From positions 174,481 to 238,480 of the forward strand of contig JBAZWC010000001.1 in NCBI GenBank assembly GCA_041660565.1: DNA of 64,000 bases, given 5' to 3'. The position numbers were made by a program, and so were the translations under genes. The DNA is from Patescibacteria group bacterium. Lineage in GTDB: Bacteria > Patescibacteriota > UBA1384 > CAJBMM01. Below the pieces are notes generated by a model, which saw only the letters and a program-made list of their open reading frames with translations, searched no databases and was not told the origin of the DNA. Numbering within the stretch: position 1 is the stretch's first letter; the number at the start of each line of letters is the position of its first letter. Below are positions 1-64,000 of this stretch, piece after piece.

Positions 1-5
1 GGGGA

Positions 6-1361
6 GTGATATTGGTTGATCCTCACGGTGAGGCGGTGGAGCATATTATGGCTAGCATTCCAGAGGAGCGTATTGATGATGTGGTGCTATTTGATCCTTC
101 AGACCGCGCGCATCCGATAGGCTTTAACCTATTAGAAGCGGTTGACGAAGACTTAAAGGGCATTGTGGCGTCCGGATTTGTTGGCATCTTTAAAAAGATT
201 TTCGGTAATTCATGGGGGCCGCGTTTGGAGCACATTTTGCGTAACTCGGTTTTGGCGCTGCTCGATTATCCGGAATCAACCATGCTTGGCATCGTAAAAA
301 TGCTAACCGACAAAAAGTATCGAGAAAAAGTAGTGGCCGAAGTAAAAGACCCTGTAATCAAAGATTTCTGGGAGAACGAATTTGCAGGATGGGATCAAAA
401 GTTTGCGTCCGAGGCAGCGTCTCCAATCCTAAACAAGGTAGGACAGTTTATTGCTACTTCGACAATCCGCAATATCGTTGGGCAGCCTAAATCTACCTTT
501 GACGTACGTAAGATTATGGATGAAGGTAAAATCCTATTGATCAATCTATCACGAGGTAAGATAGGTGAGGATAACTCGTCGCTGTTGGGAGCTATGATGA
601 TCACTAAGATTCAGCTAGCTGCAATGAGCCGAGCTGATGTACCCGAAGACCAGCGCACCGACTGTTATTTGTATGTGGATGAGTTTCAAAACTTTGCTAC
701 CGAATCTTTTGCCACTATTTTGTCCGAAGCGCGTAAGTATCACCTAGATTTAATAATGGCCAACCAGTATATCGCTCAAATGCAAGAAGAGGTAAGAGAT
801 GCGGTGTTTGGTAATGTTGGGACCATTATTGCGTTCAGAGTGGGGGCGTCTGACGCCAAAGATCTGGCCCAAGAGTTTACCCCGGCGTTTATAGAGACCG
901 ATTTGGTAAACCAAGACATTCATAAAATTTACATTAAGTTGTCAATTGATGGCATTACCGGTCAGGCATTTTCGGCTAACGCCTTGCCGCCATACCGCCC
1001 AACGCAGAGTTTTGCCGAGGAAATTGTTAAACGATCACGCGAAAAATATACCATTCCGCGCTCAGAAGCAGAGGGAGTAACAGACCACGAAGGAAATCCG
1101 GTGCCAACTAAAGAAGAAGTGGCGGAAAGCCGTCTGCTACACGAGGGTGCGATTGAGCTGCCTCCAATTAAAATTAAATCTGAAAATATTATTGACGGGT
1201 TGTACTACAAGCAGATGGACGCAAAAGGGGGAGTGACGTGGTGGGAAGGGTACTCGTTAGATGAGGTGATGTCTGAAGAAGAGAAGAAGCGCCAAAAGTT
1301 TCTAACCAAAAAGATAGAGAAGATAAAGTCAGCTACAACATTGTCCGACACAAAAGAATAG
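6..1361 (+). CDS. VirD4/TraG/TrwB-like type IV secretion coupling-protein ATPase, 5'-truncated at window edge
   Basis: Frame is open to position 1. Motif YLYVDEFQNF followed by RKYHLDLIMANQ resembles the coupling-protein Walker B and Q-rich segment. Confidence 0.5.
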   Translation: MILVDPHGEAVEHIMASIPEERIDDVVLFDPSDRAHPIGFNLLEAVDEDLKGIVASGFVGIFKKIFGNSWGPRLEHILRNSVLALLDYPESTMLGIVKMLTDKKYREKVVAEVKDPVIKDFWENEFAGWDQKFASEAASPILNKVGQFIATSTIRNIVGQPKSTFDVRKIMDEGKILLINLSRGKIGEDNSSLLGAMMITKIQLAAMSRADVPEDQRTDCYLYVDEFQNFATESFATILSEARKYHLDLIMANQYIAQMQEEVRDAVFGNVGTIIAFRVGASDAKDLAQEFTPAFIETDLVNQDIHKIYIKLSIDGITGQAFSANALPPYRPTQSFAEEIVKRSREKYTIPRSEAEGVTDHEGNPVPTKEEVAESRLLHEGAIELPPIKIKSENIIDGLYYKQMDAKGGVTWWEGYSLDEVMSEEEKKRQKFLTKKIEKIKSATTLSDTKE

Positions 1362-1375
1362 AATGTTCCTATATT

Positions 1376-1406
1376 TTCGAATTTAGTGCTTAGTGCTTCG
1401 AATTTC
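1376..1406. repeat. GTGCTTCGA / TTCGAAAT-type intergenic repeat, copy 1
   Basis: tcgaatttagtgcttagtgcttcgaattt. Related units occur at 19098-19142 and 56580-56700. Confidence 0.4.
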
Positions 1407-2077
1407 CATTCCCAGCAGGGGAATGGCTTGGGGGAGAGGGTGCAAATTTGAAATACCACTACGATTGGCTATCAAAGTCGGACGAATGTGACCAAAAGCC
1501 GGATTAGCGGATTAATAGAAAATGTCATAAAAATGACTAATAATTGTCATTTTGGTGAGCATAAATAACGACTGCAATTTAAGATCAATTTACGCTCGTT
1601 TAGAGTTTAGTACTCCCCTGGAGCATAATTTGTACAGGGAAGTGGTCTAATTTAAGCTCAAATGGCCCCTTAAAGCCCTACATTAGCTTATTATATGTAA
1701 GTGAACTATTTGATCATCTAAGGTATAAAATGAGCGTAAACTGGGGTCAGATATGCTATGAATGGTGAATCTTAGGGCGACGTATTGAGTATTTGTACGA
1801 GTAATAATGACGATCAATGACTGCCAGGCATGATCAAGCGTGCATAAGTGTCGCATAAGAATCATTGTACGACACAACGTGACTTGAAGCACGATGTACG
1901 AAATTATAAATTCAAAACAAAATCAAATTAAATAAGTTCGAAATTTTTTAAAAAAATCAATTTTCTTATTACGCCCCGCCCTATCTCTGGGTAGTCTTTG
2001 TATCCTATTTTAAAATTAAAAATTTATAATTTAAAATTTATTTTTACCTCTCCCCCGTTACCACTCCCCCACTCGTA

Positions 2078-2124
2078 TTTAAGATAAAGAAATTGCCGGC
2101 CAAGAGCATGCGCTCGAGGCCGGC
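2078..2124 (-). terminator. Hairpin plus T-rich tract ending the minus-strand small-peptide operon
   Basis: gccggcc-N16-ggccggc at 2095-2124. Followed on the minus strand by aatttctttatctt. Confidence 0.4.
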
Positions 2125-2131
2125 GAGAGGG

Positions 2132-2335
2132 CTAGTCTGGCATCGTCAGTTGCCGAACGATGAATCCTGCAGCAAAGACGATGATCAGCGACAAAACCAG
2201 TGTCAGATCACTGATGTAGTGACCGATCACCGCTCCCACGGTAAAGGCAACTAGTACTATCACGAACAGGGCGGTAGGAGACATCGCTAAGGCAATTCCC
2301 CCATCCCCCTGATCCTCGCCACGATCTTGGTCCAC
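2132..2335 (-). CDS. Small GC-rich transmembrane protein (67 aa)
   Basis: GTG start preceded by gggggaggtga SD. Hydrophobic helix-rich. Part of a GC-rich operon. Confidence 0.4.
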   Translation of the reverse strand: MDQDRGEDQGDGGIALAMSPTALFVIVLVAFTVGAVIGHYISDLTLVLSLIIVFAAGFIVRQLTMPD

Positions 2336-2379
2336 ACATCACCTCCCCCGTGATTAAATAGAACATCAGATTCGGTTCA

Positions 2380-2598
2380 TCACTTCGGCGTCGTATGCAC
2401 CGGATTGTCCTCATCGCGCGCCGTCATGCCGAGCCACCCGGCAACCGCCCCTACAACAAACAGTAACGTCGCCGGTCCGTACTTACTATGGCAAACGCAC
2501 ATGGCGCAGTTGATCCACGCCCCAACGCAGCCGATGCCAAACAACAGTCGCCAGTCACGAGCACGTATCGCGTCAACCTCACGCTTCAGTGGGTTCAT
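2380..2598 (-). CDS. Small GC-rich transmembrane protein (72 aa)
   Basis: ATG at 2598 preceded by gggaggtgat SD. TM segment LLFVVGAVAGWLGM. Confidence 0.45.
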   Translation of the reverse strand: MNPLKREVDAIRARDWRLLFGIGCVGAWINCAMCVCHSKYGPATLLFVVGAVAGWLGMTARDEDNPVHTTPK

Positions 2599-2599
2599 A

Positions 2600-2746
2600 T
2601 CACCTCCCTGTGATCGAGGTGAACAGTAGGAACGCGCCAGCGAGAAGGAATGCCGCTATGACGACGCAGATGGCGATCGTCGCCACGATCCATTTGGACA
2701 GGTCGCCAACGATTGCAAGGCCGGGGTCACTGCTCGAGCTTTGCAT
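2600..2746 (-). CDS. Small GC-rich transmembrane peptide (48 aa)
   Basis: ATG at 2746 preceded by gaaaggtga SD. Single TM helix IVATIAICVVIAAFLLAGAFLLF. The upstream part of the longer ORF has no SD. Confidence 0.4.
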   Translation of the reverse strand: MQSSSSDPGLAIVGDLSKWIVATIAICVVIAAFLLAGAFLLFTSITGR

Positions 2747-2931
2747 TGCGATCACCTTTCCACGTCCACATCGGTTCGTGGAGAACTGCTTGCTCCGGGT
2801 TAACCGGCACCCGGAATGGCGACTCCCCTGCCCGTACAATCGGGGCGGGGAGAAACATCACGATCATTACAGACATGACGCATAGCATCCGACAATCCCC
2901 TTTCGCACGTCAGGTTGTTGGACAATAGCTA

Positions 2932-2971
2932 TATTATACGCCAAAAGATGGACAATGTCCATCTTCGAAAG
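2932..2971 (-). promoter_or_regulatory. 40-bp direct-repeat unit 1 containing palindrome ATGGACAATGTCCAT plus an extended -10 on the minus strand
   Basis: tattatacgccaaaagatggacaatgtccatcttcgaaag. Minus strand reads ggcgTATAAT. 35/40 identical to the unit at 3920-3959. Confidence 0.5.
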
Positions 2972-3023
2972 AAAATCGGCGGTTACGCTTCTGCGCTCCG
3001 CCGACTTTATGGAATGAGGTGTG

Positions 3024-3836
3024 TCATGCTCCTGGATTCATGGTAACTACAACGAAGTCCCCTCTACTCGCGTTTGGAATGTCGTCCATCAATCGCGTAC
3101 TTCGATAGGCAGCTACGGACTTGACGTGAAATGACGAAAGCCCGACGCTAGAGGTGTAACTGGTGTCACGAGTCCCGTCGTCGCGGATTAAGCTAATTTT
3201 GCTGGTGATCTGCCCATCTACTATGCAAGCCACTACCCACGTGTCAGATGGATTGCGTTTTGGGTGTATGACGAAGTATATCTCACCCGCGACTTGGCCA
3301 GGGCTCATCGCACCGTTAATCGGCATCAACGGAGTACAACTCCCGTCCATCACATCTTGAGGTAAAAGCTCCCCAGCAGTCAAGCTCTCGCGGAAGCTTT
3401 TGTAAAACGCTGCAGTGCCGACGAATTTCCCGCCAACATCTGGTCCGACGTGATCTGACCGGGTATCAATGTGGTATCCGAGCTTGTCGTCGGTGCTATA
3501 ACTCAGTTCAGCCGGACTCCAACCACCCATGGTAGGGCCCTTAACCACTAGACCGTCGCCCGGTACGCCGAGCTTTATCTCCTGATCGGGCAATGATTCC
3601 CCGAGCAAGATGGGAAGCGTACGGTCTGGCTGATTTTGCACCGGTTCGGCCTGCTGGGGTTGGGCTACCTGAGTTGTTGGTTCGGCCTGAGACGGGGTTG
3701 GTGCTGTTGCCATGCTACTTGCCCCGCTGTACGAGCCTTCATTGCGTCGCACAACGGTAGTAATAATACCTAGCACTACAATGATCCCGACGACCACGCA
3801 GATCAGATTCACTGTGGTCTTCACTTCGTCTTGCAT
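3024..3836 (-). CDS. GC-rich membrane-anchored protein: N-terminal TM helix, Pro/Gln/Ala-rich linker, about 180-aa C-terminal domain of unknown function
   Basis: ATG at 3836 preceded by ggaggg SD. The listed ORF extends 11 codons further with no SD. TM segment LICVVVGIIVVLGIITTVV. Confidence 0.5.
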   Translation of the reverse strand: MQDEVKTTVNLICVVVGIIVVLGIITTVVRRNEGSYSGASSMATAPTPSQAEPTTQVAQPQQAEPVQNQPDRTLPILLGESLPDQEIKLGVPGDGLVVKGPTMGGWSPAELSYSTDDKLGYHIDTRSDHVGPDVGGKFVGTAAFYKSFRESLTAGELLPQDVMDGSCTPLMPINGAMSPGQVAGEIYFVIHPKRNPSDTWVVACIVDGQITSKISLIRDDGTRDTSYTSSVGLSSFHVKSVAAYRSTRLMDDIPNASRGDFVVVTMNPGA

Positions 3837-3919
3837 GGCTTGATCCCTCCATTGAGTTTGTGCGATCATCGGTCAAGCGACGTGTTAAAGTGCAACAGTA
3901 CGCCAGTGGTTGATGGATT

Positions 3920-3959
3920 TATTATACACAAAAAAATGGACAATGTCCTTCTTCGAAAT
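3920..3959 (-). promoter_or_regulatory. 40-bp direct-repeat unit 2 with palindrome ATGGACAATGTCC plus an extended -10 (tgtgTATAAT on the minus strand)
   Basis: tattatacacaaaaaaatggacaatgtccttcttcgaaat, upstream of the 3024-3836 gene. Confidence 0.5.
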
Positions 3960-3991
3960 TACAAATTTCGCGCTATCCCCTATTCGTATGG

Positions 3992-4651
3992 TTACTCAAG
4001 ATGAGTAAGATCGTTTAGGGTGATAATTTTCCAGCTACCGTCTGTTCTATTTTCTACAACGGTAATACCGGTATTGCCTAGTACAATTCCCATAGCAAAA
4101 CAACGATAAATATCTGTAGATAATATTTCTCCAAAGACCATCTCAGCTAGAAGAGTACGTAAGAAATTAGCGTGAGTAACTACAATAATTGTATCGTCTG
4201 ACATATCAGAAAGCTGATGGATAAATTTTTTAGCGCGGGTTCGGCTGTCAGCTAGATTTTCTTCATCGCTATGATGCCATGTCTCATCTTTAAAATTTTG
4301 CCAGCGCAGTTCGTCAAGCGCAATTACTTCTGGGTCATCATTTGATCTGCCTAAATATACACTCGGACTCTTTATTTCATGAATATCGTCGTGGATGTGT
4401 AATTCAGAAGTGATAGTTTTTTGTATAATCTCCGCGGTCTGTGAGGCGCGCGGGTAAGGGCTTGTTAGTATCCGATCCACTTGGATTAATTTTAGCCGGT
4501 TTGCCACTAGTTGTGCTTGCTCACGTCCTGTTTGAGTAAGTGATGCACTAGGGCCGAGTCGTATTTTCTGCTGGTTACTTTCTGATTCACCATGACGCAC
4601 AAAATACACTTTCATAAAAGTCCTTAGTGTTTTTGAGATCGGTTTTGCCAA
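3992..4651 (-). CDS. Histidine phosphatase superfamily protein (phosphoglycerate mutase-like)
   Basis: VRHGESESN motif (RHG catalytic His) and VVTHANFLR. Confidence 0.65.
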   Translation of the reverse strand: MAKPISKTLRTFMKVYFVRHGESESNQQKIRLGPSASLTQTGREQAQLVANRLKLIQVDRILTSPYPRASQTAEIIQKTITSELHIHDDIHEIKSPSVYLGRSNDDPEVIALDELRWQNFKDETWHHSDEENLADSRTRAKKFIHQLSDMSDDTIIVVTHANFLRTLLAEMVFGEILSTDIYRCFAMGIVLGNTGITVVENRTDGSWKIITLNDLTHLE

Positions 4652-5526
4652 ACTACCAACAATGGCGTGGCGTTAAAGATTGACGAATATGTTCCCACGG
4701 TAATACCAATTAGTAGTGCTAGTACAAATCCCTTTGTACTTTCGCCACCAAGCAAGAATAGCGCCAATAACACAATTAGCACGGTTAACGAGGTGTTTAA
4801 TGATCGAGCTAGGGTTTGAGAAATTGAAACGTTAGCAACATGCTCAAAGTTACCACCCGGAGTTAACCGCAAATTCTCTCTAATTCGATCAAATACCACA
4901 ATGGTATCGTGAACAGAGAAGCCCATAATGGTTAGCAAAGCGGTGACGGTTAGACTATCCAACTCAACAAAGTCATAATATCGTCCTAGAATTGCAAACA
5001 TTCCTATTACAAATATTAAATCATGAAGCAAAGCCACCACGGCACAGATGCCAAATCGCCAAGAGTTTGCCGGCTTTGGTACTTTACGAAACGCCCAGGC
5101 AATGTAAAGAATGATAGCCAACGAGGCGATAATCACCCGCCATACCGCTTTGTTGGTTTGATCTTTGCCGATAGTTGGTCCGACCGAGGTATAAGACTTC
5201 TCAACGGTGTCTGGAATTGATTTGTTGATGGCGTCGGTAATTTGAGAATGCTGTTCGTCTGATAGCGCGTCGGTCTTAAGGATAAACCCGTTGTTGCCGG
5301 TGGTGGTGACAGATAAATTCTTCAAGTCAATTTTTGATACCGCTTGCTTTACTGCGTCTGCCGTAACCGCAGATTTGGCGGTGTATTCGATGCTGGTGCC
5401 GCTTTTGAAATCAATTCCTACTTTTACGCCATATACCGACATAAAGATAATGCCGGGAATTATGAGCACAGCCGACAGGCCAAACCATAGCCATTTATAT
5501 TTCAGTACTTGAATAGTTTTAGACAT
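4624..5526 (-). CDS. secF: Protein translocase subunit SecF
   Basis: 300 aa, six-TM SecF architecture, immediately downstream of secD. Confidence 0.85.
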   Translation of the reverse strand: MSKTIQVLKYKWLWFGLSAVLIIPGIIFMSVYGVKVGIDFKSGTSIEYTAKSAVTADAVKQAVSKIDLKNLSVTTTGNNGFILKTDALSDEQHSQITDAINKSIPDTVEKSYTSVGPTIGKDQTNKAVWRVIIASLAIILYIAWAFRKVPKPANSWRFGICAVVALLHDLIFVIGMFAILGRYYDFVELDSLTVTALLTIMGFSVHDTIVVFDRIRENLRLTPGGNFEHVANVSISQTLARSLNTSLTVLIVLLALFLLGGESTKGFVLALLIGITVGTYSSIFNATPLLVVWQNRSQKH

Positions 5527-6793
5527 GGATTAACCTTTTGAAGCGTGATATGGCTAATAATTTTAAGATTACTTGGGTTATGGTGATGGCGGTGAACAAG
5601 CTGACCAATACGCCAATCGCCAGGGTTAGGGCAAATCCTCTAATTAGCCCGGCTGTTCCCACATACAACACCAATGCGGTGATCAAAGTGGAGCTGTTGC
5701 TGTCTCTAATGCTGGTCCAGGCGCGCTTAAAACCATCGTCAATTGCTTGTAGCAGCTCTTTACCCGATCGAATTTCTTCACGCATACGTTCAAATATCAG
5801 AATATTTGCATCCACCGCCATACCGATCGACAAAATAAATCCAGCTACACCCGAAAGCGTTACCGTAACCGGCAGTAGCTTATAGATGGCAATGTTGATG
5901 AGAGTGTAAATAACCAACGCAACAATGGCAATAACGCCCGGGGTTTTATAGTAAATGACCATAAATAACATAATTAATATCATTCCTATTAACCCGGCAA
6001 GCAAACTATCTTTAAGTGATTCGGCACCCAAGGTGGCACTGATGGTTTGTTGGTTGATGATTTTAATTGGCACCGGCAAAGCACCTTGGTTTAGCTGGTT
6101 TGTTAGTTCCTTGGCAGTTTGAACGGTAAAGCTGCCCGATATAATGGCCACGCCGTCGGTGATGGCGTCATTTACGGTTGGGGTGGAAATTACCTGATCG
6201 TCTAAAACTATCGCAATCGCCTCTTTAGGATTTGCTGCTGCGGCCTTGGTGGTTGCATCAGCGAATTTTTGCTTCCCAGCGTCTTTTAACTGTAGTCGTA
6301 CCTGTGGTTCGCCGGAGATGTTATTTGAACCGCTGGAAGTGCCAAAAGTAACGCTAGCACTATCTACATCCGAGCCGGTGATAACCGTGTTGCCTTGCTG
6401 ATCTAAAAATTTAAGGTCGGGAAATTGGCCAATCTGCTTGATGGCGCCGGCAACGTCGGTTACGCCTGGTAATTCCACAATCAGGGTGGTGTCGTTGCCA
6501 CTTTTGCCTACTTGAATAGTTGGCTCGGTGACGCCGAATTTGTTAATACGATCATTGACCCGAGATTTAAGTGTGGTTAACGCCGCATCTTGTTGACTGG
6601 CGGGGATTTTGGATAGATCGGCAAGATATGTAATCTCTACTCCACCGCGTAAATCTAAGCCCTGGTGAATAAATAATGATCGTTTAAAAGAACCTAAGCT
6701 AATGTCTGGCCCGCTGGGGAGTGCAATTACCAAAGCAAACGCCGTAATAACGGCGATAAACGCAAGCCTAATGTAGAGTTTTCTTTTAATCAT
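5519..6793 (-). CDS. secD: Protein translocase subunit SecD
   Basis: GLDLRGG motif, periplasmic domain plus C-terminal TM bundle. Confidence 0.85.
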   Translation of the reverse strand: MIKRKLYIRLAFIAVITAFALVIALPSGPDISLGSFKRSLFIHQGLDLRGGVEITYLADLSKIPASQQDAALTTLKSRVNDRINKFGVTEPTIQVGKSGNDTTLIVELPGVTDVAGAIKQIGQFPDLKFLDQQGNTVITGSDVDSASVTFGTSSGSNNISGEPQVRLQLKDAGKQKFADATTKAAAANPKEAIAIVLDDQVISTPTVNDAITDGVAIISGSFTVQTAKELTNQLNQGALPVPIKIINQQTISATLGAESLKDSLLAGLIGMILIMLFMVIYYKTPGVIAIVALVIYTLINIAIYKLLPVTVTLSGVAGFILSIGMAVDANILIFERMREEIRSGKELLQAIDDGFKRAWTSIRDSNSSTLITALVLYVGTAGLIRGFALTLAIGVLVSLFTAITITQVILKLLAISRFKRLIHV

Positions 6794-6845
6794 TTATGTC
6801 TGAATAATATCGTAAAATATGAGGTAAAGTCAATGCTTACATGGC

Positions 6846-6923
6846 TGTCATCCCGGACTCGATCCGGGATCCAGACTATAAACGATTATTTTACATAGAT
6901 TCCGGGTCAAGCCCGGAATGACA
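6846..6923. mobile_element. Miniature (empty) derivative of the GIY-YIG TIR element: two hairpin-containing terminal repeats separated by 15 bp
   Basis: tgtcatcccggactcgatccgggatccagactata plus aacgattattttaca plus tagattccgggtcaagcccggaatgaca. Matches the TIRs at 28603-29018 and 40750-41128. Confidence 0.55.
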
Positions 6924-6930
6924 ATGAAGG

Positions 6931-7545
6931 TCAAGGCAAATAAATAATATCGGTTTCCGAAGTTAACTTTGGCAAGATATCATCTTCAATAATTGAAAAT
7001 TGATTGGCAATTTGATCGACAAAAGTTTTATTCACAATAGCTACACCACGATAATGCCCCGAGATTTGCATAGTTACCGCAGCGGCATATTTTTGGTGAT
7101 ATTTTTGCAGGTTATCCCAGTTAAGGTCGATTTTTTCTTGAATATTAACCAGCACAAACTGATTTGGAAGCTGGTCATATATTTGCTTCAACCCTCCCCC
7201 ACTACCCAAATCGGTGAATGAAAATTGTAATTTATCTTCAAACTGATGTTGCGCCTCTAAAATGCTTTTAATTGATTGACCGTAATGGCCGTAAATTATC
7301 ATAAACTGATCAATGCCTTCGACCAACAGGCATTTCATCACTTTTATAATATAACCAGACGATTTTTCGACTCCCCTGCCCCCAACACACACCACGGCAA
7401 AATTTAGTTCAGTTTGCGGCAAAGCAGATTTTACAAAATAATTAATGGCATTAGATCGGTTTCGCAGGCCGTTTTTCTTAACTAAGATATCAATCTGTCC
7501 TAATAGGTGTTTATCCATGGTGATTGTGATGCGCTCATGAGCCAT
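6931..7545 (-). CDS. Ribbon-helix-helix (CopG-like) domain fused to a short nucleotidyltransferase-like domain, hypothetical
   Basis: N-terminal ITITMDKHLLGQIDILVKKNG RHH pattern. VVCVGGRGVEKSSG loosely resembles the NTP-transferase G-loop. Confidence 0.35.
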   Translation of the reverse strand: MAHERITITMDKHLLGQIDILVKKNGLRNRSNAINYFVKSALPQTELNFAVVCVGGRGVEKSSGYIIKVMKCLLVEGIDQFMIIYGHYGQSIKSILEAQHQFEDKLQFSFTDLGSGGGLKQIYDQLPNQFVLVNIQEKIDLNWDNLQKYHQKYAAAVTMQISGHYRGVAIVNKTFVDQIANQFSIIEDDILPKLTSETDIIYLP

Positions 7546-7627
7546 TTTTTACCTCTTTCAATACAGATAGTATCATACTTTGTATGAAGTTTGGAAGATA
7601 GAGGGTAGATGGTAGAATATAGAGTGT

Positions 7628-8185
7628 TTAGGAAATAATTCGGATAATTTCGTTGACGACTTTTTCAAGTTCGCCGTCGTGATTGAATAACTGATAATCA
7701 AACTGGTTGGCATAGACGCGTTCTTTTTGTCCTTGCTCGATCCGCTTTTCAATATCATCGGTACTATTTTTGCGTATCGATTCAGATAATCGCTGTCGTA
7801 GCTCGATGTCATCTGCGTCGATAAAGATGGTAATACAATCTGTGCTAAAATATTTTTTTAATTCCAGTGCGCCTACCGGCATCTTATTGCAAACAACATC
7901 TGATTTTTGTAATTGATTTTCGAGTGCGTTTTTTAGTGTGCCGTAGAACTGACCGGTGGCAGACATTACTTCGTATTCGAGTAAATCGCGATTTTCGATC
8001 ATTTTTTGAAATTGCTCTTTTGAAACAAAATGATAATTTTCGCCGTCAATCTCCCCTTCTCTTTTGGGGCGCGAGGTTGCATTGACTAATTTTGACAATT
8101 TTAAATTGCGCTCTTTTAGCAGACGTTCGATGATGGTGTCTTTGCCGCAGCCGCCCGGACCAGATAGAATGATTAATTTATGCAT
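7628..8185 (-). CDS. gmk: Guanylate kinase
   Basis: LSGPGGCGKDT P-loop. ATSRPKREGEIDGENYHFVS and YGT motifs typical of Gmk. Confidence 0.7.
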   Translation of the reverse strand: MHKLIILSGPGGCGKDTIIERLLKERNLKLSKLVNATSRPKREGEIDGENYHFVSKEQFQKMIENRDLLEYEVMSATGQFYGTLKNALENQLQKSDVVCNKMPVGALELKKYFSTDCITIFIDADDIELRQRLSESIRKNSTDDIEKRIEQGQKERVYANQFDYQLFNHDGELEKVVNEIIRIIS

Positions 8186-8200
8186 ATTTACTCTCCATGG

Positions 8201-9154
8201 TTATTCAAATTGATGCAAGGCTTTTTCCAAATCTGCCGGAAGTGGGGCGGTAAAAGTTGATCGTGTATCAGATTCGGGCAGACGAATTTCTAAAGTAGAC
8301 GCATGAAGAAATTGGCGATGCAAGCCAACCCTGGCTGATAGGTCGGAAGCTTCTTTAAAGGTATAAACTTTATCCCCCATTACCGGGTGGCCTAAATAAG
8401 CGCAGTGAACTCGAATTTGATGGGTTCTGCCGGTAATCGGTCTGGCTTCAATTAAAGTTACCTTATCCCCCTTTTTACTCCGAAGCTGTGACACAATTTT
8501 AATTTCAGTGATGGCTTCTCGACCCTTCTCTGCGGAGACTAAGGCCATTTTGCGGCGGTCATTTTGATCTCGCCCTAGAAAATTGGTTACGGTAATCTCG
8601 TCTTGCTCTAACCATCCGTAAATTAGTGCCAGATAGGTTTTTTGGGCCAAATGTTTTTGAATTTGATTTGCCAAAAAAGTCATAGCCGATTTATTTTTGG
8701 CGATTATCATTGCCCCAGATGTGTCTTTATCTAACCTGTGTACAATGCCCGGGCGCATTAAACTAATTTTACTTTCCGGATCGTAAACCGCATTCTTAAT
8801 TGTAGGATCGTAAAATATGATGCGCTGTGCTACCGAATCCTCAGTATGGCTATGTGCCGGATGAGTAATTAATCCAAATGGTTTGTTTATCACCACAACA
8901 TCGCGATTTTCAAAAATTATATCCAGGTCGGCAGATTTGGTCACGGCTATTTCGGGTTCCGAATGTTTCTGAATAGTGACGACGTCGTTGACTTGGGTTA
9001 AATAACGCGATTTGATCGGATGGTCATTAACCATCACGGCGTTGTTTTCAATAAGACCTTGCCATGTTGAGCGCGAGTTCTTAGGAAATCGCGTTGCTAG
9101 AATCTTATCCAACCTAACACCACTTTCAGCGGGTGTGACGTGAAAATTTTTCAT
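8201..9154 (-). CDS. RluA-family 23S rRNA pseudouridine synthase (RluD-like) with N-terminal S4 domain
   Basis: HRLDKDTSGAMIIAKN catalytic motif. Confidence 0.8.
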   Translation of the reverse strand: MKNFHVTPAESGVRLDKILATRFPKNSRSTWQGLIENNAVMVNDHPIKSRYLTQVNDVVTIQKHSEPEIAVTKSADLDIIFENRDVVVINKPFGLITHPAHSHTEDSVAQRIIFYDPTIKNAVYDPESKISLMRPGIVHRLDKDTSGAMIIAKNKSAMTFLANQIQKHLAQKTYLALIYGWLEQDEITVTNFLGRDQNDRRKMALVSAEKGREAITEIKIVSQLRSKKGDKVTLIEARPITGRTHQIRVHCAYLGHPVMGDKVYTFKEASDLSARVGLHRQFLHASTLEIRLPESDTRSTFTAPLPADLEKALHQFE

Positions 9155-9734
9155 ATATCTTCTTACCTAATTCGAACGCAATTAATCCAAAAAATAAGAA
9201 ACCGGCCGCAATAGAAATGATAATATGTGTCTCCGGGTAATTTTGCCAAATTACTAACAGATATTTAGTGATAGTAAGCGAGATAAAACTAAAAATAAAC
9301 GATCCAATAATAGTCCAAATTAGGAACGGCCAAAATGGCATTTGGGCGAATCCGGCAATTAGTGACGACCATGGCCTTACGTAGCCAAAGTTGCGAGTAA
9401 ACAAAATGGTAATTATCCCCCACTTGTCGTACCATTCTTTAATTCGAATTTTGGCATTTTGTAGTTTTTCGTTCCGCTCAAAGAATCTGCGGGTCTTTTT
9501 ATCTCCCCATCGGCCGATAGCGTACCCAAGTATTGCTCCAACAACGTGCCCGAAGGTAATCACTAATACGGCGTAAATATATGTAATCTCACCTTTTGCA
9601 ACCTGATTTTGAGCAATGATAAAACCAATTTCGGTAGGCAGCGGAATGCCCAGATTTTCCACTACCATCACCAAAAAAGCTCCAAACATTCCCCAACCGG
9701 AAACTAAAATTTGAATTGAATGTAGCCAATGCAT
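9126..9734 (-). CDS. DedA/VTT-family membrane protein
   Basis: LGIPLPTEIGFI motif and multi-TM profile. Confidence 0.5.
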   Translation of the reverse strand: MHWLHSIQILVSGWGMFGAFLVMVVENLGIPLPTEIGFIIAQNQVAKGEITYIYAVLVITFGHVVGAILGYAIGRWGDKKTRRFFERNEKLQNAKIRIKEWYDKWGIITILFTRNFGYVRPWSSLIAGFAQMPFWPFLIWTIIGSFIFSFISLTITKYLLVIWQNYPETHIIISIAAGFLFFGLIAFELGKKIYEKFSRHTR

Positions 9735-9738
9735 ATTT

Positions 9739-10548
9739 TTATTTCTGAATAAATAATTCGTTTTGGCGGATAAATGACATTAATAAACTATGTAAAAACG
9801 GGGTGCGAAGCTGAGATTTGTATTGCAAAACCGCTTCGTTTTTCTGATCAATTTGACCTGTGGATAAATTATATTTTAACCACTTATGATCGGCGTCAAT
9901 CAAACTTATTGGAGGTAATAAGGCATTGTTGATATTATAATCTTGCGGGCGAGGAAACGCTTTATAATGTATTAAGTACGAATAAATTTTGACATTAGAA
10001 AGTGAACTTGCTTGATTAATAACGGCCGTGCCGAGTTGGCTATGGTCGGGGTGATCATCAAACGGATCGGTTACAAAGATAATCGTTGGTTTGGTCTGAG
10101 CTAATGTTTCATTGATTGATTTCTCAAGTTGAGCAGAGTATTTTGACAGTTTGGAATCTGGATAGTTGTAAAAAGAGATGTCCGGGCTTAATACTCCTAA
10201 TATGCTTCCAGCTTTGGTGGCTTCGCTACTGCGAGTCTGTTTTAGCCCGCGCTTATTGCCATCAGTGGCAAAAATGATATTTACTTTTGCTCCTGATTCG
10301 GTGGCAGACGCAATATAACCACCAACGCCCAGGGTTTCGTCGTCCTGATGTGGGGCAAAGACATCAATAACGTCGGTTTGGGTAGGAGGTGGCATATTTG
10401 AAAATAGTTCGATAGTGGCTTGGGGTAAACTGCCAAAATAGCGAAAGTAGATTAAATAGCTAAAACCAAGAATTAGGCATATTGCAGCAACAGATCTGAC
10501 TTTACGGCTTTTAGCAAATGATGTGGCTTTGGTATGGACGGAACTCAT
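9739..10548 (-). CDS. PIG-L/LmbE-family N-acetylglucosaminyl deacetylase
   Basis: APHQDDETLG and HPDH motifs, N-terminal TM helix. Confidence 0.65.
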   Translation of the reverse strand: MSSVHTKATSFAKSRKVRSVAAICLILGFSYLIYFRYFGSLPQATIELFSNMPPPTQTDVIDVFAPHQDDETLGVGGYIASATESGAKVNIIFATDGNKRGLKQTRSSEATKAGSILGVLSPDISFYNYPDSKLSKYSAQLEKSINETLAQTKPTIIFVTDPFDDHPDHSQLGTAVINQASSLSNVKIYSYLIHYKAFPRPQDYNINNALLPPISLIDADHKWLKYNLSTGQIDQKNEAVLQYKSQLRTPFLHSLLMSFIRQNELFIQK

Positions 10549-11708
10549 TTATTAGTCACCTTATTATATATTGATTCAAAATTGTCATATGATTTTTCAA
10601 TTTCGTGCTCCTCTACCATTTCTAAACTTCGCACGCCCATTTCTTTTGCTATTTTCTTATTAGCTAAAATTTGTTCGATTTTCTCTGCCATATCGTCAAC
10701 ATCACCGGGTTTAAAAATATACCCATTAACTCCATTTTGCACTAATTCCGGCAATGCGCCAGCGTTGGGGACAACTAGTGGCAGCTCGGAGGCCATTGCC
10801 TCAAGCGCTACAATTCCTTGGGTTTCGATATTTGATCCGGTAACGAATACGCTAGACATCTGGTAAAACTGAGGCAATTCGGTTTGATGGTTAATAAAAC
10901 CAATAAATGCGATATTTTTTGACTCCCCTGCCTCTTGGATGCGTTTTATCAGCTCGTCTTTTCGATTTCCCTCACCACAAACAACCATAAATATGTCATG
11001 CTTTTGGCGCAACTTTATGAATGTTTCAATTACCATCTCGGAGCTTTTATCTTGGTCTAATCTGCCAACGTGAAGGACAATTTGCTTGTCCGGGATGTGG
11101 TATTGTTTCTTAATTTCAGCAAAGTTAAAGCTAGGGAAAAATTGTTCCAAATTTACCCCATTAGAAATCACAATTGCCGGGGTGGTTAATTTGGGATGAT
11201 TAAATTTATTTCGAATGGTTGCAGATGGGAATGTGATGTAGTCGCACCGATTGTAAATATTGACCAAATATTTTTCGATGATCTTAGCCACTTGAGGGTG
11301 CACCGGTTTAAGCAACGGTAAATATGACAAAATGTAGTCAAATGCAAAATGGTTTGTCATTACCACAGGGATATCCAGCTTTTTGGCCATGCGCAAGGTG
11401 GCAACACAGGTTCCCAGCGGATCTTGCAAATGTATTACGTCGGGATGAATTTCTCGCAGCAATTTTCGGATGATGCGATAGCTAAAAATGGTGTTGCGGT
11501 GGTTGGATCGAAATGGATTTTTACGAGATCGGATGCGATGTACTGTTACGTCCCCGTCCATTTCAATTAAGGACTTCATCTTGGTTGAGGGACAAATTAC
11601 ATGTACTTCGTGACCGCGCTTTTGCATACCGAGGGCTAAATATCGTGCAAATACAGATACACCGGAGATGGTGGGTAAATAACTTTCGCTGGCGATTACA
11701 ATTTTCAT
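10545..11708 (-). CDS. Glycosyltransferase family 4 (GT-B)
   Basis: C-terminal E..G..ALEAMASELPLVVPNAGALPELV GT1/GT4 signature. Confidence 0.7.
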   Translation of the reverse strand: MKIVIASESYLPTISGVSVFARYLALGMQKRGHEVHVICPSTKMKSLIEMDGDVTVHRIRSRKNPFRSNHRNTIFSYRIIRKLLREIHPDVIHLQDPLGTCVATLRMAKKLDIPVVMTNHFAFDYILSYLPLLKPVHPQVAKIIEKYLVNIYNRCDYITFPSATIRNKFNHPKLTTPAIVISNGVNLEQFFPSFNFAEIKKQYHIPDKQIVLHVGRLDQDKSSEMVIETFIKLRQKHDIFMVVCGEGNRKDELIKRIQEAGESKNIAFIGFINHQTELPQFYQMSSVFVTGSNIETQGIVALEAMASELPLVVPNAGALPELVQNGVNGYIFKPGDVDDMAEKIEQILANKKIAKEMGVRSLEMVEEHEIEKSYDNFESIYNKVTNK

Positions 11709-12565
11709 TATCTTTTTCCGATCATTTTATCAATAAATGCTGTTAAACTGTCTGTGCCGCTAATGCGTATGCGTGGCAGCTCGTAAAGCGGAGATTTGTC
11801 GCTAGCAAAACCATAAAGCGTGGTAACGGCGCAAATATCACCCGCTTTTTTGACCTCCGAAATTGTGGTTGAGTTATATTTGCCAGCCGGATATGCAAAC
11901 ACTTTGGTGCTCCCGGCGCTCTGACTAATCTCATCGAATTGTTTAGTCGCCGAAATTGAAGCTAAATCTAAGTGATGAACGGTGTGTGCACCAATTTCCA
12001 TACCATTGGTTTGCATGGTTTGAATTTGAGTACTGGTTAGATATCGGGGGTGGTTGGTAAATCCGGAAACAATAAAAAACGTACCAGTCATCTGATATTT
12101 TTGTAACGCGGGCAGCGCGGCCGAATAAGCATCGTCATATCCGTCATCAAAAGTAATCACTACTGGTTTTGTGTCTGTCGAAAAATTGGCGGTGCAAAAG
12201 TTGGTAAGCGATATGGTGTGATAACCATTTTGGTTTAGCCAGCTTAGTTGCTGGTCAAAATTGGATGGCGTAACAGACAGGTTGAATCCGAGCTTGTCTT
12301 TTGGATCGGTGACAGTGCGAATGTAGTGATACATTAAAATTGGCACCGAGTATTTGGTGGCAGTAACCGTTGGGGCAGTGGCTTGGGGTGCTTCGTCTCC
12401 GGTGGTGTAGTGAACAGGTTGTGTGCTAGTAGCAGCGTGATTTTTTTGGTGGTGATAATAACGCGTTGTCCAAAACCCAACCCCAAAAGTAATAACAAAT
12501 ATTAATATTGCTACAATAATCAATAAATTAGGTCGTTCATCGCGACCGTGTTTGTTCTTGCTCAC
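11708..12565 (-). CDS. Polysaccharide deacetylase (NodB homology domain)
   Basis: VVITFDDGYDDAY motif, N-terminal TM helix. Confidence 0.7.
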   Translation of the reverse strand: MSKNKHGRDERPNLLIIVAILIFVITFGVGFWTTRYYHHQKNHAATSTQPVHYTTGDEAPQATAPTVTATKYSVPILMYHYIRTVTDPKDKLGFNLSVTPSNFDQQLSWLNQNGYHTISLTNFCTANFSTDTKPVVITFDDGYDDAYSAALPALQKYQMTGTFFIVSGFTNHPRYLTSTQIQTMQTNGMEIGAHTVHHLDLASISATKQFDEISQSAGSTKVFAYPAGKYNSTTISEVKKAGDICAVTTLYGFASDKSPLYELPRIRISGTDSLTAFIDKMIGKR

Positions 12566-12611
12566 TATAAGTATTTTAACAGAATTTGCGTATTTTAGCC
12601 AAAAATGACCT

Positions 12612-15431
12612 TCATTTACTCATTGACTGGGGGCAGAATTGGGCAAATGGGCAGTATTGGCAAGTAAATTTGCTTGGAGTAGCATCTAACTGCTCTTTTT
12701 CAATCAGGCCGACTATTTTATCTATACGCTCTAGCTGGCGATCAATTTGCTTTTGGGTAACGGTTTTGATGCCAAATAAATTGCTAGAGGGAAAGTACAG
12801 TGCGGTTTGCGGAATAACGTTGTGCGAATTTTGCCAAGCCAACGCGTACAACGTCAGTTGATCGCTGTCTTTGGTCTTGGTGTCTGCATCAGACTGATTC
12901 GTAACCGAACTCGACGTTTTAAAGTCGATAATCAAGGGCAATTTATTGTTCGAGATTGAGCCTAGTCCATTATGATATACTGCATCTATTCGACCGACCA
13001 ATTTGGTGGTGGTCATTTTTACTTCAAATTTATGTTCTATTGAATCAGGAGCCGGTAATTTTGCGAACATTTGATAAAAATTATTAATCTGATTTTGACA
13101 TTCAATTTTCATTTCGGCTTGGTGTTGTGCGTCTAAAAATCCTCGATTATTCCAGTTCAGTTGTAGCCGGTTTTGAAGATCGTCTAATGAGGGTAAGCGA
13201 TTTTGCTGACGCTCGGTAAAAAACCAGGCAAATAATGAGTGCATTAATGAACCCACGTTAGCCGAAAAATCGCTTGGGGCGGCCAGTTTATCTACGCTGA
13301 TAAATTTATATTTTAATGGACAATCATCATAATTTTGTAAAGTGTGCGGGTTGATTGATTTAACTTCAACCGACTTTTTTTGAGGTACAAGGCTTTCCGG
13401 GCTGGTTTCGATCAATTTTGCACTGGTTTCTTCAACTCGCGAAATGTTTGATAGCTCAGAGATAAATCGAGACTCTTTGCGCTCGCGAGTGCCTGATCCG
13501 TAAACCCTTGCTGCGCTCAAGCTAACCTCGTGTTTTGCTCGAGTGATGGCGGTATAAAACAATCGGCGCTCTTCTTTAATAAATTCTTCTGCTTCGTCGA
13601 TTGGATATTTTAGTAAGTCAGATGGAATTATATACCCTCGCTGAATGTTTATTGATGGAAATCTTCCCTCTGCCAAATTGGTGATGTACACGTATGGATA
13701 TTCGGTGCCTTTAGCGGTGTGCACAGTCAGCAGTCTTACTCCCCCACCGGCAATAATTTCTTCCGTTGCGTTGTCGGACAAAATAGTAGATAAATTTTCT
13801 ATAAAATGGAGCAGCTTATTATCAGATGAAAGCGATTCAAAGCGCTGTACGGCCGAAGTTAGGCTAAATAATCCGGTAACAATTTGGCTTGGGTCTTGAT
13901 ACATATCAGACGAGTTAAAAAACTCGGCGCGTTTTTTATACCAATTTAATATCAAATCCGAAGTTTTTAAGTGGTGAAGCTGTTTACGCGCCCACGCAAT
14001 ATCATCCAGTAAGTTTTGACAACTTTGCGTTAGTTTTTCATCACGGGCCACAATTTCTTCGATCGGCGTGTGAGTAGATTTGGTTTCGGATAAGGCGTAG
14101 ATTAATTTCTCGGGATTGATTTTATAAATCGGTGATGTTGCCAAGAAGAAAAACGGCAAAAACTGATGCGGGTCAGCTACCACTTGGCAGTAATAAACAA
14201 TCAGCTTGACTATAGGGTCGTCCATTAGACCAGCTTCGGTTTTGGTGATGAATGGGATTTGTGCCGAGGTCAGTTTTTCAGCAAAGATGCGGGATTGATT
14301 GTTGGTGCGAACCAAAACACAGCAGTCTTCCGGCTCAGCTCCGGCTTTAATCTTGGCGGTAATATCTGAGACAACCCACCTAGCCTCTTCATTTTCAGTT
14401 AGAAATGATCGAAGTGGAATGGCGGATGAGGAGCCATGTCGAGATGACACTTGCGAGCGAAGTCGCTTATCGATTTTGGCCGAAACTTCTAGCCGATCCG
14501 GGTTGTTGTGTTGAATCAGGGCGTAAGCGTTGTCTAAAATAAATTGAGGCGAGCGAAAATTATCAATTAAGGTTACAATTTTGCAATTTTGATAATGAGT
14601 ACGAAATTGTTCCATTTGCCCGGTTGTGGCGCCACGAAATCGATAAATCGATTGGTCGTCATCCCCCACTACCGTGATGTTGTGCTTTGCCGGGGCAAGC
14701 AATTTGACTATCTCGGTTTGGGCCACATTGGTGTCTTGGTATTCATCCACTAAAATATATTGATATGTTTGACGAAGCTGTGTGGTTACATTTGGGTGGT
14801 CTGACAACAGTTCGTAAGTTTTCATTAGTAAATCGCCATAATCCAAAAAATTATTGCTAAGCAGTAAGTCTTGATAAATCTGATACGCTTGGGCGAGTTC
14901 TTGTAGTTCGATGTTCTCGGGCGACTCATTGGCAAAGTCCAGTAACTTATTAGGGGAAATCAGCTCGTCTTTGCAACGCGAGAAAAAGTTTAACATTGGT
15001 TCAATCTTAACTGTTGGGTTAGACAGCGGTCTTAAATCGCCTGCCGGAAATTTTGTAATATGACTTTTGACAAATAGTTTTTGTTCAAGATCGGTTAAAA
15101 GCCTGGTAGATTCTGAGATGTTAGTGTATTGGCTAAACTGGCGCAAAATCTGCTGGCTAAAGCCATGAAAGGTGCTAATGGTGACACCAAAAACTCCAAG
15201 CGGTAATAAAATATCGACGCGCTCAGACATCTCCTTGGCCGCTTTTTCGGTAAACGTTAAGGCCAAGATGTTTTCCGGTTTGACGCCACTATCCACCAAG
15301 TAGGCAATTTTGGTGGTGATAACGGTGGTTTTACCTGTTCCGGCACCGGCAATGATCATCATTGGTCCCTGTTGGTGCTTCACCGCCGCAATTTGGTCTG
15401 GTGTTAGTTTGGAAAGATAATCATTATTCAT
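12612..15431 (-). CDS. UvrD/PcrA-family helicase fused to a C-terminal PD-(D/E)XK (RecB/Cas4-like) nuclease with Cys cluster
   Basis: AGAGTGKT Walker A at the N-terminus. 939 aa. C-terminal CQYCPFAQFCPQ iron-sulfur-type cysteines. Confidence 0.75.
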   Translation of the reverse strand: MNNDYLSKLTPDQIAAVKHQQGPMMIIAGAGTGKTTVITTKIAYLVDSGVKPENILALTFTEKAAKEMSERVDILLPLGVFGVTISTFHGFSQQILRQFSQYTNISESTRLLTDLEQKLFVKSHITKFPAGDLRPLSNPTVKIEPMLNFFSRCKDELISPNKLLDFANESPENIELQELAQAYQIYQDLLLSNNFLDYGDLLMKTYELLSDHPNVTTQLRQTYQYILVDEYQDTNVAQTEIVKLLAPAKHNITVVGDDDQSIYRFRGATTGQMEQFRTHYQNCKIVTLIDNFRSPQFILDNAYALIQHNNPDRLEVSAKIDKRLRSQVSSRHGSSSAIPLRSFLTENEEARWVVSDITAKIKAGAEPEDCCVLVRTNNQSRIFAEKLTSAQIPFITKTEAGLMDDPIVKLIVYYCQVVADPHQFLPFFFLATSPIYKINPEKLIYALSETKSTHTPIEEIVARDEKLTQSCQNLLDDIAWARKQLHHLKTSDLILNWYKKRAEFFNSSDMYQDPSQIVTGLFSLTSAVQRFESLSSDNKLLHFIENLSTILSDNATEEIIAGGGVRLLTVHTAKGTEYPYVYITNLAEGRFPSINIQRGYIIPSDLLKYPIDEAEEFIKEERRLFYTAITRAKHEVSLSAARVYGSGTRERKESRFISELSNISRVEETSAKLIETSPESLVPQKKSVEVKSINPHTLQNYDDCPLKYKFISVDKLAAPSDFSANVGSLMHSLFAWFFTERQQNRLPSLDDLQNRLQLNWNNRGFLDAQHQAEMKIECQNQINNFYQMFAKLPAPDSIEHKFEVKMTTTKLVGRIDAVYHNGLGSISNNKLPLIIDFKTSSSVTNQSDADTKTKDSDQLTLYALAWQNSHNVIPQTALYFPSSNLFGIKTVTQKQIDRQLERIDKIVGLIEKEQLDATPSKFTCQYCPFAQFCPQSMSK

Positions 15432-15471
15432 ACTACTAAGTTAGTCCAAATACCAACATTCCACAATCTAG

Positions 15472-15506
15472 AATTGGACTAATTGGATTGATTGGCTTAA
15501 TTGGAG
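15472..15506 (-). promoter_or_regulatory. Tandem CCAAT array (9-bp period) upstream of the helicase-nuclease gene
   Basis: Minus strand reads CCAATtaagCCAATcaatCCAATtagtCCAAT. Similar arrays at 22608, 26432, 27601 and 53556. Confidence 0.4.
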
Positions 15507-15526
15507 GCCCGGATGAATTATTTTAA

Positions 15527-15862
15527 TTAGATTAGTTTGTCAAAATGTTCTTGAATGACGGTTTTGGGGAGGGCGCCTACGGTAGTATCTACCACTTCCC
15601 CATCTTTAAAGAATAGTACGGTTGGAATACTCATTACGCCAAATTTTTCGGCCATTTTATTATTATCATCTACGTCTAATTTACAAACTTTAATTTTACC
15701 GGCGTATTCTGCCGCTAACGCATCGATAATTGGCGATAATACTCGACAAGGTTGGCACCAGGTGGCCCAGCAGTCAACTACTACGGGGAATTTACTTTTG
15801 AGAACAATTTGGTCAAAAGTGTCGTCGGTGACTACGACTACGTGCTGGGTTGCTTCGGGCAT
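15527..15862 (-). CDS. trxA: Thioredoxin
   Basis: WATWCQPCR active site, 111 aa. Confidence 0.85.
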   Translation of the reverse strand: MPEATQHVVVVTDDTFDQIVLKSKFPVVVDCWATWCQPCRVLSPIIDALAAEYAGKIKVCKLDVDDNNKMAEKFGVMSIPTVLFFKDGEVVDTTVGALPKTVIQEHFDKLI

Positions 15863-15911
15863 ATTCTCTCCTTGTTATTTTTTTCGTACGTTGTAATGAT
15901 ACCTTATTTTG

Positions 15912-16379
15912 TTAGGTTGATGCAATTACTTCGTCTGATTTGCTTAAGGAGTCGATTTTAGTTGATTTGGATTTATCAAACTTGGCTGTTAGATAGTTTA
16001 GAACATAATTAGTTAGATTTTGGGGGTCGCGATCGTCAATGGTCATTGATGTACTTGGCAGTAATGTGATGTTATTTTGCAATAGTTCAGATACGGTTTG
16101 ACACCACAAATTAATAAATCGAATTTCGACAAAATTAGCAGAATCAAGATCAATAAATATCATATATGGTATGATATTTTCTGATAATCCGACAATTAAT
16201 TTTCCTTGCCACCCTGAAATATCAAAAGTATGAATAATCGCTTTTTGGTCAGTTTCGGCAACGTCAATCGGTTTTTTTATCTCATCGTCAACAAATAAGC
16301 GCTCGTTATCACTATCGGCTTCAGTGATAGTCGATTTTAAAGCTTCTGGTTGAGTTAAGATATTGATCGGACTGGCCAT
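15912..16379 (-). CDS. Hypothetical protein downstream of ftsZ
   Basis: ORF only; position in the ftsAZ operon. Confidence 0.3.
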   Translation of the reverse strand: MASPINILTQPEALKSTITEADSDNERLFVDDEIKKPIDVAETDQKAIIHTFDISGWQGKLIVGLSENIIPYMIFIDLDSANFVEIRFINLWCQTVSELLQNNITLLPSTSMTIDDRDPQNLTNYVLNYLTAKFDKSKSTKIDSLSKSDEVIAST

Positions 16380-16381
16380 TA

Positions 16382-17587
16382 TTATTTGAGTTTTCGACGG
16401 ATGAATGCAGGTACGTCTAGCTGGTCATTGTCTTGGTCGTTAGTAGAATCGGTTGGGGTTTCGGTGGGCGTTTCCGATGCGCCTTGGTGTAATCCGAAAC
16501 GATCCATGGCCTCGGTTAACGGGGTTGGTTCTCTTTGGGCTTGAGGCTGTTGGTTATAATTGCCTAAAGTTGATCGGTTTGGTTGCATTGGGATTTGAGA
16601 GGTGCCGCCCAAGCCTGGTTTTTTCACCGGACGCGGAAGTTCGCCTTCAAAACCGGTGGCAATAACGGTGATTTTAACTTCACCGGACATGGCGTCATCA
16701 ATTATTGCGCCAAAGATAATATTTGCGTCTGGGTCGGCGGCTTCGGTAATGGCCTTAGCGGCTTCATCTATTTCATACATTCCGAGGTCAGGGCCGCCGG
16801 TAATGTTAAACAGAATACCTTTGGCGCCATCAATAGATAGCTCCAAAAGTGGGCTTTCGATTGCGGCTCGAGCAGCCTCGATAGCACGATTATCACCCGA
16901 TCCACGCCCAATACCCATCAAAGCAGACCCGGCATCGGACATAATGGCGCGAACATCGGCAAAGTCAACGTTAATAATGCCATGAAGCGTAATTAAATCG
17001 GAAATACCCTGCACACCTTGGCGTAGCACATCATCTACAATGCCAAATGCGTCTGACAGTGAGGTCTTTTTGTCGATGACTTGTAGCAAACGGTCATTTG
17101 GGATGGTGATAAGCGTGTCCACATTGCCTTTTAGCTCGTCGATGCCCGCTTCGGCGATTTTACGGCGGCGTTGGCCTTCAAAGCTAAATGGCTTGGTTAC
17201 AACACCAACGGTTAACGCGCCTAACTCTCTAGCGATGCTGGCAACGATTGGCGCGGCTCCCGTTCCGGTTCCGCCACCGGCGCCGTAGGTAACAAATACC
17301 ATATCGGCCCCTTTTAGGGCTTCATAAATCTCGTCTTTGTTTTCTTCGATCGCTCGGCGACCAACCTCTGGGTCTGCACCGGAGCCAAGACCTCGTGTAG
17401 AGTCTTTGCCAATTTGAATTTTAATACTGGCGTCACTGTGCCCAAGGGCTTGCGCGTCTGTATTAATACAAACAAACTCAATACTACGAAGTTTTGAGTT
17501 TATCATTCGATTTATGGCCGACCCCCCTGATCCACCAACACCCACTACCTTTATGACCGCGAAATTATCTGACTCTCGTTTTTCCAT
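16382..17587 (-). CDS. ftsZ: Cell division GTPase FtsZ
   Basis: [10 protein letters not shown] tubulin signature. Confidence 0.9.
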
Positions 17588-17701
17588 TGCGTCTCCTTTG
17601 TGGCCGATTCGGCAAATCTAGGAAAACGCCCCACCGTATCCTTGCGCCTTAATGCCAGCTTAAGCTAGATCACCCGAATCTAGCAAAATTAAGCCTTATA
17701 T

Positions 17702-18961
17702 TTAGGGTATAAATTGTTTGAAAAACCCTCGGGCTTTATCTACCACGGCTCCAACCTTAGTAAAATCTGCCCGATTGTTGGGTTTGAGTGAAGTATGGTT
17801 ATCCACATTCCACATCATTAGTCCAACACTGGTAGAATAGAGAGGATCATTCAATTTGTCAACCATCCCCGATAATGGAAGCTGTGGCCGACCAATACTG
17901 GCAGGCAAACGGAGCGTTTCTTTAACCAAATCAGTCAGTCCGCTAATCTGACAACCGCCACCGGTTAGCACTACCCCGGCGGGTAATAAACCGTCACGTC
18001 CGACGTTTCTTAATTCATCGCGCACCATTAGCAATATCTCGTTTAGTCTGGCTTCGATAATTTCGGAAACGTATTTTAGGCTAACAGTCTCGTTGTCATA
18101 ATCGCTCAGTGTACTTAGATCTAGCTGATCTTTGTCGTTGTATTGATCTGCTTTCGCCGCGCCGTGACTAATTTTGATTTTCTCTGCGGTATCAATTGAT
18201 GTGCGTAAACCGATTGCGATGTCGTTAGTAATGTTATTCGAGCCCAATGGAATGGCGGCGGTGTGCAGCACATCCCCTTCTTCAAAAATGGTCAAGGTGG
18301 TGGTTTGGGCGCCGATGTCGAGTAAAACCACTCCAAGTTCGGACTGTTTTTTAGTGATCAATGCTTTGGCAGTAGCAAGCGGCGAATAAACAATCTCTTG
18401 AATATCGATGCCAGATTGAAAAACGCATTTGGTCAAATTCTTAATTGCCATTGTGGCGCAAGAAATGATCACCGCTTCGGTTTCCAATCTAATTCCACTC
18501 ATCCCTACCGGATCACTAACGCCATCTGCGCTATCAACAGTGAACTGTCTGGGGATAATATGCAAAATGTCGCGATTCGGGGTGTTTGGCAGTACTTTGG
18601 CGGCTTGAATCACCCGATCCACATCGTGCTCAGAAATTTCGCCGTCTGCCCTAGAAATAGCAATGACGCCTTTTGAAATTGTGGATTGAATATGAGGGCC
18701 GGTGATGCCAATTACGGCGGTGGTTATTGGCGCGCCGCACATCTGCTCGGCTTCTTCCAGCGCTTGTGAAATGGAGCTGACTGTTTCTTCGATATCAACT
18801 ACCATCCCTTTGCGAGTGCCGGATGAAGGCGAATAACCTAAACCAATAATATCAACGATACCGTCTTGGAATTGTCCGACGCACGTTGCAATTTTGGTGC
18901 TTCCAACATCTAAACCAGCAATAATAGTACGCTTGGCTGTAGCGATACTGTCCTCCATCAA
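17702..18961 (-). CDS. ftsA: Cell division protein FtsA
   Basis: Actin-like ATPase fold, directly upstream of ftsZ. Confidence 0.85.
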   Translation of the reverse strand: MMEDSIATAKRTIIAGLDVGSTKIATCVGQFQDGIVDIIGLGYSPSSGTRKGMVVDIEETVSSISQALEEAEQMCGAPITTAVIGITGPHIQSTISKGVIAISRADGEISEHDVDRVIQAAKVLPNTPNRDILHIIPRQFTVDSADGVSDPVGMSGIRLETEAVIISCATMAIKNLTKCVFQSGIDIQEIVYSPLATAKALITKKQSELGVVLLDIGAQTTTLTIFEEGDVLHTAAIPLGSNNITNDIAIGLRTSIDTAEKIKISHGAAKADQYNDKDQLDLSTLSDYDNETVSLKYVSEIIEARLNEILLMVRDELRNVGRDGLLPAGVVLTGGGCQISGLTDLVKETLRLPASIGRPQLPLSGMVDKLNDPLYSTSVGLMMWNVDNHTSLKPNNRADFTKVGAVVDKARGFFKQFIP

Positions 18962-19097
18962 TTATATATTCATTATAATAGAAAAGATGACCAAATGCCA
19001 AATATCATGATGCGCCAAACATTAATATAATTCGAAATTAGAAACACGAAACAAATCCTAAATTCAAAATCTAAAAAATAAAAATTGTGATTTAAGA

Positions 19098-19142
19098 TTT
19101 CGGTGCTTATTTCGTGCTTCGATATTCGTGCTTAGTGCTTTT
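19098..19142. repeat. GTGCTT direct-repeat cluster (copy 2 of the GTGCTTCGA family)
   Basis: tcggtgcttatttcgtgcttcgatattcgtgcttagtgctt. Confidence 0.4.
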
Positions 19143-19146
19143 GGTG

Positions 19147-19551
19147 TTAGTACATCAATGTTTCAAACAGCTCTTTAACGTATGGGTAAAAGATGAGCAC
19201 GGCCACCACAGCGGCAATAAAGGCAGCAATTAGTACGGCCCCGGCAAGCGCGTCTTTAACCTCACCGATAACGGAATGGCTATCCGGATGCAAAAAATCG
19301 AGAATTTTCTCGATTGCGGTATTAATAATTTCTAAAGCAAAAACCATAGTCACAGCGATAAAAATAATCATCGCCTCAACCCTGGTGATGTGAAAAGCCA
19401 CGGATAAGAAGAATGCCAAAACTGCTGCTGTTAAATGAATACGAGCGTTTTGTTCAGTGCGTAAAAGATGTTTAACCCCTTTGATGGCGTAGCCAAAACT
19501 CTTTAACAATGTCTTGCCATCTATCCCATTCACCGGTTCTTTCATGGTCAT
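19147..19551 (-). CDS. dgkA: Diacylglycerol/undecaprenol kinase (DgkA family)
   Basis: About 130 aa, three TM helices, LKSFGYAIKGVKHLLRTEQN resembles the DgkA N-terminus. The start overlaps the ybeY 3' end and is uncertain. Confidence 0.6.
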   Translation of the reverse strand: MTMKEPVNGIDGKTLLKSFGYAIKGVKHLLRTEQNARIHLTAAVLAFFLSVAFHITRVEAMIIFIAVTMVFALEIINTAIEKILDFLHPDSHSVIGEVKDALAGAVLIAAFIAAVVAVLIFYPYVKELFETLMY

Positions 19552-19912
19552 ATCCTATCAAATGAATTAATCCGTGTAGCGTCATATCTATCATACTCTC
19601 ATTTTTAGCGAAACAAAAGCTAGGGCAAATAGAAATCGAGCCGATTATGTATGGCGATGTTTGGCGTTTTATCTCTGCCAAATTTGAAAATATGGGAAAA
19701 CTGAGCACGTCGGTTACTTTATCCACATGGCGATGCTTCTTGTTTAGAGTACGCATACGCATTGTGCCGACAAAATTGATTTCAACGATAACGTTTCCAG
19801 AAATCGATAGATCATTAAGAAAATCAAAAATCAACTGCTTAATTTCTAGCTCATTGGGCGTGTAATGGGTGGAATTAGATATTTCTACACTAATTGATAA
19901 ATCATTACGCAT
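19472..19912 (-). CDS. ybeY: rRNA maturation endoribonuclease YbeY
   Basis: HGLIHLIGYDHE zinc-binding motif. Confidence 0.8.
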   Translation of the reverse strand: MRNDLSISVEISNSTHYTPNELEIKQLIFDFLNDLSISGNVIVEINFVGTMRMRTLNKKHRHVDKVTDVLSFPIFSNLAEIKRQTSPYIIGSISICPSFCFAKNESMIDMTLHGLIHLIGYDHERTGEWDRWQDIVKEFWLRHQRG

Positions 19913-19915
19913 ATA

Positions 19916-20365
19916 CTAAGACAAGAGCTGGTTAACAATAGCGCTAACCATTCCCCCATCCGCTTTTCCTTTTAATTGTGGCATCACCGCGCCCATCACT
20001 TTTGACATATCTTGTTTGCCCACCGCGCCGGTTGATGCAATGGCTTTGGCGACAATTGCCTTTACTTCGTCTTCAGACATTTGGGCAGGCAAAAATTGCA
20101 TCAAAAAATCAATTTCCTTTTGCTCTTTTTCGGCCAATTCCGGGCGATTGCCTTGGTGATACATCTCAATAGATTGTTTGCGTTTTTTAACTTCGGTTTG
20201 TACCACTGCAATCTCGGCAGCAGCATCTAACTGATGGTTTGTCCCCACTAGCGACGCGTTCATTAGTGCACTTTTAAGCATGCGTAAAGTATTCAACTCA
20301 AAAGCATTCTGAGACTTCATAGCTTCAGTTAATTTTGTATTAATTTGATCGGTTAGAGTGGCCAT
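19916..20365 (-). CDS. GatB/YqeY domain protein
   Basis: YqeY-like helical protein. Start moved to the internal ATG (MATLTDQ) to avoid an 83-nt overlap with rpsU. Confidence 0.55.
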   Translation of the reverse strand: MATLTDQINTKLTEAMKSQNAFELNTLRMLKSALMNASLVGTNHQLDAAAEIAVVQTEVKKRKQSIEMYHQGNRPELAEKEQKEIDFLMQFLPAQMSEDEVKAIVAKAIASTGAVGKQDMSKVMGAVMPQLKGKADGGMVSAIVNQLLS

Positions 20366-20366
20366 T

Positions 20367-20561
20367 TTAGTATCCTCTCTTGATCGCTTTGCGTTCCGCC
20401 TTGCGGATAGCCGACATACGGCGTTGACCGCGGCTAGGCTCTTCGGCAAAGTAACGTTTCTTTTTTACGATCGATAAAAGACCGCTTTGCTGGATATCGC
20501 GATTAAAGCGGCGTAGGAGCACATCAAATCTTTCGTGTTCTTTTTTACGAACTTCGGTCAT
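20367..20561 (-). CDS. rpsU: 30S ribosomal protein S21
   Basis: 64 aa, basic, MTEVRKKEHERFDVLLRRF resembles the S21 N-terminus. Confidence 0.8.
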   Translation of the reverse strand: MTEVRKKEHERFDVLLRRFNRDIQQSGLLSIVKKKRYFAEEPSRGQRRMSAIRKAERKAIKRGY

Positions 20562-20783
20562 GAATTAAAATTCACCTCACCTTCGAATTTATAATGTAAT
20601 AATAACAGATCCGCAGGACTATGTCCAGCGTATCAGATGATGGAGAATTGAGGATGGATGATGGATTATTTTCTTGTTCGAGGAGTGAAACGACGAGAAC
20701 TATCTTTGTTTCCATCCTCTATCCTCCACCCTCCGATATAAAAATGAGGCGCCCCGCGATTACTCGCGAGACGCCCAGTGCGA

Positions 20784-21176
20784 TCAGGTACGCCTTGCCC
20801 ACGCGACCATGCAGTCGCAGGTGCAGAAGTTGGCGATAGGTCGGACTCGAGTGTCGTCAGGGTAGTACGCGACAACGGAAACGTGTGCAGCGGTAAAACT
20901 GATACGACCATCGCACTCAAGACACTTGACGAATCCGTTGGGGTAGCCATTGGGGTGTGGGTTTTCGTAAATCCCAAACCACACCGTCTGTGCAATGGTT
21001 GTTGTGTCACCCGGTCTTACGAGAAGATACCCGCGTATTGAATCGAGTGTCGTCAAGGTTCCTTTGGCTTCACCGGTAACGAGCCGTCGGAGCCTAGTGA
21101 GGCAGAATTCCTTCTCAGCCGGGCCCAACTCGCTGTCTGGGATGGCCGTGGGTCGGACACGATCTCTTCGCTTCAC
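20784..21176 (-). CDS. GC-rich hypothetical Cys-rich protein (about 130 aa)
   Basis: GTG start at 21176 preceded by aaagaggtga SD. CLECDGR and FCTCDC cysteine pairs. Third gene of a three-gene GC-rich operon. Confidence 0.5.
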   Translation of the reverse strand: MKRRDRVRPTAIPDSELGPAEKEFCLTRLRRLVTGEAKGTLTTLDSIRGYLLVRPGDTTTIAQTVWFGIYENPHPNGYPNGFVKCLECDGRISFTAAHVSVVAYYPDDTRVRPIANFCTCDCMVAWARRT

Positions 21177-21231
21177 AGTTGCTTCACCTCTTTTCGTTGA
21201 TGGTTGCCGCGAGCTCGCGAAACGCCCGTTG

Positions 21232-21624
21232 TCACAAACTCTCCTCGAGCATGTCTGGGATGGTGGCGGCAATCATCCTGTCCGCATCACGTTCCAGGTC
21301 ACTCAGCTCATCCAGAATATACTCTACCACCTGATGTGACAGAGACGCGTTCCGCGGATGGTCGTTTGCATATCTGGTGAGTAACCCTATCCTGGTCGCA
21401 AGTGACTGTGCGGCCAATAGCAGAGCCGCCACATCTGCAGCGCATCGATTGAACCGGCGCGGATGGGCTTGCCTTGACTCCCTGAGGCTGGTAGATAGGA
21501 ACTCAGGCAGAGTAACCTGGCACTGAGTTGCACTCCCATCTATGGCCATCCACGATCTGACCACAAGCTGTCCCGTGGTTTCGTCGTAACCGAATCCGTA
21601 TGACGATCGTACGTTTTCTGGCAC
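21232..21624 (-). CDS. GC-rich hypothetical protein (130 aa)
   Basis: GTG start preceded by aagagga SD. Middle gene of the operon. Confidence 0.5.
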   Translation of the reverse strand: MPENVRSSYGFGYDETTGQLVVRSWMAIDGSATQCQVTLPEFLSTSLRESRQAHPRRFNRCAADVAALLLAAQSLATRIGLLTRYANDHPRNASLSHQVVEYILDELSDLERDADRMIAATIPDMLEESL

Positions 21625-21660
21625 CTGTTTCCTCTTTCTACTGGGTGCTAATATGCTTCC

Positions 21661-21969
21661 CTAGCTCCCACTCCCCCTCATTCTCATATTCAGGTATTCT
21701 TGCCCTTCAACTCGAGTCATGAGAATGTGGCGGACGTAGCTGGAGAACGACGGCGTCAAGGCGCCCGCATCCAACGCCTCTTCTGATGGCCAGAAAGCGA
21801 ACTGGAAACCAGTAAACCTATCCCAAAGCTCATCGCCTCTGGCAGGTTCGGCAGTTAGAAACACTGCCACATCTTCGATTCCGAGCTCGTCGATGGTTTT
21901 GGCCAATTCTGTGGCGAGCAGCGTGTTTCCTTCCGACACCGCGGTCACATCAATCTGAGATACTGGCAC
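21661..21969 (-). CDS. GC-rich hypothetical acidic protein (102 aa)
   Basis: GTG start preceded by agaggtga SD. First gene of the operon. Confidence 0.5.
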   Translation of the reverse strand: MPVSQIDVTAVSEGNTLLATELAKTIDELGIEDVAVFLTAEPARGDELWDRFTGFQFAFWPSEEALDAGALTPSFSSYVRHILMTRVEGQEYLNMRMRGSGS

Positions 21970-22059
21970 TTAACTCACCTCTTTTCCGCCACGGAATGTT
22001 AGTCGTAGCTTTCAATCCACCTAAATGAACTAAAAGCCACGACCAAAAAATGTTAAGAT

Positions 22060-22102
22060 ACGAAAACGATAGTATTATATCATACTATCGTTTCGTGGTC
22101 AA
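22060..22102 (-). promoter_or_regulatory. Promoter (TTGACC-17-TATAAT with TGn) overlapped by a 15-bp-arm palindromic operator
   Basis: acgaaaacgatagta-ttatatca-tactatcgtttcgt (arms match except a 1-nt indel) centred on the -10. Plus-strand ggtcaa at 22097-22102 is the -35. Confidence 0.5.
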
Positions 22103-22112
22103 GGTATTTTCA

Positions 22113-22143
22113 TATAGATTCTTAGGTCTTGCCTGGAATGACA
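22113..22143. repeat. Degenerate solo terminal repeat of the GIY-YIG element family
   Basis: tatagattcttaggtcttgcctggaatgaca versus tatagattccgggtcaagcccggaatgaca. Confidence 0.35.
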
Positions 22144-22151
22144 AGGGAGGT

Positions 22152-22538
22152 TCATCCAAACTGGCTAATTGGGTTTGGTTTGGCCGAGGTCATTGGCCCT
22201 AACTCTGTTCCAGCCAATAAATGCAAATGTAGATGTTCCACTTTTTGTCCCCCATTGTGACCGTTATTGATCACAATTCGATATCCTTCTTCATCTAAAT
22301 TGCTACGGTGGGCAATTTCTTTAGCGGTAATTACTAATTTGCCCAGTATCTCTTGATCTGTTGATTGCACCTGGTCAATAGAACCGATATGTTTTTTTGG
22401 TACTACCAATAGATGAAATGGTGCGGCGGGCTCGATATCCGTAAAGGCAATAATAGCTGTGTCTTGATATTCAATTTGGGCAGGATTCTTCCCGCTAATG
22501 ATATTACAAAAAACACAGTTTTCAGTTTGATCAGGCAT
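22152..22538 (-). CDS. HIT-family (histidine triad) hydrolase
   Basis: HLHLHLL histidine triad. Confidence 0.8.
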   Translation of the reverse strand: MPDQTENCVFCNIISGKNPAQIEYQDTAIIAFTDIEPAAPFHLLVVPKKHIGSIDQVQSTDQEILGKLVITAKEIAHRSNLDEEGYRIVINNGHNGGQKVEHLHLHLLAGTELGPMTSAKPNPISQFG

Positions 22539-22607
22539 ATTTACTCCTTGTAAATTGATTATATCAACAAATCATAAAAGCACTAAATTTTCATTTTCCT
22601 AATGGTC

Positions 22608-22635
22608 AAATTGGTCCAACCGGAATAATTGGTAG
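22608..22635 (-). promoter_or_regulatory. CCAAT array upstream of the HIT gene promoter
   Basis: Minus strand reads CCAATtattccggttggaCCAATttg (18-bp spacing, twice the 9-bp period). Confidence 0.35.
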
Positions 22636-22716
22636 CTTGACATATATCTGAGTCGAGGCTATGATACTTACTGTCTCTAGAAAAAGAGATTTTTTTAGAG
22701 CAGGAAGAGAGCGGTC

Positions 22717-23439
22717 ATGCACTTTTGCCCCCTAAGGAGGGGCTCGCTGGCGAAGTATCGCCTTCATTTTCAAAAATTATATAATTATGAATTATTTAGG
22801 CTCAAATCTACCACAAAGGTAATGGGTCTGGTTTTGGTATTGGTCACGTTGCCCTACTCTGGCGTATTAGCAAATGGCTCCATCATTAAACCGTCAACAC
22901 CGGAATTAGTAATAACCAAATCGCCTACCGTATTGCAAATTGTGCCAGCGAAGCCACTAATTATGCCTGGGTTGAGTTTGTATCAGCAAAATCTGAACAA
23001 CGAAAAATCAAATATGGCTAATGTGTGGAAGCAATATGATGAAAAATCAGGATTAGATATTGAATCGCTTAATTACGATCAGATGTTTGGCCGGATCAGC
23101 AATTATTTAGACCATCAGGGTTCGCCGATGTCATCAATTGAAGATTTGCTGCAAATTGCATCAAAATATCAGATCGATCCGCGCTTAATAATTGGCGTAG
23201 CAGGTGCCGAGTCAACGTATGGAATACATATGCCAAGTGGTTCGCATAATCCGTTTGGGCTTGGCCCGACAAATCGCTACCTTACTTGGTCGGATGGATA
23301 TATGGCCGAAGCTCAGTTTTTGTATGATCATTTCATACAGTTTGGTGTGTTTTCGCCTTTTCAGATTGGCCCAAGCTATACCGGCACCGGTAGTCAAACT
23401 TGGGGTCAGTCTGTTTATTCCGTGATGATAAATATATAG
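22717..23439 (+). CDS. Secreted protein with glucosaminidase-like (peptidoglycan hydrolase) C-terminal region
   Basis: IIGVAGAESTYGIHMPSGSHNPFGLG resembles the glucosaminidase domain. Internal signal-peptide-like MGLVLVLVTL. Start ambiguous. Confidence 0.4.
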   Translation: MHFCPLRRGSLAKYRLHFQKLYNYELFRLKSTTKVMGLVLVLVTLPYSGVLANGSIIKPSTPELVITKSPTVLQIVPAKPLIMPGLSLYQQNLNNEKSNMANVWKQYDEKSGLDIESLNYDQMFGRISNYLDHQGSPMSSIEDLLQIASKYQIDPRLIIGVAGAESTYGIHMPSGSHNPFGLGPTNRYLTWSDGYMAEAQFLYDHFIQFGVFSPFQIGPSYTGTGSQTWGQSVYSVMINI

Positions 23440-23495
23440 GAACGCACCCGAGATGAATCTTCCGGGTGCGGTTAGCGTGTTGTTCTTCTGAACAG

Positions 23496-24146
23496 CTATT
23501 GATCTTGGGCAAGTTCTTCCACCATTCCGACATCGAATGTCGGGTTGGTATCCGCGTTGAACCAGACATAGAATCCGTAGCGGTCGAACCCTCCAACCGC
23601 AACGTGCTTATCCTTGGAAACCCCATGCCAACCCCAGTGATACCACTCGCCGAGTAGCCGCTCGTCATTGTGCACAATGCAGTTGGCGAAACAAACTGCT
23701 GTGACAACAGCTTCGTTTGCTCGCACAACACCCTTGGCGCAACGTTCAGGTTGATCTCCCCACCTATTCCTGGTGTGATTCCGGGCAAAGTTGAGCAAGT
23801 GATATCGCGGACTTCGCGATGAACATGCCCATTCATTCCCCGGCTTCAGCCACCATCTGTTTCGGTAGAAGTGTGGCTCTCGCTTTGCCCCATTAGTTCC
23901 GAAGAGCTGTCGCATGGCTGCAAGGGAAATGCCTGGATCGAACATCAACCGCCAATCCGCTTCGTTCTGCTGGTTTTGTCCGGCGCATTGCCGCAGTGTG
24001 TCAGCAGAGAAAAGAAGAAGGTCGATAGAACGCCCGAAATCCTCCTCCCCTAAAGCTTGCCGTGCTTGTTGCGCGGTTACAACCATTTCGCCACTAAGGA
24101 TCTCGATGGCCTCGTCGATATCAGTAACGTGAGTCATTCGCGTCAC
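23496..24146 (-). CDS. GC-rich hypothetical protein (216 aa), paralog of the 45943-46608 product
   Basis: aggggg SD. Shares ADTLRQC..DWRLM and NRWW..YHLLNF blocks with the other cassette protein. Confidence 0.5.
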   Translation of the reverse strand: MTRMTHVTDIDEAIEILSGEMVVTAQQARQALGEEDFGRSIDLLLFSADTLRQCAGQNQQNEADWRLMFDPGISLAAMRQLFGTNGAKREPHFYRNRWWLKPGNEWACSSRSPRYHLLNFARNHTRNRWGDQPERCAKGVVRANEAVVTAVCFANCIVHNDERLLGEWYHWGWHGVSKDKHVAVGGFDRYGFYVWFNADTNPTFDVGMVEELAQDQ

Positions 24147-24286
24147 CCCCCTGTCGTTGATCTGGCGAGTATTTTGTTTGGTGCTGAGGATATTGTAGCA
24201 GAATTTACATAAATAGATACTATCCTATCCGACTTTTAACTAATAACCCCATCAGATGAAATATCAGAAAAATCCTTCAATTTGGG

Positions 24287-24315
24287 TTGACAAATTCGAA
24301 AATATATGCTACAAT
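24287..24315 (+). promoter_or_regulatory. Sigma70 consensus promoter TTGACA-17-TACAAT for the SLT gene
   Basis: ttgacaaattcgaaaatatatgctacaat. The 17-nt block aaaatatatgctacaat is repeated at 48166-48182. Confidence 0.5.
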
Positions 24316-24359
24316 GGTGTGTTCTCGATGTGAGAGCATTTTTTTGTATCTTTTAGGCA

Positions 24360-24387
24360 TAGATTCCGGGTCGAGCCCGGAATGACA
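24360..24387. repeat. Solo terminal repeat of the GIY-YIG element family
   Basis: tagattccgggtcgagcccggaatgaca. Confidence 0.5.
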
Positions 24388-24427
24388 AAGAAATGTACAT
24401 TGTAGAACAGAAAGCGAGTTTAACCAA

Positions 24428-26412
<1,985 letters not shown>

Positions 26413-26431
26413 TTACACGTGTTTGATTCGA

Positions 26432-26448
26432 AATTGGTTAAATTGGAT
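26432..26448 (-). promoter_or_regulatory. CCAAT pair (9-bp spacing) upstream of eno
   Basis: Minus strand reads CCAATttaaCCAATttcg. Confidence 0.3.
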
Positions 26449-26452
26449 TGAT

Positions 26453-27538
26453 CTATCCGCTCGTTACGGTACTGCCGGGGTTTACCACTTCAATCCAAGT
26501 TTCGCCGGCGTAAAGTGTGATTAATTTACCATCAGCACCAAAAAATTGGGTGCGGTCGTATTTGCTACTTTTCGACCATGTGCCGTCAATTTTTACCCCA
26601 CCTTGATAGATTGTAGCGCTTCCCGAACCAACCGTGGGCATGGACCAGCCATTTTCGTTGATGGCCGTAGCCACAGAGCTTCGAGAAATATTTTGAATGA
26701 TCACGTTTTTGGCCGAAATTTGGCGGTTGTTGTTGGCGTCAACGTCCGGAGCTGCTGCAAGGTTGCGTAAGTAGGTGTTGTCGGTTTTATTATAATCCCA
26801 TCGTACGTCATATTGCGGGAAAGAAAAATTAATTTTAATAAACGTGGTAGCGGTAACCGGTGGCGATGGCGCCGCGCTAAAAAATGAATAGATGTCGTAT
26901 GTTTCTCTTAGTGGTGTAAACCATGTTTTTAAACTAGCCAGTTTGTAAAGTTTGTCGGTTGATGAATACATTGTGTGCTCCGTGGCCTCACTACCTCGCC
27001 GTGCACGATAGTACGATCCGGAATTCGCAAACTGATCCAGATCTTTAACTTTGTCGGCAGGGATTTTTTCTTTTAACGCGTCGTAGTTTCCGCCAACGTG
27101 AGCGTAATAACAATCATATTCATTACACCAATCAACGTAGTAGGTTCGGGCGCTCCTAATGGGGCCAACTTTTGGCGCGTCATTTGGACCGTATATGGCT
27201 AAATATCGGGTAATTCCGCCCTCTGCGATCGCCTCGTACACGAAACTGGCGGTGCTGAGGCCAAATTGAGGGCGCGCCTCTGTGTGGTTTTCAATCATCA
27301 CTCCCAGCGGATGCCGATCCGAAAGCTCTTGGGTAACCATTGTGCCATCTAATTTTGAAGCGGTTAATGGAACCGGGGTTGGTGTGGCGGTGATCTTGGG
27401 TCTGAATAAATAAAATGTTTTGTTTGACGATTTTAAGAGATTGGTATGATTGACCATATATAAATATAACGTGCCAACCGATAAAACAATAATGATCGTT
27501 ATTATAATAGCGATAAACGGGCTACGCTTAAGTTGCAT
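26453..27538 (-). CDS. Secreted/membrane-anchored hypothetical protein
   Basis: N-terminal TM helix IIITIIIVLSVGTLYLYMV, 361 aa. Confidence 0.4.
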   Translation of the reverse strand: MQLKRSPFIAIIITIIIVLSVGTLYLYMVNHTNLLKSSNKTFYLFRPKITATPTPVPLTASKLDGTMVTQELSDRHPLGVMIENHTEARPQFGLSTASFVYEAIAEGGITRYLAIYGPNDAPKVGPIRSARTYYVDWCNEYDCYYAHVGGNYDALKEKIPADKVKDLDQFANSGSYYRARRGSEATEHTMYSSTDKLYKLASLKTWFTPLRETYDIYSFFSAAPSPPVTATTFIKINFSFPQYDVRWDYNKTDNTYLRNLAAAPDVDANNNRQISAKNVIIQNISRSSVATAINENGWSMPTVGSGSATIYQGGVKIDGTWSKSSKYDRTQFFGADGKLITLYAGETWIEVVNPGSTVTSG

Positions 27539-27600
27539 CTTTCCCCTCAGAAAATTGTAAAGTTAATATAATATTTGTGATAACTAGCAAAACTGAGTCC

Positions 27601-27625
27601 TAATTGGATAATTGGACTGATTGGC
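27601..27625 (-). promoter_or_regulatory. CCAAT triple array upstream of the 26453-27538 gene
   Basis: Minus strand reads CCAATcagtCCAATtatCCAATtagg. Confidence 0.35.
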
Positions 27626-27633
27626 GGAGAGGA

Positions 27634-28488
27634 TTATTTTTTTCCAATAACCACTACTAGTTCGGTGTCAGATGTGGCCATAGTGGCATCTACTTTGGCG
27701 GTGACAGAATAACCGGTTAACGCGGCAGCTAATTCGGTAGCGAGGTCTTTTTCGTTTGCGTTTTTGTAATAAACGTAAGAAGTGGTGTATGAATACGATT
27801 TCGCATTCGCAGTGCTTGAAACGGTGAAACCGGCGGCTGTAATGACCGTGGATGCCTTTGTGGCAGCCCCAGTGACTCCCCCACCGTTAAGCACCTTAAC
27901 TGTAACAGATGCTTTGGTTAACGCAGTGGACGAGGGCGTGGCGGTAGTGGTGGTGCTTGGCGAGATAGACGGGGTTGCTGTTCCCGTTGCGGTTGGAGTT
28001 GCGCTGGTAGTGGTTGAAGGTGAGGCGGTGGTAGTAGTTTGGCTGTTGTTATAAAAAATGACAGCTTGAGAAACTAATAACGCTAAAAGCGAAATCAAGA
28101 TAATTGACAAAAATGCGGTAATCCATTTCTGTTTCTTTGATGATTTTATTACCGGCGGCATAATTGATTGAGCTGGTGGAATTTTTTGTGCCGGAGCCAT
28201 TTCGGCGGTAGCCCGTGGGATAGTTGGTGCCTTGGGCTCATCTTCATCAATTTCAGGTTTAACAGCAACTGATTGGCTGTGTTCCGGTTTGTCTTCCTTG
28301 GGTTCTGCCTTATCGTTTTCAGGTTCAGACGGAGCATCTGTAAACGCTGCGCCGTGTTCAATGGCAACGTTCTCCACTTTTTCTGATTCTGTGTCTATAT
28401 GTTTTTCAGAAGAGTCGACAGTCTTGGCAGTCTTCTCGTCTGCACTATCCGGTTCGTTCTTTTTGTTTAAGTCAAAAAATTTGGCCAT
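27634..28488 (-). CDS. LytR_C-domain membrane protein with Pro/Glu/Lys-rich and Thr/Ser-rich linkers
   Basis: C-terminal VKVLNGGGVTGAATKASTVITAAGFTV matches the LytR C-terminal domain pattern. Confidence 0.4.
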   Translation of the reverse strand: MAKFFDLNKKNEPDSADEKTAKTVDSSEKHIDTESEKVENVAIEHGAAFTDAPSEPENDKAEPKEDKPEHSQSVAVKPEIDEDEPKAPTIPRATAEMAPAQKIPPAQSIMPPVIKSSKKQKWITAFLSIILISLLALLVSQAVIFYNNSQTTTTASPSTTTSATPTATGTATPSISPSTTTTATPSSTALTKASVTVKVLNGGGVTGAATKASTVITAAGFTVSSTANAKSYSYTTSYVYYKNANEKDLATELAAALTGYSVTAKVDATMATSDTELVVVIGKK

Positions 28489-28602
28489 ATTTTAATCCCC
28501 TTCTCTATTTATATTGTCATAGATTATCAGTATTAATGCAAGGGGATAAGATCAGGTATCAAGTTCTGTCATTTTAGATTTGACGTAAGACGTTTTGTCC
28601 TT

Positions 28603-29018
28603 GTCATTCCGGACTTGATCCGGAATCTATATAAAAAAATGTATAATTAATGCTGTATGAGCAAGTATTATTATGTTTATATTCTAGCTAGTTGCAAAAA
28701 TGGTACTTTATATACTGGAGTAACAAACGACCTGATAAAAAGAGTATATGTACATAAAAACAAATACAGCCAAAAAGGCTTTACGACAAAATATGGAATT
28801 TGCCTTCTTGTTTATTATGAAATGACCGAGGATGTGAATAGCGCTATTGCCAGAGAGAAACAAATCAAAAACTGGCATAGATCATGGAAAATCCAACTTA
28901 TTAAAAGTAAAAACCCAGACTGGAAAGATCTGTATGAGGAAATTTGTATATAGTCTGTCCCGAAGTGCGCTCGGGGTTGTTTGTTTTATATAGATTCCGG
29001 ATCAAGTCCGGAATGACA
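28603..29018. mobile_element. GIY-YIG nuclease gene flanked by perfect 32-bp terminal inverted repeats (element copy 1)
   Basis: Left tgtcattccggacttgatccggaatctatata (28603-28634). Right arm (28987-29018) is its exact reverse complement. Each TIR folds as a ccgga-N-tccgg hairpin. Confidence 0.7.
28657..28953 (+). CDS. GIY-YIG nuclease family protein (UPF0213-like)
   Basis: YYVYILASCKNGTLYTGVTNDLIKRVYVHK GIY-YIG motif, 98 aa. Confidence 0.8.
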   Translation: MSKYYYVYILASCKNGTLYTGVTNDLIKRVYVHKNKYSQKGFTTKYGICLLVYYEMTEDVNSAIAREKQIKNWHRSWKIQLIKSKNPDWKDLYEEICI

Positions 29019-29020
29019 GA

Positions 29021-29641
29021 TTAGAATTTCCGGATTACGCCTTTAACTTTTCCTTGCACGGTGACGTTTTTGGTTAGAATTGGTTTCATGGTTTTGTTGG
29101 CTGGCTGCAGGCGGATGTGCGTTTTCTCTTGATAAAATCGTTTAAGCGTAACGTTTTCGCGATCAATTAACGCCACCACAATATCGCCATTTTTAGCCAC
29201 TGTGGTTTGCTCAATAATGACATAATCACCATCAAAAATGCCGTCTTCGATCATTGAATTACCTTTAACTCGTAGTGCGAACACTTTTGGCCCCATCATA
29301 TCGCGTGGGATATCAATAGTCTCATGGGTTCGAACGGCTTGGATGGGTGCACCGGCGGCAATGATGCCCATTAAAGGAGCCGAAAAGCTTTGTTCGTCCC
29401 AAGTTGGGGTTAGCTGTAGTGAGCGTGCTTCGTTGGCTTCGCGGTTTAGATATCCTTTATTAGTTAAACTGTCGATGTGCTCGGCCACGGTGGCAACGCT
29501 AGACAACTTAAAATAATCGGCGATTTCGCGGTAGCTAGGCGCGTAGCCGTTCTCTCCGATGAATTGCTCAATATAGTCCAAGGTTTGTTTTTGTCGTTTG
29601 GTTAATGGATCCATTTGTCCTCCCGATTCTACATCCAGCAT
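29021..29641 (-). CDS. lexA: LexA repressor (S24 peptidase)
   Basis: N-terminal wHTH, KGNSMIEDGIFDGDYVII catalytic Ser/Lys region. Confidence 0.8.
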   Translation of the reverse strand: MLDVESGGQMDPLTKRQKQTLDYIEQFIGENGYAPSYREIADYFKLSSVATVAEHIDSLTNKGYLNREANEARSLQLTPTWDEQSFSAPLMGIIAAGAPIQAVRTHETIDIPRDMMGPKVFALRVKGNSMIEDGIFDGDYVIIEQTTVAKNGDIVVALIDRENVTLKRFYQEKTHIRLQPANKTMKPILTKNVTVQGKVKGVIRKF

Positions 29642-29649
29642 AACCGAAC

Positions 29650-29730
29650 ATAATCCGTAGTGTCAATAGCCGGAAGATAGATGATGGTCTCCGGCTCTAC
29701 GAGCCGATAGACTCAGAGAGAGAATGGAGT
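29650..29730. repeat. Degraded internal fragment of the 157-bp MITE family, reverse orientation, no TIRs
   Basis: Reverse complement ttctctctctgagtctatcggctcgtagagccggagacc resembles the MITE A internal tttctctctccgagccgtaggtctacgagccggaggcc. Confidence 0.35.
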
Positions 29731-29739
29731 ACAATTTGA

Positions 29740-30171
29740 CTATTCTTTTTGAATCCCTTGTTCGTGATCAACGTTTTCAAAATCACTCAATTTTACTAAT
29801 TGTTCGCTGGATAAAAGCGCCTCAACCTGATCTCGGATAACGACTAGTTGGTTCTCTAAGTCAGAAAAATATTCTAATCTAGTTTTCATTTCAAACAGAT
29901 GCGCACCTAATGATGATAGTTCATCTTTCAATGCTGTCGTATAGGCAGATTCCCCGTGATCAATTTGAGGGTTATCACTGCCTGGTGCTTGCAATTCGGC
30001 CTCGATTGCTTTAATTTTCTCGACAATTTCTTGGCTTACAAGCTTTACCGATGGTGCTTGCATTTTCCAGAGTTCAACCTGTTGGTTTATTGATTGCCAT
30101 TTTGCGTTAAGATCGGTCCATAGCTCGGAAACCGGGGCATCTTCGTGATGCATTAGTTCTTGTTCGCTCAT
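29740..30171 (-). CDS. Hypothetical coiled-coil protein
   Basis: ORF only, Glu/Leu/Gln-rich heptad-like sequence. Confidence 0.35.
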   Translation of the reverse strand: MSEQELMHHEDAPVSELWTDLNAKWQSINQQVELWKMQAPSVKLVSQEIVEKIKAIEAELQAPGSDNPQIDHGESAYTTALKDELSSLGAHLFEMKTRLEYFSDLENQLVVIRDQVEALLSSEQLVKLSDFENVDHEQGIQKE

Positions 30172-30174
30172 CTA

Positions 30175-30678
30175 TTATCCTTTTTTATTTATTATACACC
30201 AAACCGCAATTGCGCAAGCGGTGGAGACGTTAAGTGAGTTCACATCGCGGTGCATTGGAATAAAAATATGCTTGGTCGATTCGGCTAGTGCAAAGCGATC
30301 AACCCCATCGACTTCGTGGCCAACAATTAGGGCGGTTTTTGGTCCTGGGGAAAAGTCGGCTAATGGGATCGCGTCAGACGTTATCTCTAGCGACACGATT
30401 TCGTATCCATTATCCTGGCATTGCTTGATGGCGTTAGACGTATTGTCAAAATATGTCCACTTAACTTTGGTTTCACCGCCCAGAGCAGTTTTGTGTATTT
30501 CGGCGCGTGGAGGAGTTGCAGTCATGCCGCATAGGTACAACTCGTCGACGTTTAATCCAGCGGCCAGTCTAAAAATCGCCCCGACGTTATACATCGACCG
30601 CACGTTGTCTAAAATAATAATCAATTTCTGTTTTGGTGTCATTATGGCAATACTAGCATAAAATTTATGCAAAATCAT
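30175..30678 (-). CDS. SpoU/TrmH-family RNA 2'-O-methyltransferase
   Basis: ALIVGHEVDGVD and C-terminal SLNVSTACAIA knot motifs. Confidence 0.6.
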   Translation of the reverse strand: MILHKFYASIAIMTPKQKLIIILDNVRSMYNVGAIFRLAAGLNVDELYLCGMTATPPRAEIHKTALGGETKVKWTYFDNTSNAIKQCQDNGYEIVSLEITSDAIPLADFSPGPKTALIVGHEVDGVDRFALAESTKHIFIPMHRDVNSLNVSTACAIAVWCIINKKG

Positions 30679-30704
30679 TTTTAATTAAATAAAATTATGG
30701 TATA

Positions 30705-30860
30705 GTTTTGCCATCCTCGGCTAGTTTAGCCAACCGTTGCTGAAGCCGCGTTTTCGCGCGGTGGAAGAGTTGGCGCCTACCAGTTTCTGGTGGGTAGTGT
30801 CATGGCATCAACTGAGTTCAAGCATGCCGTTGAGTCTTGAATCCTAAGTAGTCGGGGGTG
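30705..30860 (+). ncRNA. Candidate structured non-coding RNA immediately upstream of the reverse transcriptase (possible retron msr/msd-type template RNA)
   Basis: GC-rich untranslated stretch after an extended -10 (tggtatagt). Hairpins ccgcg-ttttcg-cgcgg, ccag-ttt-ctgg and ggggcgag-N8-ctcgcccc. No ORF with SD. Confidence 0.3.
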
Positions 30861-31907
30861 ATCGAAGGGGCGAGGACGTTCTCTCGCCCCTTGTACCTTA
30901 CATCGAAAGGTGGTGATCTGGAGTTGAGCTATGGCTTACGACCAACCGAAGCGGCTGATTGGCTGATTCGCCGCTGTGAATTACCGCGGGAGTGGCGAGG
31001 TTACTTGGCCAGTGTAGTTGTTAAGCCGAGTAGCCAGTTTTACCACCAGTGGCAAATGCCGAAGAAAAACGGTGGATATCGGGTGATCCTGTCGCCGCTT
31101 GAACCACTGAAATCCGTTCAACGCCAGATTCTTCGCCACGTGCTGTGTGACCTAAGGATTTCGAGTGCGGCACACGGATTCGTAGGTGGTAGAGACATCA
31201 TTACTAATGCTCTACCCCATCTTCAGTCTCACTCCATGCTTGGTCTAGACTTGGCGGACGCATTTGGTAACGTCTGGCTTGGTTGGATGGCGTATCGTGA
31301 ATCGCCTAGGAAGACCACAGGACTAAAACTGGGTTTGCATCTGGACACTTGGCAGGCACTGTTGCCGTTTATCAGTTATGTGGACGATGATGACGGGATT
31401 CTGCCACAAGGCGCACCAACGTCGCCGGCGATTTTCAATGCAATGTGTTGTCGAATGGACACAATGCTGCTGAAACTTGCCAAAAACGTGGGCGGAGTGT
31501 ACACACGCTACGCCGACAACCTGACCTTTTCGATGCCAGGACCTTCAGTGGGGCAAAAGTTGATCAACGCAATCTTGCGTATTGTTGATGACGATGGTTT
31601 CCCACTGAATGATGACAAAACGCAACTACTACGCAGTGCCAACAACTTTAACCGGCCACTGCGCCTGCCAGGGCTGAACATCATTAATGGCCAACTAGTT
31701 CTGCCCGCCGACACACTAAAGCGCTTTCGTAGCGCTATGTACCGCGCTGGTCAGGACAGTTGCAGTGATGATGACGAAGTGCGCGATCATGCACGTCGAT
31801 CGCGTAGAGGCATCAAGGGATACGTCATTCGCATCTACGGCGAGTTGCCGCCACAACTACGTGGCATGTACGAAAAAGGACGCATACACGCGTCCGAAGA
31901 GACCTGA
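30858..31907 (+). CDS. Reverse transcriptase, retron-type (RT domain only, 349 aa), motif C reads YADN instead of YADD
   Basis: Motifs in order: KKNGGYRVI, ITNALPH (NAxxH), LGLDLADAFGNV, LPQGAPTSPAIFN, VYTRYADNLTF. GTG start. Alternative starts are possible. Confidence 0.75.
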   Translation: MIEGARTFSRPLYLTSKGGDLELSYGLRPTEAADWLIRRCELPREWRGYLASVVVKPSSQFYHQWQMPKKNGGYRVILSPLEPLKSVQRQILRHVLCDLRISSAAHGFVGGRDIITNALPHLQSHSMLGLDLADAFGNVWLGWMAYRESPRKTTGLKLGLHLDTWQALLPFISYVDDDDGILPQGAPTSPAIFNAMCCRMDTMLLKLAKNVGGVYTRYADNLTFSMPGPSVGQKLINAILRIVDDDGFPLNDDKTQLLRSANNFNRPLRLPGLNIINGQLVLPADTLKRFRSAMYRAGQDSCSDDDEVRDHARRSRRGIKGYVIRIYGELPPQLRGMYEKGRIHASEET

Positions 31908-31937
31908 TCCCCTACTGTCCGGACTGGGTGGTGGGGG

Positions 31938-31965
31938 TTCTTTTTATATAGATTCCGGACTCGAG
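31938..31965. repeat. Partial or degenerate GIY-YIG-family terminal repeat
   Basis: tatatagattccggactcgagtcc then diverges. Confidence 0.3.
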
Positions 31966-31977
31966 TCCAAATCTAGC

Positions 31978-32015
31978 GGGCGGACACATGGGTCCGCCCC
32001 TACGGAGGTCGTGGC
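31978..32015. repeat. GC-rich hairpin repeat, copy a
   Basis: gggcggacacatgggtccgcccctacggaggtcgtgg, 8-bp stem gggcggac/gtccgccc. Copies at 49139-49205 and 63646-63710. Confidence 0.5.
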
Positions 32016-32026
32016 ACGTGTCATAA

Positions 32027-33301
32027 TCAAGCAGATAGGCGTTCTTGCAGTACCGGTAAGAGCTCGTCGATGTAGATATTATCTTGCAAGCCCGAAACCA
32101 TATCTCGCATAATAATGTGGCCGTTGATTGCCTCTTTCTGCCCAATGATTAAAGTAATGCGGGCACGCAGTCTTTCAGCAATTTGCAGTTGCTGTGAAAT
32201 GCTATCGCTTTCGGTGGCGGTAGTGGCCGAAAAACCGGCATTGTACAATTGTTGTAACAGGGGGATTGATCTTGATTTGGCTTGCTCGCCAAGCTGGGCA
32301 ATAAACACCTGAATACCCTCGGTATCAGGTAAACTAGCGTGGGCATTTTCCAAAAACTGGCTGAATTGTTGCAGATTAAAACTAAGCCCAATGGCCGTTA
32401 GCGGTTGTTCGGCAAGTTGCGAGGCAAAGTTATCATAGTGAAATCCGATTACCGACGGCACCGCTTCATCCCCTACTTTTAAGCCAAAAATGGTTTGCTC
32501 CGCCTCTTCATCGGCAGTGTAAAGGTTCGGATTGACATCATAATTGATGCCCAGAATATCGCAGGTTTCCAGTACGCCGGTAAGCTGATTGTGGCAACTT
32601 AAGCACAAATTATCCAGTAATTGTGGCATTTTGACTAGCCATTCCGCTTTGCTGTCTAACTCGCAATTTGAGATATTTTGAACGGTTGGATTTTCTTTGC
32701 ATCTTGGGCACAGATCGCTGATGTGTGGGTGGACTTGCGATTTGAATAACAGATCAAAATTGGGCCGGCATTTGGCGCATCCGTTGCTGTGCAGCATAAT
32801 TACCGGTTTTTTGAGCTTTAGATCGCACGCCAGCTTTTGTAATAACATTAGGAGCGTGGCGTTGGTGGTAGCATCTTTGGCGCCGATGACATCAAAACAG
32901 TAATAATAATTTTCGACAAATGCGTCGTCTAGCTTTCGCATCGTATTTACTTGATAAGCCAGGTGGACCGGCGGCGGCCAGTGTAAAAAGCCGTTTTCTT
33001 TGTAGCTGCGCATTAAACTGACGCGTGGATGAGCGCGCAAAACATAATGTTCGTCGTTGCTGATCATCTGAGCATCAATAAGTTGATTTTGCCAGTCTTT
33101 GGAGAACGCTAGGTCGTACAATGATTTTGATTCGATTGGTGGGGTGATGACGCGGTGATAGCCAAACGACTGAGATAAATGATCAAGAATGGAGATACTT
33201 AGTTGCCAATAGCGCTGTGAATCCGGTAAAATATCGCTTAATCCTTTTGGATTACGGTACTTGAACGGTGGTTCGACTATTTCATTACTATTTATACGCA
33301 T
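32027..33301 (-). CDS. Histidyl-tRNA synthetase-like protein with degenerate class II catalytic motifs and a CxxC..CxxC insertion
   Basis: N-terminal KGLSDILPDSQRYWQ resembles HisRS. LRAHPRV replaces LRPEGT, motif 2 arginines absent, motif 3 reads GFHYDN instead of GGRYD. C-terminal anticodon-binding-like ITLIIGQKEAINGHIIMRDM. Confidence 0.55.
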   Translation of the reverse strand: MRINSNEIVEPPFKYRNPKGLSDILPDSQRYWQLSISILDHLSQSFGYHRVITPPIESKSLYDLAFSKDWQNQLIDAQMISNDEHYVLRAHPRVSLMRSYKENGFLHWPPPVHLAYQVNTMRKLDDAFVENYYYCFDVIGAKDATTNATLLMLLQKLACDLKLKKPVIMLHSNGCAKCRPNFDLLFKSQVHPHISDLCPRCKENPTVQNISNCELDSKAEWLVKMPQLLDNLCLSCHNQLTGVLETCDILGINYDVNPNLYTADEEAEQTIFGLKVGDEAVPSVIGFHYDNFASQLAEQPLTAIGLSFNLQQFSQFLENAHASLPDTEGIQVFIAQLGEQAKSRSIPLLQQLYNAGFSATTATESDSISQQLQIAERLRARITLIIGQKEAINGHIIMRDMVSGLQDNIYIDELLPVLQERLSA

Positions 33302-33441
33302 TGCCCCTCGATGTATTCAGTTACTAACTGAGCCAAAGTGTAGCAGTTAGCATTTTTTTGTCAAGAGGAGGGGGTGTTGCGCGCAAAATTGTATCGTCAG
33401 CGCCCTTTGCGCGAAACGTTTTTGCGGCTTATAAAAAAATA

Positions 33442-33470
33442 TTGACATAAATATATTATCGGGGTAGAAT
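33442..33470 (+). promoter_or_regulatory. Promoter TTGACA-17-TAGAAT for the GC-rich cassette gene
   Basis: ttgacataaatatattatcggggtagaat, followed by a ggggggagga SD. Confidence 0.45.
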
Positions 33471-33511
33471 GTTCTTGCGTTATCACACGCTGGGGGGAGG
33501 ATATAACGGAA

Positions 33512-33949
33512 ATGAGGTTTCAGGAAACGGTCAAAATGCCGGTTCCAGAAGCGGTGACTATCCCACCGGTTTCCGGGTGGGCTGACATCGTACAGCACAG
33601 TGATAAGAGCATATGTCGCTTGTACCTGGCGGTGACTAGTGCTTCTGATGAGCCGGCAATGTGCGGCAAGGACGTTCTGTACAGGATGAGTCTCAATTGT
33701 AAGACGAGCCACTGTGCGGGCTCGGCGCATGCCGCCTGGCTTCTGGAATGCCCAGAGTCCCGGATTCCGGTTGAATGGCAGCAGGCTAAGCATCTCTTCT
33801 TCCTGAGGGAGGTGTGGGGAGATGAGCAGGGTTACTTGCATGTGTTGGTTGCCCAGCCTGAAGAAGCCGGGAAGTGGACCTTCGGCTATCTAGCCGACTT
33901 CGGCGCCGCCTTGATGGGTCCGCGCGATTGGGTGGTGATGATCGATTGA
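33512..33949 (+). CDS. GC-rich hypothetical protein (145 aa)
   Basis: ATG preceded by a ggggggagga SD. GC-rich coding between AT-rich flanks. Confidence 0.45.
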   Translation: MRFQETVKMPVPEAVTIPPVSGWADIVQHSDKSICRLYLAVTSASDEPAMCGKDVLYRMSLNCKTSHCAGSAHAAWLLECPESRIPVEWQQAKHLFFLREVWGDEQGYLHVLVAQPEEAGKWTFGYLADFGAALMGPRDWVVMID

Positions 33950-34022
33950 CGCCGCCCCTATCCCCCGTTCCGAGGACAACTTGGATCGGGGGAAACTATT
34001 TTTCAATGAATGAATATAAATA

Positions 34023-36500
34023 TTATATGACCATTTCTAGTTCGTCTGAAGTGCGACGAATTAGGACGGTTTTGTTTGGGTTAATTTTTCCCATCAACAC
34101 ACCATCGGCAATTTTATCTTCAATTAAAGTTTGAATAGCGCGGCGAATTGGGCGCGCCCCGTTTTTGGGCTCAAAACCTTTTTCGGCCAGATATTTTCGG
34201 GCGGTTAGGTCAATTTGTAGCTTAATCCCCTTCTCATTCAATCTGGTTAAAAGTTGATTAACTTGGATATCTACAATTTGGCGGATATTTTCCGGCGTTA
34301 AGGGCTTAAAAACAATTGCTTGATCTATTCGGTTTAATAGTTCGGGTTTCATTAGTACCTTAAGTTCTTTGAGCAATTTATCCTTAAGTTGATCATAAGA
34401 TTGGCTGGAGTTTGCGGAATTAAAACCAATTTCGGCATGATGCGTTAGTTCGTCTAGTCCGATGTTGCTGGTCATAATAATAATCGCATGACGAAAATCA
34501 ATCTTGCGCCCCTTGGTATCGGTGATAAACCCATCCTCTAAAATTTGTAATAGAATGTTAAAGGTATCTGGGTGGGCTTTTTCAATTTCATCCAGTAAAA
34601 CCACGCTATATGGATGTCGTCGAATAATTTCGGTTAGTTTGCCGCCTTCTTCGTAACCAATATATCCGGCGGGTGCCCCAATCAACCTAGAAACATTATG
34701 CTTTTCCATAAATTCGGACATATCAATTTTAACTAACGCGTCATCTTTGCCATAAACGCGTCTAGCAATCACCCGCGCCAGCTCTGTCTTGCCCACCCCG
34801 CTTGGCCCAAGAAAGATAAACGAACCAACCGGCCGGTTTGTCTGGCTAATGCCGGTACGCGAGCGCTTGATGGCATTTGAGACGGCAGAAATGGCTTCGG
34901 TTTGCCCGATTATCTCTTTGGCAATAATGGTCTCAATATTTTTGATTTGATTTAATTCGGTTTTGGCTAAAGTTGAGGTGGGGGTGTCGGTGATTTGCGC
35001 CACAGTTTTTTCGATGTCAGAAACGCTTACTAGCGGTTGTCTTGCACTGCTAACTCGATTGTAATTTTTTATCTGATTGTCTATTTTGACAATCTGTTTT
35101 TGTAACTGGTCTGCCACATCGTATCGCTCTTCAAATACGGCGCGATCTTTCTCTTCGGACAACTGATCTTTTTGTTTAATTAAGTTGATCACGCTGGTTT
35201 TTTGGCGCTGATGCATCCGCACGTCGGCTGCGCTTTCATCTAACAAGTCGATCGCCTTGTCTGGCAAAAATCGCCCCGTAATGTACCGAGTGGACAGATT
35301 AACCGCTGCTTCAATGGCTTCGTCGGTAATAGTGACTTGATGATGTTTTTCGTAATTTGCTTTAAGCCCGTGCAAAATTTTGATAGTATCTTTGGGCGTT
35401 GGCTCGGCCACGATAATCGTTTGAAACCGACGCGTTAGTGCCGCATCTTTTTCGATGTGTTTTTGAAATTCATCCAATGTGGTGGCGCCAATCAACCGAA
35501 TTTGACCTTTGGCCAGTGCCGGTTTCAATATCTGTGAAGCGTCTAGCGAGCCTTCGGCGCTACCGGCGCCAATAATGGTGTGTAGCTCGTCGATAAAAAT
35601 GATGCAGTCATTTAATTTGGTAATAGAGTTGATGAATTTTTTGATTCGTTCTTCAAATTGGCCGCGATACATCGTACCCGCCACCATTAGCGATAAATCT
35701 AAATTAAGTACTCTAAAGCCATTGAGGGCGGACGGCACATCGCCATTCGCGATTCGCTGTGCCAATCCCTCTACAATAGCGGTTTTCCCCACCCCGGGTT
35801 CGCCAATAAGCACCGGATTGTTTTTGGTGCGGCGGGATAATATTTTAATTACTCGGTCAATTTCAATTTCGCGGCCGATAACCGGGTCTAGCTCGCCTTT
35901 TCTAGCTTGATCTGTAAGGTCGGTGGCGTAAAGTGCGGCCGGGCTGTTAGCAGATTTCCGGGTTTTGGCGCTAACCGGATCGTCGGGCTGGTTTTGATTA
36001 AATTCAAAATCGTTATCCATATCAAAATTGATGCGGTTTACTCGATCTAATTCCTCAAACAGATTATTGATGTTGGTGGTAATGTTGTCTGGGTTGCCAG
36101 CGCACTCTGAGACTAGCTTATATGCCGAGTTTTCCTTAAACGATAACGTTGCTAACAACAGATGCTCGGTGTCTAGGCCAACATGCCCAAGGGTGGCGGT
36201 TAACTGCATCGCTTTTTCCAAAACGTTAATCAGATCTTTGGTGACCATCGACTTTGGGTCGCTTTGCTCCGCTAAATCATTTTTATGCGCGTTTAGGTAC
36301 TCATCGGCCTTGGTTAGGGTTAAGCCGTTATTGATTAAGACACCGTGTGCCAATGAATCCGGCAATATAAGCAGCGCAAGAATAATATGATATGTGGCTA
36401 AAGGCACATTATTTGCCATAGCGATTTCTTGCGCTTTGATTAACACATCGCGGGTGCTGGGGCTAAATTTTGAAAATTGATCTTCTTGCATATTTGCCAA
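34023..36500 (-). CDS. clpC: ATP-dependent Clp protease ATP-binding subunit ClpC-like (Clp_N plus two AAA+ modules)
   Basis: Two Walker A motifs (GEPGVGKT, GPSGVGKT), N-terminal Clp repeats. Confidence 0.8.
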   Translation of the reverse strand: MANMQEDQFSKFSPSTRDVLIKAQEIAMANNVPLATYHIILALLILPDSLAHGVLINNGLTLTKADEYLNAHKNDLAEQSDPKSMVTKDLINVLEKAMQLTATLGHVGLDTEHLLLATLSFKENSAYKLVSECAGNPDNITTNINNLFEELDRVNRINFDMDNDFEFNQNQPDDPVSAKTRKSANSPAALYATDLTDQARKGELDPVIGREIEIDRVIKILSRRTKNNPVLIGEPGVGKTAIVEGLAQRIANGDVPSALNGFRVLNLDLSLMVAGTMYRGQFEERIKKFINSITKLNDCIIFIDELHTIIGAGSAEGSLDASQILKPALAKGQIRLIGATTLDEFQKHIEKDAALTRRFQTIIVAEPTPKDTIKILHGLKANYEKHHQVTITDEAIEAAVNLSTRYITGRFLPDKAIDLLDESAADVRMHQRQKTSVINLIKQKDQLSEEKDRAVFEERYDVADQLQKQIVKIDNQIKNYNRVSSARQPLVSVSDIEKTVAQITDTPTSTLAKTELNQIKNIETIIAKEIIGQTEAISAVSNAIKRSRTGISQTNRPVGSFIFLGPSGVGKTELARVIARRVYGKDDALVKIDMSEFMEKHNVSRLIGAPAGYIGYEEGGKLTEIIRRHPYSVVLLDEIEKAHPDTFNILLQILEDGFITDTKGRKIDFRHAIIIMTSNIGLDELTHHAEIGFNSANSSQSYDQLKDKLLKELKVLMKPELLNRIDQAIVFKPLTPENIRQIVDIQVNQLLTRLNEKGIKLQIDLTARKYLAEKGFEPKNGARPIRRAIQTLIEDKIADGVLMGKINPNKTVLIRRTSDELEMVI

Positions 36501-36566
36501 TTTTAAATTTTAAATTATTAATTTTAAGTGAATAAGACCAAATTTTAAATGGTTAACTATCAGATA

Positions 36567-36723
36567 CTGTCATTTCGACTCCTCGACATTCCAGTCGAGG
36601 GTGGAGAAATCTCTAAATAAAACCGGAAGGAATTCTTTCTCAGATTTCTCTCTCCGAGCCGTAGGTCTACGAGCCGGAGGCCAACATATTCGAATTGACA
36701 TTCTCATTGGGTCGAAATGACAG
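36567..36723. mobile_element. 157-bp MITE-like element, copy A, with terminal inverted repeats ctgtcatttcgac / gtcgaaatgacag
   Basis: 13-bp TIRs. About 75-80% identical to the copy at 39467-39589. Confidence 0.55.
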
Positions 36724-36734
36724 CTAGAACGAAT

Positions 36735-37907
36735 CTATTTAGACTTAGGTTTAGTTTTCGACGCTGGCTTTTTAACCTTAGCTTCTTTAGCAGGTTTTTC
36801 TGCTTTGGTTGTTTTTTTGGCAGATTTCTTAGGTGCTTCCTCAGCCACGGCTTCAACAACCGGCTCATCACCTTCTTTGTTAATGTCTAAATTCCATCCG
36901 GTCAGTTTACTGGCCAAACGAACGTTCTGACCATTGCGACCAATGGCCAACGATAACTGATCCTCGGGCACAGTGACAATGGCACTGCGCTCATTCTCGT
37001 TCAGGGTTACTTTAATGACTTTGGCTGGTGACAATGCATTGGTAATAAATTGTATTGGATTTTCATCCCATAAAATAATATCGATTTTTTCTTCGCCAAG
37101 TTCCTCTAAAATTGCTTTGACGCGAATGCCGTGTTGGCCAACGCACGAACCAACCGGATCTAACCCCTCTTGCAAGGCGGTTACCGCCACTTTTGAGCGG
37201 GTTCCGGCTTCACGTGAGATAGATCGAATTTCTACCGTACCGGCGGCAATTTCGGGTACTTCTAATTCAAATAACTTGGCTACAATAGCGGCGTCGGCGC
37301 GAGAAACTGAAACCTGAGGCCCGCGCATTGTTTCTACCACTTCTTTTACAAAAACTTTCAAACGGTTGCCCACTTGATATCGCTCACCGCGAATTTGCTC
37401 AACCGGAAACATAATTCCGTTGATTTTGCCTAAGTTGATTACTACATTTTCACCCTCAATTTGCTGAACCGAACCGTTAAGTAGCATATGCTCTTTTTCT
37501 TTGAACTCTTGATACAGCAACTCGCGCTCTGCTTCGCGGATGCGCTGAATGATTACTTGTTTGGCGGTTTGAGCGGCAATACGACCAAAATCACTTTCGG
37601 TTGGTAGCGGGATGATTACCTCTTCGCCGACAACCGGTTTTTTGGTAAACAATTTTGCTTGTTCTACCGTCATTTCGGCTTCAAGCTCTTTGATTTCGTC
37701 ATCTGCAACAATGTTATAAACACGCTCGACTTTCATTTGGTCGGTTTCCGGGTCTAAATGAACACGAATAATTTGATCCGGGCGTCCAAAATCTTTACGA
37801 TAAGCGGCAGCTAAGGCGGCTTCGACAGTTTCTAGAATGATCTCTTTAGATAGCCCTTTTTCTTCGGCTATCTGGGCAATGGCGGAAACAATTGGATTTG
37901 TGGCCAT
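36735..37907 (-). CDS. nusA: Transcription termination/antitermination factor NusA
   Basis: S1 and KH domains, basic Lys-rich C-terminal tail. Confidence 0.85.
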   Translation of the reverse strand: MATNPIVSAIAQIAEEKGLSKEIILETVEAALAAAYRKDFGRPDQIIRVHLDPETDQMKVERVYNIVADDEIKELEAEMTVEQAKLFTKKPVVGEEVIIPLPTESDFGRIAAQTAKQVIIQRIREAERELLYQEFKEKEHMLLNGSVQQIEGENVVINLGKINGIMFPVEQIRGERYQVGNRLKVFVKEVVETMRGPQVSVSRADAAIVAKLFELEVPEIAAGTVEIRSISREAGTRSKVAVTALQEGLDPVGSCVGQHGIRVKAILEELGEEKIDIILWDENPIQFITNALSPAKVIKVTLNENERSAIVTVPEDQLSLAIGRNGQNVRLASKLTGWNLDINKEGDEPVVEAVAEEAPKKSAKKTTKAEKPAKEAKVKKPASKTKPKSK

Positions 37908-38126
37908 ATTTTTCTCCTCTTATATATGTATTATATCGCATATTAGCGTTTAAAAAAGCGGGCGATTGTCATCGTCCACTAACAGAAGTATATCAAAAGT
38001 ATCGACTCTTGTCAAACACTATCAGTTAAAGATGATGATATCTATGGCAAATATTTGTAAATAGTGGTATAATCATAATGTTCAGCTTAGCTGAAAGTAC
38101 ACTTCACAGAAGGGGGAGCGAAAATC

Positions 38127-38663
38127 GTGGCGATTGATGTTGAGCTCAATCCGTTGCTTTCCGACCCGTGTTATCGCGGGCGCGCAATGCGAATGGCGCG
38201 TCGGATTACGGGTAATCCAGACGACGCTGAGGATGTTGCTCAATGCGTGATGCTCAGGGCGTGGCGGGCAAATCCGCAGAATCTAAGGAGTCCAGAAGCG
38301 TGGATGACGTGTATCACTCGTCGTGTGGCACTCGATCGTATTCGCGCCAACAACAATCGGCGCAAGTATCTAGGCATTGCGGTCAGCTTGGATGAGGTGT
38401 GGGAAGGTAACGACACCCTCGTACGCCAGTTAGCGGACTTCACTCAAGATCCGGCGCAGATAATCGAAGACCGCGTAATCGACGATCGCCTACACAATGC
38501 CTTATTGGTGGTGCCGCAGATGTTTCGCGCGCCATTCACTATGCACGTTGTCGGCGGAATGTCATACGACGACATCGCCCAAAAGCTGGGTATCCCGATT
38601 GGAACGGTCAAGTCTCGTATCAATCGGGCGCGGACGATCTTGCGCGGACAGCTCAGCGCTTAG
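38127..38663 (+). CDS. ECF-type sigma-70 family sigma factor, GC-rich cassette
   Basis: Region 2 DAEDVAQCVMLRAWR and region 4 MSYDDIAQKLGIPIGTVKSRINRAR. GTG start preceded by gaaggggga SD. Extended -10 tggtataat upstream. Confidence 0.7.
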   Translation: MAIDVELNPLLSDPCYRGRAMRMARRITGNPDDAEDVAQCVMLRAWRANPQNLRSPEAWMTCITRRVALDRIRANNNRRKYLGIAVSLDEVWEGNDTLVRQLADFTQDPAQIIEDRVIDDRLHNALLVVPQMFRAPFTMHVVGGMSYDDIAQKLGIPIGTVKSRINRARTILRGQLSA

Positions 38664-38724
38664 TAGCCCTTTGCCGGAACATCGGCAAGGGGCTTCATTT
38701 TTGCAAATTTTCAACCTCGCAGAA

Positions 38725-39450
38725 CTATTTTTGATTTGTCAGGCGCATCCACAGAATCAAAATAAACATTTTTGGCAAAGCCAGTTGACGCTTAAAACGC
38801 TTTGGTTCGTGAACTAACCGCCACAACCACTCAAAACCGGCATTGCGCCAAGCTAGCGGCGGACGCTTTTTTACCCCGGCTAAATAATCAAACGTACCAC
38901 CAACACCCATCATTACCGGTACATTAAGCTCATTTTTATGTTGATGAATCCAGATGTCTTGTTTTGGGGCGCCCCAGGCAATCAGTAAAATGGACGGTTG
39001 ATGACGGAGGATGGTGGGGATAACCTCGGGATCGTCTGGTGAGCCTTCGTAAACCCCGGCAATTTTTAAGGTTGGATGTTCGGTGGTCCATAGATCGGCT
39101 ACTTTTTGTGCAACGCCGTTTCGGCCGCCCAGTAAAAAGATGGAAAATCCTTGCTCCGCTGCCATTTTAGCGATGAACTGGGTTAAATCGACACCAGTAA
39201 TGCGAGATGGAATCGGCTGATGTAGTAGTTTTGCCGCTAACACAATTCCCGCACCATCGGCTACGCTAATATCGGCCGAATTTAGAGTTGCCTTAAATAA
39301 TGGGTTGTGGCGCGCCTCCATCACAAATTCGGTGTTAACGGTGCAGATTTGATGTGGGGTTTTTGAGTCCACAAATCGGTGCACCTGCGCCAATATCTGG
39401 TCAAGCGTTAATAGGTCTATTTTAATGTCCAAAATGGAACATTTTATCAT
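38725..39450 (-). CDS. WecB/TagA/CpsF-family glycosyltransferase
   Basis: GVDLTQFIAKMAAEQGFSIFLLGG pattern of the WecG/TagA family. Confidence 0.6.
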   Translation of the reverse strand: MIKCSILDIKIDLLTLDQILAQVHRFVDSKTPHQICTVNTEFVMEARHNPLFKATLNSADISVADGAGIVLAAKLLHQPIPSRITGVDLTQFIAKMAAEQGFSIFLLGGRNGVAQKVADLWTTEHPTLKIAGVYEGSPDDPEVIPTILRHQPSILLIAWGAPKQDIWIHQHKNELNVPVMMGVGGTFDYLAGVKKRPPLAWRNAGFEWLWRLVHEPKRFKRQLALPKMFILILWMRLTNQK

Positions 39451-39466
39451 ATCTGACTCGACGACT

Positions 39467-39589
39467 TGTCATCTCGACTCCTCGAGCATTGTCGAGAGGG
39501 TGGAGAGATCTCAAAAAAACTGGATGGAATTCTTTCTCAGATTTCTCCGACGCGGTCGATCTGCGGATCTCCCCGGGTCGAAATGACAG
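39467..39589. mobile_element. MITE-like element, copy B (about 125 bp), with TIRs tgtcatctcgac / gtcgaaatgacag
   Basis: Shares TIRs and internal ctcgac..gtcgag..ggtggaga..ggaattctttctcagatttctc with copy A. Confidence 0.55.
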
Positions 39590-39594
39590 TTATA

Positions 39595-40686
39595 TTATTT
39601 TTCTTCCACAATTCTTCGAATATTATTATTAAACTCGTCCAAAGAGAATTTTTCGGCGTGACTTTTGATTGCCTTGGGGTTTAGTTTAGATTCGATTTTA
39701 TCCAACTGTTTAATGCCATCAATCATTCCCGCTGTACTTTGATCTTGGAATAAGATGCCAGTTTGGTTGTGTACTACGGTTTCGGTGGCTCCGCCTTTAT
39801 CAAATGCTACTACCGGACGGCCGGCGGCCATGCCTTCCACCGGCACCAAGCCAAAATCATCAATTCCCGGCCACAGTATGGCACGGCAGTGTTCAACTTG
39901 ATTTATCACTTCCTCGTCAGTCATGAATCCCATAAATTTAATTGTTGGTCCAGCCATCTGTTGCAAGCGTTCCTTGTCTTCGCCGCTGCCGATAATATGT
40001 AGCGGGCGTTTTAGCTCGTTGCAGGCTTGAATTGCCAGCTCTACCCGTTTTGGCGGGGTTAGGCGACAAATTGTCAGATAATAATCATCAACTTTTTCGG
40101 CAATTTTGTATTTATCAACTTCCACTCCGGGATAAATTACCTTACTGTCTCGTCGATAAAATTTGGTTACGCGATCTTTGACCGTGCCACTGTTGGCGTA
40201 AAGCTCATCTCCACGCTGCGCCGCCAAAAAATCCCATTGACGCAAATTGTGCAAAAATCGCTGAGCTACTGCGCCTTTTACCCCTTTGTCCCATCCTTTT
40301 TCTTTTAGGTATTGGTAATGGTAATCCCACAAAAAGCGCGTTGGAGTATGGTAATAGCTAATATGGCGGGTTCCCGGCTGAGTGATAACGCCGTGAGCAA
40401 AGGCACTGGAAAATGATAAAACCGTATCGAACTCAGATAAGTCAAACGATTCGATGGCCATGGGGTAAAGTGGCATTGCCATGGTGTGTCCGCGACGATT
40501 AAGCATGGAGTGCTTATCGATGAATGAAGATCGCACATCGCAATCATCAAAACGATGCCCGATTTTTTCGGGGTCGTATCTTAACGTAAAAATTGGGGCA
40601 TCTGGAAATAGATCGTGTACCTGGTGCGTTACTTTTTCAGCTCCGCCATAGGTCATCAAAAAATCGTGAATAATTGCTAGTTTCAT
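39595..40686 (-). CDS. Glycosyltransferase family 4
   Basis: GT-B C-terminal signature LVPVEGMAAGRPVVAFDKGG. Confidence 0.65.
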   Translation of the reverse strand: MKLAIIHDFLMTYGGAEKVTHQVHDLFPDAPIFTLRYDPEKIGHRFDDCDVRSSFIDKHSMLNRRGHTMAMPLYPMAIESFDLSEFDTVLSFSSAFAHGVITQPGTRHISYYHTPTRFLWDYHYQYLKEKGWDKGVKGAVAQRFLHNLRQWDFLAAQRGDELYANSGTVKDRVTKFYRRDSKVIYPGVEVDKYKIAEKVDDYYLTICRLTPPKRVELAIQACNELKRPLHIIGSGEDKERLQQMAGPTIKFMGFMTDEEVINQVEHCRAILWPGIDDFGLVPVEGMAAGRPVVAFDKGGATETVVHNQTGILFQDQSTAGMIDGIKQLDKIESKLNPKAIKSHAEKFSLDEFNNNIRRIVEEK

Positions 40687-40749
40687 AGTTTTATCTTAGC
40701 ACAACTGTCTTAATAGATCGAGATACACTTTTTATATGTCGTCCTCGTT

Positions 40750-41128
40750 GTCATTCCCGCGAAGGCGGGAATCCAGTCTATAAAAAAATGTATAATTATG
40801 GTATGGATAAATATTATTACGTATATATTCTCGCAAGTGATCGGAATGGCACTCTGTATATTGGAGTTACATCAGATTTAGTTGGCAGGATTTATCAACA
40901 TAAAAAAGACTGCGACGAAAAAGGATTCACCGCACAATATCAGGTTCACCGTTTGGTATATTATGAAATGACTAAGGACGTAAACAGCGCCATCACTAGA
41001 GAGAAACAGATTAAAAAATGGAACAGATCATGGAAAAAACGTTTAATTGAAACTAAAAATCCGGAGTGGAAAGACCTATACGAGGAAATTCATTCATAGA
41101 CTGGATTCCCGCCTTCGCGGGAATGACA
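40750..41128. mobile_element. GIY-YIG nuclease gene flanked by perfect 32-bp TIRs (element copy 2)
   Basis: Left tgtcattcccgcgaaggcgggaatccagtcta. Right arm is its exact reverse complement. Hairpin stem cccgc/gcggg replaces ccgga/tccgg of copy 1 (compensatory). Confidence 0.7.
40788..41099 (+). CDS. GIY-YIG nuclease family protein (paralog of the 28657-28953 product)
   Basis: YYVYILASDRNGTLYIGVTSDLVGRIYQHK. C-terminus KNPEWKDLYEEI is shared with copy 1. Stop codon lies inside the right TIR. Confidence 0.8.
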   Translation: MYNYGMDKYYYVYILASDRNGTLYIGVTSDLVGRIYQHKKDCDEKGFTAQYQVHRLVYYEMTKDVNSAITREKQIKKWNRSWKKRLIETKNPEWKDLYEEIHS

Positions 41129-41139
41129 CCCGATTATGT

Positions 41140-42195
41140 TTATTTATAACTCCATAACACAGATCGCTTAAACGCGTCTAGGTTATCTACCGCAATTAAG
41201 GTGCCTTTGGCAACGCAGAACAGCGGGTCTTCGGCAATTTGGCATGGTACACCGGTTACTTTGCTCATTAAGCTATCAAACTGACGCAATTGAGAAGTGC
41301 CACCGGTCATCACAATCCCCTTGTCCATTACGTCGGCTGCCAGCTCGGGCGGAGTTTTTTGCAAAACCGATTTTACCGCGTTCAAAATCTCGGCAATTTC
41401 TTCTTTGATGCTGGTCATTACATCGGTTGAAGTAACAATAACGCTTTCGGGTAGGCCGGAAATGGTGTTACATCCCGAAACTTCCATCGAGAGCTCTTTA
41501 GCTAATGGCATCACCGTGCCAATACGAATTTTAATTTCTTCGGCTGTCTGTTCGCCAATTACTAGATTGTATTTTTTTCGCATGTAGGCTGCAATGGCAG
41601 TGTCAATCTTGTTGCCGCCCACTCGTACCGATGTAGCCGCCACAATATCGCCAAGCGCGATCACCGCTACCTCGGTGGTACCGCCGCCGATGTCAATAAT
41701 CATGCTTCCGGATGGGGTGTTGATTGGGATGCCCGCTCCTAAAGCCGCAGCAATGGGTTCTTTAACTAAGTACGCATGTTTTGCGCCGGCTTGGGTGATG
41801 GCGTCGATAACCGCGCGCCGTTCAGTAGAAGTTATGCCCGCTGGAATAGAAACCATTACATCTGGTTTGATGATGCGGATTGATCCCGAAACCTTATTGA
41901 TGCAATGTCTAAGCATAGCTTCGGTAATGCGATAGTTGGCAATCACCCCGTCTTTTAATGGATGATTTGCCACAATTGACTCTGGAGTACGGCCGAGCAT
42001 TTTCTTGGCTTCCTCGCCAATGGCCATAATTTTATTGTTAGATGCTTCCAGCGCCACAACCGTAGGCTCATTTAATACCACGCCTCTTTTGGGGAGACTG
42101 ACGATGGTGTTAGTTGTTCCTAGATCGATTGCAATTCGCGCCATATTATTCCTTGTAAGCGATGTTAGTATAAAAGAAAATGTCCGAATATACAA
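41140..42195 (-). CDS. mreB: Rod shape-determining protein MreB
   Basis: IAIDLGTTNT phosphate-1 motif, actin fold. Confidence 0.85.
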   Translation of the reverse strand: MYIRTFSFILTSLTRNNMARIAIDLGTTNTIVSLPKRGVVLNEPTVVALEASNNKIMAIGEEAKKMLGRTPESIVANHPLKDGVIANYRITEAMLRHCINKVSGSIRIIKPDVMVSIPAGITSTERRAVIDAITQAGAKHAYLVKEPIAAALGAGIPINTPSGSMIIDIGGGTTEVAVIALGDIVAATSVRVGGNKIDTAIAAYMRKKYNLVIGEQTAEEIKIRIGTVMPLAKELSMEVSGCNTISGLPESVIVTSTDVMTSIKEEIAEILNAVKSVLQKTPPELAADVMDKGIVMTGGTSQLRQFDSLMSKVTGVPCQIAEDPLFCVAKGTLIAVDNLDAFKRSVLWSYK

Positions 42196-42250
42196 CTTGT
42201 GATTAAAACTATAACAAGAATTTAAAATTTAAAATTTAAAATTGTCCTAG

Positions 42251-43384
42251 GTGTGGTATAATTGCAGTATGATAATTGGCATAAACGCCTCTGCGCTTAC
42301 TCTGGAGCACAAAACTGGTGTCGAAAAATACACCGAGCACATTATTCGTGCGCTAATTAAGCGTGCGGACAAAAAGCATCAATTTAAGTTGTACTCCCCT
42401 ATCCCGCTGAGTGGTGATTTTGCCGCACATCAAGTGGTACTTAAATCTCATGGTTTGCCGTGGACACAAGTTAGATTGTCGGTTGAACTAATGCGGCATC
42501 GCCCCGATGTATTTTTTCAACCTAGCTACATGCTGCCTCCTGTTTGTCCATGTCCAAGTGTAACAACTGTACACGACATCGCTTGGAAGCACTTTCCCCA
42601 AGGGTACAGCCAAGATCAAACTAAAAAACTACATCTGGCGATAGACCGGATAATCAAACTCAAAAGCACCATTATTGTACCAAGCATTGATACCAAAAAA
42701 GATCTGATGCATTTTTTCAAAATCAATCAAAACAACATCAACGTTATCCCCGAGGCGTTGGTGGAGCTGCCGGTTGGAGATATCAATTTACATCCAAATA
42801 TTGCCAAAATGGCGGACCGCGATATCGTTTTGTCCGTTGGGCGGCTTGAAGCGCGAAAAAATACTTTGACGCTGGTTAAAGCGTTTCGAGTTTTGGTTAA
42901 AGATCACCTCAAAAATTCCCCCACCAAACCAGTGTTGGTACTAATTGGGCAGGCGGGGTTTGGGGCGGATGAGATTTTTGCCGAGGTAAACAAAGCCAAA
43001 AACGATGGCATTGAAATATTGGTGCTAAATAATGTGGATGATTCCGCGTTAAGCTGTTGGATGTCTGTGGCAAAAATGCTAGTTTATCCATCGCTGTTTG
43101 AAGGGTTCGGATTGCCAATTTTGCAGGCGTTTGCTGCCAAGATTCCGGTTATCACCAGTAAGACATCCGCTATGCCAGAAGTTGGTGGAGGTGCGGTTGC
43201 GTATTTGAATAATCCGAAAGACGAAGACGAGCTGGCGATACTAATCAACAATTTACTGTTTAGTAATGCCAAACGAGAAATTTTGATAGACAAAGGGCAA
43301 ACTAGACTAAATGATTTTTCGTGGGAAAAAGCGGCCGATCAAACGTTGGCAGTTCTGCTGGCGGCTGGAACAAAAAATTCATAA
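42251..43384 (+). CDS. Glycosyltransferase family 4
   Basis: PSLFEGFGLPILQAFAAKIPVITS signature. True start probably the internal ATG (MIIGINAS). Confidence 0.65.
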   Translation: MWYNCSMIIGINASALTLEHKTGVEKYTEHIIRALIKRADKKHQFKLYSPIPLSGDFAAHQVVLKSHGLPWTQVRLSVELMRHRPDVFFQPSYMLPPVCPCPSVTTVHDIAWKHFPQGYSQDQTKKLHLAIDRIIKLKSTIIVPSIDTKKDLMHFFKINQNNINVIPEALVELPVGDINLHPNIAKMADRDIVLSVGRLEARKNTLTLVKAFRVLVKDHLKNSPTKPVLVLIGQAGFGADEIFAEVNKAKNDGIEILVLNNVDDSALSCWMSVAKMLVYPSLFEGFGLPILQAFAAKIPVITSKTSAMPEVGGGAVAYLNNPKDEDELAILINNLLFSNAKREILIDKGQTRLNDFSWEKAADQTLAVLLAAGTKNS

Positions 43385-43402
43385 GAGTATAATTAGAGTT
43401 AA

Positions 43403-44107
43403 ATGCTAAATATTAAACCAACACATCACAAAATATCCGATACCGTTAGGCGCATTATTCTAGTGCTGGTATTTGTGATTGTTGCGTCAGTGGTGATCGG
43501 ATATGCCGGCGGGTATCGGCTTAATTTCAATAACTTTTCCATTGAAGCCACCGGAGCAATCTCTCTGTCTGGATCTGATACTGCATTAACCGTTAAATTA
43601 AACGACCGCACCGTTGGTGCTTCATTACCGGTTTATCTTAATGATCTAAAGCCAAATCAATCATACTCAATTTCGGTACAAAAAGATGGCTATACAAAAT
43701 GGTCACGTACAGTGACGGTTTTGCCTAATATGGTAGCAAATTTTGGGCCAATTCTCTTGTTTAGGCTTGAACAAGCTCCAATTGCCTCCACCACCGCAGA
43801 CGTAACTAGCTGGTGTAAAAGCAACACGCCATTCGGTAAGCAACTGGTAATTGACAACAGTGACATTAGGATTCAAAAGGACTTTGTCACCCGCGTCAGC
43901 GCACCGGTGGTCAATGCTTGCTGGTTTAATGATGGTTTTCATATTGCGTACGCCACCGCCGATGAAATACACGTGATTGATAATGATGGGTACAATGATG
44001 TAACTGTGGTGACCGCCACAACTCCAATTCAGCAAATGGGCGTAAATACCAAAGACAGCGAAATTGATTATTTTGACGGTACAAATTGGTACAAATTAAA
44101 TATCTAA
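43403..44107 (+). CDS. Membrane-anchored hypothetical protein with PEGA-like beta domain
   Basis: N-terminal TM helix. SYSISVQKDGYTKWSRTVTV resembles the PEGA motif end. Confidence 0.35.
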   Translation: MLNIKPTHHKISDTVRRIILVLVFVIVASVVIGYAGGYRLNFNNFSIEATGAISLSGSDTALTVKLNDRTVGASLPVYLNDLKPNQSYSISVQKDGYTKWSRTVTVLPNMVANFGPILLFRLEQAPIASTTADVTSWCKSNTPFGKQLVIDNSDIRIQKDFVTRVSAPVVNACWFNDGFHIAYATADEIHVIDNDGYNDVTVVTATTPIQQMGVNTKDSEIDYFDGTNWYKLNI

Positions 44108-44173
44108 AAAACGAGCCCCTGCTCGTTTTTTATCTTGTGGAGCGATTAGTACGCTCAGCGAACCAACTTACGT

Positions 44174-45256
44174 TTATAGATTTTGAATTTGCTCTTTGGC
44201 GTTTTTGATGAATTTTCCAAAACGATGGTCTTTTTGTTTTTTCTCTAACTCGGACAATTCATAATATTCCGACTCTTTTTTGAGACTGATAAAATTATGA
44301 TATTTGCTCTCTTCCAGACTACCCAATTTTACGGCGTCTAATACATTACACCCGGGTTCTTGAGTGTGCGTACAATCCGCATACTTGCATTGTTTAGATA
44401 ATGAAATAATCTGATCAAAAACATTATCTACGCTGACACTTGAATTTGTCAGCCCTACCTCTCTCATTCCGGGATTGTCTATTACAATCGCGCCGCTATC
44501 AAGAAAATACATATCTCTGCCCGTGGTTGTGTGCCTACCCCGGCCAGTGCGAGTATCAATACCCTGGGTGTCAATGACTTCTTTACCAATTAACTTGTTG
44601 ATTAAAGACGATTTCCCGACTCCCGATGATCCGAGAAAACAATACGTTCTACCTTTGATTAAATAATTTTTTAGCTCGTCTAGCCCGTTGCCGAGATAAT
44701 TGCTGGTTTGAATCAAATCAATATCGTTAAATCGATCTTTAATTTGATTTATCTTGAGTTCCAATTCAGATTCCGGAGCTAAATCAATCTTATTGATGAT
44801 AATCGCCGGCTTTGCGCCACCATCACTGACTATTGCTAAGTATCGTTCAATGCGATTAAGGCTAAAATCTTGATCAATAGAGGTGACTAAGAACGCCACA
44901 TCAATGTTGGTTGCGATTATTTGTATATCATTATTCCCGCTGGCTTTTCTCTTAATCATGGAGATTCTGGGAAGCACTTGGTTGATCACTGCTTTTGAGT
45001 CGCCTGCATCCGAAAAACTGACCCAATCGCCTACAGCCGGGTAGTCTTCTCTGGACTGAGCGTTAAATATCCGCTTTCCGGTAATTTTCGCGAAATATTC
45101 CCCTGTAGTATTTATGATTTGATAGGCACCTTTGTGTTCCGCAACTACTCGCGCAACCTGAAGGTTATTTTTGGTTTGAGCACTGTGTTCAAGCTGGGAA
45201 TAATGTTGATAACCAAAATCAATGCTTCGGTTGATATTATGATTAATTTTCGTCAT
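44174..45256 (-). CDS. rsgA: Ribosome small-subunit-dependent GTPase A (RsgA/YjeQ)
   Basis: Circularly permuted GTPase order NKIDL then GSSGVGKSSLINKL, C-terminal zinc-finger cysteines CKYADCTHTQEPGC. Confidence 0.8.
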   Translation of the reverse strand: MTKINHNINRSIDFGYQHYSQLEHSAQTKNNLQVARVVAEHKGAYQIINTTGEYFAKITGKRIFNAQSREDYPAVGDWVSFSDAGDSKAVINQVLPRISMIKRKASGNNDIQIIATNIDVAFLVTSIDQDFSLNRIERYLAIVSDGGAKPAIIINKIDLAPESELELKINQIKDRFNDIDLIQTSNYLGNGLDELKNYLIKGRTYCFLGSSGVGKSSLINKLIGKEVIDTQGIDTRTGRGRHTTTGRDMYFLDSGAIVIDNPGMREVGLTNSSVSVDNVFDQIISLSKQCKYADCTHTQEPGCNVLDAVKLGSLEESKYHNFISLKKESEYYELSELEKKQKDHRFGKFIKNAKEQIQNL

Positions 45257-45291
45257 GTTATTAACGCGATCAGTATTTTAAAGTCATATTT

Positions 45292-45342
45292 ACCACGTTT
45301 ATCGTGGTGGAACGCTGAGCGTTCCTATTACCACGCTTAGCG
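45292..45342 (-). terminator. Three tandem short hairpins in the tRNA-Leu 3' trailer
   Basis: Minus strand reads ACCACG-ctaa-GCGTGGT aata GGAACGC-tca-GCGTTCC ACCACG-ataaa-CGTGGT. The first hairpin begins with the tRNA ACCA end. No strong T-tract. Confidence 0.35.
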
Positions 45343-45427
45343 TGGTGGGCGAGGAGGGAGTTGAACCCACACACCTTACGGTACACGATTTTGAGTCGTG
45401 CGCGTCTGCCAGTTCCGCCACTCGCCC
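45343..45427 (-). tRNA. tRNA-Leu(CAA)
   Basis: Cloverleaf derived by hand: 7-bp acceptor GGGCGAG/CTCGCCC, anticodon stem CACGA/UCGUG with loop CUCAAAA, long variable arm, T-loop GGTTCAACTCC, encoded CCA. Confidence 0.85.
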
Positions 45428-45486
45428 ATTGTTATTATTATACTAGAAAATTTGTAAAAAGTATAGATTGAATCAAAAATATAAGA

Positions 45487-45512
45487 GGTAGGCGACAAGA
45501 TGTCGCCTACCC
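45487..45512 (-). terminator. Hairpin terminator for the 45530-45793 gene
   Basis: ggtaggcgac-aagat-gtcgcctacc 10-bp stem, followed on the minus strand by tcttatattttt. Confidence 0.45.
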
Positions 45513-45529
45513 TTGTGGCATGACAGTGA

Positions 45530-45793
45530 TCAGCTCCGAATTCGGCATCGATACCTCTTGGTTCGATCGATCTCCGTTGACTTCACCAGGCCATGCATCT
45601 CCGCGCACGATTTGGCCTGAAGGAATACCGGAAGATCCTCGAACTCAACGACACGAAGATTCATGACCGGCATGCTGCCCCTGCAGTACATATCCTCTAC
45701 TTCAGGGCCGTAATCGACGATTTCCTGTGGAACTATCACTAGCTCAACGATAGCGCCCTCGGGAATCCAATTCCCGCAATCTGCGTATGGCAT
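45530..45793 (-). CDS. GC-rich hypothetical protein (87 aa), divergent partner of the 45943-46608 gene
   Basis: ATG preceded by a caaaggagaacgacc SD. GC-rich codons. Confidence 0.5.
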   Translation of the reverse strand: MPYADCGNWIPEGAIVELVIVPQEIVDYGPEVEDMYCRGSMPVMNLRVVEFEDLPVFLQAKSCAEMHGLVKSTEIDRTKRYRCRIRS

Positions 45794-45873
45794 GGTCGTT
45801 CTCCTTTGCGAACAAACGACAGAGTAGTGTTAGCGCAATAATATTCTACCACATTGCGCCGAATATGTACATA

Positions 45874-45902
45874 TTGACACATGGCAACGATATCAGTATA
45901 AT
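45874..45902 (+). promoter_or_regulatory. Exact sigma70 consensus promoter TTGACA-17-TATAAT
   Basis: ttgacacatggcaacgatatcagtataat, followed by a ggaggggg SD and ATG at 45943. Confidence 0.55.
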
Positions 45903-45942
45903 TGTGGGGATGGTTTCCAATCTCATTTCGACGGAGGGGGCG

Positions 45943-46608
45943 ATGGGAGTAACATGCGATCGGGTTGACGAGGAAGGTGCAATCGCAATCCTCGGCGAGG
46001 ATAACGTTGTACTTCCTCGAATGTGTGGGGTTTCTGCAGACGCTGTGGTGGATATCCCGTTTACGGCTGACGCACTGCGCCGGTGCCAACAGGATAACCT
46101 GGGAGGATTATCTGACTGGCGGTTGGTGTGTGTGAGAGGCTACTCACTGCTTGAGATGGTCAAGGTATTCCGGGTTAGCACGACGGGGCGCGACTGCTTC
46201 GAAGGCTCCGAGGGGTACGACTGGTGGTTTCGGAAGTCGTGGGCAACGCGGTTGGGAGAGCCGGGCTACCATCTGATCGATTTCACCCTGCGATTCGGTG
46301 GGATGTGCCTGGACTCTCGGTGCAAGCGTATTTCGGAAATGAGCGGTGTTCATGTACCTGACACCGCCGAGCTATCCGAAGCGATGCTGAGAGCGGCTCG
46401 CTGTTCAAACCCCAGGCAGCTACCTCACGACCGAGAGCATGGTGAGTTTCACGTCGGCAGCTTTACCGTGCCGTTTGGCCCGAGTAGCGCGTTCAGGCGG
46501 GTGTGGAGCGGACTCAACATTAACGCTCGGTACGTCGTTACGGAAGAGGTTGGCATGGGGGTGTTCACAAACGTCGGGGTATACCTGGCGAAGGACCGCA
46601 ACTGCTGA
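45943..46608 (+). CDS. GC-rich hypothetical protein (about 221 aa), paralog of the 23496-24146 product
   Basis: ATG at 45943 after a GGAGGGGG SD. The listed longer ORF starts inside the promoter. Shared blocks ADALRRCQQDN..DWRLV and DWWFRK..YHLIDF. Confidence 0.55.
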   Translation: MGVTCDRVDEEGAIAILGEDNVVLPRMCGVSADAVVDIPFTADALRRCQQDNLGGLSDWRLVCVRGYSLLEMVKVFRVSTTGRDCFEGSEGYDWWFRKSWATRLGEPGYHLIDFTLRFGGMCLDSRCKRISEMSGVHVPDTAELSEAMLRAARCSNPRQLPHDREHGEFHVGSFTVPFGPSSAFRRVWSGLNINARYVVTEEVGMGVFTNVGVYLAKDRNC

Positions 46609-46680
46609 GACTGCAAGCGATAGGGCGACGGCTAACAAGCTGCCGCCCTAACATATATTCCAGATTGTCATGGTCATACC

Positions 46681-46710
46681 TTGACAAAGTATGATCGATT
46701 ATGCTATAAT
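46681..46710 (+). promoter_or_regulatory. Promoter TTGACA-18-TATAAT for the sortase gene
   Basis: ttgacaaagtatgatcgattatgctataat. The ORF-track start at 46681 is the -35 TTG, not a start codon. Confidence 0.5.
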
Positions 46711-46734
46711 ATAGTTGTCAGTGAGGAACGTAAT

Positions 46735-47526
46735 TTGAACACACAGACAATTTCAACTAAAGATCTAATTTTAACCGAAGATGATGTTCGTCGGCTGATT
46801 TTTGGTGCCAAGACTGGTCATCAACGTAAACCGTTGAAAATTAATAAATATATCAAAAATGTGGCTCTGCTATTCATTTTGTTTGCCGCTGTCTTTATCG
46901 CCTTAAATTCCCCTGCTTATTATATGAAAGCCAAATTTATTTACCAAAACAACTTTGTTTCGCAAAAACAAACCCAAAATACCAGCATCAATGCACCGGT
47001 AATTACCTCTGGTACCGGTTCGGCCAGCACATCAACTACAAATGCTGCGGGCATTACTAACGTACTAGCCGACAACTATTTATACATTGATCGTATTAGC
47101 CTTGCTGCGCCGATTATTTGGGATGTTGCAGACGATAACGCCAGCCAGCTTAAAAATCTGCAAAATGGGGTGATAGATTTGGCCGGGCAAGCTAAACCGG
47201 GTCAAAACGGCAATATCTTTATTGTTGGTCATAGTTCGTACTCAATTTTTGCCAAAGGACATTACAAAACCGTATTTGCTTTGCTACCAGAGTTGGTTGT
47301 GGGCGATAAAATTACTATCACATATCAAAATCAAACATATAAATATGTTGTTACAGCTACAAAAGTGGTTAACCCCAACGATGTCAGTATTCGTGAGAAT
47401 ACCGCAGATCAAACTTTAACTCTAATGACATGTGTTCCGGTGGGCACAAACCTAAACCGTTTGGCAGTAATTGCCAAACCGGTAAACGCCAGTGTTTCAT
47501 CCAATTTGTTACCATTGGTTAAGTAA
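46735..47526 (+). CDS. Sortase-family transpeptidase
   Basis: TLTLMTC catalytic Cys motif, N-terminal TM helix. TTG start after a gtgaggaac SD. Confidence 0.65.
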   Translation: MNTQTISTKDLILTEDDVRRLIFGAKTGHQRKPLKINKYIKNVALLFILFAAVFIALNSPAYYMKAKFIYQNNFVSQKQTQNTSINAPVITSGTGSASTSTTNAAGITNVLADNYLYIDRISLAAPIIWDVADDNASQLKNLQNGVIDLAGQAKPGQNGNIFIVGHSSYSIFAKGHYKTVFALLPELVVGDKITITYQNQTYKYVVTATKVVNPNDVSIRENTADQTLTLMTCVPVGTNLNRLAVIAKPVNASVSSNLLPLVK

Positions 47527-47562
47527 CTTAGGCCTCCTAGGTTGCTTATGGGTATGGGCAAT

Positions 47563-47584
47563 AACACCAAATAGGTGTTTTTTG
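47563..47584 (+). terminator. Hairpin plus T5 terminator after the sortase gene
   Basis: aacacc-aaat-aggtgtt followed by ttttt. Confidence 0.4.
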
Positions 47585-47613
47585 TTGCTTATTTGCGTAA
47601 AATTTTGTATAAT
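47585..47613 (+). promoter_or_regulatory. Promoter TTGCTT-17-TATAAT for the 47656-48006 cassette
   Basis: ttgcttatttgcgtaaaattttgtataat, then a ggggaggtga SD. Confidence 0.5.
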
Positions 47614-47655
47614 AGCGAAAGCGTATCATCTTGCTCATGGGGAGGTGAGAACAAA

Positions 47656-48006
47656 GTGTCAGATGAAGTGCGAATGGGTGTGCATCCTGATCCAGAGGTG
47701 CAGGCGGCAATTGTTGCACTGGAAGAGGCACTGGATGCAACTCGCCATATCTCGCGAGGGCATATTCTTACTGTCAATTGGGGCGATCGTGGTGGATTCG
47801 TCCTTGCGGCCGGAGGTCTGTGTCTTACGAGATATCAGCGAGTAACGTCACAATCGCTCGGAAACAGGCTGCACATTGCCGTCACTAGCCTAAACAACGC
47901 CATACTGGCCGATAGGAGTGCCACCGGGCGCGGTGCTGAGGTTGTTATCAAGCTGTCGAGTGGACAGGAGTACCGTTCGAGCAACGGTGTGACTTGCACC
48001 GGCTAG
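47656..48006 (+). CDS. GC-rich hypothetical protein (116 aa)
   Basis: GTG 7 nt after the GGAGGTGA SD. Gly/Ala-rich. Confidence 0.5.
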   Translation: MSDEVRMGVHPDPEVQAAIVALEEALDATRHISRGHILTVNWGDRGGFVLAAGGLCLTRYQRVTSQSLGNRLHIAVTSLNNAILADRSATGRGAEVVIKLSSGQEYRSSNGVTCTG

Positions 48007-48029
48007 TTGTTGATGGCAGGTTGGACTCG

Positions 48030-48062
48030 TGGCCGTCGGAAAGTTCGACGGCCATTCATTTT
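48030..48062 (+). terminator. Rho-independent terminator
   Basis: tggccgtcg-gaaagtt-cgacggcca 9-bp stem followed by ttcatttt. Confidence 0.5.
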
Positions 48063-48077
48063 ACATATTTTTAGTTA

Positions 48078-48108
48078 GTTCAGGTAATAAACTATTTCCG
48101 GTCATATC
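48078..48108. repeat. Left copy of an about 30-bp direct repeat duplicating the last codons of gpmI (pseudo C-terminus MTGNSLLPELTKNM* on the minus strand)
   Basis: ttcaggtaataaactatttccggtcatatcc versus 49228-49258 ttcgggtaataaactatttccggtcatatcg. 26-bp exact core. Confidence 0.55.
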
Positions 48109-48153
48109 CGGTCATAATATTCGGGGTCTAATTTGGTTTAGCCGTGGCGCATC

Positions 48154-48182
48154 TTGACATATCTCAAAATATATGCTACAAT
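48154..48182 (+). promoter_or_regulatory. Sigma70 consensus promoter TTGACA-17-TACAAT for the 48506-48937 cassette
   Basis: ttgacatatctcaaaatatatgctacaat. Same 17-nt -10 block as the SLT promoter at 24287. Confidence 0.5.
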
Positions 48183-48505
48183 ACAGTATAACAATTAGGC
48201 TAGGCTCAAACTTAATCTAATCGTGACTGGACATTAACAACTATATATACCGCCTCAAGAGAGGATAAATCGTGCACAAGCATCGTGTAACGCTTTGTTC
48301 TCTCTCGAGGCGGTAACTCCCGCCCGAACGGCCGTGGCAGGTTGAATAAGTTTCATTCTGACGCCGAATGCTACGGGGAATGCCCTTTAAGGGCCACTAG
48401 GACGGGAGCATGTGGCGCTCCCAAATCCGATTTCATCCAGAATCTCTGGGAAAGCGGAATCACACGCCACAATCAGTTTTTCAGCCCCTGGGAGGGGGCA
48501 AAATA

Positions 48506-48937
48506 GTGGAAACGAAAACCCTGGCGAACGCAGTTGACGAGTTCGCCGAAATGGCGGCACGAGCAAGCGCGCCGCCTGTAGTGAAACCCGAGCCGATCTG
48601 GCTTGTGTGCCTCGAGTCCATGTTCGGCAGCGCCGCAATCGGCACCGCCGAGATCGTCGAGCGACTCCGGGCGGAGTTCTCTGTCCGGGAGCTGGACTTC
48701 AGAGGCACGTGCCGTGGGTGTACCCCCGACGTGTCGTTTAGCGAGGGATACTACTCCACTGTGCACGGTGAGATGGAGTACTACCGGTGGAGTACCCTTC
48801 GAATCGGCGACGAAGTCGATTACGACGGCCGCACATGGGTCGTCGTTCACAATGTGGGGAAGAGTGGCAACATGTGCTGCCCCGCCACTCACAAGCTAGT
48901 TCTTGTCCCTGTCGATGAACTCCATGGCAGGGCCTAG
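48506..48937 (+). CDS. GC-rich hypothetical Cys-containing protein (143 aa)
   Basis: GTG 8 nt after a gggaggggg SD. The listed ORF extends to ATG 48410 without a comparable SD. A roughly 320-nt structured leader precedes it. Confidence 0.5.
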   Translation: METKTLANAVDEFAEMAARASAPPVVKPEPIWLVCLESMFGSAAIGTAEIVERLRAEFSVRELDFRGTCRGCTPDVSFSEGYYSTVHGEMEYYRWSTLRIGDEVDYDGRTWVVVHNVGKSGNMCCPATHKLVLVPVDELHGRA

Positions 48938-49028
48938 GCACCCCGAGGGAGGACGGCAGTACGCCGTCCCCCTCCTATCCCAGAATTCACTAGTTCTCTA
49001 ATGAATTGTGGTGGTGGGAATAGATTAA

Positions 49029-49068
49029 AAACAAACAACCCTGTCTAATTTGACAGGGTTGTTTGTTT
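49029..49068. terminator. Strong bidirectional hairpin terminator (17-bp stem) between cassette I and gpmI
   Basis: aaacaaacaaccctgtc-taattt-gacagggttgtttgttt, with T-rich sequence on both sides. Confidence 0.55.
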
Positions 49069-49138
49069 ATCTGAGCCCAATATTCTTGTTAGATGAGATG
49101 AACGGGACGATAACTGTATCCTAACGGTTCATGCTAAC

Positions 49139-49205
49139 GGGAGGACATCCTCCTTCGCGCAAGGCTACGGGAGGACATGTGAGTCCTCCCCTACGTAGGT
49201 CGTAA
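49139..49205. repeat. GC-rich tandem-hairpin repeat, copy b
   Basis: gggaggacatcctcc ... cgggaggacatgtgagtcctcccctacgtaggtcgtaa. Confidence 0.5.
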
Positions 49206-49213
49206 AACCCAAT

Positions 49214-50836
49214 TTAACTTTTTGTGAGTTCGGGTAATAAACTATTTCCGGTCATATCGGCCGGTTTGGGTAGGCCTAGAAGCTCCAGAACCGTTGGAGC
49301 AACGTCTGCCAGCGTGTGCTCGGATTGCATAATATCAGCTAAAATATTTTGTTGATCCGGGGTTGTAGCGGGAGCAGATAAAGTGTGATCTCGGCTAATC
49401 ATAATAAACGGCACCGGATTAACTGTGTGCATAGTTTCAGTTTTTTGATCTCGATGGAGACCGATCATTTGTTCTGCATGACCATGATCAGCGGTAATTA
49501 ACACTACATTATTTTGATTTAAGGCCAGCTCAATTACCCGTTTTACCTGTTTATCAATCACTTGAACGGCAACCGAGGTGGCGGTGATGTCACCGGTATG
49601 GCCGACCATATCTACATTGGCGTAATTTGCCACAATAAATTGATACTTTTGCTCTTTCATATTTGCCAGTAACTTGTTGGTCATTGGCTCCGCCGACATT
49701 TCCGGCGCCTGATTATAAGTAACCACATCTGGCGATGGCACAATAATGCGGTCTTCACCCGGATACGGTTCTTCGCGGCCACCGTTAAAAAAGAAGGTAA
49801 CGTGAGCATATTTCTCACTTTCGGCAATGTGGAATTGCTTGAATCCGGCCTCAGAAATAAGTTTACCAAGGGTGTTTTGAATTTGGATTGGCTCAAAAAG
49901 TACCGGCATTGGAACTGGCAAACGATAGCTGGTAATTCCGGCGTAAAAGATATTTTTGGGTGGTTTAAAAAATAATCCCAATTTTTGTTCACCCAGAAAT
50001 ACCTTGGCCAATTGTCTAGACCTGTCGGCGCGGAAGTTAAAACAAACAACAGCATCGTTATCGTGGACCGTGTAAATCTGGTTATTATCAGTAATTACGC
50101 ATGATGGGAAAAATTCATCCTCAAACCCTTTGCGATACATAGTTGATATCGCTTGCTCAGCTGTTGGAAATCTTTCACCAATTCCATCTACCATCGCTTT
50201 ATACGCTACGGCTGTTCTGGACCAATGGTTGTCTCTGTCTAGCGAATAAAACCGACCGACAATCGAGGCAATTTTACCCAGATTATTAGTCTTTAATTTG
50301 TTCTCTAATTGGCTAATAAAATTAAATGCCGAGGTGGTGCCGCTGTCACGACCATCAAGAGTGATATGAAAATAAGTTTTAGTGATGTTATTCTTTTTGG
50401 CGAAATCGGCTAACGCAAGAGCGTGATCGATGTGTGAGTGCACGCCACCATCTGATAGCAAGCCGTAGATATGTAGCGCTGAATCATATTTTTTGATTTG
50501 CTCATTAATTTTTAACAACGTTGGATTGTTCATAAACGATCCGTCATTGATAGAATTTCCAATGCGAGTCATATCTTGAAACACCACTCTACCGGTGCCG
50601 ATACTAGAGTGCCCGATCTCGGAGTTCCCTACTTTTCCACTTGGTCCGACCACCTTTTTGAATGCTTGCAAAATTGTATGAGGATATGTGCGCCAATACA
50701 AATTCATAATGTCGGGGTTGTTCATAGTGATGGCGTTGCCGCCCCAACTAGGACTAATCCCCCATCCATCTAAAATTAGCAATACAACTGATTGGGCTGT
50801 TTTTGGATTGTTTGGCATATAATTATTATATATCAA
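49214..50836 (-). CDS. gpmI: 2,3-bisphosphoglycerate-independent phosphoglycerate mutase
   Basis: LLILDGWGISPSWGGNAI N-terminal metalloenzyme motif, 540 aa. Confidence 0.85.
   Translation of the reverse strand: MIYNNYMPNNPKTAQSVVLLILDGWGISPSWGGNAITMNNPDIMNLYWRTYPHTILQAFKKVVGPSGKVGNSEIGHSSIGTGRVVFQDMTRIGNSINDGSFMNNPTLLKINEQIKKYDSALHIYGLLSDGGVHSHIDHALALADFAKKNNITKTYFHITLDGRDSGTTSAFNFISQLENKLKTNNLGKIASIVGRFYSLDRDNHWSRTAVAYKAMVDGIGERFPTAEQAISTMYRKGFEDEFFPSCVITDNNQIYTVHDNDAVVCFNFRADRSRQLAKVFLGEQKLGLFFKPPKNIFYAGITSYRLPVPMPVLFEPIQIQNTLGKLISEAGFKQFHIAESEKYAHVTFFFNGGREEPYPGEDRIIVPSPDVVTYNQAPEMSAEPMTNKLLANMKEQKYQFIVANYANVDMVGHTGDITATSVAVQVIDKQVKRVIELALNQNNVVLITADHGHAEQMIGLHRDQKTETMHTVNPVPFIMISRDHTLSAPATTPDQQNILADIMQSEHTLADVAPTVLELLGLPKPADMTGNSLLPELTKS
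49228..49258. repeat. Right copy of the about 30-bp direct repeat (the authentic 3' end of gpmI)
   Basis: Encodes DMTGNSLLPELTKS* on the minus strand. Confidence 0.55.
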
Positions 50837-50859
50837 ACCAATGAAAATGACTAAACCGA

Positions 50860-52443
50860 CTAACTTTCGGAACTTTGCGAAATTAAACTATTAAGTACCA
50901 TTGTTTTTGGTTTAATGATTCCGATAATTTGTAACACAGTTGGGGCTACATTACCCAAACATCCACCTTCAACAAGCTGTATTTTGGCCAATTCGTGATC
51001 CTTTGTGGCAACAATAAGCGGTACCGGATTGTTGGTATGCTCGGTATCTGGCAGACCAGATTCTGGATTCACCATCTCCTCTGCGTTTCCATGATCAGCG
51101 GTTACTACCATCGTTCCATTCACTTTTTGTACCGCTTTCCAAATTTGGTCTATGCATTTGTCTATGGTTTCTACTGCAGTAATGGTGGCACGAATATCGC
51201 CCGTGTGGCCTACCATATCGGCATTGGCAAAGTTAATAACATAAAAATTGTATTTATTGGCGTTTAATTGCTCAAGAATTGCTTTAGTGATAGGTTTAGC
51301 AGACATTTCTGGCGACTTGTTGTAGGTTGCAACCTTAGGTGACGGGATTAATAATCGATTTTCCGAAGCGACCGGCGACTCCGCGCCACCGTTAAAGAAA
51401 TAAGTCACGTGAGCGTACTTTTCGGTTTCTGCAACGTGAAACTGATGTAATCCAGCCTCTGCAACACATTCAGCCAGTGATTTATCCACTGGTTCGGGAT
51501 TAAACGCAACAGATACCGGTAAGCCGGTTTGATATGAGGTAAAAGTGATGATATTTAGTTTGGGAATGCTCGATTCTTTTTTAAACGCGGCATCTTTCTG
51601 GCAAAACGCTTTAACTATTTGTCTCATTCGGTCTGAGCGAAAGTTATAGCAAATCACTAAATCTCCGTCAGACATTTTGGTCAGATTTTCTTTTTTATCT
51701 CGTACCACCATTGGTTCGATAAATTCGTCGATGATACCTTCTTTGTAGCTTTTCGAAATGGCGTCCACCGGATCATCAACCATCTTGCCTTGCCCAAACA
51801 CCATGGCTTGATACGCTTTCTCGGTACGTTCCCATCTATTGTCTCGGTCCATGGCGTAATATCGCCCACTTATGGTGGCTAAATGGGCATTACTGTGGTT
51901 ACTTTTAAGAAATTGCTCCAAATGTCTAACAAACTGAATTGCGCTAGTTGGCTCGGTGTCACGCCCGTCTGTTAGCGCATGAATTGCTACTTTTTCCGCT
52001 TTTAATATCTTACATAGCTCGATTAGGGCAAATAAATGATTGATGTGACCGTGTACTCCTCCATCAGATAAAATTCCCACCAGATGGATGGTTTTCTTTG
52101 CTTTAATGGCTTTTACGATGCCATCAACTAAAACTGGGTTAGAAAAAAAGTGACGATTTTTAATTTCATCATCAATTAGCGGTAAAAATTGTTTCACTAC
52201 CTTTCCGGCGCCGATATTTAAGTGGCCGACTTCGGAATTTCCCATTACCCCACGAGGCAAACCAACGGCCTGCTCGGACGCTTTGAGCTGAGTGTGAGGC
52301 ATAGTACGCCACAGATCGTTCATCACCGGAGTTTTGGCCATGGCAATCGCATTTCCACCCCAAGACGGCGCGATTCCCCATCCGTCTAAAATGATTAGTA
52401 ATAGCGGCAAATGTTGAAATTGCTCTTTAACCGGTTCTGCCAA
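50860..52443 (-). CDS. gpmI: 2,3-bisphosphoglycerate-independent phosphoglycerate mutase, tandem paralog
   Basis: LLIILDGWGIAPSWGGNAI. 527 aa. About half the residues identical to the adjacent copy, estimated by eye. Confidence 0.85.
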   Translation of the reverse strand: MAEPVKEQFQHLPLLLIILDGWGIAPSWGGNAIAMAKTPVMNDLWRTMPHTQLKASEQAVGLPRGVMGNSEVGHLNIGAGKVVKQFLPLIDDEIKNRHFFSNPVLVDGIVKAIKAKKTIHLVGILSDGGVHGHINHLFALIELCKILKAEKVAIHALTDGRDTEPTSAIQFVRHLEQFLKSNHSNAHLATISGRYYAMDRDNRWERTEKAYQAMVFGQGKMVDDPVDAISKSYKEGIIDEFIEPMVVRDKKENLTKMSDGDLVICYNFRSDRMRQIVKAFCQKDAAFKKESSIPKLNIITFTSYQTGLPVSVAFNPEPVDKSLAECVAEAGLHQFHVAETEKYAHVTYFFNGGAESPVASENRLLIPSPKVATYNKSPEMSAKPITKAILEQLNANKYNFYVINFANADMVGHTGDIRATITAVETIDKCIDQIWKAVQKVNGTMVVTADHGNAEEMVNPESGLPDTEHTNNPVPLIVATKDHELAKIQLVEGGCLGNVAPTVLQIIGIIKPKTMVLNSLISQSSES

Positions 52444-52461
52444 ATTCCCCTCCTAAAAACC

Positions 52462-53505
52462 TTATATCAATTTTTTCTTTAAATTCTCGATTCGGTCCAT
52501 TTCCACCGGATCTTCGCCGTTTAATAACGCCAAATAATAGCTTACATAATCACCAAAAATAATCTGCGCCAACATTAGCCCTAATTTTGAATTGATTTGA
52601 TCGAATGTCGGGTTTAACACCAAAGCACCGGCGGCGCTAAACTCATCGCCGACCAATTTAACGCGCTTGCGATTTTGGGGATGATCAAAATGGGAATCTA
52701 AAAAGATGACAGCCGAAGATTTGACAATATCCAATGGCAATTTATATCCCAAATACATGTTGTGGCACATCTCTGGCATTGGTTCAATAAATGCCACAAT
52801 TTTGGCATTTTCGTTAAGCTGGCCTTTCCAACGCGTGCCAACGGCAAACGAAAATCCGCTACCAACCACAAAAACCATTTTATCAACTAGCTTTTGGGCA
52901 AATTCTGCTGTTTCGGCTTTCATTTTTTCTACCGGCCAATGGGCTAGCACCTCGGTTACGGCGCCATCAATTAATGTCTTTGGATTATCTGAATCAGGCA
53001 AAAAATGCGCCTTGAGCATTACCCCATACGCGATACCAAGCGTGTATGGCAGACCTACTCGGGGAGCTACCGGATACGTAAATTGCAACAGTGAAATATG
53101 GTATTGTTTTGCCCATTCTGCCAGTTTGCCACCGGTGGTAATGCAAACCATTGGGCAACCAAGTGCGCGCGCTTCCTCTGCCGCCGACAGCGTTTCTTCG
53201 GTATTACCGGAGAAGCTGGTCACACACACCGCATCGGTTGCGTTAACGTATGGAGGTAAATGATAGTCAGATACTACCTCAACCGGCACCTTGCCATCGG
53301 TTTTGGCTAAAGTCGAAAGAATTGTATATCCCATTCCAGACCCGCCCATACCTAGGCCAATCACCCTTTTGGCGTTCATAAATTCTTTAGTTGGCTCAAA
53401 ACCATAACCAATTTGTGCCGCTTTTTTAAACTCCGGTAGAAATTCATCGATTCGCGCCAGCATATTGCTGGAATCGTGTTTTTGGGCAAGAGAGTCGTAG
53501 TCCAT
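52462..53505 (-). CDS. SIS-domain bifunctional phosphoglucose/phosphomannose isomerase-like protein
   Basis: GLGMGGSGMGYTIL and SFSGNTEETL SIS signatures. Confidence 0.6.
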   Translation of the reverse strand: MDYDSLAQKHDSSNMLARIDEFLPEFKKAAQIGYGFEPTKEFMNAKRVIGLGMGGSGMGYTILSTLAKTDGKVPVEVVSDYHLPPYVNATDAVCVTSFSGNTEETLSAAEEARALGCPMVCITTGGKLAEWAKQYHISLLQFTYPVAPRVGLPYTLGIAYGVMLKAHFLPDSDNPKTLIDGAVTEVLAHWPVEKMKAETAEFAQKLVDKMVFVVGSGFSFAVGTRWKGQLNENAKIVAFIEPMPEMCHNMYLGYKLPLDIVKSSAVIFLDSHFDHPQNRKRVKLVGDEFSAAGALVLNPTFDQINSKLGLMLAQIIFGDYVSYYLALLNGEDPVEMDRIENLKKKLI

Positions 53506-53555
53506 AATTCATCTCCTAATTATAGGATAAGCATAGCACAATAATTACCCCGATT

Positions 53556-53592
53556 CCAATTGGATTAATTGGAGTGATTTTGGTAAATTGGT
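53556..53592 (-). promoter_or_regulatory. CCAAT array upstream of the SIS-isomerase gene promoter
   Basis: Minus strand reads CCAATttaccaaaatcactCCAATtaatCCAATtgg. Confidence 0.35.
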
Positions 53593-53601
53593 TAGAAATT
53601 A

Positions 53602-53629
53602 TTGTAAAATTGCCGTTTTCTGGTATAAT
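53602..53629 (+). promoter_or_regulatory. Promoter TTGTAA-16-TATAAT with TGn extended -10
   Basis: ttgtaaaattgccgttttctggtataat, then a gggaggag SD. Confidence 0.45.
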
Positions 53630-53673
53630 TTGGACTAGTCATAGCACCACCACAACTTAACTCCCGGGAGGAG

Positions 53674-54510
53674 ATGATGGAAACGGTTAGGCCGCATCGC
53701 GAAATCTGCGTCACCGGTACAAAAACGATCGATCAGCTTTTCAAGGTCGCCGCTGAGTTTGTAAAGGCTCGGGCGGTTCGCGCATGTGCTACATCGAGCT
53801 TGATCGATCAAAGACTCGTAATTGGCGTGTTAGCCAGCTCAAAGACATTGCGGGGTCTGGCAAACCACTGGCCAATGCGGTATCCACGATGCGACACACT
53901 GAAGAGGTTGTTTGCCCTGGGCTGTCATGCTGCTGAAATGCGGTTGCATCTGAACATCTCTGACACGGATCGGCTGGTAGAGGAAGTCGAGTTGGCACAT
54001 TGGATGTGCGGCGAAAGGCTGTCCGGTATCCAGCTGAATATGTGCTGGCCGCCGGAGTACTTGCTCACGGAGCTGCACCGGAGGCGGCCGGAAACGGATC
54101 TGCTGTTGCAGATTGGCGCGAACGCGTTACTCGAGTTCGAGGCGACGCATGGTGGCGCCATCCCGTTCTATGACGTTAAATGCATTGTTGCCCGTGTTGG
54201 GCAGTACGGCTCCAGCATTAATCGGGTATTGCTTGACCCGAGTGGTGGTTGCGGCGTCCCGATGAATGTGGACCGCCTGCGACCGGTTGTCGAGGGGTTG
54301 AACCACGCATTCCCCAACCTAGGCATCGGAGTTGCCGGTGGGCTGTGCGCCGAGACACTGCTGTCCATCGCGCCGCTGATCGAAGCCTGTCCAACGCTGA
54401 GCATCGATGCCGAGGGGCGTCTGCGCAATCCGGACACCGACGAGCTGGATATGGGCCGTGTCGAAGGCTATCTGACCGCAGCTTTCGACCTGTTCTACCC
54501 TCAAGCGTGA
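53674..54510 (+). CDS. GC-rich TIM-barrel protein resembling phosphoribosylanthranilate isomerase (TrpF-like)
   Basis: N-terminal REICVTGT resembles KICGIT. LLDPSGGCG and IGVAGGLCAETLLSI align with TrpF GGtG and lAGGLnpeNV blocks. The match was made by eye. Confidence 0.45.
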   Translation: MMETVRPHREICVTGTKTIDQLFKVAAEFVKARAVRACATSSLIDQRLVIGVLASSKTLRGLANHWPMRYPRCDTLKRLFALGCHAAEMRLHLNISDTDRLVEEVELAHWMCGERLSGIQLNMCWPPEYLLTELHRRRPETDLLLQIGANALLEFEATHGGAIPFYDVKCIVARVGQYGSSINRVLLDPSGGCGVPMNVDRLRPVVEGLNHAFPNLGIGVAGGLCAETLLSIAPLIEACPTLSIDAEGRLRNPDTDELDMGRVEGYLTAAFDLFYPQA

Positions 54511-54520
54511 TCAACACACT

Positions 54521-54556
54521 GCCGCCTTGCCCGGTTCGGGTAAGGCGGCTTAAATT
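54521..54556 (+). terminator. Rho-independent terminator
   Basis: gccgcctt-gcccggttcgggt-aaggcggc followed by ttaaatttat. Confidence 0.55.
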
Positions 54557-54609
54557 TATCTATTGCATAAGAAAATCTTATCCTTTACCATAAAGTAAAG
54601 GAGAAAAAT

Positions 54610-54840
54610 ATGTTTTATCGACACCCACGGGAAAAGAACTTTTTGGATGTGGCCATGGCGTTTATCGTCGTTGGTGCGTTCATTTTAACCTACGGAATTA
54701 TCCAATGGGGAGTAAACGTTGGCAATTCCGAGGTTGTGTACAATTTGCCATCGGAGAAAATCATTGGTGGCTTGGTGGTAATGGGTTTGGGCTACATTCA
54801 ATTGCAATTAGAACTGATCCGATCTCGCAATAACAAGTAA
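54610..54840 (+). CDS. Small membrane protein (76 aa)
   Basis: aaaggagaaaaat SD. Two hydrophobic helices. Confidence 0.4.
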   Translation: MFYRHPREKNFLDVAMAFIVVGAFILTYGIIQWGVNVGNSEVVYNLPSEKIIGGLVVMGLGYIQLQLELIRSRNNK

Positions 54841-54878
54841 AGTGTGCTAAAATACACTCAAATTGTTAAATATATATT

Positions 54879-55619
54879 ATGAGACTAAATCGATACATCG
54901 CCTCATCTGGTTTATGTTCGCGACGCAAGGCAGACGAGCTTATTCAATCTGGCAAAGTTCGAGTTAACGGTGTAATATCCGAAGATTTTGTGGATGTTAA
55001 TGTTGGTAGCGATAAGATTGAGTATTTGACTGCGCCAAATGTTTGGGCTGAGCTAAAATTAGATCAAGAATTGGTGGTTTATGCCTTAAATAAACCGCTG
55101 GATTACGTTTGTAGCGCATTAGATGCTCACAACGCCAAATTAGTGATAGATTTGGTGCCAAAAACCGCACGCGTCTTTCCGGTTGGCCGGCTAGATAAAG
55201 ATAGCACCGGCCTGCTATTACTGACCAATGATGGAGATTTGACCAACAAACTGACTAGTCCGGCACAGCATATTCAGAAAACGTATTTGGTTAAATGTCA
55301 TATTCCGCCAAACTATAATCGGTCGCAACTCAAGCTAAACTTAAAGAAGCTATCTACCGGCATTGTTTTAGATGGATATCCTACCCTGCCGGCAAAAATT
55401 AAGCTAAGAGAAGAGCTGAATGATGACCACATCTTGTTTGAGATGACGTTATTTGAGGGGAAAAACCGACAAATTCGCCGAATGTGTCAAAAAATCGGAT
55501 TGAATGTGGTTGAGCTTTCGCGCGTATCGATTGGCGGGCTTCAGTTATCCGACCTTAAAATTGACGTGGGGCATTATATTAAGTTAAACAATAATCAAAT
55601 TAAACTATTATTGAAATGA
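54879..55619 (+). CDS. RsuA/RluB-family pseudouridine synthase with S4 domain
   Basis: MRLNRYIASSGLCSRRKADELI S4 motif, GRLDKDSTGLLLLTNDG catalytic Asp. Confidence 0.75.
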   Translation: MRLNRYIASSGLCSRRKADELIQSGKVRVNGVISEDFVDVNVGSDKIEYLTAPNVWAELKLDQELVVYALNKPLDYVCSALDAHNAKLVIDLVPKTARVFPVGRLDKDSTGLLLLTNDGDLTNKLTSPAQHIQKTYLVKCHIPPNYNRSQLKLNLKKLSTGIVLDGYPTLPAKIKLREELNDDHILFEMTLFEGKNRQIRRMCQKIGLNVVELSRVSIGGLQLSDLKIDVGHYIKLNNNQIKLLLK

Positions 55620-56575
55620 TGCACAAACTCTTGCTTGTAATATCCGTATTCATAACCGCCTTTATTAGCCCGGCGGTTTCATCGCATTTTGATCAACGTA
55701 TGATTATCAAAACGCCGGTTATTCATATTAATCCCCCTATAATCTCTACACCGGCAATTATTCCGACTCTGGGTAAACTAGATACCTTATCAATTTTAGC
55801 CCAGAGTTATTTGGTGTATGAGCCGTCAACTGCCACCGTGCTGGTTGAAAAAAACGGGTACACTAAAAGACCAACCGCCAGTACTATCAAAATTATGACC
55901 GCGGTTTTGACCATCGAAAACAAGAAAATGGAGGAAGTAATAACGGTTTCGCCTCTTGCCGCGTCTCAACCGGGGTCAACTGCCGGGCTTAAAGCGGGTG
56001 AAAAAATTACGGTTGAAAACGCGCTTTATGGGTTATTATTAAATTCGGGCAACGATTGCGCCTGGGCGTTGGCTGAATACGTTGGGGGTACCGAAGAGCG
56101 TTTTGTCGAGATGATGAATGTGCGGGGCAAAAGTCTTGGCCTAACCACGTTTCATGCTAACGACCCGGCCGGATTAGATGAGTCAGCCACAACCGGCACC
56201 TACGCTTCCCCGTTTGACATTGCCAAACTGCTTAGCTATGCCATGAAATATCCGGCTTTGTCAAAAATTATGACCACAAAGAACTATACTCTTTATAATA
56301 CCAGTGGGAAGAACGCTCGCATTTTATTAAACTCGAATCGATTTATTCAAAATGATGACAATCGCATTATTGGGGGCAAAACCGGTACCGGGTCAAATAT
56401 CAGTGTTGGGGGTGCCGGTCACGTGCTGGTAGTAGCGGCAAAACAAGACGGATACACCATCATTGCCATTGTGGACGGTACAACCATAGACAGTAATACT
56501 GCGTCATATGACCAGCTGAAGATACTGCTAGATTTTACATTTGCCAACATTGTTCCAACCACCAAAACTTGGTAA
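55616..56575 (+). CDS. D-alanyl-D-alanine carboxypeptidase (PBP5/DacA-like serine peptidase S11)
   Basis: STIK (SxxK), SGN and KTGT motifs in order. Confidence 0.75.
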   Translation: MMHKLLLVISVFITAFISPAVSSHFDQRMIIKTPVIHINPPIISTPAIIPTLGKLDTLSILAQSYLVYEPSTATVLVEKNGYTKRPTASTIKIMTAVLTIENKKMEEVITVSPLAASQPGSTAGLKAGEKITVENALYGLLLNSGNDCAWALAEYVGGTEERFVEMMNVRGKSLGLTTFHANDPAGLDESATTGTYASPFDIAKLLSYAMKYPALSKIMTTKNYTLYNTSGKNARILLNSNRFIQNDDNRIIGGKTGTGSNISVGGAGHVLVVAAKQDGYTIIAIVDGTTIDSNTASYDQLKILLDFTFANIVPTTKTW

Positions 56576-56579
56576 CGGA

Positions 56580-56700
56580 GTAAGCACGAAACTCGAAATA
56601 CGGAGCACGAAACAAGCACCAAAATCTCAAATCACAATTTTTAATTTTTAAATTTCGGATTTATAATTTGTTTCGAATTTCGAAATTAGTGCTTCGAGTT
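56580..56700. repeat. Long imperfect inverted repeat of AAGCACGAAA / TTTCGAAATTAGTGCTT units between convergent genes (GTGCTTCGA family copy 3)
   Basis: Left arm aagcacgaaactcgaaat..agcacgaaacaagcac pairs with right arm tttcgaatttcgaaattagtgcttcga. Right arm overlaps the rnc stop. Confidence 0.35.
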
Positions 56701-57396
56701 TTCGGAATTGAGGTACTCAATACCGGCAACAGCTGCTTGGATTTGAGCTAACTGTTTAGAGTTCCCCTGGCCGGTACCAATTTGTTTATCGTTTAGGTAT
56801 ACACCAACTGTAAATATTTTTTGATGGTCTGGCCCTTGTTCGTCTAGCACCTTATAGTTTGGCGTAATGCCGTGTTTTTCTTGGGTGATTTCTTGCAGCT
56901 GACTTTTAGGATCAATGTGCTGGCCGCTTTGTAAAATTGTATCTAAATGCACTAAGACGAATTTGGCAATAAACTGTTTGATCGGTTCGTACCCCCCATC
57001 TAAGAACATCGCCCCAATTAAAGCCTCAAAAGCGTTAGCTAAAATTAGTTGTTTGGCTTTTCCACCGCTTTTTGCCTCACCATGGCTTAAATACATCAAA
57101 TCGCCAAAACCGATATTTTCGGAAATTTCGGCTAAGTGCTGACCACGAACCAGCGCCGAACGCCAGTTGGTTAGTTCGCCTTCCGGTTTGTTATATTTTA
57201 AATATAAATATTCGGTAACCACTAATTCCAAAACGGCATCACCCAAAAATTCAAGCCGCTCGTTGTTCTCCAAACCCAACTGTCTATTTTCATTTAATGC
57301 TGAGCGGTGAATAAAAACACGCTGCAATAAATTGCGGTCACTAAAAGTGTAACCAATTTGAGTTTCTAGGGCATCAAAATTACGTTCTGGGAGCAT
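56686..57396 (-). CDS. rnc: Ribonuclease III
   Basis: ERLEFLGDAVLELVVTEYLY signature, C-terminal dsRBD. Confidence 0.85.
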   Translation of the reverse strand: MLPERNFDALETQIGYTFSDRNLLQRVFIHRSALNENRQLGLENNERLEFLGDAVLELVVTEYLYLKYNKPEGELTNWRSALVRGQHLAEISENIGFGDLMYLSHGEAKSGGKAKQLILANAFEALIGAMFLDGGYEPIKQFIAKFVLVHLDTILQSGQHIDPKSQLQEITQEKHGITPNYKVLDEQGPDHQKIFTVGVYLNDKQIGTGQGNSKQLAQIQAAVAGIEYLNSENSKH

Positions 57397-57400
57397 GATA

Positions 57401-57910
57401 TTACCTTATTTCATCATCGGGCATAACGTGGGCGGTTATTGGTAGTGGATCTGGCTCAACTTCGGAGTCAATAGTTTTAAGAATTTCTTCAACTTCCGGT
57501 TCTTTTGGAATGTCGCTTGAGCGATATAATGTGCCAAGTACTCCATTAATAAATTTGCTTGAATTATCGGACCCGAACGATTTTGCCAATTCAACCGCTT
57601 CGTTAATAACCACTTTTGCCGGCACCGAACGATCGATTATTAGTTCGTATGTCGCAAGGCGCAAAATGGTTTTGTCGATAACCGCAACCTGGTCAAGTGG
57701 CCAGTCTGGAGCGGATTTTTGGATCAAATCATCAATCTTCTCGATATTTGCCACAATCCCATTAACCATTGGTACAATATATTCTTTGTCGGTAATAGCA
57801 TCAAATTGGCTGATGTTTCTTAAAGCGACTTGTTCAATATCTTGGTCGCGACGAAAATCCCATTCGTATACAGATTGCATTACGATGGTTCGGGATAAAT
57901 GTCGATTCAT
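57401..57910 (-). CDS. nusB: Transcription antitermination factor NusB
   Basis: NusB helical fold pattern (RTIVMQSVYEWDF..LDQVAVIDKTILRLATYEL). Confidence 0.75.
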   Translation of the reverse strand: MNRHLSRTIVMQSVYEWDFRRDQDIEQVALRNISQFDAITDKEYIVPMVNGIVANIEKIDDLIQKSAPDWPLDQVAVIDKTILRLATYELIIDRSVPAKVVINEAVELAKSFGSDNSSKFINGVLGTLYRSSDIPKEPEVEEILKTIDSEVEPDPLPITAHVMPDDEIR

Positions 57911-57930
57911 TTCAAGCCCCTTAAGGTAAT

Positions 57931-58152
57931 TTATTTATCTGTTTTAGGTGCGGTTTCAGTGGCGGCCGGGGTGGCTTCAACTTTCGCTACTACCTGTTTG
58001 CCGCGATATTGACCACAATTTTCGCAAACAGCATGAGATTGTCTAGGCGCGTGACAGTTTGGGCAAAACATTACTGTAGGCAGAGTTGCACTTAGCTGGC
58101 TGCGTCTGGTGCCTGAGCGCATGTGCGACATTCGTTTTTTTGGCATTGCCAT
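57931..58152 (-). CDS. rpmF: 50S ribosomal protein L32
   Basis: MAMPKKRMSHMRSGTRRSQ L32 N-terminus, C-terminal CxxC..CxxC zinc ribbon. Confidence 0.8.
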   Translation of the reverse strand: MAMPKKRMSHMRSGTRRSQLSATLPTVMFCPNCHAPRQSHAVCENCGQYRGKQVVAKVEATPAATETAPKTDK

Positions 58153-58194
58153 GGTGTTATTCCTTTTCTTCTATATTACATGATTTTGGTTATT

Positions 58195-58683
58195 TTAGCT
58201 AGTTTTGTGAGTGTGATTTGGGTTGCTATTTAGGTCTATGCCGCATTCGGGGCAAAGTCCGCGGCAATCTGTTTTACATACTGGATATTCAGTCAGATCC
58301 AAGGCGGTTGTATCAATGATAGCTTGTGTTAGGTTAATAGTATCATCGCTATGAATTTGATAATTTAGGTCATCGTTATTGCGGCTATATTCATATTGAT
58401 CCGATGAGTCAATTTTTTGTTCAATCTCTTTTTGACATTTGATACAAACAGTTTGATAACTTGTCGTTGTTGCTAATGAAAGATCGAGCACTGGATAATT
58501 ATTCGTCCACTCGAGGTTGACACCAATTGGGCCAATTAAATCCAATCCAACCAATTTCGAACCAATTAATTGGTTGATCTCAATCTGATCAGCCGCACTC
58601 TCACCCTTTGGCAAGCGAGTAAACTGGTTGATGTGATAATGTTCTAATGATTGTTTTACCATAATACCGATATTATAACACAA
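58195..58683 (-). CDS. YceD/DUF177-family protein
   Basis: Located upstream of rpmF as in many bacteria. C-terminal CKTDCRGLCPECG cysteines. Confidence 0.65.
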   Translation of the reverse strand: MCYNIGIMVKQSLEHYHINQFTRLPKGESAADQIEINQLIGSKLVGLDLIGPIGVNLEWTNNYPVLDLSLATTTSYQTVCIKCQKEIEQKIDSSDQYEYSRNNDDLNYQIHSDDTINLTQAIIDTTALDLTEYPVCKTDCRGLCPECGIDLNSNPNHTHKTS

Positions 58684-58718
58684 AATATTCTATTATTACA
58701 ATAGTAACTCAAAAAATA

Positions 58719-58747
58719 TAGACAAGAGTATAATAATCATATATAAT
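58719..58747 (+). promoter_or_regulatory. Promoter TAGACA-17-TATAAT
   Basis: tagacaagagtataataatcatatataat, then an agggag SD. Confidence 0.45.
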
Positions 58748-58787
58748 ATCATCAGCATTTCACGGCTACGTCTCAAGGGAGAAATGA

Positions 58788-59564
58788 GTGCGACAATACA
58801 TCGAAGTGGTTGGGATTTCGTCCGTCGAAGAGGCGCACTGCGTTGTGGAGCATTATCACAACGCACGACCAATTGGTTCGGAGATTATTCTGAGGCTTGG
58901 AATAGTGGCAAAACCTAACTTGGTTGGTGTCCAGCGAGACGAGCAGATCACCCATGCCGTCTGCAACCAGTGCTTGTGTTGGTCCGATGTTGACGTGTGC
59001 ATGCACTGGTACGATCAAACCGGGGCGCCTACCGACCTGATGGCAGTCGTTACCGGTACGTACGCGGTTGCAGGGTTCAACCTCAGTCATTTGCAACTCG
59101 ACATACCTGAACTTCCTGACCCGGGTTTGCTAGGTACTGCGGTTCACGCGACGCGCAGCAATGGCTTACGGGTGGTGCTGTCACTTGGCTGTAATCAGCT
59201 GTTAGACAATGGGTACGACAGCGATGAGCCCGACTACGGCCCGTTGATAGAACGTCTGTCTGAATATGCGACCGATGGTTATGTTGACCAGCTAGTGATA
59301 AAGCCCGGGTGGCTCGGAAACAAAGTAAACCTACGTTTACTGATACAGGCTGTTCGGGAGCTATATCCACGGTGGGGTGTCACCATATTCGACGGGCTTG
59401 TATTACCGACCGCGATAGGTGAGGTCAGAGAGCTTGCCATGGAGTTCGGCGGTGTCTCTGTCTCCGCGCACCATCAGCTGTTTGCCTGTCCGGGAGGCCC
59501 GGAGCTGTCAGAAACGCGGGTATTGTGCTTTATCCAGGAGGGGTTGCGTGTTCTGGGCACCTAG
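58788..59564 (+). CDS. GC-rich TrpF-like TIM-barrel paralog (258 aa), related to the 53674-54510 product
   Basis: IEVVGISSVEEAH N-terminus. KPGWLGNKVN and FDGLVLPTAIGEV align with the PSGGCG and VAGGLCAE blocks of the other cassette protein. Confidence 0.45.
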   Translation: MRQYIEVVGISSVEEAHCVVEHYHNARPIGSEIILRLGIVAKPNLVGVQRDEQITHAVCNQCLCWSDVDVCMHWYDQTGAPTDLMAVVTGTYAVAGFNLSHLQLDIPELPDPGLLGTAVHATRSNGLRVVLSLGCNQLLDNGYDSDEPDYGPLIERLSEYATDGYVDQLVIKPGWLGNKVNLRLLIQAVRELYPRWGVTIFDGLVLPTAIGEVRELAMEFGGVSVSAHHQLFACPGGPELSETRVLCFIQEGLRVLGT

Positions 59565-59579
59565 TCGTTACGTCCAATT

Positions 59580-59608
59580 CGCCGCGAGGATTCTACTCGC
59601 GGCGTTTT
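59580..59608 (+). terminator. Rho-independent terminator
   Basis: cgccgcgag-gattcta-ctcgcggcg 9-bp stem followed by tttt. Confidence 0.6.
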
Positions 59609-59638
59609 AAGTATCTATATATGTGATAAAATTAAAGT

Positions 59639-60403
59639 ATGAAAAAAATACTTGTAATTGTTATTGCCGTAGCTGGGATAGTTTTGGGTGCTTTGTATTA
59701 CCTAAATTCTAGAAAAACGCCAACTGCGCCGGTTGCAACTGCAACTCCAACAGTTATTCCGTCTGCAAGTGTTACTCCATCCACTACGTCAACTCCGACT
59801 CCAACCCCAACCTCGGCATCCACTCCAACCGCAACCCCAAGTAAAGTCAGCTCGATCAAATTAGATGTGCCGTTTATTAGTCAGGCGCCATTGTTGGTTT
59901 GGGATGCACTTCACGAGGATGCTTGTGAAGAAGCTAGTTTAATTATGGTGCTACATTATTTAGATAAAACAAAAATATCCAGCGCAAATGCCGCAGAAGA
60001 CGAAATACAAAGTATGATAAAGTATGAAGAATCGGTTGGGCTTGAGAAAAGTATTACCATTTCTCAACTAGCAGACGTGGCCAAGCACTATGGGATAACT
60101 AATACCAAAGTCAAAGAAGACGCAACTGCGGCAGATTTGAAAAATGAGTTGACACAAAATCACGTTGTAATTTTACCGGCAGCTGGCAGAGAGTTACACA
60201 ATCCACACTTCACCGCCCCGGGGCCTATCTATCATATGCTGGTGTTAACCGGATTTGACCAAACCGGTTTTATCACCAACGACCCAGGGACAAAATACGG
60301 TGAAGACTATCGGTACACTTTTGATGTACTGATAAACGCTATTCATGATTGGGACCCGGCAGATATTGAAAACGGGGCAAAGAACTATTTAATTTTTGAA
60401 TAA
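59639..60403 (+). CDS. Secreted/membrane-anchored C39-like peptidase domain protein with Thr/Pro-rich linker
   Basis: N-terminal TM helix. FISQAPLLVWDALHEDACEEASLIMVLHY resembles the peptidase_C39-like Q..C region. Confidence 0.4.
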   Translation: MKKILVIVIAVAGIVLGALYYLNSRKTPTAPVATATPTVIPSASVTPSTTSTPTPTPTSASTPTATPSKVSSIKLDVPFISQAPLLVWDALHEDACEEASLIMVLHYLDKTKISSANAAEDEIQSMIKYEESVGLEKSITISQLADVAKHYGITNTKVKEDATAADLKNELTQNHVVILPAAGRELHNPHFTAPGPIYHMLVLTGFDQTGFITNDPGTKYGEDYRYTFDVLINAIHDWDPADIENGAKNYLIFE

Positions 60404-60530
60404 GTAAGATACAACGACTTTAGCCTTAGGAGTGCTTGGAGGCATAGATCTTTGAACAAATGTCTTACTTTGTATGACAAAAAATTAGAACAAAGATTGT
60501 ATTATTATTTTTTGTTGCAATAATCAAGGT

Positions 60531-61124
60531 ATGAATGCTAAAATTTTCGATAATTTGGCAAAAATAATATCGATTGTTTTTAGTCCGTACTTAATTAACA
60601 TGTTTGCGCCAATAATATTGATCTTATTTGTGAACGGCCAAAATATGTCGTCAATTTTTTATATTGAGTTATGGTACCTATTTGATGTAGCATTACCAGG
60701 ATTATATATTGTTAGAATCCAGGGCAGAAAGTTCATTTCAGATTTGCATATTCAAAACAAAGACAACCGCTTGTTGCCAATGTTAATGATAGTACTGTGT
60801 TCCGCTTTACTGGTGATTATATACCAGTATATTGATGCTCCAAAATTGATAATTATTTCAGCGTTTGTGTTTTTCGTTAATACCATCGTCATTTTATCTA
60901 TAACTATTTTCTGGAAAATCAGTATTCATATTGCTGCATACTCCGGAATTATCTCTATATTGGGATTAGTGATATCCGGACAGGCTTTTTGGCTTATGTT
61001 ATTAATCCCACTCATAATCTGGGCACGAGTACGGCGCAAAAGACACACGGTCTGGCAAGGAATTTGGGGTGGTTTTGTGCCGTTCGTAATTACATATCTT
61101 ATACTACTGGTAGTTTCGCCGTAA
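60531..61124 (+). CDS. Polytopic membrane protein, hypothetical
   Basis: Five or six hydrophobic helices. Confidence 0.4.
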   Translation: MNAKIFDNLAKIISIVFSPYLINMFAPIILILFVNGQNMSSIFYIELWYLFDVALPGLYIVRIQGRKFISDLHIQNKDNRLLPMLMIVLCSALLVIIYQYIDAPKLIIISAFVFFVNTIVILSITIFWKISIHIAAYSGIISILGLVISGQAFWLMLLIPLIIWARVRRKRHTVWQGIWGGFVPFVITYLILLVVSP

Positions 61125-61126
61125 AA

Positions 61127-63613
61127 TTATTTGGTAACAATATTTACCAGTTTATCCGGAACATAAATCACTTTTAATATTCCTTGGTTTAGCAACGGCG
61201 AAATTTTACTATCTTGTTTTGCCGCCGTAACAACTTCTGTTTCAGAAGTATGAATAGGTATGATAATCTTTGATCTTACTTTGCCATTAACTTGCACTAC
61301 AATGGTGACATTTTCATCAATTGCTAGTTTTGGATCAATTTTTGGCCAACTGGTATTAAATATTGATGTATCGTGTCCGATTTTTTGCCATAACTCTTCG
61401 ACCAAATGCGGCGCGAATGGCGCGAGTAGCTGTAATAAATATTCATATTGGGTGACGTTGATGGTTTTTAGGGTAGATAAATGGTTGGCAAATATCATTA
61501 GTTGAGAAATGGCGGTGTTGAACTGCATTTTTTCAATATCGCTTGTAACTTTAATAACGGACTTAGCGGTAATCAAATCAATTTGCTCTGAACCCTTGTC
61601 TTCTAGGAGTTCCGACAGGGATGCTGCTTTATACAAGAACCGCGATGACCCTTGGAGGCCTTGAATATCAAACGAGCACATTTCGTTCCAGCTGCCAATA
61701 AACATCATGTAAACTCTTAGCGCGTCTGCGCCAAACTTGGTAATTACATCGTCCGGGCTAACTACATTCCCTTTGGATTTGCTCATTTTTTCAACTTCAA
61801 CCGTTAATACTTCACTGGTCGATTTATGGAATGCCATTTCACCATCTACTACCACATCCGAAATATGAACGTATCGTCCGGCGGAATCTTTGTAGGCGTT
61901 TGCCAAAACTATTCCAACTGATTCCAACCGTTGAAATGGTTCAGATGTGGGCACCAACTTTTGGTCAAACAAAAACTTATGCCAGAATCGCGCGTAAAGC
62001 AAGTGTAAAACCGCATGTTCGGCGCCGCCCAAATAACAGTCAACAGGCAACCATTCTTTTAATAACGCTTGGCTAGCAAACTCAGCTTTATTTTGAGGGT
62101 CGATAAATCGCAAATAATACCAACACGAACCGGCCCACTGTGGCATGGTGTTAGTTTCGCGCTTAGCTGCCCCGCCACACTTGGGGCATTTTACATTTAC
62201 CCAATCAGAAATTGCAGCTAGCGGTGATTCACCGGTACCGGTTGGTTCGTACTTTTCAACCTCAGGTAATTTTACCGGCAGGTCTGCATCTGGCACCGGT
62301 ACCGCGCCACATTTATCACAGTGAATAATGGGAATGGGTTCGCCCCAGTATCGCTGGCGTGAAAATACCCAGTCTCTTAATTTGTATTGAGTTTTTAGTT
62401 CGGCTAGATGATTTTGGCTCAATTTCGCCACAATTTTCTTAGTTGCATCGTTAACAGTTAGACCATTGAACTCGCCTGAATTTTCTAATACACCGTCGCC
62501 AACGTATGGCAATTGTCCTTCACTATCTTTTGATTTTATTACCGAGATAATTGGTAGTTGATGTTTCTGAGCAAATGCATAGTCCCGTTCGTCGTGTGCC
62601 GGCACGGCCATAATGGCGCCGGTGCCGTAATGTGGCAAAACATAGTTGGCAATCCATATTGGAATTTTGGCATCGTTAACCGGATTTATAGCGTAAGTAC
62701 CGCTAAAAACGCCGGTTTTGGGCTTATCCACTGCAATGCGCTCAAACTCACTTATTTCGGCTGTATCCTTAATGTACCGCTCAACCTCAGCGCGCTGGTC
62801 TGGGCTGACTACTGAGCCAACCAGAGGGTGTTCTGGGGCAAGAACGACGTAGGTGGCACCAAACAAGGTGTCTAGACGGGTGGTGAATACTTCGGCCATC
62901 TGATTAGATTTTTCGAGTCTAAATTTGATTGTAGCGCCGTTAGATTTGCCAATCCAGTTTCGCTGCATTGTTATGATATGTTCCGGCCAATCTAATTGAT
63001 CTAAATCTGCTAATAATCGATCAGCATAGGCAGTAATTTTTAGCATCCACTGGCGCATATTGCGTTTTTCAACCAAAGTGCCGCAACGCTCGCATTTGCC
63101 GTTAATCACCTCTTCGTTTGCCAAACCGGTTTTGTCTTTGGGGCACCAATTAATTGGAACATCGGCTTCATAAGCCAAACCCGCCTTATACAGTTGGATA
63201 AATATCCACTGAGTCCATTTGTAATATTCCGGGTTGGTGGTATTGATTTCACGGTCCCAGTTATAGCCAAAACCTAACTCGGACATTTGACGCTTGATAT
63301 TAGAGATGTTTTTTGAGGTTGAAACGGTTGGATGAACCGAGTGCTTGATTGCGTAATTTTCAGCGGGCAGGCCAAATGCGTCCCATCCGGTTGGATGCAG
63401 CACCGAGTGACCATTCATCATTAAATATTTTGACAACACATCTGACGCGGTATAAATTCGCACGTGCCCAATATGCATGCCGTCTCCGGAAGGATACGGA
63501 AACATATCTAATACATATTTTTTACTTTTAGACGAAGTTGGGGCGTTAAATTGCTTGGAGTCAGCCCATATCTTTTGCCATTTATGATCAAGTTGCGGAA
63601 AGTCGTATTTCAT
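61127..63613 (-). CDS. leuS: Leucyl-tRNA synthetase
   Basis: HIGH (MHIGHVR) and KMSKS motifs, 828 aa. Confidence 0.9.
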   Translation of the reverse strand: MKYDFPQLDHKWQKIWADSKQFNAPTSSKSKKYVLDMFPYPSGDGMHIGHVRIYTASDVLSKYLMMNGHSVLHPTGWDAFGLPAENYAIKHSVHPTVSTSKNISNIKRQMSELGFGYNWDREINTTNPEYYKWTQWIFIQLYKAGLAYEADVPINWCPKDKTGLANEEVINGKCERCGTLVEKRNMRQWMLKITAYADRLLADLDQLDWPEHIITMQRNWIGKSNGATIKFRLEKSNQMAEVFTTRLDTLFGATYVVLAPEHPLVGSVVSPDQRAEVERYIKDTAEISEFERIAVDKPKTGVFSGTYAINPVNDAKIPIWIANYVLPHYGTGAIMAVPAHDERDYAFAQKHQLPIISVIKSKDSEGQLPYVGDGVLENSGEFNGLTVNDATKKIVAKLSQNHLAELKTQYKLRDWVFSRQRYWGEPIPIIHCDKCGAVPVPDADLPVKLPEVEKYEPTGTGESPLAAISDWVNVKCPKCGGAAKRETNTMPQWAGSCWYYLRFIDPQNKAEFASQALLKEWLPVDCYLGGAEHAVLHLLYARFWHKFLFDQKLVPTSEPFQRLESVGIVLANAYKDSAGRYVHISDVVVDGEMAFHKSTSEVLTVEVEKMSKSKGNVVSPDDVITKFGADALRVYMMFIGSWNEMCSFDIQGLQGSSRFLYKAASLSELLEDKGSEQIDLITAKSVIKVTSDIEKMQFNTAISQLMIFANHLSTLKTINVTQYEYLLQLLAPFAPHLVEELWQKIGHDTSIFNTSWPKIDPKLAIDENVTIVVQVNGKVRSKIIIPIHTSETEVVTAAKQDSKISPLLNQGILKVIYVPDKLVNIVTK

Positions 63614-63645
63614 AAGTTAACATTAGCATAAATATCATGAGCGGT

Positions 63646-63710
63646 GTAGGGGAGGACCCGTGTGTCCTCCCGCGGGCGGACATGTGAGTCCGCCCCTACG
63701 ATGCTCGTAA
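63646..63710. repeat. GC-rich tandem-hairpin repeat, copy c
   Basis: gtaggggaggacccgtgtgtcctcccgcgggcggacatgtgagtccgcccctacgatgctcgtaa. The outer gtagggg/cccctac arms enclose two hairpins. Confidence 0.5.
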
Positions 63711-63763
63711 TGTACAATGTTGATATGGACTTTTGCCGTCATTTAAGTTACATTTTAATCAAG

Positions 63764-64000
63764 ATGAATCAAACCGATAGCTCAATTTATTCAAAAACTG
63801 GTAAGGGGCCAGATTTGATATTGCTTCATGGTTGGCGCAATGATCGATCAATTTTTGATAATATTGTCCCAGAGCTTGCCAAGAACTTCACTTGCTGGAC
63901 TATTGATTTGCCCGGTTTCGGCAGTAACCCTCGCCCAAAAACCAGTTGGGATATTAAACAATACGCTAACTACGTTAATCGCTTTATTGACGAGCATAAC
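63764..64000 (+). CDS. Alpha/beta-hydrolase fold protein, 3'-truncated at window end
   Basis: LILLHGWRNDRS..LPGFGSNP pattern typical of an alpha/beta hydrolase N-terminus. Runs off the window. Confidence 0.5.
   Translation, partial: MNQTDSSIYSKTGKGPDLILLHGWRNDRSIFDNIVPELAKNFTCWTIDLPGFGSNPRPKTSWDIKQYANYVNRFIDEHN

Follow-up and report, generated by a model that had tools for sequence, protein, structure and literature searches.

A gene for a GIY-YIG nuclease of 98 aa that lies between two perfect inverted repeats in a Patescibacteria genome raises the question of whether it represents a mobile element, and of which kind, or a resident nuclease enclosed by the sequences that it recognizes. The preliminary description of this locus leaned towards the first option, a compact transposon-like or homing element that usually goes unannotated. 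Two such units are present in the 64-kb stretch of DNA analysed here, which we refer to as the window, and we conclude with considerable confidence that each of them consists of a gene of the Ssn nuclease family flanked by its own NTS/SRM hairpins, of the kind also known as CGTC/TGTC REPs, in an arrangement similar to that of REP/RAYT systems.

Ssn proteins are single-domain GIY-YIG proteins of ~94 aa (CDD cd10448), treated as a family of their own, whose founding member is SsnA from Neisseria (Chenal et al. 2025, Nat Commun 16:2388, PMC11893778). SsnA from Neisseria meningitidis binds the NTS repeat, CGTCATTCCCGCGMAVGCGGGAATCYRG, which contains the old dRS3 repeat. The enzyme binds only single-stranded DNA (ssDNA) and cuts it a few nucleotides 5' of the repeat, leaving double-stranded DNA (dsDNA), RNA, and the complementary strand untouched; the three bases before the palindrome are the most important ones for cutting, and the C after it for binding (PMC11893778). 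In meningococcus, repeat-bearing transforming DNA is integrated to a lesser extent because of the enzyme. A survey of homologues found the repeat nearby in 71% of the cases and on both sides in 42%, and the NTS-ssnA-NTS architecture was described in the same work, together with its resemblance to an insertion sequence, so that the element is not an unrecognised one, as the preliminary description had supposed (PMC11893778). Patescibacteria go unmentioned in that study.

The repeats themselves have a longer history. CGTC/TGTC-tagged REPs, with stems of 8-9 bp that open with AT, loops of 4 or 5 nt, and short tails, form a superfamily including the dRS3 of Neisseria and the RPE-6 and RPE-4 of Rickettsia (Di Nocera et al. 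2013, PMC3733652). The CGTC-tagged ones occur mostly as inverted dimers, often of two different variants, and were reported to have "no dedicated transposase" (PMC3733652). The system, its architecture, the repeat family, and the organisation in dimers are, therefore, all previously published, and what is new here is modest: the instance in Patescibacteria, with two paralogous units having perfect arms of different classes within 12 kb, and a hairpin variant lying just outside the published search pattern.

Two ssn units and their hairpin arms

The features of both units, and of the hairpins found elsewhere in the window, are collected in Table 1. The pair of perfect 32-nt arms around the first gene was correctly recognized in the preliminary description, with the exception of the left arm, which starts one base further left, making the unit 417 bp long and not 416 bp. 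The 32-mer has no match in 100 dinucleotide shuffles, and the inverted repeat can be followed up to 38 nt at 97%. Each arm is itself a hairpin, as had been claimed, with an 8-bp stem and a predicted fold as ssDNA of -7.6 kcal/mol (z = -3.6 to -4.5, the latter for the left arm). Both neighbouring genes are on the strand opposite to that of ssn gene 1.

Table 1. Positions, strands, and descriptions of the ssn units, their neighbours, and the gene-less hairpins in the window
Feature	Position	Strand	Description
Gene-less doublet	6846-6923	.	78 bp; two inverted hairpin modules with outward tags and nothing else between them
Solo hairpin	24359-24387	-	TGTCATTCCGGGCTCGACCCGGAATCTAT; in the 5' region of the gene at 24428-25141
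Neighbour of unit 1, LytR_C-domain protein	27634-28488	-	
Left arm, unit 1	28602-28633	+	32-mer TGTCATTCCGGACTTGATCCGGAATCTATATA; TGTC-tagged hairpin repeat, SRM-like, 5-nt-loop class
Stem, left arm of unit 1	28606-28613/28619-28626		8 bp, ATTCCGGA/TCCGGAAT, 5-nt loop
Conserved 20-nt block	28630-28649	+	TATAAAAAAATGTATAATTA; identical in units 1 and 2
Candidate extended -10-like promoter element	28640-28647	+	TGTATAAT; 9 nt upstream of the ATG
ssn gene 1	28657-28953	+	98 aa; Pfam GIY-YIG PF01541, E = 1.3e-14
Terminator-like hairpin (28957-28977), then T-rich run	28957-28987	+	3' of gene 1; from the terminator scan
Right arm, unit 1	28987-29018	-	left arm in exact reverse complement; 2 nt between its end and the lexA stop codon
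Neighbour of unit 1, LexA	29021-29641	-	
Left arm, unit 2	40749-40781	+	TGTCATTCCCGCGAAGGCGGGAATCCAGTCTAT; canonical NTS/CGTC-1-type hairpin, 8-bp stem, 4-nt loop
ssn gene 2	40803-41099	+	98 aa; PF01541, E = 2.2e-17
Right arm, unit 2	41096-41128	-	overlaps the gene 2 stop codon; 12 nt between its end and the mreB stop codon

The second copy mentioned in the preliminary description is also real. It spans positions 40749-41128, between a gene for a GT4 glycosyltransferase and mreB, encodes a protein 70% identical to that of unit 1, and has perfect arms of its own, of 33 nt, in an inverted repeat that reaches 41 nt at 93% (DNA fold of the left arm, -8.9 kcal/mol). When both units are aligned at the DNA level, the outer ends of the arms delimit the alignable stretch. 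To judge from their sequences, both copies diverged long ago as paralogues and are not the products of a recent transposition. The 20-nt block TATAAAAAAATGTATAATTA is fully kept between them, the remaining DNA of both units having diverged. The block lies just inside the left arm and contains TGTATAAT, which, given its distance of 9 nt from the start codon, may serve as an extended -10 promoter; a standard two-hexamer promoter scan did not call this element.

Hairpins of this type are found seven times in the window, with four of them flanking the nuclease genes and three located elsewhere. The latter comprise a solo copy and the two modules of a 78-bp gene-less inverted pair, which corresponds to the empty derivative anticipated from the sequence and has a predicted DNA fold of -19.3 kcal/mol (z = -4.9). 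The frame GTCATTCC..GGAATC is matched by six of the seven hairpins, compared with an expectation of 0.02, and the seventh, the left arm of the doublet, has the variant tag GTCATCCC. In all seven, a GTC tag, more fully (C/T)GTC, precedes the palindrome and a C directly follows it, the stem counts 8-9 bp and begins with AT, and the loop has 4-5 nt. Stems differ from one hairpin to another by paired changes that leave the hairpin intact, as can be seen in the doublet itself (CCCGGA..TCCGGG in one module and TTCCGGG..CCCGGAA in the other), and stable DNA folds are predicted for all of them. An Rfam scan of the window returned no family for the hairpins, its sole match being a tRNA.

Protein family and repeat family

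In both 98-aa proteins, PF01541 covers residues 4-79 and no other domain is present. As a reference for SsnA we used the 94-aa orthologue from Neisseria gonorrhoeae, read from the gonococcal chromosome (tblastn, E = 2e-28). Over nearly its full length, protein 1 is 51% identical to this orthologue (E = 9e-36) and protein 2 is 63% identical (E = 7e-40); the homology criterion used by Chenal et al. for the Ssn family was E < 1e-10 to SsnA (PMC11893778). Both window proteins contain Y8, Y19, and E67, residues invariant in an alignment of 25 sequences and equivalent to the Y6, Y17, and E64 of SsnA that were mutated in that study (PMC11893778). Based on these similarities, both window proteins can be considered relatives of the Ssn family (cd10448). 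The label "UPF0213-like" used in the preliminary description is, in comparison, only approximate, since the search of the PDB returned a distant match alone, the UPF0213 structure 1zg2 (E = 2e-5). The UPF0213/YhbQ-type proteins (e.g. BH0048, PDB 1zg2) do share the small stand-alone GIY-YIG domain; we know of no report of hairpin repeats beside UPF0213 genes. NCBIfam has no specific model for either protein, and neither nuclease matched a defence system in PADLOC. An exact look-up of the protein sequence returned nothing, but the homology search recovered an identical protein annotated on a 516-kb contig from a Patescibacteria MAG. Relatives at 60-72% identity number in the thousands and are distributed over Patescibacteria, Omnitrophota, Chloroflexota, Desulfobacterota, Pseudomonadota, and other phyla.

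GIY-YIG enzymes have precedents in homing, namely the phage Seg and the intron-encoded enzymes. The locus would then be a free-standing homing endonuclease gene, introducing a dsDNA break at an empty allele and being copied into it by repair. The GIY-YIG catalytic domain would fit this idea, as would the sub-threshold similarity of the window proteins to TIGR01453, the model of group I intron endonucleases (16-17 bits, with a cut-off of 56), and the fact that the unit is missing from the relatives examined. However, the single 98-aa domain comes without the C-terminal DNA-binding domain of the GIY-YIG homing endonucleases or any other DNA-binding module, and the characterised members of the family leave dsDNA uncut (PMC11893778). 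Curated phage genomes contain no close homologue (<= 39.5% identity), and among 2.9 million viral contigs only ~45 have a relative at >= 45% identity. Homing would, in addition, leave the inverted arms, the gene-less doublets, and the dispersed solo repeats unexplained. This part of the preliminary description is, therefore, very improbable.

Assignment of the repeats follows a similar path. Of the 28 positions in the Neisseria NTS consensus, 27 are matched by the arms of unit 2, which also conform to the degenerate SRM pattern as published; the left arm of the doublet matches the published NTS/SRM definition as well. The arms of unit 1, the solo copy, and the doublet's right arm fall outside the SRM pattern owing to the composition of their stems, which in the case of unit 1 is a matter of one stem pair, A:T instead of G:C. 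The hairpins resemble the CGTC/TGTC REPs in their TGTC tag, in the 8-bp stem starting from AT, in the short tail, and in the loops, that of unit 2 with 4 nt being CGTC-1-like and that of unit 1 with 5 nt being CGTC-2-like (PMC3733652). They also share with them the frequent inverted dimers, including those of two different variants. Contrary to the REPs described by Di Nocera et al., for which no dedicated enzyme was known and where Patescibacteria were not covered, four of the seven repeats in the window flank nuclease genes (PMC3733652).

This association is general across phyla. In a sample of 80 homologous loci from many phyla, with one genome per species, inverted tagged hairpins were found on both sides of the gene in 56 loci, on one side in 18, and on none in the remaining 6. 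The similarity between both arms of one unit is 82%, compared with 69% +/- 1% between units, and was equalled in none of 2000 permutations; in 12 of 50 units the arms are identical over tag and hairpin. Two classes of hairpin recur, both with an 8-bp stem: one with a 4-nt loop, e.g. CCCGCGAAGGCGGG, to which unit 2 belongs, and another with a 5-nt loop of the CTTGA type, represented by unit 1. The class does not track protein similarity in this sample: proteins of the 5-nt class share 55% identity among themselves and 56% with those of the other class, and 908 of 1000 permutations gave a within-class identity equal to or higher than the observed one. Some of the 80 loci even have two arms of different classes. 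Since the hairpin class is not tied to protein similarity and arms of mixed classes occur, the idea of a cognate pair of protein and hairpin becomes a looser one.

The same data bear on a simpler explanation, in which the hairpins would be ordinary terminators of the host or stabilisers of mRNA 3' ends, and the gene would lie between two of them by chance. Three arms are indeed located 2, 7, and 12 nt past the stop codons of the minus-strand genes lexA, the one at 6931-7545, and mreB, respectively, and a position 3' of genes is usual for REPs, which may function at the RNA level (PMC3733652). However, neither the sequence nor the terminator and promoter scans of the window revealed T-runs directly after the tagged hairpins, the presence of hairpins on both sides of the gene recurs across phyla, the arms covary within a unit, and homologues bind and cleave the hairpins directly (PMC11893778). 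This explanation is disfavoured and hardly credible.

Dispersal of the repeat and mobility of the cassette

At least 123 exact copies of the 25-nt core of the unit-1 hairpin were found on at least 120 metagenome contigs. None of the 123 copies among the matches listed has an Ssn homologue within 200 bp, and a single contig among them carries any such homologue. Inverted doublets with outward tags and a gap of ~15-35 nt account for 63 of these 123 listed copies, the opposite arrangement for 9, and tandem copies for 10; among the same matches, the partner in a doublet is never the identical hairpin variant. Given the share of outward-tag doublets among the listed copies, the 78-bp doublet in the window represents the common stand-alone form of the repeat. 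The preliminary description had opposed its own proposal to that of generic REP elements, and the numbers above show that the hairpin largely behaves as one.

These doublets lead to the question of whether the cassette moves by itself. In such a case, each unit would be an autonomous compact transposon with the GIY-YIG protein as its transposase and the hairpins as its ends, the doublets would be MITE- or REPIN-like derivatives, and the intermediate would perhaps be an ssDNA form like that of IS200/IS605. Several observations agree with this: the arms are perfect over 32-33 nt in both units despite a 30% difference between the proteins, the homology between units stops at the outer ends of the arms, the doublet consists of exactly two arm modules with the interior missing, and inverted doublets with outward tags are the main stand-alone form among the matches listed. 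Proteins with 60-72% identity are found across distant phyla, and the IS-like architecture has been noted in the literature (PMC11893778). On the other side, the hairpins listed in the metagenomes are overwhelmingly without a gene, the arms of some units are of different classes, and the two window copies are old paralogues. The unit holds no second gene and no recognised transposase of the DDE, HUH, serine, or tyrosine type, its sole ORF encoding the GIY-YIG domain. To our knowledge, neither strand-transfer nor ligation activity has been attributed to a 98-aa GIY-YIG domain.

The loci of relatives were considered next to these structural arguments. Seven loci of the closest relatives available, adding up to ~44 kb, contain neither an Ssn gene nor such a hairpin; they include four lexA loci, two of them from one genome (LexA 81-86% identical, within a range of 79-86% for the relatives considered in the comparison of empty sites), and three GT4 loci (58-64% identical). 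Because the gene order beside lexA and mreB differs in these relatives, no precise empty site could be aligned in any of the seven loci, so that the search for empty sites suggested in the preliminary description ends with the absence of the units from all of them but no clean site. The cassette was probably gained by insertion in this lineage. Target-site duplications, whose search had been suggested as well, are missing from the three structures in the window and from a wider set of 53 units, where their mean length was 1.92 nt, compared with 1.81 +/- 0.18 nt for permuted flanks. No flanking target motif was found in the same analysis of units.

Two further lineages provide evidence pointing in opposite directions. 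One Desulfacyla MAG contains two 517-bp ssn units (L007/L011) that are 98.6% identical, have sharp ends, and are placed in unrelated flanks, as would be expected from a mobile unit; however, the ends of this duplication are set by another inverted repeat, GCATTACCAGTTTGTTAAAG, with the hairpins located further in. In two related betaproteobacterial MAGs (L033/L039), the ssn locus occupies the orthologous site, with 3 kb of sequence at 87% identity, indicating that it was inherited vertically. The static genes that the preliminary description had set against its own proposal are thus found in one lineage.

Taken as a history, a transposon-like origin is compatible with the data, and mobility of the cassette is plausible, whereas the lack of target-site duplications and of a known transposase does not favour it as a mechanism. 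As an explanation of the units, the autonomous transposon is doubtful. It is similarly unlikely that the locus belongs to a mobile element of a new mechanistic class, in which each strand would be nicked by the nuclease just beyond the tagged hairpins and the copying finished by host replication or repair, and we would put little weight on the nuclease itself mobilising cassette and doublets. If the mobile-element reading were true, the gene-less doublets with outward tags would be non-autonomous derivatives, and the long-orphan CGTC-tagged REPs (dRS3, RPE, and others) would gain a mobilising enzyme. The anatomy described here makes the mobility of both cassette and doublets testable.

Expected activity and related systems

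Returning to the preferred reading of a resident Ssn nuclease gene embedded in its cognate repeats, which are also dispersed as solo copies and inverted gene-less doublets, its activity can be outlined from the characterised homologues. Upon the region becoming single-stranded, each repeat would fold into its 8-bp hairpin, and the nuclease would bind the hairpin together with the 5' GTC tag and the 3' C, cutting a few nucleotides 5' of the tag. Neither dsDNA nor the complementary strand would be cut. This mechanism is established for the Neisseria and Wolbachia homologues and is carried over to the units in the window by inference, with the ssDNA specificity and the position of the cut extrapolated from four tested homologues. 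Because the arms are inverted, there would be one cleavable site per strand of the cassette, just outside its 5' boundary: the readable site would be on the plus strand at the left end and on the minus strand at the right end, with the cut predicted just outside the cassette on the 5' side. The likely effect in the cell would be the hairpin-directed cutting of ssDNA, for instance incoming, replicating, or recombining DNA. This geometry suits a selfish or domesticated cassette, and equally a hairpin-directed restriction of ssDNA.

The closest functional parallel outside the family is that of the REP/RAYT systems and REPINs. These share with the window units the gene for an ssDNA hairpin-recognising enzyme flanked by its own repeats, the dispersed singlets and inverted doublets, and a gene that in some lineages, such as the betaproteobacterial one mentioned above, is largely vertical. 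However, the enzyme is a GIY-YIG hydrolytic nuclease here and an HUH/Y1 transposase there, and the repeats are tagged with CGTC/TGTC instead of GTAG, so the resemblance is functional only. IS200/IS605 elements are also similar in their compact unit, in the end hairpins recognised as ssDNA, and in the lack of target-site duplication. Contrary to the units described here, their two ends do not form an inverted repeat, and their TnpA is an HUH enzyme that cuts and rejoins DNA, of which no counterpart exists in the window unit; we know of no joining chemistry for the GIY-YIG enzyme.

The likeness to the Ssn/NTS system of Neisseria is the most complete one, as it covers the size of the protein (94-98 aa), the single domain, the catalytic residues, the inverted (C/T)GTC-tagged flanking hairpins, and the extra dispersed copies of the repeat (PMC11893778). 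The differences concern the host, which here is a Patescibacteria (Berkelbacteria-like) MAG, with Berkelbacteria among the nearest relatives of the window LexA, and the number of repeats, seven in 64 kb compared with hundreds in pathogenic Neisseria. The unit-1 hairpin, moreover, lies just outside the SRM search pattern. The Ssn nuclease and hairpin repeat system is in this way extended to a small Patescibacteria genome, and the 98-aa proteins annotated as "GIY-YIG nuclease family proteins" can now be named, together with their flanking repeats. Unlike in Neisseria, two paralogous units are present in one 64-kb stretch, each with its own hairpin class, and their location side by side makes them a natural pair for learning how such a small protein reads a hairpin.

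Hairpin arms and neighbouring genes

Both ssn genes are oriented antisense to every neighbour, and a minus-strand hairpin arm lies a few nucleotides past the stop codon of three minus-strand genes (see the table). These arms, one from the gene-less doublet and one from each ssn unit, could double as 3'-end RNA hairpins of the 204-aa gene, lexA and mreB. A further match to the published pattern of the SRM, the hairpin repeat of Ssn nucleases (Chenal et al., 2025), was found inside a glycosyltransferase gene; since its stem is poor, this is probably a chance match.

Features discussed in this part (window coordinates unless a comparison locus is named)
Feature	Position	Strand	Remarks
Hairpin arm	6923-6931 (end of arm to stop codon)	-	7 nt past stop codon of 204-aa minus-strand gene
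Hairpin arm	29018-29021 (end of arm to stop codon)	-	2 nt past lexA stop codon (minus-strand gene)
Hairpin arm	41128-41140 (end of arm to stop codon)	-	12 nt past mreB stop codon (minus-strand gene)
SRM-pattern match TGTCTTACTGGTGATAACCGGAATCTTG	43138-43165	-	Within glycosyltransferase ORF 42251-43384
Retron-type reverse transcriptase gene	30858-31907	+	PADLOC RT_XIII, E = 5.9e-59; Pfam RVT_1, E = 3e-18
517-bp ssn unit, two sites	L007 1368-1884; L011 1368-1884		Candidatus Desulfacyla euxinica MAG, two contigs
Small 23S_rRNA_IVP/bAvd-family gene and extra GT4 gene	L208 1288-1647		Interval after mreB

Reverse transcriptase gene and ORF-poor stretches

Unit 1 and a retron-type reverse transcriptase gene are 1.8 kb apart, the latter in surroundings of raised G+C content (49% vs. 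about 42%). Retrons produce single-stranded DNA, and unit 1 nearby encodes a predicted single-strand DNA nuclease. This nearness is probably a coincidence, because lexA, a hypothetical gene and a SpoU methylase gene intervene.

Two stretches of the window are poor in ORFs. The first (1362-3023, about 1.6 kb), placed in a 2-kb region of 52% G+C (2001-4000), lacks ORFs of at least 110 aa, and an Rfam search of this region returned zero matches, even at E <= 1. The second (20450-22150, about 1.7 kb; 50% G+C) contains only short overlapping ORFs, and its Rfam matches were exclusively to microRNAs, all at chance level.

Ssn loci in other genomes

In L208, the locus of a relative, two additional genes follow mreB at the position occupied in the window by ssn unit 2; within the lineage, this site seems to be variable. 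The two Desulfacyla copies of the ssn unit are 98.6% identical. An inverted repeat, GCATTACCAGTTTGTTAAAG, forms their outer boundary and is unrelated to the tagged hairpins internal to the unit; both insertion sites have a palindromic look. Two related betaproteobacterial MAGs (L033 and L039) have their ssn locus in common, with 87% identity, and compared with L033, L039 carries a 33-nt insertion (~1825-1860) in the loop of one hairpin 3' of the ssn gene.

The plasmid collection lists the 2.17-Mb records NZ_CP119140.1 (L205) and NZ_CP119142.1 as plasmids of Neisseria gonorrhoeae, but both are evidently chromosomes. The ssnA orthologue is missing from the listed features of the L205 record. Around this gene, at least four dRS3/NTS hairpins can be seen at distances of up to 350 bp, with some on each side.

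What the first reader, a model, noticed from the sequence alone, without database searches (positions are those of the whole stretch)
30680..31920. Retron-type reverse transcriptase in a GC-rich cassette with a structured upstream non-coding region and a YADN motif-C variant
ORF 30858-31907 (349 aa) has, in order: KKNGGYRVI; ITNALPH (the NAxxH element typical of retron-family RTs); LGLDLADAFGNV (motif A Asp); LPQGAPTSPAIFN; and VYTRYADNLTF. The canonical Y-x-D-D has its second Asp replaced by Asn (codons gac aac). It has no maturase or endonuclease domain and no DGR-style SQ motif. It is preceded by an extended -10 promoter and about 150 nt of GC-rich, hairpin-rich untranslated sequence (30705-30860, hairpins at about 30746-30761, 30780-30790 and 30867-30890). 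That is the position where retron msr/msd RNAs lie. No effector gene is adjacent: the flanks are a SpoU methyltransferase and a HisRS-like gene. The cassette is followed by a GC-rich hairpin repeat. A standalone RT with a possibly non-canonical active site may be a defence-type or repurposed RT.
Basis: partly seen in the sequence, partly recalled or inferred. Interest (0 to 1): 0.8.

Follow-up and report, generated by a model that had tools for sequence, protein, structure and literature searches.

The report
Effector-less retron-like RT with YADN site
This is a stand-alone reverse transcriptase gene preceded by its own conserved folded RNA, built like a bacterial retron but belonging to an undescribed branch found in tiny-genome Patescibacteria, in which one of the three catalytic aspartates is replaced by asparagine and no partner "effector" gene is present.

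Summary
A retron-type RT gene lies at 30924-31907. A roughly 180-nt structured non-coding RNA (30712-30892) precedes it, transcribed from an extended -10 promoter.

The RNA has retron priming architecture. A 12-bp a1/a2 stem closes a multi-branch loop, with an invariant unpaired G (30724) directly after a1. It also has a conserved hairpin (30775-30795), a 53-nt template-like segment and an extra GC-rich hairpin before the ribosome-binding site. The same RNA precedes the RT in 13 homologous loci, with strong covariation.

YADN is not an error. An independent assembly agrees, and Asn is fixed in 42 relatives. These form one clade, and its taxonomically named members are all Patescibacteria. The other catalytic residues stay invariant, so the enzyme is probably still a polymerase.

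The RT matches retron RTs by sequence and fold, but fits none of the 13 defined retron types. It differs from canonical retrons in four ways: no effector gene, no stable msd hairpin, VTG replaced by LPG, and YADN.

Verdict: a new variant of a known kind. msDNA synthesis and biological role are untested.

The parts
30698..30706 (+). Extended -10 promoter element TGgTATAGT. The predicted transcript start falls at about the first base of a1.
   Evidence: Read directly. A comparable TGnTAnnnT element lies 8-15 nt upstream of a1 in the homologous loci (read by eye). The generic -35/-10 scan does not list it, because there is no good -35.
30712..30723 (+). a1, the 5' arm of the closing stem (CATCCTCGGCTA). 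It ends in the near-invariant CTA.
   Evidence: An unconstrained search finds it as the best inverted repeat. It is paired in the MFE and in the centroid structure. Seven of its 9 scored pairs show changes on both sides across 13 loci.
30724..30724 (+). Unpaired G immediately 3' of a1: the putative branching (priming) guanosine.
   Evidence: G in 13 of 13 loci. It is unpaired in the MFE. Its position matches that of the branching G of retrons as described in PMC7736814. The chemistry is untested.
30729..30774 (+). SL1, the variable 5' (msr-like) domain: a CCAAC/GTTGG stem enclosing a CCGCG(CG) hairpin.
   Evidence: MFE structure. The equivalent domain varies from about 40 to about 280 nt among the loci.
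30775..30795 (+). Conserved hairpin (GCCTACCAG ttt CTGGTGGGT). The clade consensus is CTTGCCAG-N3-4-CTGGCGAG. It is the candidate RT recognition stem-loop.
   Evidence: Present in 13 of 13 loci, always 53-63 nt upstream of a2. 98% of cells are paired, and 5 of 8 pairs show compensatory changes. It occurs upstream of only 1 of 160 type XIII-like RT genes.
30796..30848 (+). msd-like, template-candidate segment of 53 nt, ending in the conserved AAG just before a2.
   Evidence: Its length is constant (53-63 nt) but its sequence varies across the 13 loci. It is no more stable than shuffled sequence: z ranges from -2.1 to +1.45 and is -0.28 for the window. The template role is inferred from its position only.
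30849..30860 (+). a2, the 3' arm of the closing stem (TAGTCGGGGGTG).
   Evidence: It begins with TAG and is preceded by [A/G]AG in 12 of 13 loci.
30865..30892 (+). Terminal GC-rich hairpin: 11 bp, AAGGGGCGAGG / TCTCGCCCCTT, loop ACGTTC. It lies between a2 and the ribosome-binding site.
   Evidence: The region just after a2 folds strongly in all 13 loci (-18 to -32 kcal/mol for the 65-nt segment after a2, dominated by this hairpin), although the sequences differ. All 8 scored pairs show changes on both sides. It is absent between a2 and the RT start in the type XIII-like loci examined.
30907..30916 (+). Shine-Dalgarno sequence AAGGTGGTGA.
   Evidence: Read. It ends 7 nt before TTG 30924. Homologous loci have GGAG-type sites at the same place.
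30924..31907 (+). Reverse transcriptase CDS: 327 aa, TTG start, TGA stop.
   Evidence: Pfam RVT_1. Retron RT models give the best matches. AF2 mean pLDDT is 93.3. The fold matches retron RTs over its whole length. The start is inferred from the SD, from alignment with homologues and from the confidently modelled N-terminal helices.
31509..31520 (+). Motif C codons TAC GCC GAC AAC = Y196 A197 D198 N199.
   Evidence: Read. N199 aligns to the second Asp of YADD in retron Ec67 RT. D198 and N199 are invariant in 42 clade members. An independent assembly is identical.
31909..31947 (+). Intrinsic terminator of the RT gene: a 13-pair stem followed by TTCTTTTTAT.

Best explanation
The locus is a self-contained, two-part retron-type element: a promoter, a structured non-coding RNA and an RT gene, with no effector. 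It belongs to a previously unclassified clade of the retron RT superfamily, and the clade's taxonomically named members are all Patescibacteria (CPR).

**What is shown**
- One transcript probably starts at about 30712.
- Its first roughly 180 nt fold into an a1/a2-closed multi-branch RNA, followed by a separate GC-rich hairpin.
- The RT (30924-31907) is a retron-fold enzyme.
- All the polymerase residues that remain invariant in the clade are intact (motif A Asp, motif B QGxxTS, first motif C Asp), but the second motif C Asp is Asn.

**What is inferred**
- The RT binds the conserved CCAG/CUGG hairpin (30775-30795).
- It uses the 2'-OH of the unpaired G30724 as primer and copies the adjacent unstructured segment backwards from about A30847. 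This would give a short branched RNA-DNA (msDNA) of at most about 55 nt.
- The Asn would make it a slow enzyme with a different metal preference, as in the Ty1 RT D211N mutant.
- The terminal hairpin (30865-30892) insulates the RNA module from the ribosome-binding site. It may set the 3' end or stability of the RNA, or tune RT translation.

The biological output is unknown. It could be defence through a partner encoded elsewhere, or a domesticated cellular role.
For: **RT identity**
- Pfam RVT_1 only.
- The best PADLOC and NCBIfam models are all retron RTs.
- All 14 PDB sequence matches and the top 18 Foldseek matches are retron RTs. The AF2 model has pLDDT 93.3.
- NAxxH is present, and its His is invariant.

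**RNA**
- Fold z = -5.3.
- The expected a1/a2 pair is the best-scoring inverted repeat in 8 of 13 loci without constraints, and is found at the anchored position in 12 of 13.
- The G after a1 is present in 13 of 13 loci.
- 95% of cells are paired, 20 of 25 pairs show changes on both sides, 0 of 500 shuffles reach this, and the signal collapses when partners are slid.
- Unconstrained folds of 8 loci give the same multi-branch architecture.
- Positive control: the same a1/a2+G search recovers 14-25 bp inverted repeats followed by a G, ending 12-55 nt before the RT start, in 6 of 10 type XIII-like sister loci examined. That is the arrangement expected of canonical retron a1/a2.

**Active site**
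- D109, Q162, G163, S167 and D198 are invariant in 42 clade members at 27-46% identity. This argues for retained catalysis.
- Four DD members are nested in the DN clade, so the two states appear interchangeable.
- Ty1 RT with YXDN keeps polymerase activity, with kpol down 223-fold and a Mn2+ preference (PMC2148107).

**No effector**
- The 13 loci share no recurrent neighbouring gene.
Against: - No msDNA, transcript or activity data exist.
- The template-candidate segment has no stable hairpin, unlike the long-stemmed msd hairpin that PMC7736814 describes for retrons.
- The VTG triplet is replaced by LPG or similar.
- YxDD is not intact. In retroviral RTs, mutating any of the three aspartates severely disrupts polymerase activity (as cited in PMC2148107).
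- One locus (L004) lacks a convincing a1/a2.
- The helix alignment used for covariation was built by hand, and two of its three helices were located by complementarity. It therefore leans towards the structure.
- The tree is neighbour-joining without support values.
Confidence: 0.6

Rival explanations
1. The RT has given up DNA synthesis. The Asn marks a catalytically dead or nearly dead enzyme that survives as an RNA-binding subunit of an RNP with the upstream RNA, for example as a regulator, scaffold or sensor.
For: - The second catalytic Asp is lost in 42 relatives.
- Mutating any of the three aspartates severely disrupts retroviral RT activity (cited in PMC2148107).
- The would-be template has no msd-like hairpin.
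- No effector is present that could read out an msDNA.
Against: - The remaining polymerase residues (motif A Asp, first motif C Asp, motif B QGxxTS) are invariant over 42 sequences that are otherwise only 27-46% identical. That is not expected after loss of catalysis.
- The priming G and the a1/a2 junction are invariant.
- YXDN in Ty1 RT still polymerises.
- DD and DN forms are intermixed in the clade.
Confidence: 0.17
2. The upstream structure is only a cis-acting leader of the RT mRNA, such as an attenuator, a translational switch or a stability element, and is never used as a template.
For: - The terminal hairpin sits directly before the Shine-Dalgarno sequence.
- Its pyrimidine-rich 3' arm and tail could pair with the purine-rich SD (the pairing is my inference).
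- The RNA and the RT gene share one promoter.
Against: - A leader does not need a long-range closing stem with an invariant unpaired G at the junction.
- Nor does it need a conserved hairpin held at a fixed 53-63 nt from a2.
- 14-25 bp inverted repeats followed by a G, as in retron ncRNAs, lie upstream of the type XIII-like sister RTs.
Confidence: 0.12
3. It is a member of another RT system (group II intron, DGR, DRT/UG/Abi), or a decaying or mis-sequenced gene.
For: - It is solitary and GC-rich relative to its surroundings.
- It scores below the curated cut-offs of the named retron families.
Against: - Group II RT scores 28 bits and Drt2 36 bits, against 141 bits for the retron St85 family.
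- No intron or other Rfam RNA was found.
- No maturase or endonuclease domain is present.
- No TR/VR-like direct repeats were found.
- The ORF is intact, an independent assembly is identical, and homologues are conserved in 13 loci.
Confidence: 0.03

Closest known systems
Bacterial retrons in general (RT + msr/msd ncRNA; e.g. Retron-Eco1/Ec86, Eco2/Ec67, Eco7/Ec78)
   Same: - The RT fold and sequence family match.
- The NAxxH motif is present.
- The ncRNA lies immediately upstream on the same strand.
- a1/a2 inverted repeats close the RNA, with an unpaired conserved G directly after a1.
- From my memory of the Ec86 sequence, its junction (a1...UUA-G / G-UAA...a2) resembles CUA-G / G-UAG here. 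This is a lead, not a test.
   Different: - There is no effector gene, so the element is not tripartite.
- YADN replaces YADD.
- The VTG triplet is replaced by (L/R)(P/L)G.
- The template-like segment is short (53-63 nt) and lacks a stable hairpin.
- a1/a2 is short (7-12 bp).
- An extra conserved hairpin lies between a2 and the RT start.
Type XIII retrons (Mestre et al. 2020, PMC7736814; many of the type XIII-like hits here are from Myxococcota and Cyanobacteria)
   Same: RT_XIII is the best-scoring PADLOC model for the window RT. In both, a G follows a1, and the ncRNA ends shortly before the RT start.
   Different: - The window RT scores 198 bits, against 660 bits for a bona fide member.
- Other clade members score best against different models: RT_other for P0128 and RT-TIR_XII for P0256.
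- The roughly 150-aa N-terminal extension is absent.
- There are no SWIM/winged-helix or ARM/HEAT accessory genes.
- The conserved CCAG hairpin is absent from 159 of 160 type XIII-like loci.
- The terminal hairpin is also absent there.
Ty1 reverse transcriptase D211N mutant (YXDD to YXDN), PMC2148107
   Same: It has the same substitution at the same catalytic position. It shows that an RT can still add nucleotides with Asn there: more slowly, and preferring Mn2+.
   Different: It is an engineered mutant of a eukaryotic LTR-retrotransposon RT, and it is biologically defective. Here the Asn is the natural state, conserved across a whole clade.
Motif C GDN of the RNA polymerases of non-segmented negative-strand RNA viruses (from general knowledge; papers listed were not read)
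   Same: It is a natural, active right-hand polymerase with Asp-Asn in motif C.
   Different: It is an RNA-dependent RNA polymerase of unrelated lineage. It serves only as an analogy.

Membership tests
Retron (RT + msr/msd ncRNA) | RT groups with retron RTs by sequence and fold | tested here: met
   All 14 PDB sequence matches and the top 18 Foldseek matches are retron RTs. Retron models rank first in PADLOC and NCBIfam.
Retron (RT + msr/msd ncRNA) | NAxxH motif (region X) | tested here: met
   The window has NALPH. The His is invariant in 42 clade members.
Retron (RT + msr/msd ncRNA) | VTG triplet (region Y, RT7) | tested here: inconclusive
   The G is kept in nearly all members, and PMC7736814 calls it the most conserved residue. 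V-T is replaced: the window has LRLPGLNI, and the clade consensus is PLRLPG(V/L)NI.
Retron (RT + msr/msd ncRNA) | Canonical YxDD catalytic motif | tested here: not met
   The window has YADN. There are 42 DN and 4 DD sequences in the clade.
Retron (RT + msr/msd ncRNA) | Adjacent ncRNA closed by a1/a2 inverted repeats | tested here: met
   30712-30723 pairs with 30849-30860. The pair is present in 12 of 13 loci, with covariation.
Retron (RT + msr/msd ncRNA) | Conserved branching G immediately 3' of a1 | tested here: met
   G30724. G in 13 of 13 loci, and unpaired in the folds. This holds at the sequence level only; the 2'-5' branch itself cannot be tested with these tools.
Retron (RT + msr/msd ncRNA) | msd region forming a long stable hairpin (10-50 bp stem) | tested here: not met
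   The 13 segments have z from -2.1 to +1.45 against shuffles, and no conserved stem.
Retron (RT + msr/msd ncRNA) | Production of msDNA | not testable with these tools
   This needs nucleic-acid extraction or in vitro reverse transcription.
Retron (RT + msr/msd ncRNA) | Associated effector gene or fused effector domain (tripartite system) | tested here: not met
   The RT carries RVT_1 only. The neighbours differ in all 13 loci.
Retron type XIII | Full-length, high-scoring match to the type XIII RT model, including the N-terminal extension | tested here: not met
   The window scores 198 bits in two stretches, against 660 bits for P0010. The extension is absent.
Retron type XIII | Linked SWIM/winged-helix protein and ARM/HEAT repeat protein | tested here: not met
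   No such Pfam families occur among the neighbours in the window or in the 13 loci.
Group II intron RT | Maturase/X domain and intron RNA domains | tested here: not met
   Pfam finds RVT_1 only. TIGR04416 scores 28 bits against a cut-off of 300. No Rfam intron match was found.
Diversity-generating retroelement | Template/variable repeat pair near the RT | tested here: not met
   No direct repeat longer than 24 nt occurs in 28500-34200. DGR RTs appear only as distant fold matches (rank 33).
DRT / UG / Abi defence RTs | Match to a DRT/UG/Abi model above retron models | tested here: not met
   Every one of the 25 PADLOC models listed for the window RT (of 52 that match) is a retron RT model. Drt2 scores 36 bits against a cut-off of 390.

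The most novel reading that the evidence does not exclude
This is a retron-derived RNP that Patescibacteria have kept, partly by vertical descent, for a job other than classical abortive-infection defence. Its RT, re-tuned by the Asp-to-Asn change, would make only a very short or slowly made branched cDNA from an unstructured 53-63 nt template, or use different metal or nucleotide chemistry. It would act without any dedicated effector protein.
Probability: 0.2. Interest if true: 0.8.

Novelty: new variant of a known kind. Interest (0 to 1): 0.62.

Why it matters
- **Effector-less retrons.** Retrons are currently understood as three-part defence systems in which the msDNA guards an effector. 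This clade keeps the RT and a retron-style priming RNA but has no effector. It sits in some of the smallest bacterial genomes known. So it asks what an RT-RNA pair does on its own.
- **The catalytic site.** It offers a natural, conserved YxDN active site in a prokaryotic RT, alongside a sister YxDE group. This gives a direct way to test how far the 'three aspartates' rule can be relaxed.
- **Possible tools.** Retron RTs are used for genome editing, so a compact 327-aa RT with a short unstructured template and a defined recognition hairpin could be useful if it is active.
- **Annotation.** The NCBI start codon for this gene removes the first 43 residues. The element is annotated only as 'reverse transcriptase family protein'.

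Tried and rejected
1. **Type XIII retron membership.** Rejected. The score is low compared with a genuine member, there is no N-terminal extension and there are no accessory genes.
2. **Shared ncRNA with type XIII.** The CCAG hairpin occurs in 1 of 160 loci, and there is no terminal hairpin.
3. **Variable segment as a guide or spacer.** No significant complementarity was found elsewhere in the window (best 11 nt, E = 0.5). The whole RNA has no match in 50,697 phage records.
4. **DRT2-like rolling-circle gene synthesis.** The segment lengths (53-63 nt) are not consistent modulo 3. I did not pursue this further.
5. **Phage origin.** No clade member or clade-type RNA occurs in IMG/VR. The 33 motif matches are at chance level, and none has an RT downstream. 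Three unrelated retron-like RTs with YADN do occur there.
6. **Finding more loci.** The degenerate-pattern scans of genome and metagenome contigs returned only type XIII-like RTs, because the QGAPTSP pattern dominated.
7. **Alignment method.** MAFFT alignment of the natural RNA sequences put a2 and the terminal hairpin out of register. I therefore counted covariation on fixed-length helix segments joined by artificial linkers. No covariance model was built.
8. **GIY-YIG link.** The small GIY-YIG genes are multi-copy and scattered, and are not linked to the RT.
9. **Sequencing error.** Rejected.
Full report
**1. What is in the sequence**

The six-frame list gives an ORF at 30858-31907 (349 aa, GTG) on the + strand. 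On the - strand it is flanked by a SpoU methylase gene (30175-30678) and a HisRS-like gene (32027-33301) (Pfam). Pfam finds only RVT_1 (E = 3e-18).

NCBI annotates the product as a 283-aa 'reverse transcriptase family protein' of a Patescibacteria MAG, starting at ATG 31053 (P0001). Neither that start nor GTG 30858 is likely to be right.
- The close homologues begin about 45 residues before the PKK motif.
- The window has a strong Shine-Dalgarno sequence, AAGGTGGTGA, at 30907-30916, ending 7 nt before an in-frame TTG at 30924.
- The residues encoded from that TTG are modelled as confident helices (pLDDT 96-98).
- GTG 30858 lies inside a conserved RNA structure (section 3).

I therefore take the CDS as 30924-31907 (327 aa). 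It ends in an intrinsic terminator at 31909-31937 plus a T run.

**2. The RT is retron-type but fits no defined type**

- Every one of the 25 PADLOC models listed for the RT (of 52 that match) is a retron RT model. RT_XIII is best at 198 bits, followed by III-A at 167.
- NCBIfam's best model is retron_St85_RT at 141.5 bits, below its cut-off of 235. Drt2 scores 36 bits and group II RT 28 bits.
- All 14 PDB sequence matches at E <= 1e-5 are retron RTs.
- An AlphaFold model built on 56 sequences has mean pLDDT 93.3 and pTM 0.89. Its 18 best Foldseek matches in the PDB are all retron RTs, aligned over essentially the whole length. Group II, DRT9, G2L4, DRT2 and DGR RTs follow.
- A genuine type XIII RT (P0010) scores 660 bits on RT_XIII. 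Other members of the window's clade score best on different models: RT_other for P0128 and RT-TIR_XII for P0256.

The clade is therefore an unassigned branch of the retron RT superfamily, not a type XIII retron. It also lacks the roughly 150-residue N-terminal extension of type XIII RTs.

**3. The upstream RNA**

The leader 30712-30895 folds at -85 kcal/mol, against -60.6 +/- 4.6 for shuffled sequence (z = -5.3). Its elements, in order:

| Element | Coordinates | Note |
|---|---|---|
| a1 | 30712-30723 | pairs with a2; 12 bp |
| unpaired G | 30724 | directly after a1 |
| SL1 | 30729-30774 | variable stem-loop domain |
| conserved hairpin | 30775-30795 | 9 bp |
| template-like segment | 30796-30848 | 53 nt, weakly structured, ends in AAG |
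| a2 | 30849-30860 | pairs with a1 |
| terminal hairpin | 30865-30892 | 11 bp, GC-rich; lies outside the a1/a2 stem |

An extended -10 element, TGgTATAGT (30698-30706), would place the transcript start at about the first base of a1.

I fetched the DNA for 12 further clade members and read their upstream regions. Every one has the same layout:
- a TGn-type -10;
- a1 ending in CTA, followed by G;
- a 5' domain of very variable length (about 40-280 nt);
- the hairpin CTTGCCAG-N3-4-CTGGCGAG;
- a segment of 53-63 nt;
- [A/G]AG followed by a2 beginning TAG;
- a GC-rich hairpin with a different sequence in each locus;
- a Shine-Dalgarno sequence and the start codon.

The a1/a2 evidence is as follows.
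- An unconstrained search for the best inverted repeat followed by a G returned the expected a1/a2 in 8 of 13 loci.
- At the anchored position it is present in 12 of 13. L004 is the exception.
- Unconstrained MFE folds of eight loci give the same a1/a2-closed multi-branch shape.

MAFFT put the natural sequences out of register. I therefore cut out the three helices at fixed length, joined them with constant linkers, and counted pairs.
- 95.1% of 325 cells are standard pairs, against 73.4% in shuffles.
- 20 of 25 pairs have changes on both sides.
- 0 of 500 shuffles reach any of the five measures.
- Sliding the partners by 1-3 columns drops pairing to 30-50%.

One caveat applies. Helices 1 and 3 were located by complementarity, so this alignment leans towards the structure. 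However, a1/a2 is anchored by the invariant CTA-G and AG-TAG sequence motifs, and the middle hairpin was placed by sequence conservation.

**4. Comparison with the nearest retrons**

The genome and metagenome scans returned 160 RT loci, all with YADD. These are type XIII-like.

Running the same a1/a2+G search on ten of them recovered 14-25 bp inverted repeats followed by a G in six, ending 12-55 nt before the RT start. That is the arrangement expected of canonical retron a1/a2. No intervening GC hairpin was seen. This serves as a positive control for the method and shows the shared plan.

The CCAG/CTGG hairpin occurs upstream of only 1 of the 160.

According to the retron classification paper, the msd normally forms a long hairpin of 10-50 bp, and retron RTs carry NAxxH and VTG (PMC7736814). 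Here:
- NAxxH is present (NALPH);
- the G of VTG is kept, but V-T is replaced (LRLPGLNI; clade consensus PLRLPG(V/L)NI);
- the template-like segment is no more stable than shuffled sequence in any of the 13 loci (z from -2.1 to +1.45).

**5. YADN**

The codons are GAC AAC at 31515-31520.
- An independent Logan assembly (P0361) is identical over 349 aa.
- N199 aligns with the second Asp of YADD in the solved retron Ec67 RT.
- All 16 first-found clade members have Y-x-D-N.
- An exhaustive profile search of 1.84 billion representative proteins added about 25 more.
- In an alignment of 42 such sequences (27-46% identical to the window RT), the invariant residues include D109 (motif A), Q162, G163 and S167 (motif B), H99 (NAxxH), D198 and N199. 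N199 was a selection criterion; the others were not.
- A neighbour-joining tree, with no support values, places the DN sequences in one clade. Four DD sequences are nested inside it. A small Y-x-D-E group is sister, and tandem double-RT proteins and 'ICG' RTs lie further out.

Conservation of the rest of the catalytic site argues that the enzyme still polymerises. There is experimental precedent. Ty1 RT with the same D-to-N change keeps polymerase activity in vitro, with kpol reduced 223-fold and a preference for Mn2+ (PMC2148107).

YADN has also arisen separately in three unrelated retron-like RTs on IMG/VR contigs. A full-text search for 'YADN' with 'reverse transcriptase' found no relevant paper. 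A search for retrons in Patescibacteria found none that looked relevant by title or abstract.

**6. Context and host range**

No neighbouring gene recurs among the 13 loci. The neighbours include SpoU/HisRS, a T4SS cluster, UvrA, ribosomal protein L20, a serine recombinase, an HD protein, PadR and a glycerate kinase-like gene. The element is therefore solitary.

The named clade members come from Candidatus Berkelbacteria (two clusters), Candidatus Woykebacteria, 'Patescibacteria group' and an unclassified 'bacterium'. The named YxDE sequence is from Candidatus Uhrbacteria.

Whether the element is inherited or mobile is unresolved.
- For inheritance:
  - Locus L170 shares the ClpC / HisRS / SpoU / RT / LexA neighbourhood with the window. 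Its RT identity of 37% falls within the 27-69% range of the neighbours.
  - L003 and L172 share another neighbourhood: IF3, L35, bactofilin and UvrA.
- For mobility:
  - The RT sits at a different position or orientation within those neighbourhoods.
  - In 9 of 13 loci the cassette is 5-15 GC points richer than its flanks. It stays near 0.51 whatever the host GC.
  - L001 lies in a conjugative-type cluster, and L004 lies next to a recombinase.

**7. How it most likely works**

Shown:
- a retron-fold RT;
- a cognate, covarying RNA with retron priming geometry;
- no effector;
- a conserved DN active site.

Inferred:
- The RT recognises the conserved hairpin.
- It primes from the 2'-OH of G30724 and copies the adjacent 53-nt segment starting near A30847, making a short branched msDNA.
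- The Asn slows synthesis or changes its metal dependence.
- The terminal hairpin separates the RNA module from the translation start. Its pyrimidine-rich 3' side could alternatively pair with the Shine-Dalgarno sequence. I offer that only as a possibility.

The output function is unknown.

**8. Rivals and verdict**

- An RT that no longer polymerises is the main rival. It is disfavoured by the invariant catalytic residues.
- A purely cis-regulatory leader does not explain the a1/a2+G junction.
- Group II, DGR and DRT assignments fail their tests.
- A search for a target of the variable segment found nothing.

This is a new variant of a known kind: a Patescibacteria-associated, effector-less, retron-like RT-RNA element with a YxDN active site.

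Noticed in passing
window 28602-29018, 31937-31975, 6890-6906: A lone small GIY-YIG gene (28657-28953) is flanked by 38-nt inverted repeats that are 97% complementary (TGTCATTCCGGACTTGATCCGGAATCTATATAAAAAAA). A further partial copy of this palindromic repeat sits just after the RT terminator, and a degenerate copy lies at 6890. There are 4 matches where 0.02 are expected by chance. It looks like a dispersed palindromic or MITE-like repeat, or the ends of a GIY-YIG cassette.
   Followed up: partly
window 33347-34020: A GC-rich stretch (0.53-0.56) lies between the HisRS-like gene and clpC. It holds only two overlapping ORFs with no Pfam family. It has no Rfam match, and its fold is only weakly better than shuffles (z = -2.1). 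It remains unexplained.
   Followed up: partly
window 32027-33301 (- strand): The 'HisRS-like' protein matches the HGTP anticodon-binding domain. It matches the tRNA-synt_His catalytic domain only weakly (E = 0.002, below Pfam's cut-off). It is only 27% identical to the syntenic HisRS of L170. It is a very divergent HisRS or a paralogue.
   Followed up: no
proteins P0220 (719 aa), P0227 (1381 aa), P0233, P0236, P0247: Some single polypeptides carry two tandem retron-like RT domains (YLDD then YADD). They are among the closest YxDD relatives of the YADN clade. The named ones are from Myxococcota. I do not know this architecture from the literature, and I did not check whether the gene calls are real fusions.
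   Followed up: no
proteins P0251, P0255, P0260, P0288: A small sister group of roughly 300-aa retron-like RTs has Y-x-D-E in motif C and keeps a V/I-T-G triplet. One is from Candidatus Uhrbacteria. This is a second natural departure from YxDD in CPR.
   Followed up: partly
L244:2953-3888, L246:2869-3954, L253:1-927 (IMG/VR contigs): Three otherwise unrelated retron-like RTs on predicted viral contigs also have YADN. Their motif A is canonical (DIKDFF-like), and they carry VCG, LCG or VTG. The Asp-to-Asn change has therefore arisen more than once.
   Followed up: partly
L168:7394-8398 and neighbours (also the un-fetched contig): About 5.5 kb from the RT most similar to the window's (P0124) lies a second, different RT gene (334 aa). 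It is flanked by an HTH gene and a DUF2779 gene, in a stretch that also holds PLDc_2, GIY-YIG and DUF6602 genes. This looks like a defence-island-like region.
   Followed up: no
window 30924 vs 31053: The public annotation (P0001, 283 aa) starts the RT at ATG 31053. That removes 43 N-terminal residues which are conserved in the homologues and confidently folded in the model.
   Followed up: yes
L004:1-352: This is the one clade locus whose a1/a2 does not pair (3 bp only), although the rest of the RNA is intact. It is at a contig end, next to a serine recombinase, and is 66% GC. It may be a decaying or recently moved copy.
   Followed up: no

Follow-up and report, generated by a model that had tools for sequence, protein, structure and literature searches.

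Integrative elements and prophages that insert at the 3' ends of tRNA or protein genes are flanked by a direct repeat that is tens of bp long and has an exact core; the displaced gene end lies beyond the insert, and the copy of the end carried by the element preserves the protein sequence. The locus described here shows the same features. These elements are typically 5-100 kb or larger and have an integrase gene beside one of their att sites, whereas the present insert is 1.15 kb long and contains a single gene that is not a recombinase. The cis-mobilizable elements (CIMEs) of streptococci are closer in size (1.2-13 kb in classical cases), and their targets are the 3' ends of fda, rpsI, rpmG or tRNA-Lys (PMC7563491, PMC5704250). 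Like our insert, they are small, consist of cargo only, lack integrase and transfer genes, and are flanked by attL/attR repeats, one of which is the intact end of a housekeeping gene; one of their targets, fda, is a glycolytic gene, as is gpmI. A CIME is recognized because its att sites correspond to those of ICEs or IMEs that occur with it, often in tandem.

Other systems share part of this pattern. Integron cassettes and IMEX (mobilized by XerCD at dif) are likewise small recombinase-less units that use a trans-acting recombinase and a defined site. In Campbell-type integration and homology-facilitated illegitimate recombination, a crossover within a short stretch likewise duplicates that stretch around the insert and leaves a footprint at the junction, although the cases described usually involve longer homologies or engineered constructs, and natural cases of 26-40 nt are rarely documented.

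Here we analyze a 64-kb stretch of Patescibacteria DNA (the window), in which a foreign-looking, single-gene segment of ~1.15 kb lies just past the end of gpmIb and is bracketed by two copies of the last 13 gpmIb codons. Taken alone, this pattern is typical of integrative elements and of the derivatives that their decay leaves behind. The insertion scar is genuine and of a well-known type, and the enzyme responsible is something that we only infer. Our preferred reading, to which we give an even chance of being correct, is a CIME-like, recombinase-less relic of integration that arose via a conservative crossover at the gpmIb end.

The 3' end of gpmIb is duplicated around a 1.15-kb insert

The gpmIb gene (49214-50818, minus strand) encodes an intact 2,3-bisphosphoglycerate-independent phosphoglycerate mutase of 534 aa (P0001, 100%), with its stop codon at 49214-49216; gpmI occurs as a tandem duplicate both in the window and in relatives. 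The original prediction of a direct repeat of about 30 bp proved correct, and the repeat is in fact longer. It covers 40 nt at 48069-48108 and 49219-49258, with 37/40 positions identical and a spacing of 1150, and contains the claimed 26-nt exact core (48083-48108 and 49233-49258; GGTAATAAACTATTTCCGGTCATATC). The right copy, which is attR-like, consists of the true last 13 codons of gpmIb (49219-49258, minus strand). The left, attL-like copy is part of a pseudo 3' end of gpmIb (48061-48108, minus strand) that encodes DMTGNSLLPELTKNM*. Translation gave ...GLPKPADMTGNSLLPELTKS* for the real end and PRIL*PDMTGNSLLPELTKNM* for the pseudo-end, which is untranslatable and has an in-frame TGA two codons upstream. 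One limit of the repeat falls within ~3 nt of the stop codon; the other, at 48108/49258, is sharp, and homology was not found to extend past either. An exact 10-nt tandem, TCCGGTCATA/TCCGGTCATA, occupies the left junction (48097-48116, plus strand), its second unit lying mostly outside the repeat. The internal dyad of the 26-nt core is weak (GGTAATA-AAC-TATTTCC, by eye), and the insert termini carry no inverted repeats.

When up to 3 mismatches were allowed, the repeat occurred twice in 64 kb, against 0.00 occurrences expected from 100 shuffles. Its local alignment score of 65 compares with a shuffle maximum of 26-30, and it ranks first among the direct repeats of the window with spacings of 300-4000. 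A repeat that arose by chance, or that serves a regulatory or antisense function unrelated to insertion, is disfavored, and we consider it extremely improbable. The precedent for a functional repeat is the only other repeat that flanks an island in the window, which is plainly a duplicated promoter and operator palindrome (2932-2970 and 3920-3958). At gpmIb, however, no chance matches are expected, one copy is coding while the other keeps the reading frame and stop codon, and the pseudo-copy has a terminator on one side and a promoter on the other, which makes its transcription unlikely.

The terminator in question belongs to ORF116, a GC-rich ORF (47656-48006) that lies to the left of the pseudo-end and is convergent with gpmIb. 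Its hairpin (48029-48055, plus strand; 12-bp stem, -19.9 kcal/mol, U-rich tail) is separated from the pseudo-stop codon by only 5 nt and probably shows where the gpmIb locus once ended against its convergent neighbor, in a plausible compact ancestral arrangement. An independent Logan assembly of SRR18595301 was 100% identical across 11.4 kb, both repeat copies included, and the locus is therefore not an assembly artifact.

The two copies differ only at synonymous positions

The pseudo C-terminus had been described as differing synonymously from the real one, and the translations agree: all three mismatches are synonymous and in the third codon position. They fall within the five codons adjoining the stop (the stop-proximal 14 nt); read on the plus strand, they are A>T, T>G and A>G. 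Under unconstrained mutation, the probability that all mismatches are synonymous is 0.007 and that of an identical block of at least 26 nt is 0.15, giving a joint probability of ~0.0007. Because the mismatches are clustered and synonymous only, both copies appear to have evolved as functional gene ends; judged from their sequences, they look like two once-functional versions of the gpmI end. Codon usage of the two copies gave no discrimination as to which is the foreign one. The pattern is consistent with entry of DNA bearing a gpmI terminus of its own and with recombination within the identical core, which would yield the attL/attR-like arrangement. The proposed insertion, with duplication and restoration of the gpmI 3' end, is thus upheld by the synonymous-only mismatches, together with a repeat limit ~3 nt from the stop, the close fit of the pseudo-end to the ORF116 terminator, and a gene of foreign composition (ORF143) inside the insert.

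The same mismatches bear on whether the copies were identical at birth and diverged later, as after a target-site duplication or a templated patch. The 40 nt could have been duplicated by filling in a staggered cut (transposase-, casposase- or retroelement-like) or could be break-repair filler. Direct repeats around a discrete insert, the small templated-looking tandem at one junction, and the presence of a retron reverse transcriptase in the genome are all consistent with such an origin. We nevertheless regard it as improbable, since drift of an unconstrained pseudo-copy would very rarely give the observed mismatches (0.0007), 40 nt far exceeds known transposase duplications, terminal inverted repeats and a transposase are both absent, and retron reverse transcriptases are not known to mobilize DNA. 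A DDE transposon or MITE, which would leave a target-site duplication of 2-14 bp, was rejected on similar grounds (no terminal inverted repeats; a 40-nt duplication with coding-constrained mismatches). A diversity-generating retroelement (DGR, TR/VR), whose repeats would differ at template adenines only, was rejected on the basis of the mismatch types, an empty window-wide TR/VR scan, and the reverse transcriptase of the window being a retron RT.

Synonymous-only divergence would also be explained if the left copy had long been functional as the end of a third tandem gpmIb, whose body was lost by deletion or gave way to the cassette, so that only the last 13 codons were left. The existing tandem arrangement of gpmI, here and in relatives, lends itself to this scenario. 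It would require two events and a deletion ending exactly at the start of the cassette, no third gpmI copy was present in the relatives examined, and no further gpmI-like DNA or protein sequence lies beside the pseudo-end; we therefore assign it a low probability.

The insert is a self-contained transcription unit with a gene of foreign composition

All of the contents originally claimed for the insert (promoter, leader, GC-rich ORF, terminators and hairpin repeat) are present. A sigma-70-type promoter at 48154-48182 (plus strand; TTGACA-17-TACAAT, extended -10 with TG, 11/12) has 17 exact nt in common with the promoter at 24287-24315. It is followed by a structured 5' leader of ~320 nt (48190-48505, plus strand; folding z = -5.6), which includes a 74-nt hairpin at 48245-48318 (-40.5 kcal/mol, z -8.9) and matches no Rfam family. 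ORF143 (48506-48937, plus strand), a GC-rich ORF with a GTG start and the RBS GGGAGGGGG, is the only credible gene of the insert, and the remaining ORFs are overlapping GC-rich frames. Directly 3' of its stop codon lies a GC-rich hairpin without a U-tract (48945-48974, plus strand; -25 kcal/mol, z -4.2). An AT-rich perfect palindrome at 49029-49068 is predicted to be a bidirectional intrinsic terminator (z ~-8 on both strands) and would terminate both ORF143 on the plus strand and gpmIb on the minus strand. REP-like hairpins follow at 49138-49205 (plus strand): positions 49138-49157 hold half a copy and positions 49168-49205 a complete one. Their family (CGGGMGGAC-N6-GTCCKCCCCTAC) is dispersed genome-wide, occurs also at 31977 and 63645/63673, and has members away from islands.

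The base composition of ORF143 is of the coding type (GC1/2/3 of 0.63/0.47/0.73) and foreign to the genome, its GC3 of 0.73 comparing with ~0.41 in native genes. The N-terminal part of the protein is helical, and the C-terminal domain is a small beta-barrel; the best fold match of ORF143 is a Caudovirales protein. No close homolog was present among 5.8 billion proteins, and there was no match in Pfam, PHROGs or PADLOC, among cultured phages, or among solved structures. ORF143 belongs to a small uncharacterized family with 12 distant relatives, one of which lies in a phage-like early region with Bro-N, YqaJ and RecT. In this respect, and as a self-contained transcription unit of deviant GC content, the insert resembles phage morons. 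However, morons are defined inside phage genomes and lack duplications of host gene ends, whereas this unit is chromosomal and lies between housekeeping genes.

Host-like flanks and a variable site are compatible with homologous recombination

In contrast to ORF143, the promoter, the bidirectional terminator and the REP hairpins of the insert are of host type, and the insert edges are host-like. Therefore, a donor from a related strain fits these features as well as a dedicated mobile element does. The serious rival to a recombinase-less relic is accordingly a homology-driven event, in which the gpmIb end of a related Patescibacteria strain, together with that strain's own downstream accessory gene, was recombined in. 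Entry would have been through homology-facilitated illegitimate recombination or through a single RecA-type crossover, as when a circle inserts in the Campbell manner, with 26 nt serving as minimal homology. About 26 nt is roughly the minimal length for efficient RecA recombination, which we count in favor of this route. So do the 17 exact nt in common with a native promoter, the REP and AT-rich terminator of the genome's own families, synonymous-only differences that would suit two alleles of one gene, a left-junction tandem resembling a repair or slippage footprint, and a site that lacks a nearby recombinase and is a variable spot in relatives. This route needs a circular or specially structured donor with homology ending exactly at 48108, and no donor strain is known; simple allelic exchange, moreover, replaces sequence and does not duplicate it. 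On balance we consider a homology-driven origin possible but rather unlikely.

The nearest relatives are 65-72% identical, and the genes downstream of gpmIb are different in every relative examined, a variability that also speaks for the preferred reading. None of these relatives carried a duplicate of its own gpmIb end, and none had an integrase or autonomous element adjoining gpmIb. Neither the 26-nt core nor a degenerate form of the 13-codon motif was present in viral, genome and metagenome collections, which yielded no empty site or attP, and exact-protein look-ups of gpmIb, ORF116 and ORF143 matched only the source organism. We found no literature report of phosphoglycerate mutase as an attB or of an autonomous element targeting gpmI.

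Comparison with known mobile units and a proposed mechanism

The original prediction that no integrase lies within the segment agrees with a Pfam search, which detected no domain of an integrase, a resolvase or a transposase, either within the insert or among the window ORFs of at least 100 aa (~56 ORFs, 64 kb). An autonomous integrative element or prophage was rejected on the basis of this result. The prediction had also called the locus direct evidence of site-specific insertion, which is too strong a wording given that no recombinase was found among the scanned ORFs, that the core was absent from the rest of the window and from the collections searched, and that the host-type flanks suit DNA of a related strain equally well.

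An integron cassette was rejected because the window has no IntI-like ORF, the hairpins lack the R-box ends of attC (by eye), and the unit has its own promoter. IMEX was likewise rejected, since the site lies inside the gpmIb coding sequence and is not dif-like, with no convincing 11-6-11 dyad (by eye), and the window shows no GC-skew turn that would serve as a terminus signature. The comparison with CIMEs holds further: the 40-nt repeat with its 26-nt exact core bounds the insert, gpmIb is intact, and the insert contains no integrase, excisionase, relaxase or conjugation gene. Unlike CIMEs, the insert has no known cognate ICE, IME, prophage or integrase, its host is a Patescibacteria MAG, and its decay is presumed.

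For the direction of the event, the position of the crossover and the enzyme, we propose the following. The incoming DNA, a segment of ~1.15 kb, would have carried a diverged but still coding version of the gpmIb end. A single conservative crossover between this version and its chromosomal counterpart, presumably within the 26 identical nt, would have placed the segment in the last 13 gpmIb codons. The gene would now be completed by the incoming copy (PELTKS*), and the original end (PELTKNM*) would have been moved 1150 bp downstream, where it still adjoins the terminator of its old neighbor. The agent was most likely a site-specific recombinase that is encoded elsewhere or has since been lost. 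The segment would then have become an attL/attR-flanked relic, unable to move alone, whose cargo of promoter, structured leader, ORF143 and terminators may be expressed as a self-contained unit.

Read in this way, the scar offers one dated, mechanistically readable case in which a streamlined Patescibacteria genome would have gained a foreign, self-expressed gene with its essential neighbor left unharmed. The gpmIb 3' end is a candidate attachment site, and, should the genome encode a cognate recombinase, the first site-specific integration tool for this uncultivated group would have a ready-made substrate in the 26-nt core.

Other GC-rich islands in the window

A more general reading would make the insert one member of a Patescibacteria class of miniature, promoter-equipped, single-gene cassettes that lack a recombinase and are inserted into housekeeping-gene ends by an unlinked recombinase, a process that would have produced the many GC-rich ORFan islands of the genome. 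The cassettes would each supply a gene-end mimic that still codes, in an integron-like capture without an integron platform, and the present one alone would be young enough to keep its scar. We consider this quite improbable. The suggested check for the same core around other cassettes was negative, as the core occurs only at its two copies in the 64-kb window, and a comparable gene-end repeat was found at none of the 10 other GC-rich islands. Mobilization driven by the reverse transcriptase of the window, suggested by a common 3' hairpin, was rejected because the enzyme is a retron RT and the hairpin belongs to the dispersed REP-like family. The sequence that the islands have in common consists only of a promoter -10 stretch and the REP hairpin.

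A second copy of the gpmIb 3' end

The gpmIb gene (49214-50818, minus strand), encoding a 2,3-bisphosphoglycerate-independent phosphoglycerate mutase, ends in a sequence that recurs beyond a ~1.15-kb insert. This direct repeat, originally predicted as ~30 bp with a 26-bp exact core, is in fact 40 nt long (48069-48108 and 49219-49258). Its copies agree at 37/40 positions, and the 26 nt of the core (48083-48108 and 49233-49258) match exactly. The repeat ranked first in a window-wide scan of direct repeats at spacings of 300-4000. With up to 3 mismatches allowed, the core occurred at 2 sites only, against an expectation of zero from shuffled sequences; it was not reused anywhere else in the 64 kb, beside other cassettes or otherwise. 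The homology stopped sharply at 48108/49258 and had its other limit near the stop codon, with no weaker homology found to extend from the repeat into the cassette. At the left junction, TCCGGTCATA occurred twice in tandem (48097-48116), doubling the final ten repeat bases. The Logan assembly of run SRR18595301 was 100% identical to positions 45398-56818; thus, the insert arrangement is reproduced in a second assembly.

The right copy constitutes the last 13 gpmIb codons (translated as ...GLPKPADMTGNSLLPELTKS*), while the left copy translates as PRIL*PDMTGNSLLPELTKNM*, a pseudo-end shut off by an upstream stop codon. Its three mismatches (coding-sense positions 26, 32 and 35) lie in third-codon positions within the five codons preceding the stop, and all are synonymous, as had been noticed originally. 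Under unconstrained substitution, the probability of three out of three synonymous mismatches is 0.007, that of an exact block of at least 26 surviving is 0.15, and that of both jointly is 0.0007. This pattern is the strongest evidence in the case. Copies that started out identical (e.g., through target-site duplication, repair patching or the reduction of a recent tandem copy to a remnant) do not predict it, because such a pseudo-copy could mutate at any position. The pattern is expected if two functional versions of the gpmI end diverged under purifying selection while the recombination stretch was kept identical.

Furthermore, the repeat boundary coincides with the stop codon, and the pseudo-end lies 5 nt from the terminator hairpin (48029-48055) of ORF116, a GC-rich ORF (47656-48006) convergent with gpmIb, an arrangement suggestive of the compact gene end as it was originally. 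Based on these three features, we propose that incoming DNA carried its own gpmI end (PELTKS*) and that a crossover inside the 26-nt core would have pushed the original end (PELTKNM*) 1150 bp away. The original prediction was of site-specific insertion at this gene end. Insertion with restoration of the gpmIb end is well supported, whereas site-specific catalysis is plausible but unproven.

Contents of the insert and its cargo gene

The insert contained the promoter, leader, GC-rich ORF, terminators and hairpin repeat claimed for it; a GC hairpin at 48945-48974 has no U-tract. A near-consensus extended -10 promoter (48154-48182) precedes a 320-nt leader (48190-48505), which folds far more stably than shuffles (z -5.6) and includes a near-perfect 74-nt hairpin (48245-48318; -40.5 kcal/mol, z -8.9). 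The sole credible gene, ORF143 (48506-48937, plus strand; WC773_01080), follows with a strong RBS, and downstream of the GC hairpin lie a perfect AT-rich palindrome, a terminator on either strand (49029-49068), and REP-like hairpins (49138-49205). The leader, which matched no Rfam family, is unusually long and stable; those of ORF116 and ORF221, the cassettes next to it, are short.

The GC content of ORF143 at the three codon positions (0.63/0.47/0.73) is of coding type, versus ~0.49/0.36/0.41 in native genes. Among 5.8 billion proteins, a word-indexed search matched ORF143 only to itself, and an exhaustive HMMER search of 1.8 billion representatives yielded 12 distant relatives with a conserved C-terminal domain of ~85 residues in common. 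One relative belongs to a phage-like early region, amid Bro-N, NucS-like, YqaJ and RecT genes, and another to an island of small ORFs in a bacterium of ~54% GC. The AlphaFold model (pLDDT 77) showed three helices followed by a small beta-barrel, with no significant match among solved structures; its top match in a viral library was an uncharacterised Caudovirales protein (E 3.8e-4). Searches of Pfam, PHROGs and PADLOC gave no matching family. ORF143 is thus a real gene that wanders horizontally.

Source of the insertion

Pfam analysis of the cassette ORF and ~55 other window ORFs (100 aa or longer) found no integrase, resolvase or transposase, in agreement with the earlier observation that no integrase lies within the segment. 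It gave instead housekeeping genes, a retron reverse transcriptase (RT), an ECF sigma factor and a TraG/VirD4-like coupling-protein fragment. This fragment (6-1361; T4SS-DNA_transf, TraG-D_C) adjoins a GC-rich island at the left window edge and may belong to a conjugative or integrative element extending past it. Neither the exact core nor its degenerate coding version was present in viral, genome and metagenome collections. The closest gpmIb proteins were 65-72% identical, and the relatives' loci keep the order PGI-(response regulator)-gpmIa-gpmIb with a different downstream gene in each; none of these loci had an integrase downstream of gpmIb or a duplicate of its own gene end. The tandem paralogues gpmIb and gpmIa (49214-52443, after pgi) were kept in all relatives examined; the response-regulator gene found between pgi and gpmIa in most relatives is absent here.

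We give an even chance to the insertion having been made by a recombinase acting in trans. One observation speaks against a dedicated mobile element and would allow the donor to be no more than a related strain with an accessory gene downstream of its own gpmIb: only 48240-49000 of the insert is GC-rich and both edges look native by sequence: the REP-like hairpin and the promoter stretch, which has 17 exact bases, spacer included, in common with a promoter at 24287-24315, belong to host types. Entry would then have been by short-homology crossover with no integrase. The 26-base core is near the minimal length for RecA-dependent recombination, and the 10-nt tandem at the left junction resembles a repair footprint. 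We regard this route as a serious rival, about half as likely as the recombinase.

Other candidates were rejected. The insert is not a DGR, because its mismatches are not adenine-specific and there is no TR/VR pair, and RT-driven mobilisation fails because the window's RT (30918-31907) is a retron RT (RT_XIII), not a mobilising type. Integron features were absent, the site is not dif-like and GC skew shows no turn in the window, and the insert has no terminal inverted repeats.

Among described systems, the insert comes nearest to the cis-mobilizable element (CIME). CIMEs derive from integrative elements by decay: attL and attR persist, but the genes for recombination and transfer are gone (PMC5704250). 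In streptococci, classical CIMEs, 1.2-13 kb in length, are found at the 3' termini of rpsI, rpmG and fda, the last a glycolytic gene (PMC7563491). Like a CIME, the insert has att-like repeats that include an intact gene end (gpmIb) and has no mobility genes. The other two defining features of CIMEs are att sites in common with a functional element family and mobilisation; we therefore say that the insert works like a CIME-type relic and do not count it as a proven member. The kind of insertion is already known; what is new is the host group and the target gene.

GC-rich islands and dispersed repeats

We delimited eleven GC-rich islands in the window and aligned both borders of each; significant border repeats were found in two, the cassette island and island 2970-3960. 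The latter repeat (2925-2970 and 3913-3958; 39-46 nt, 85-90% identical) was rejected as a scar: it consists of a duplicated palindrome, GAAGATGGACA-T-TGTCCATCTTC, together with an extended -10 element and heads two consecutive minus-strand GC-rich units, ORF281 (3024-3869) and small hydrophobic ORFs (2132-2839). This regulatory repeat looks like an operator and promoter shared by both units, for a putative repressor. No sequence was common to the islands beyond the cassette/24287-24315 promoter stretch and the REP-like hairpin. Because ten of the eleven islands have no scar, it seems very improbable that the many islands of the genome arose through a trans-mobilised system for capturing mini-cassettes.

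About ten further islands (2051-3875, 20651-21975, 23451-24175, 33476-34050, 38076-38750, 45501-46700, 47626-48075, 53676-54600 and 58801-59625 among them), of 52-56% GC against 44% for the genome, alternate with core housekeeping genes. They hold mostly ORFans without Pfam or PADLOC match, several with near-consensus sigma-70 promoters; one gene (38127-38663) encodes an ECF sigma factor. Island 30700-31907 carries the retron-type RT (PADLOC RT_XIII, E 4.8e-59; Pfam RVT_1), preceded by a 218-nt structured, ncRNA-like leader that is closed by a long-range helix (30712-30723/30848-30861) and is reminiscent of an msr-msd RNA. There was no obvious effector gene next to the RT.

The insert hairpin, CGGGMGGAC-N6-GTCCKCCCCTAC(G), recurs at 31977 (31977-32014) and as an inverted doublet at 63645/63673 (63645-63710) upstream of leuS, with a compensatory A:T to C:G change between copies; these hairpins are a REP-like family. 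Two copies mark the gene-proximal border of GC-rich islands. Another hairpin family, ATAGATTCCGGGTCAAGCCCGGAATGACA, is dispersed over intergenic regions (6894-6928, 24358-24392 and 28989-29023, with a partial copy at 31942-31959), and an 18-nt exact match (28984-29001/31942-31959) flanks a 2.96-kb stretch with lexA, two other genes and the retron. Intergenic regions 36594-36726 and 39491-39592, upstream of a large gene (34023-36500) and a WecG-family glycosyltransferase gene, have two repeats in common, of 57 nt (81%) and 25 nt (84%). They matched no Rfam family, so that a leader or regulatory RNA common to both is possible. Finally, a 211-nt direct repeat of 73% identity occurs 12 kb apart (28747-28957 and 40893-41103), one copy overlapping a small ORF (40788-41099).
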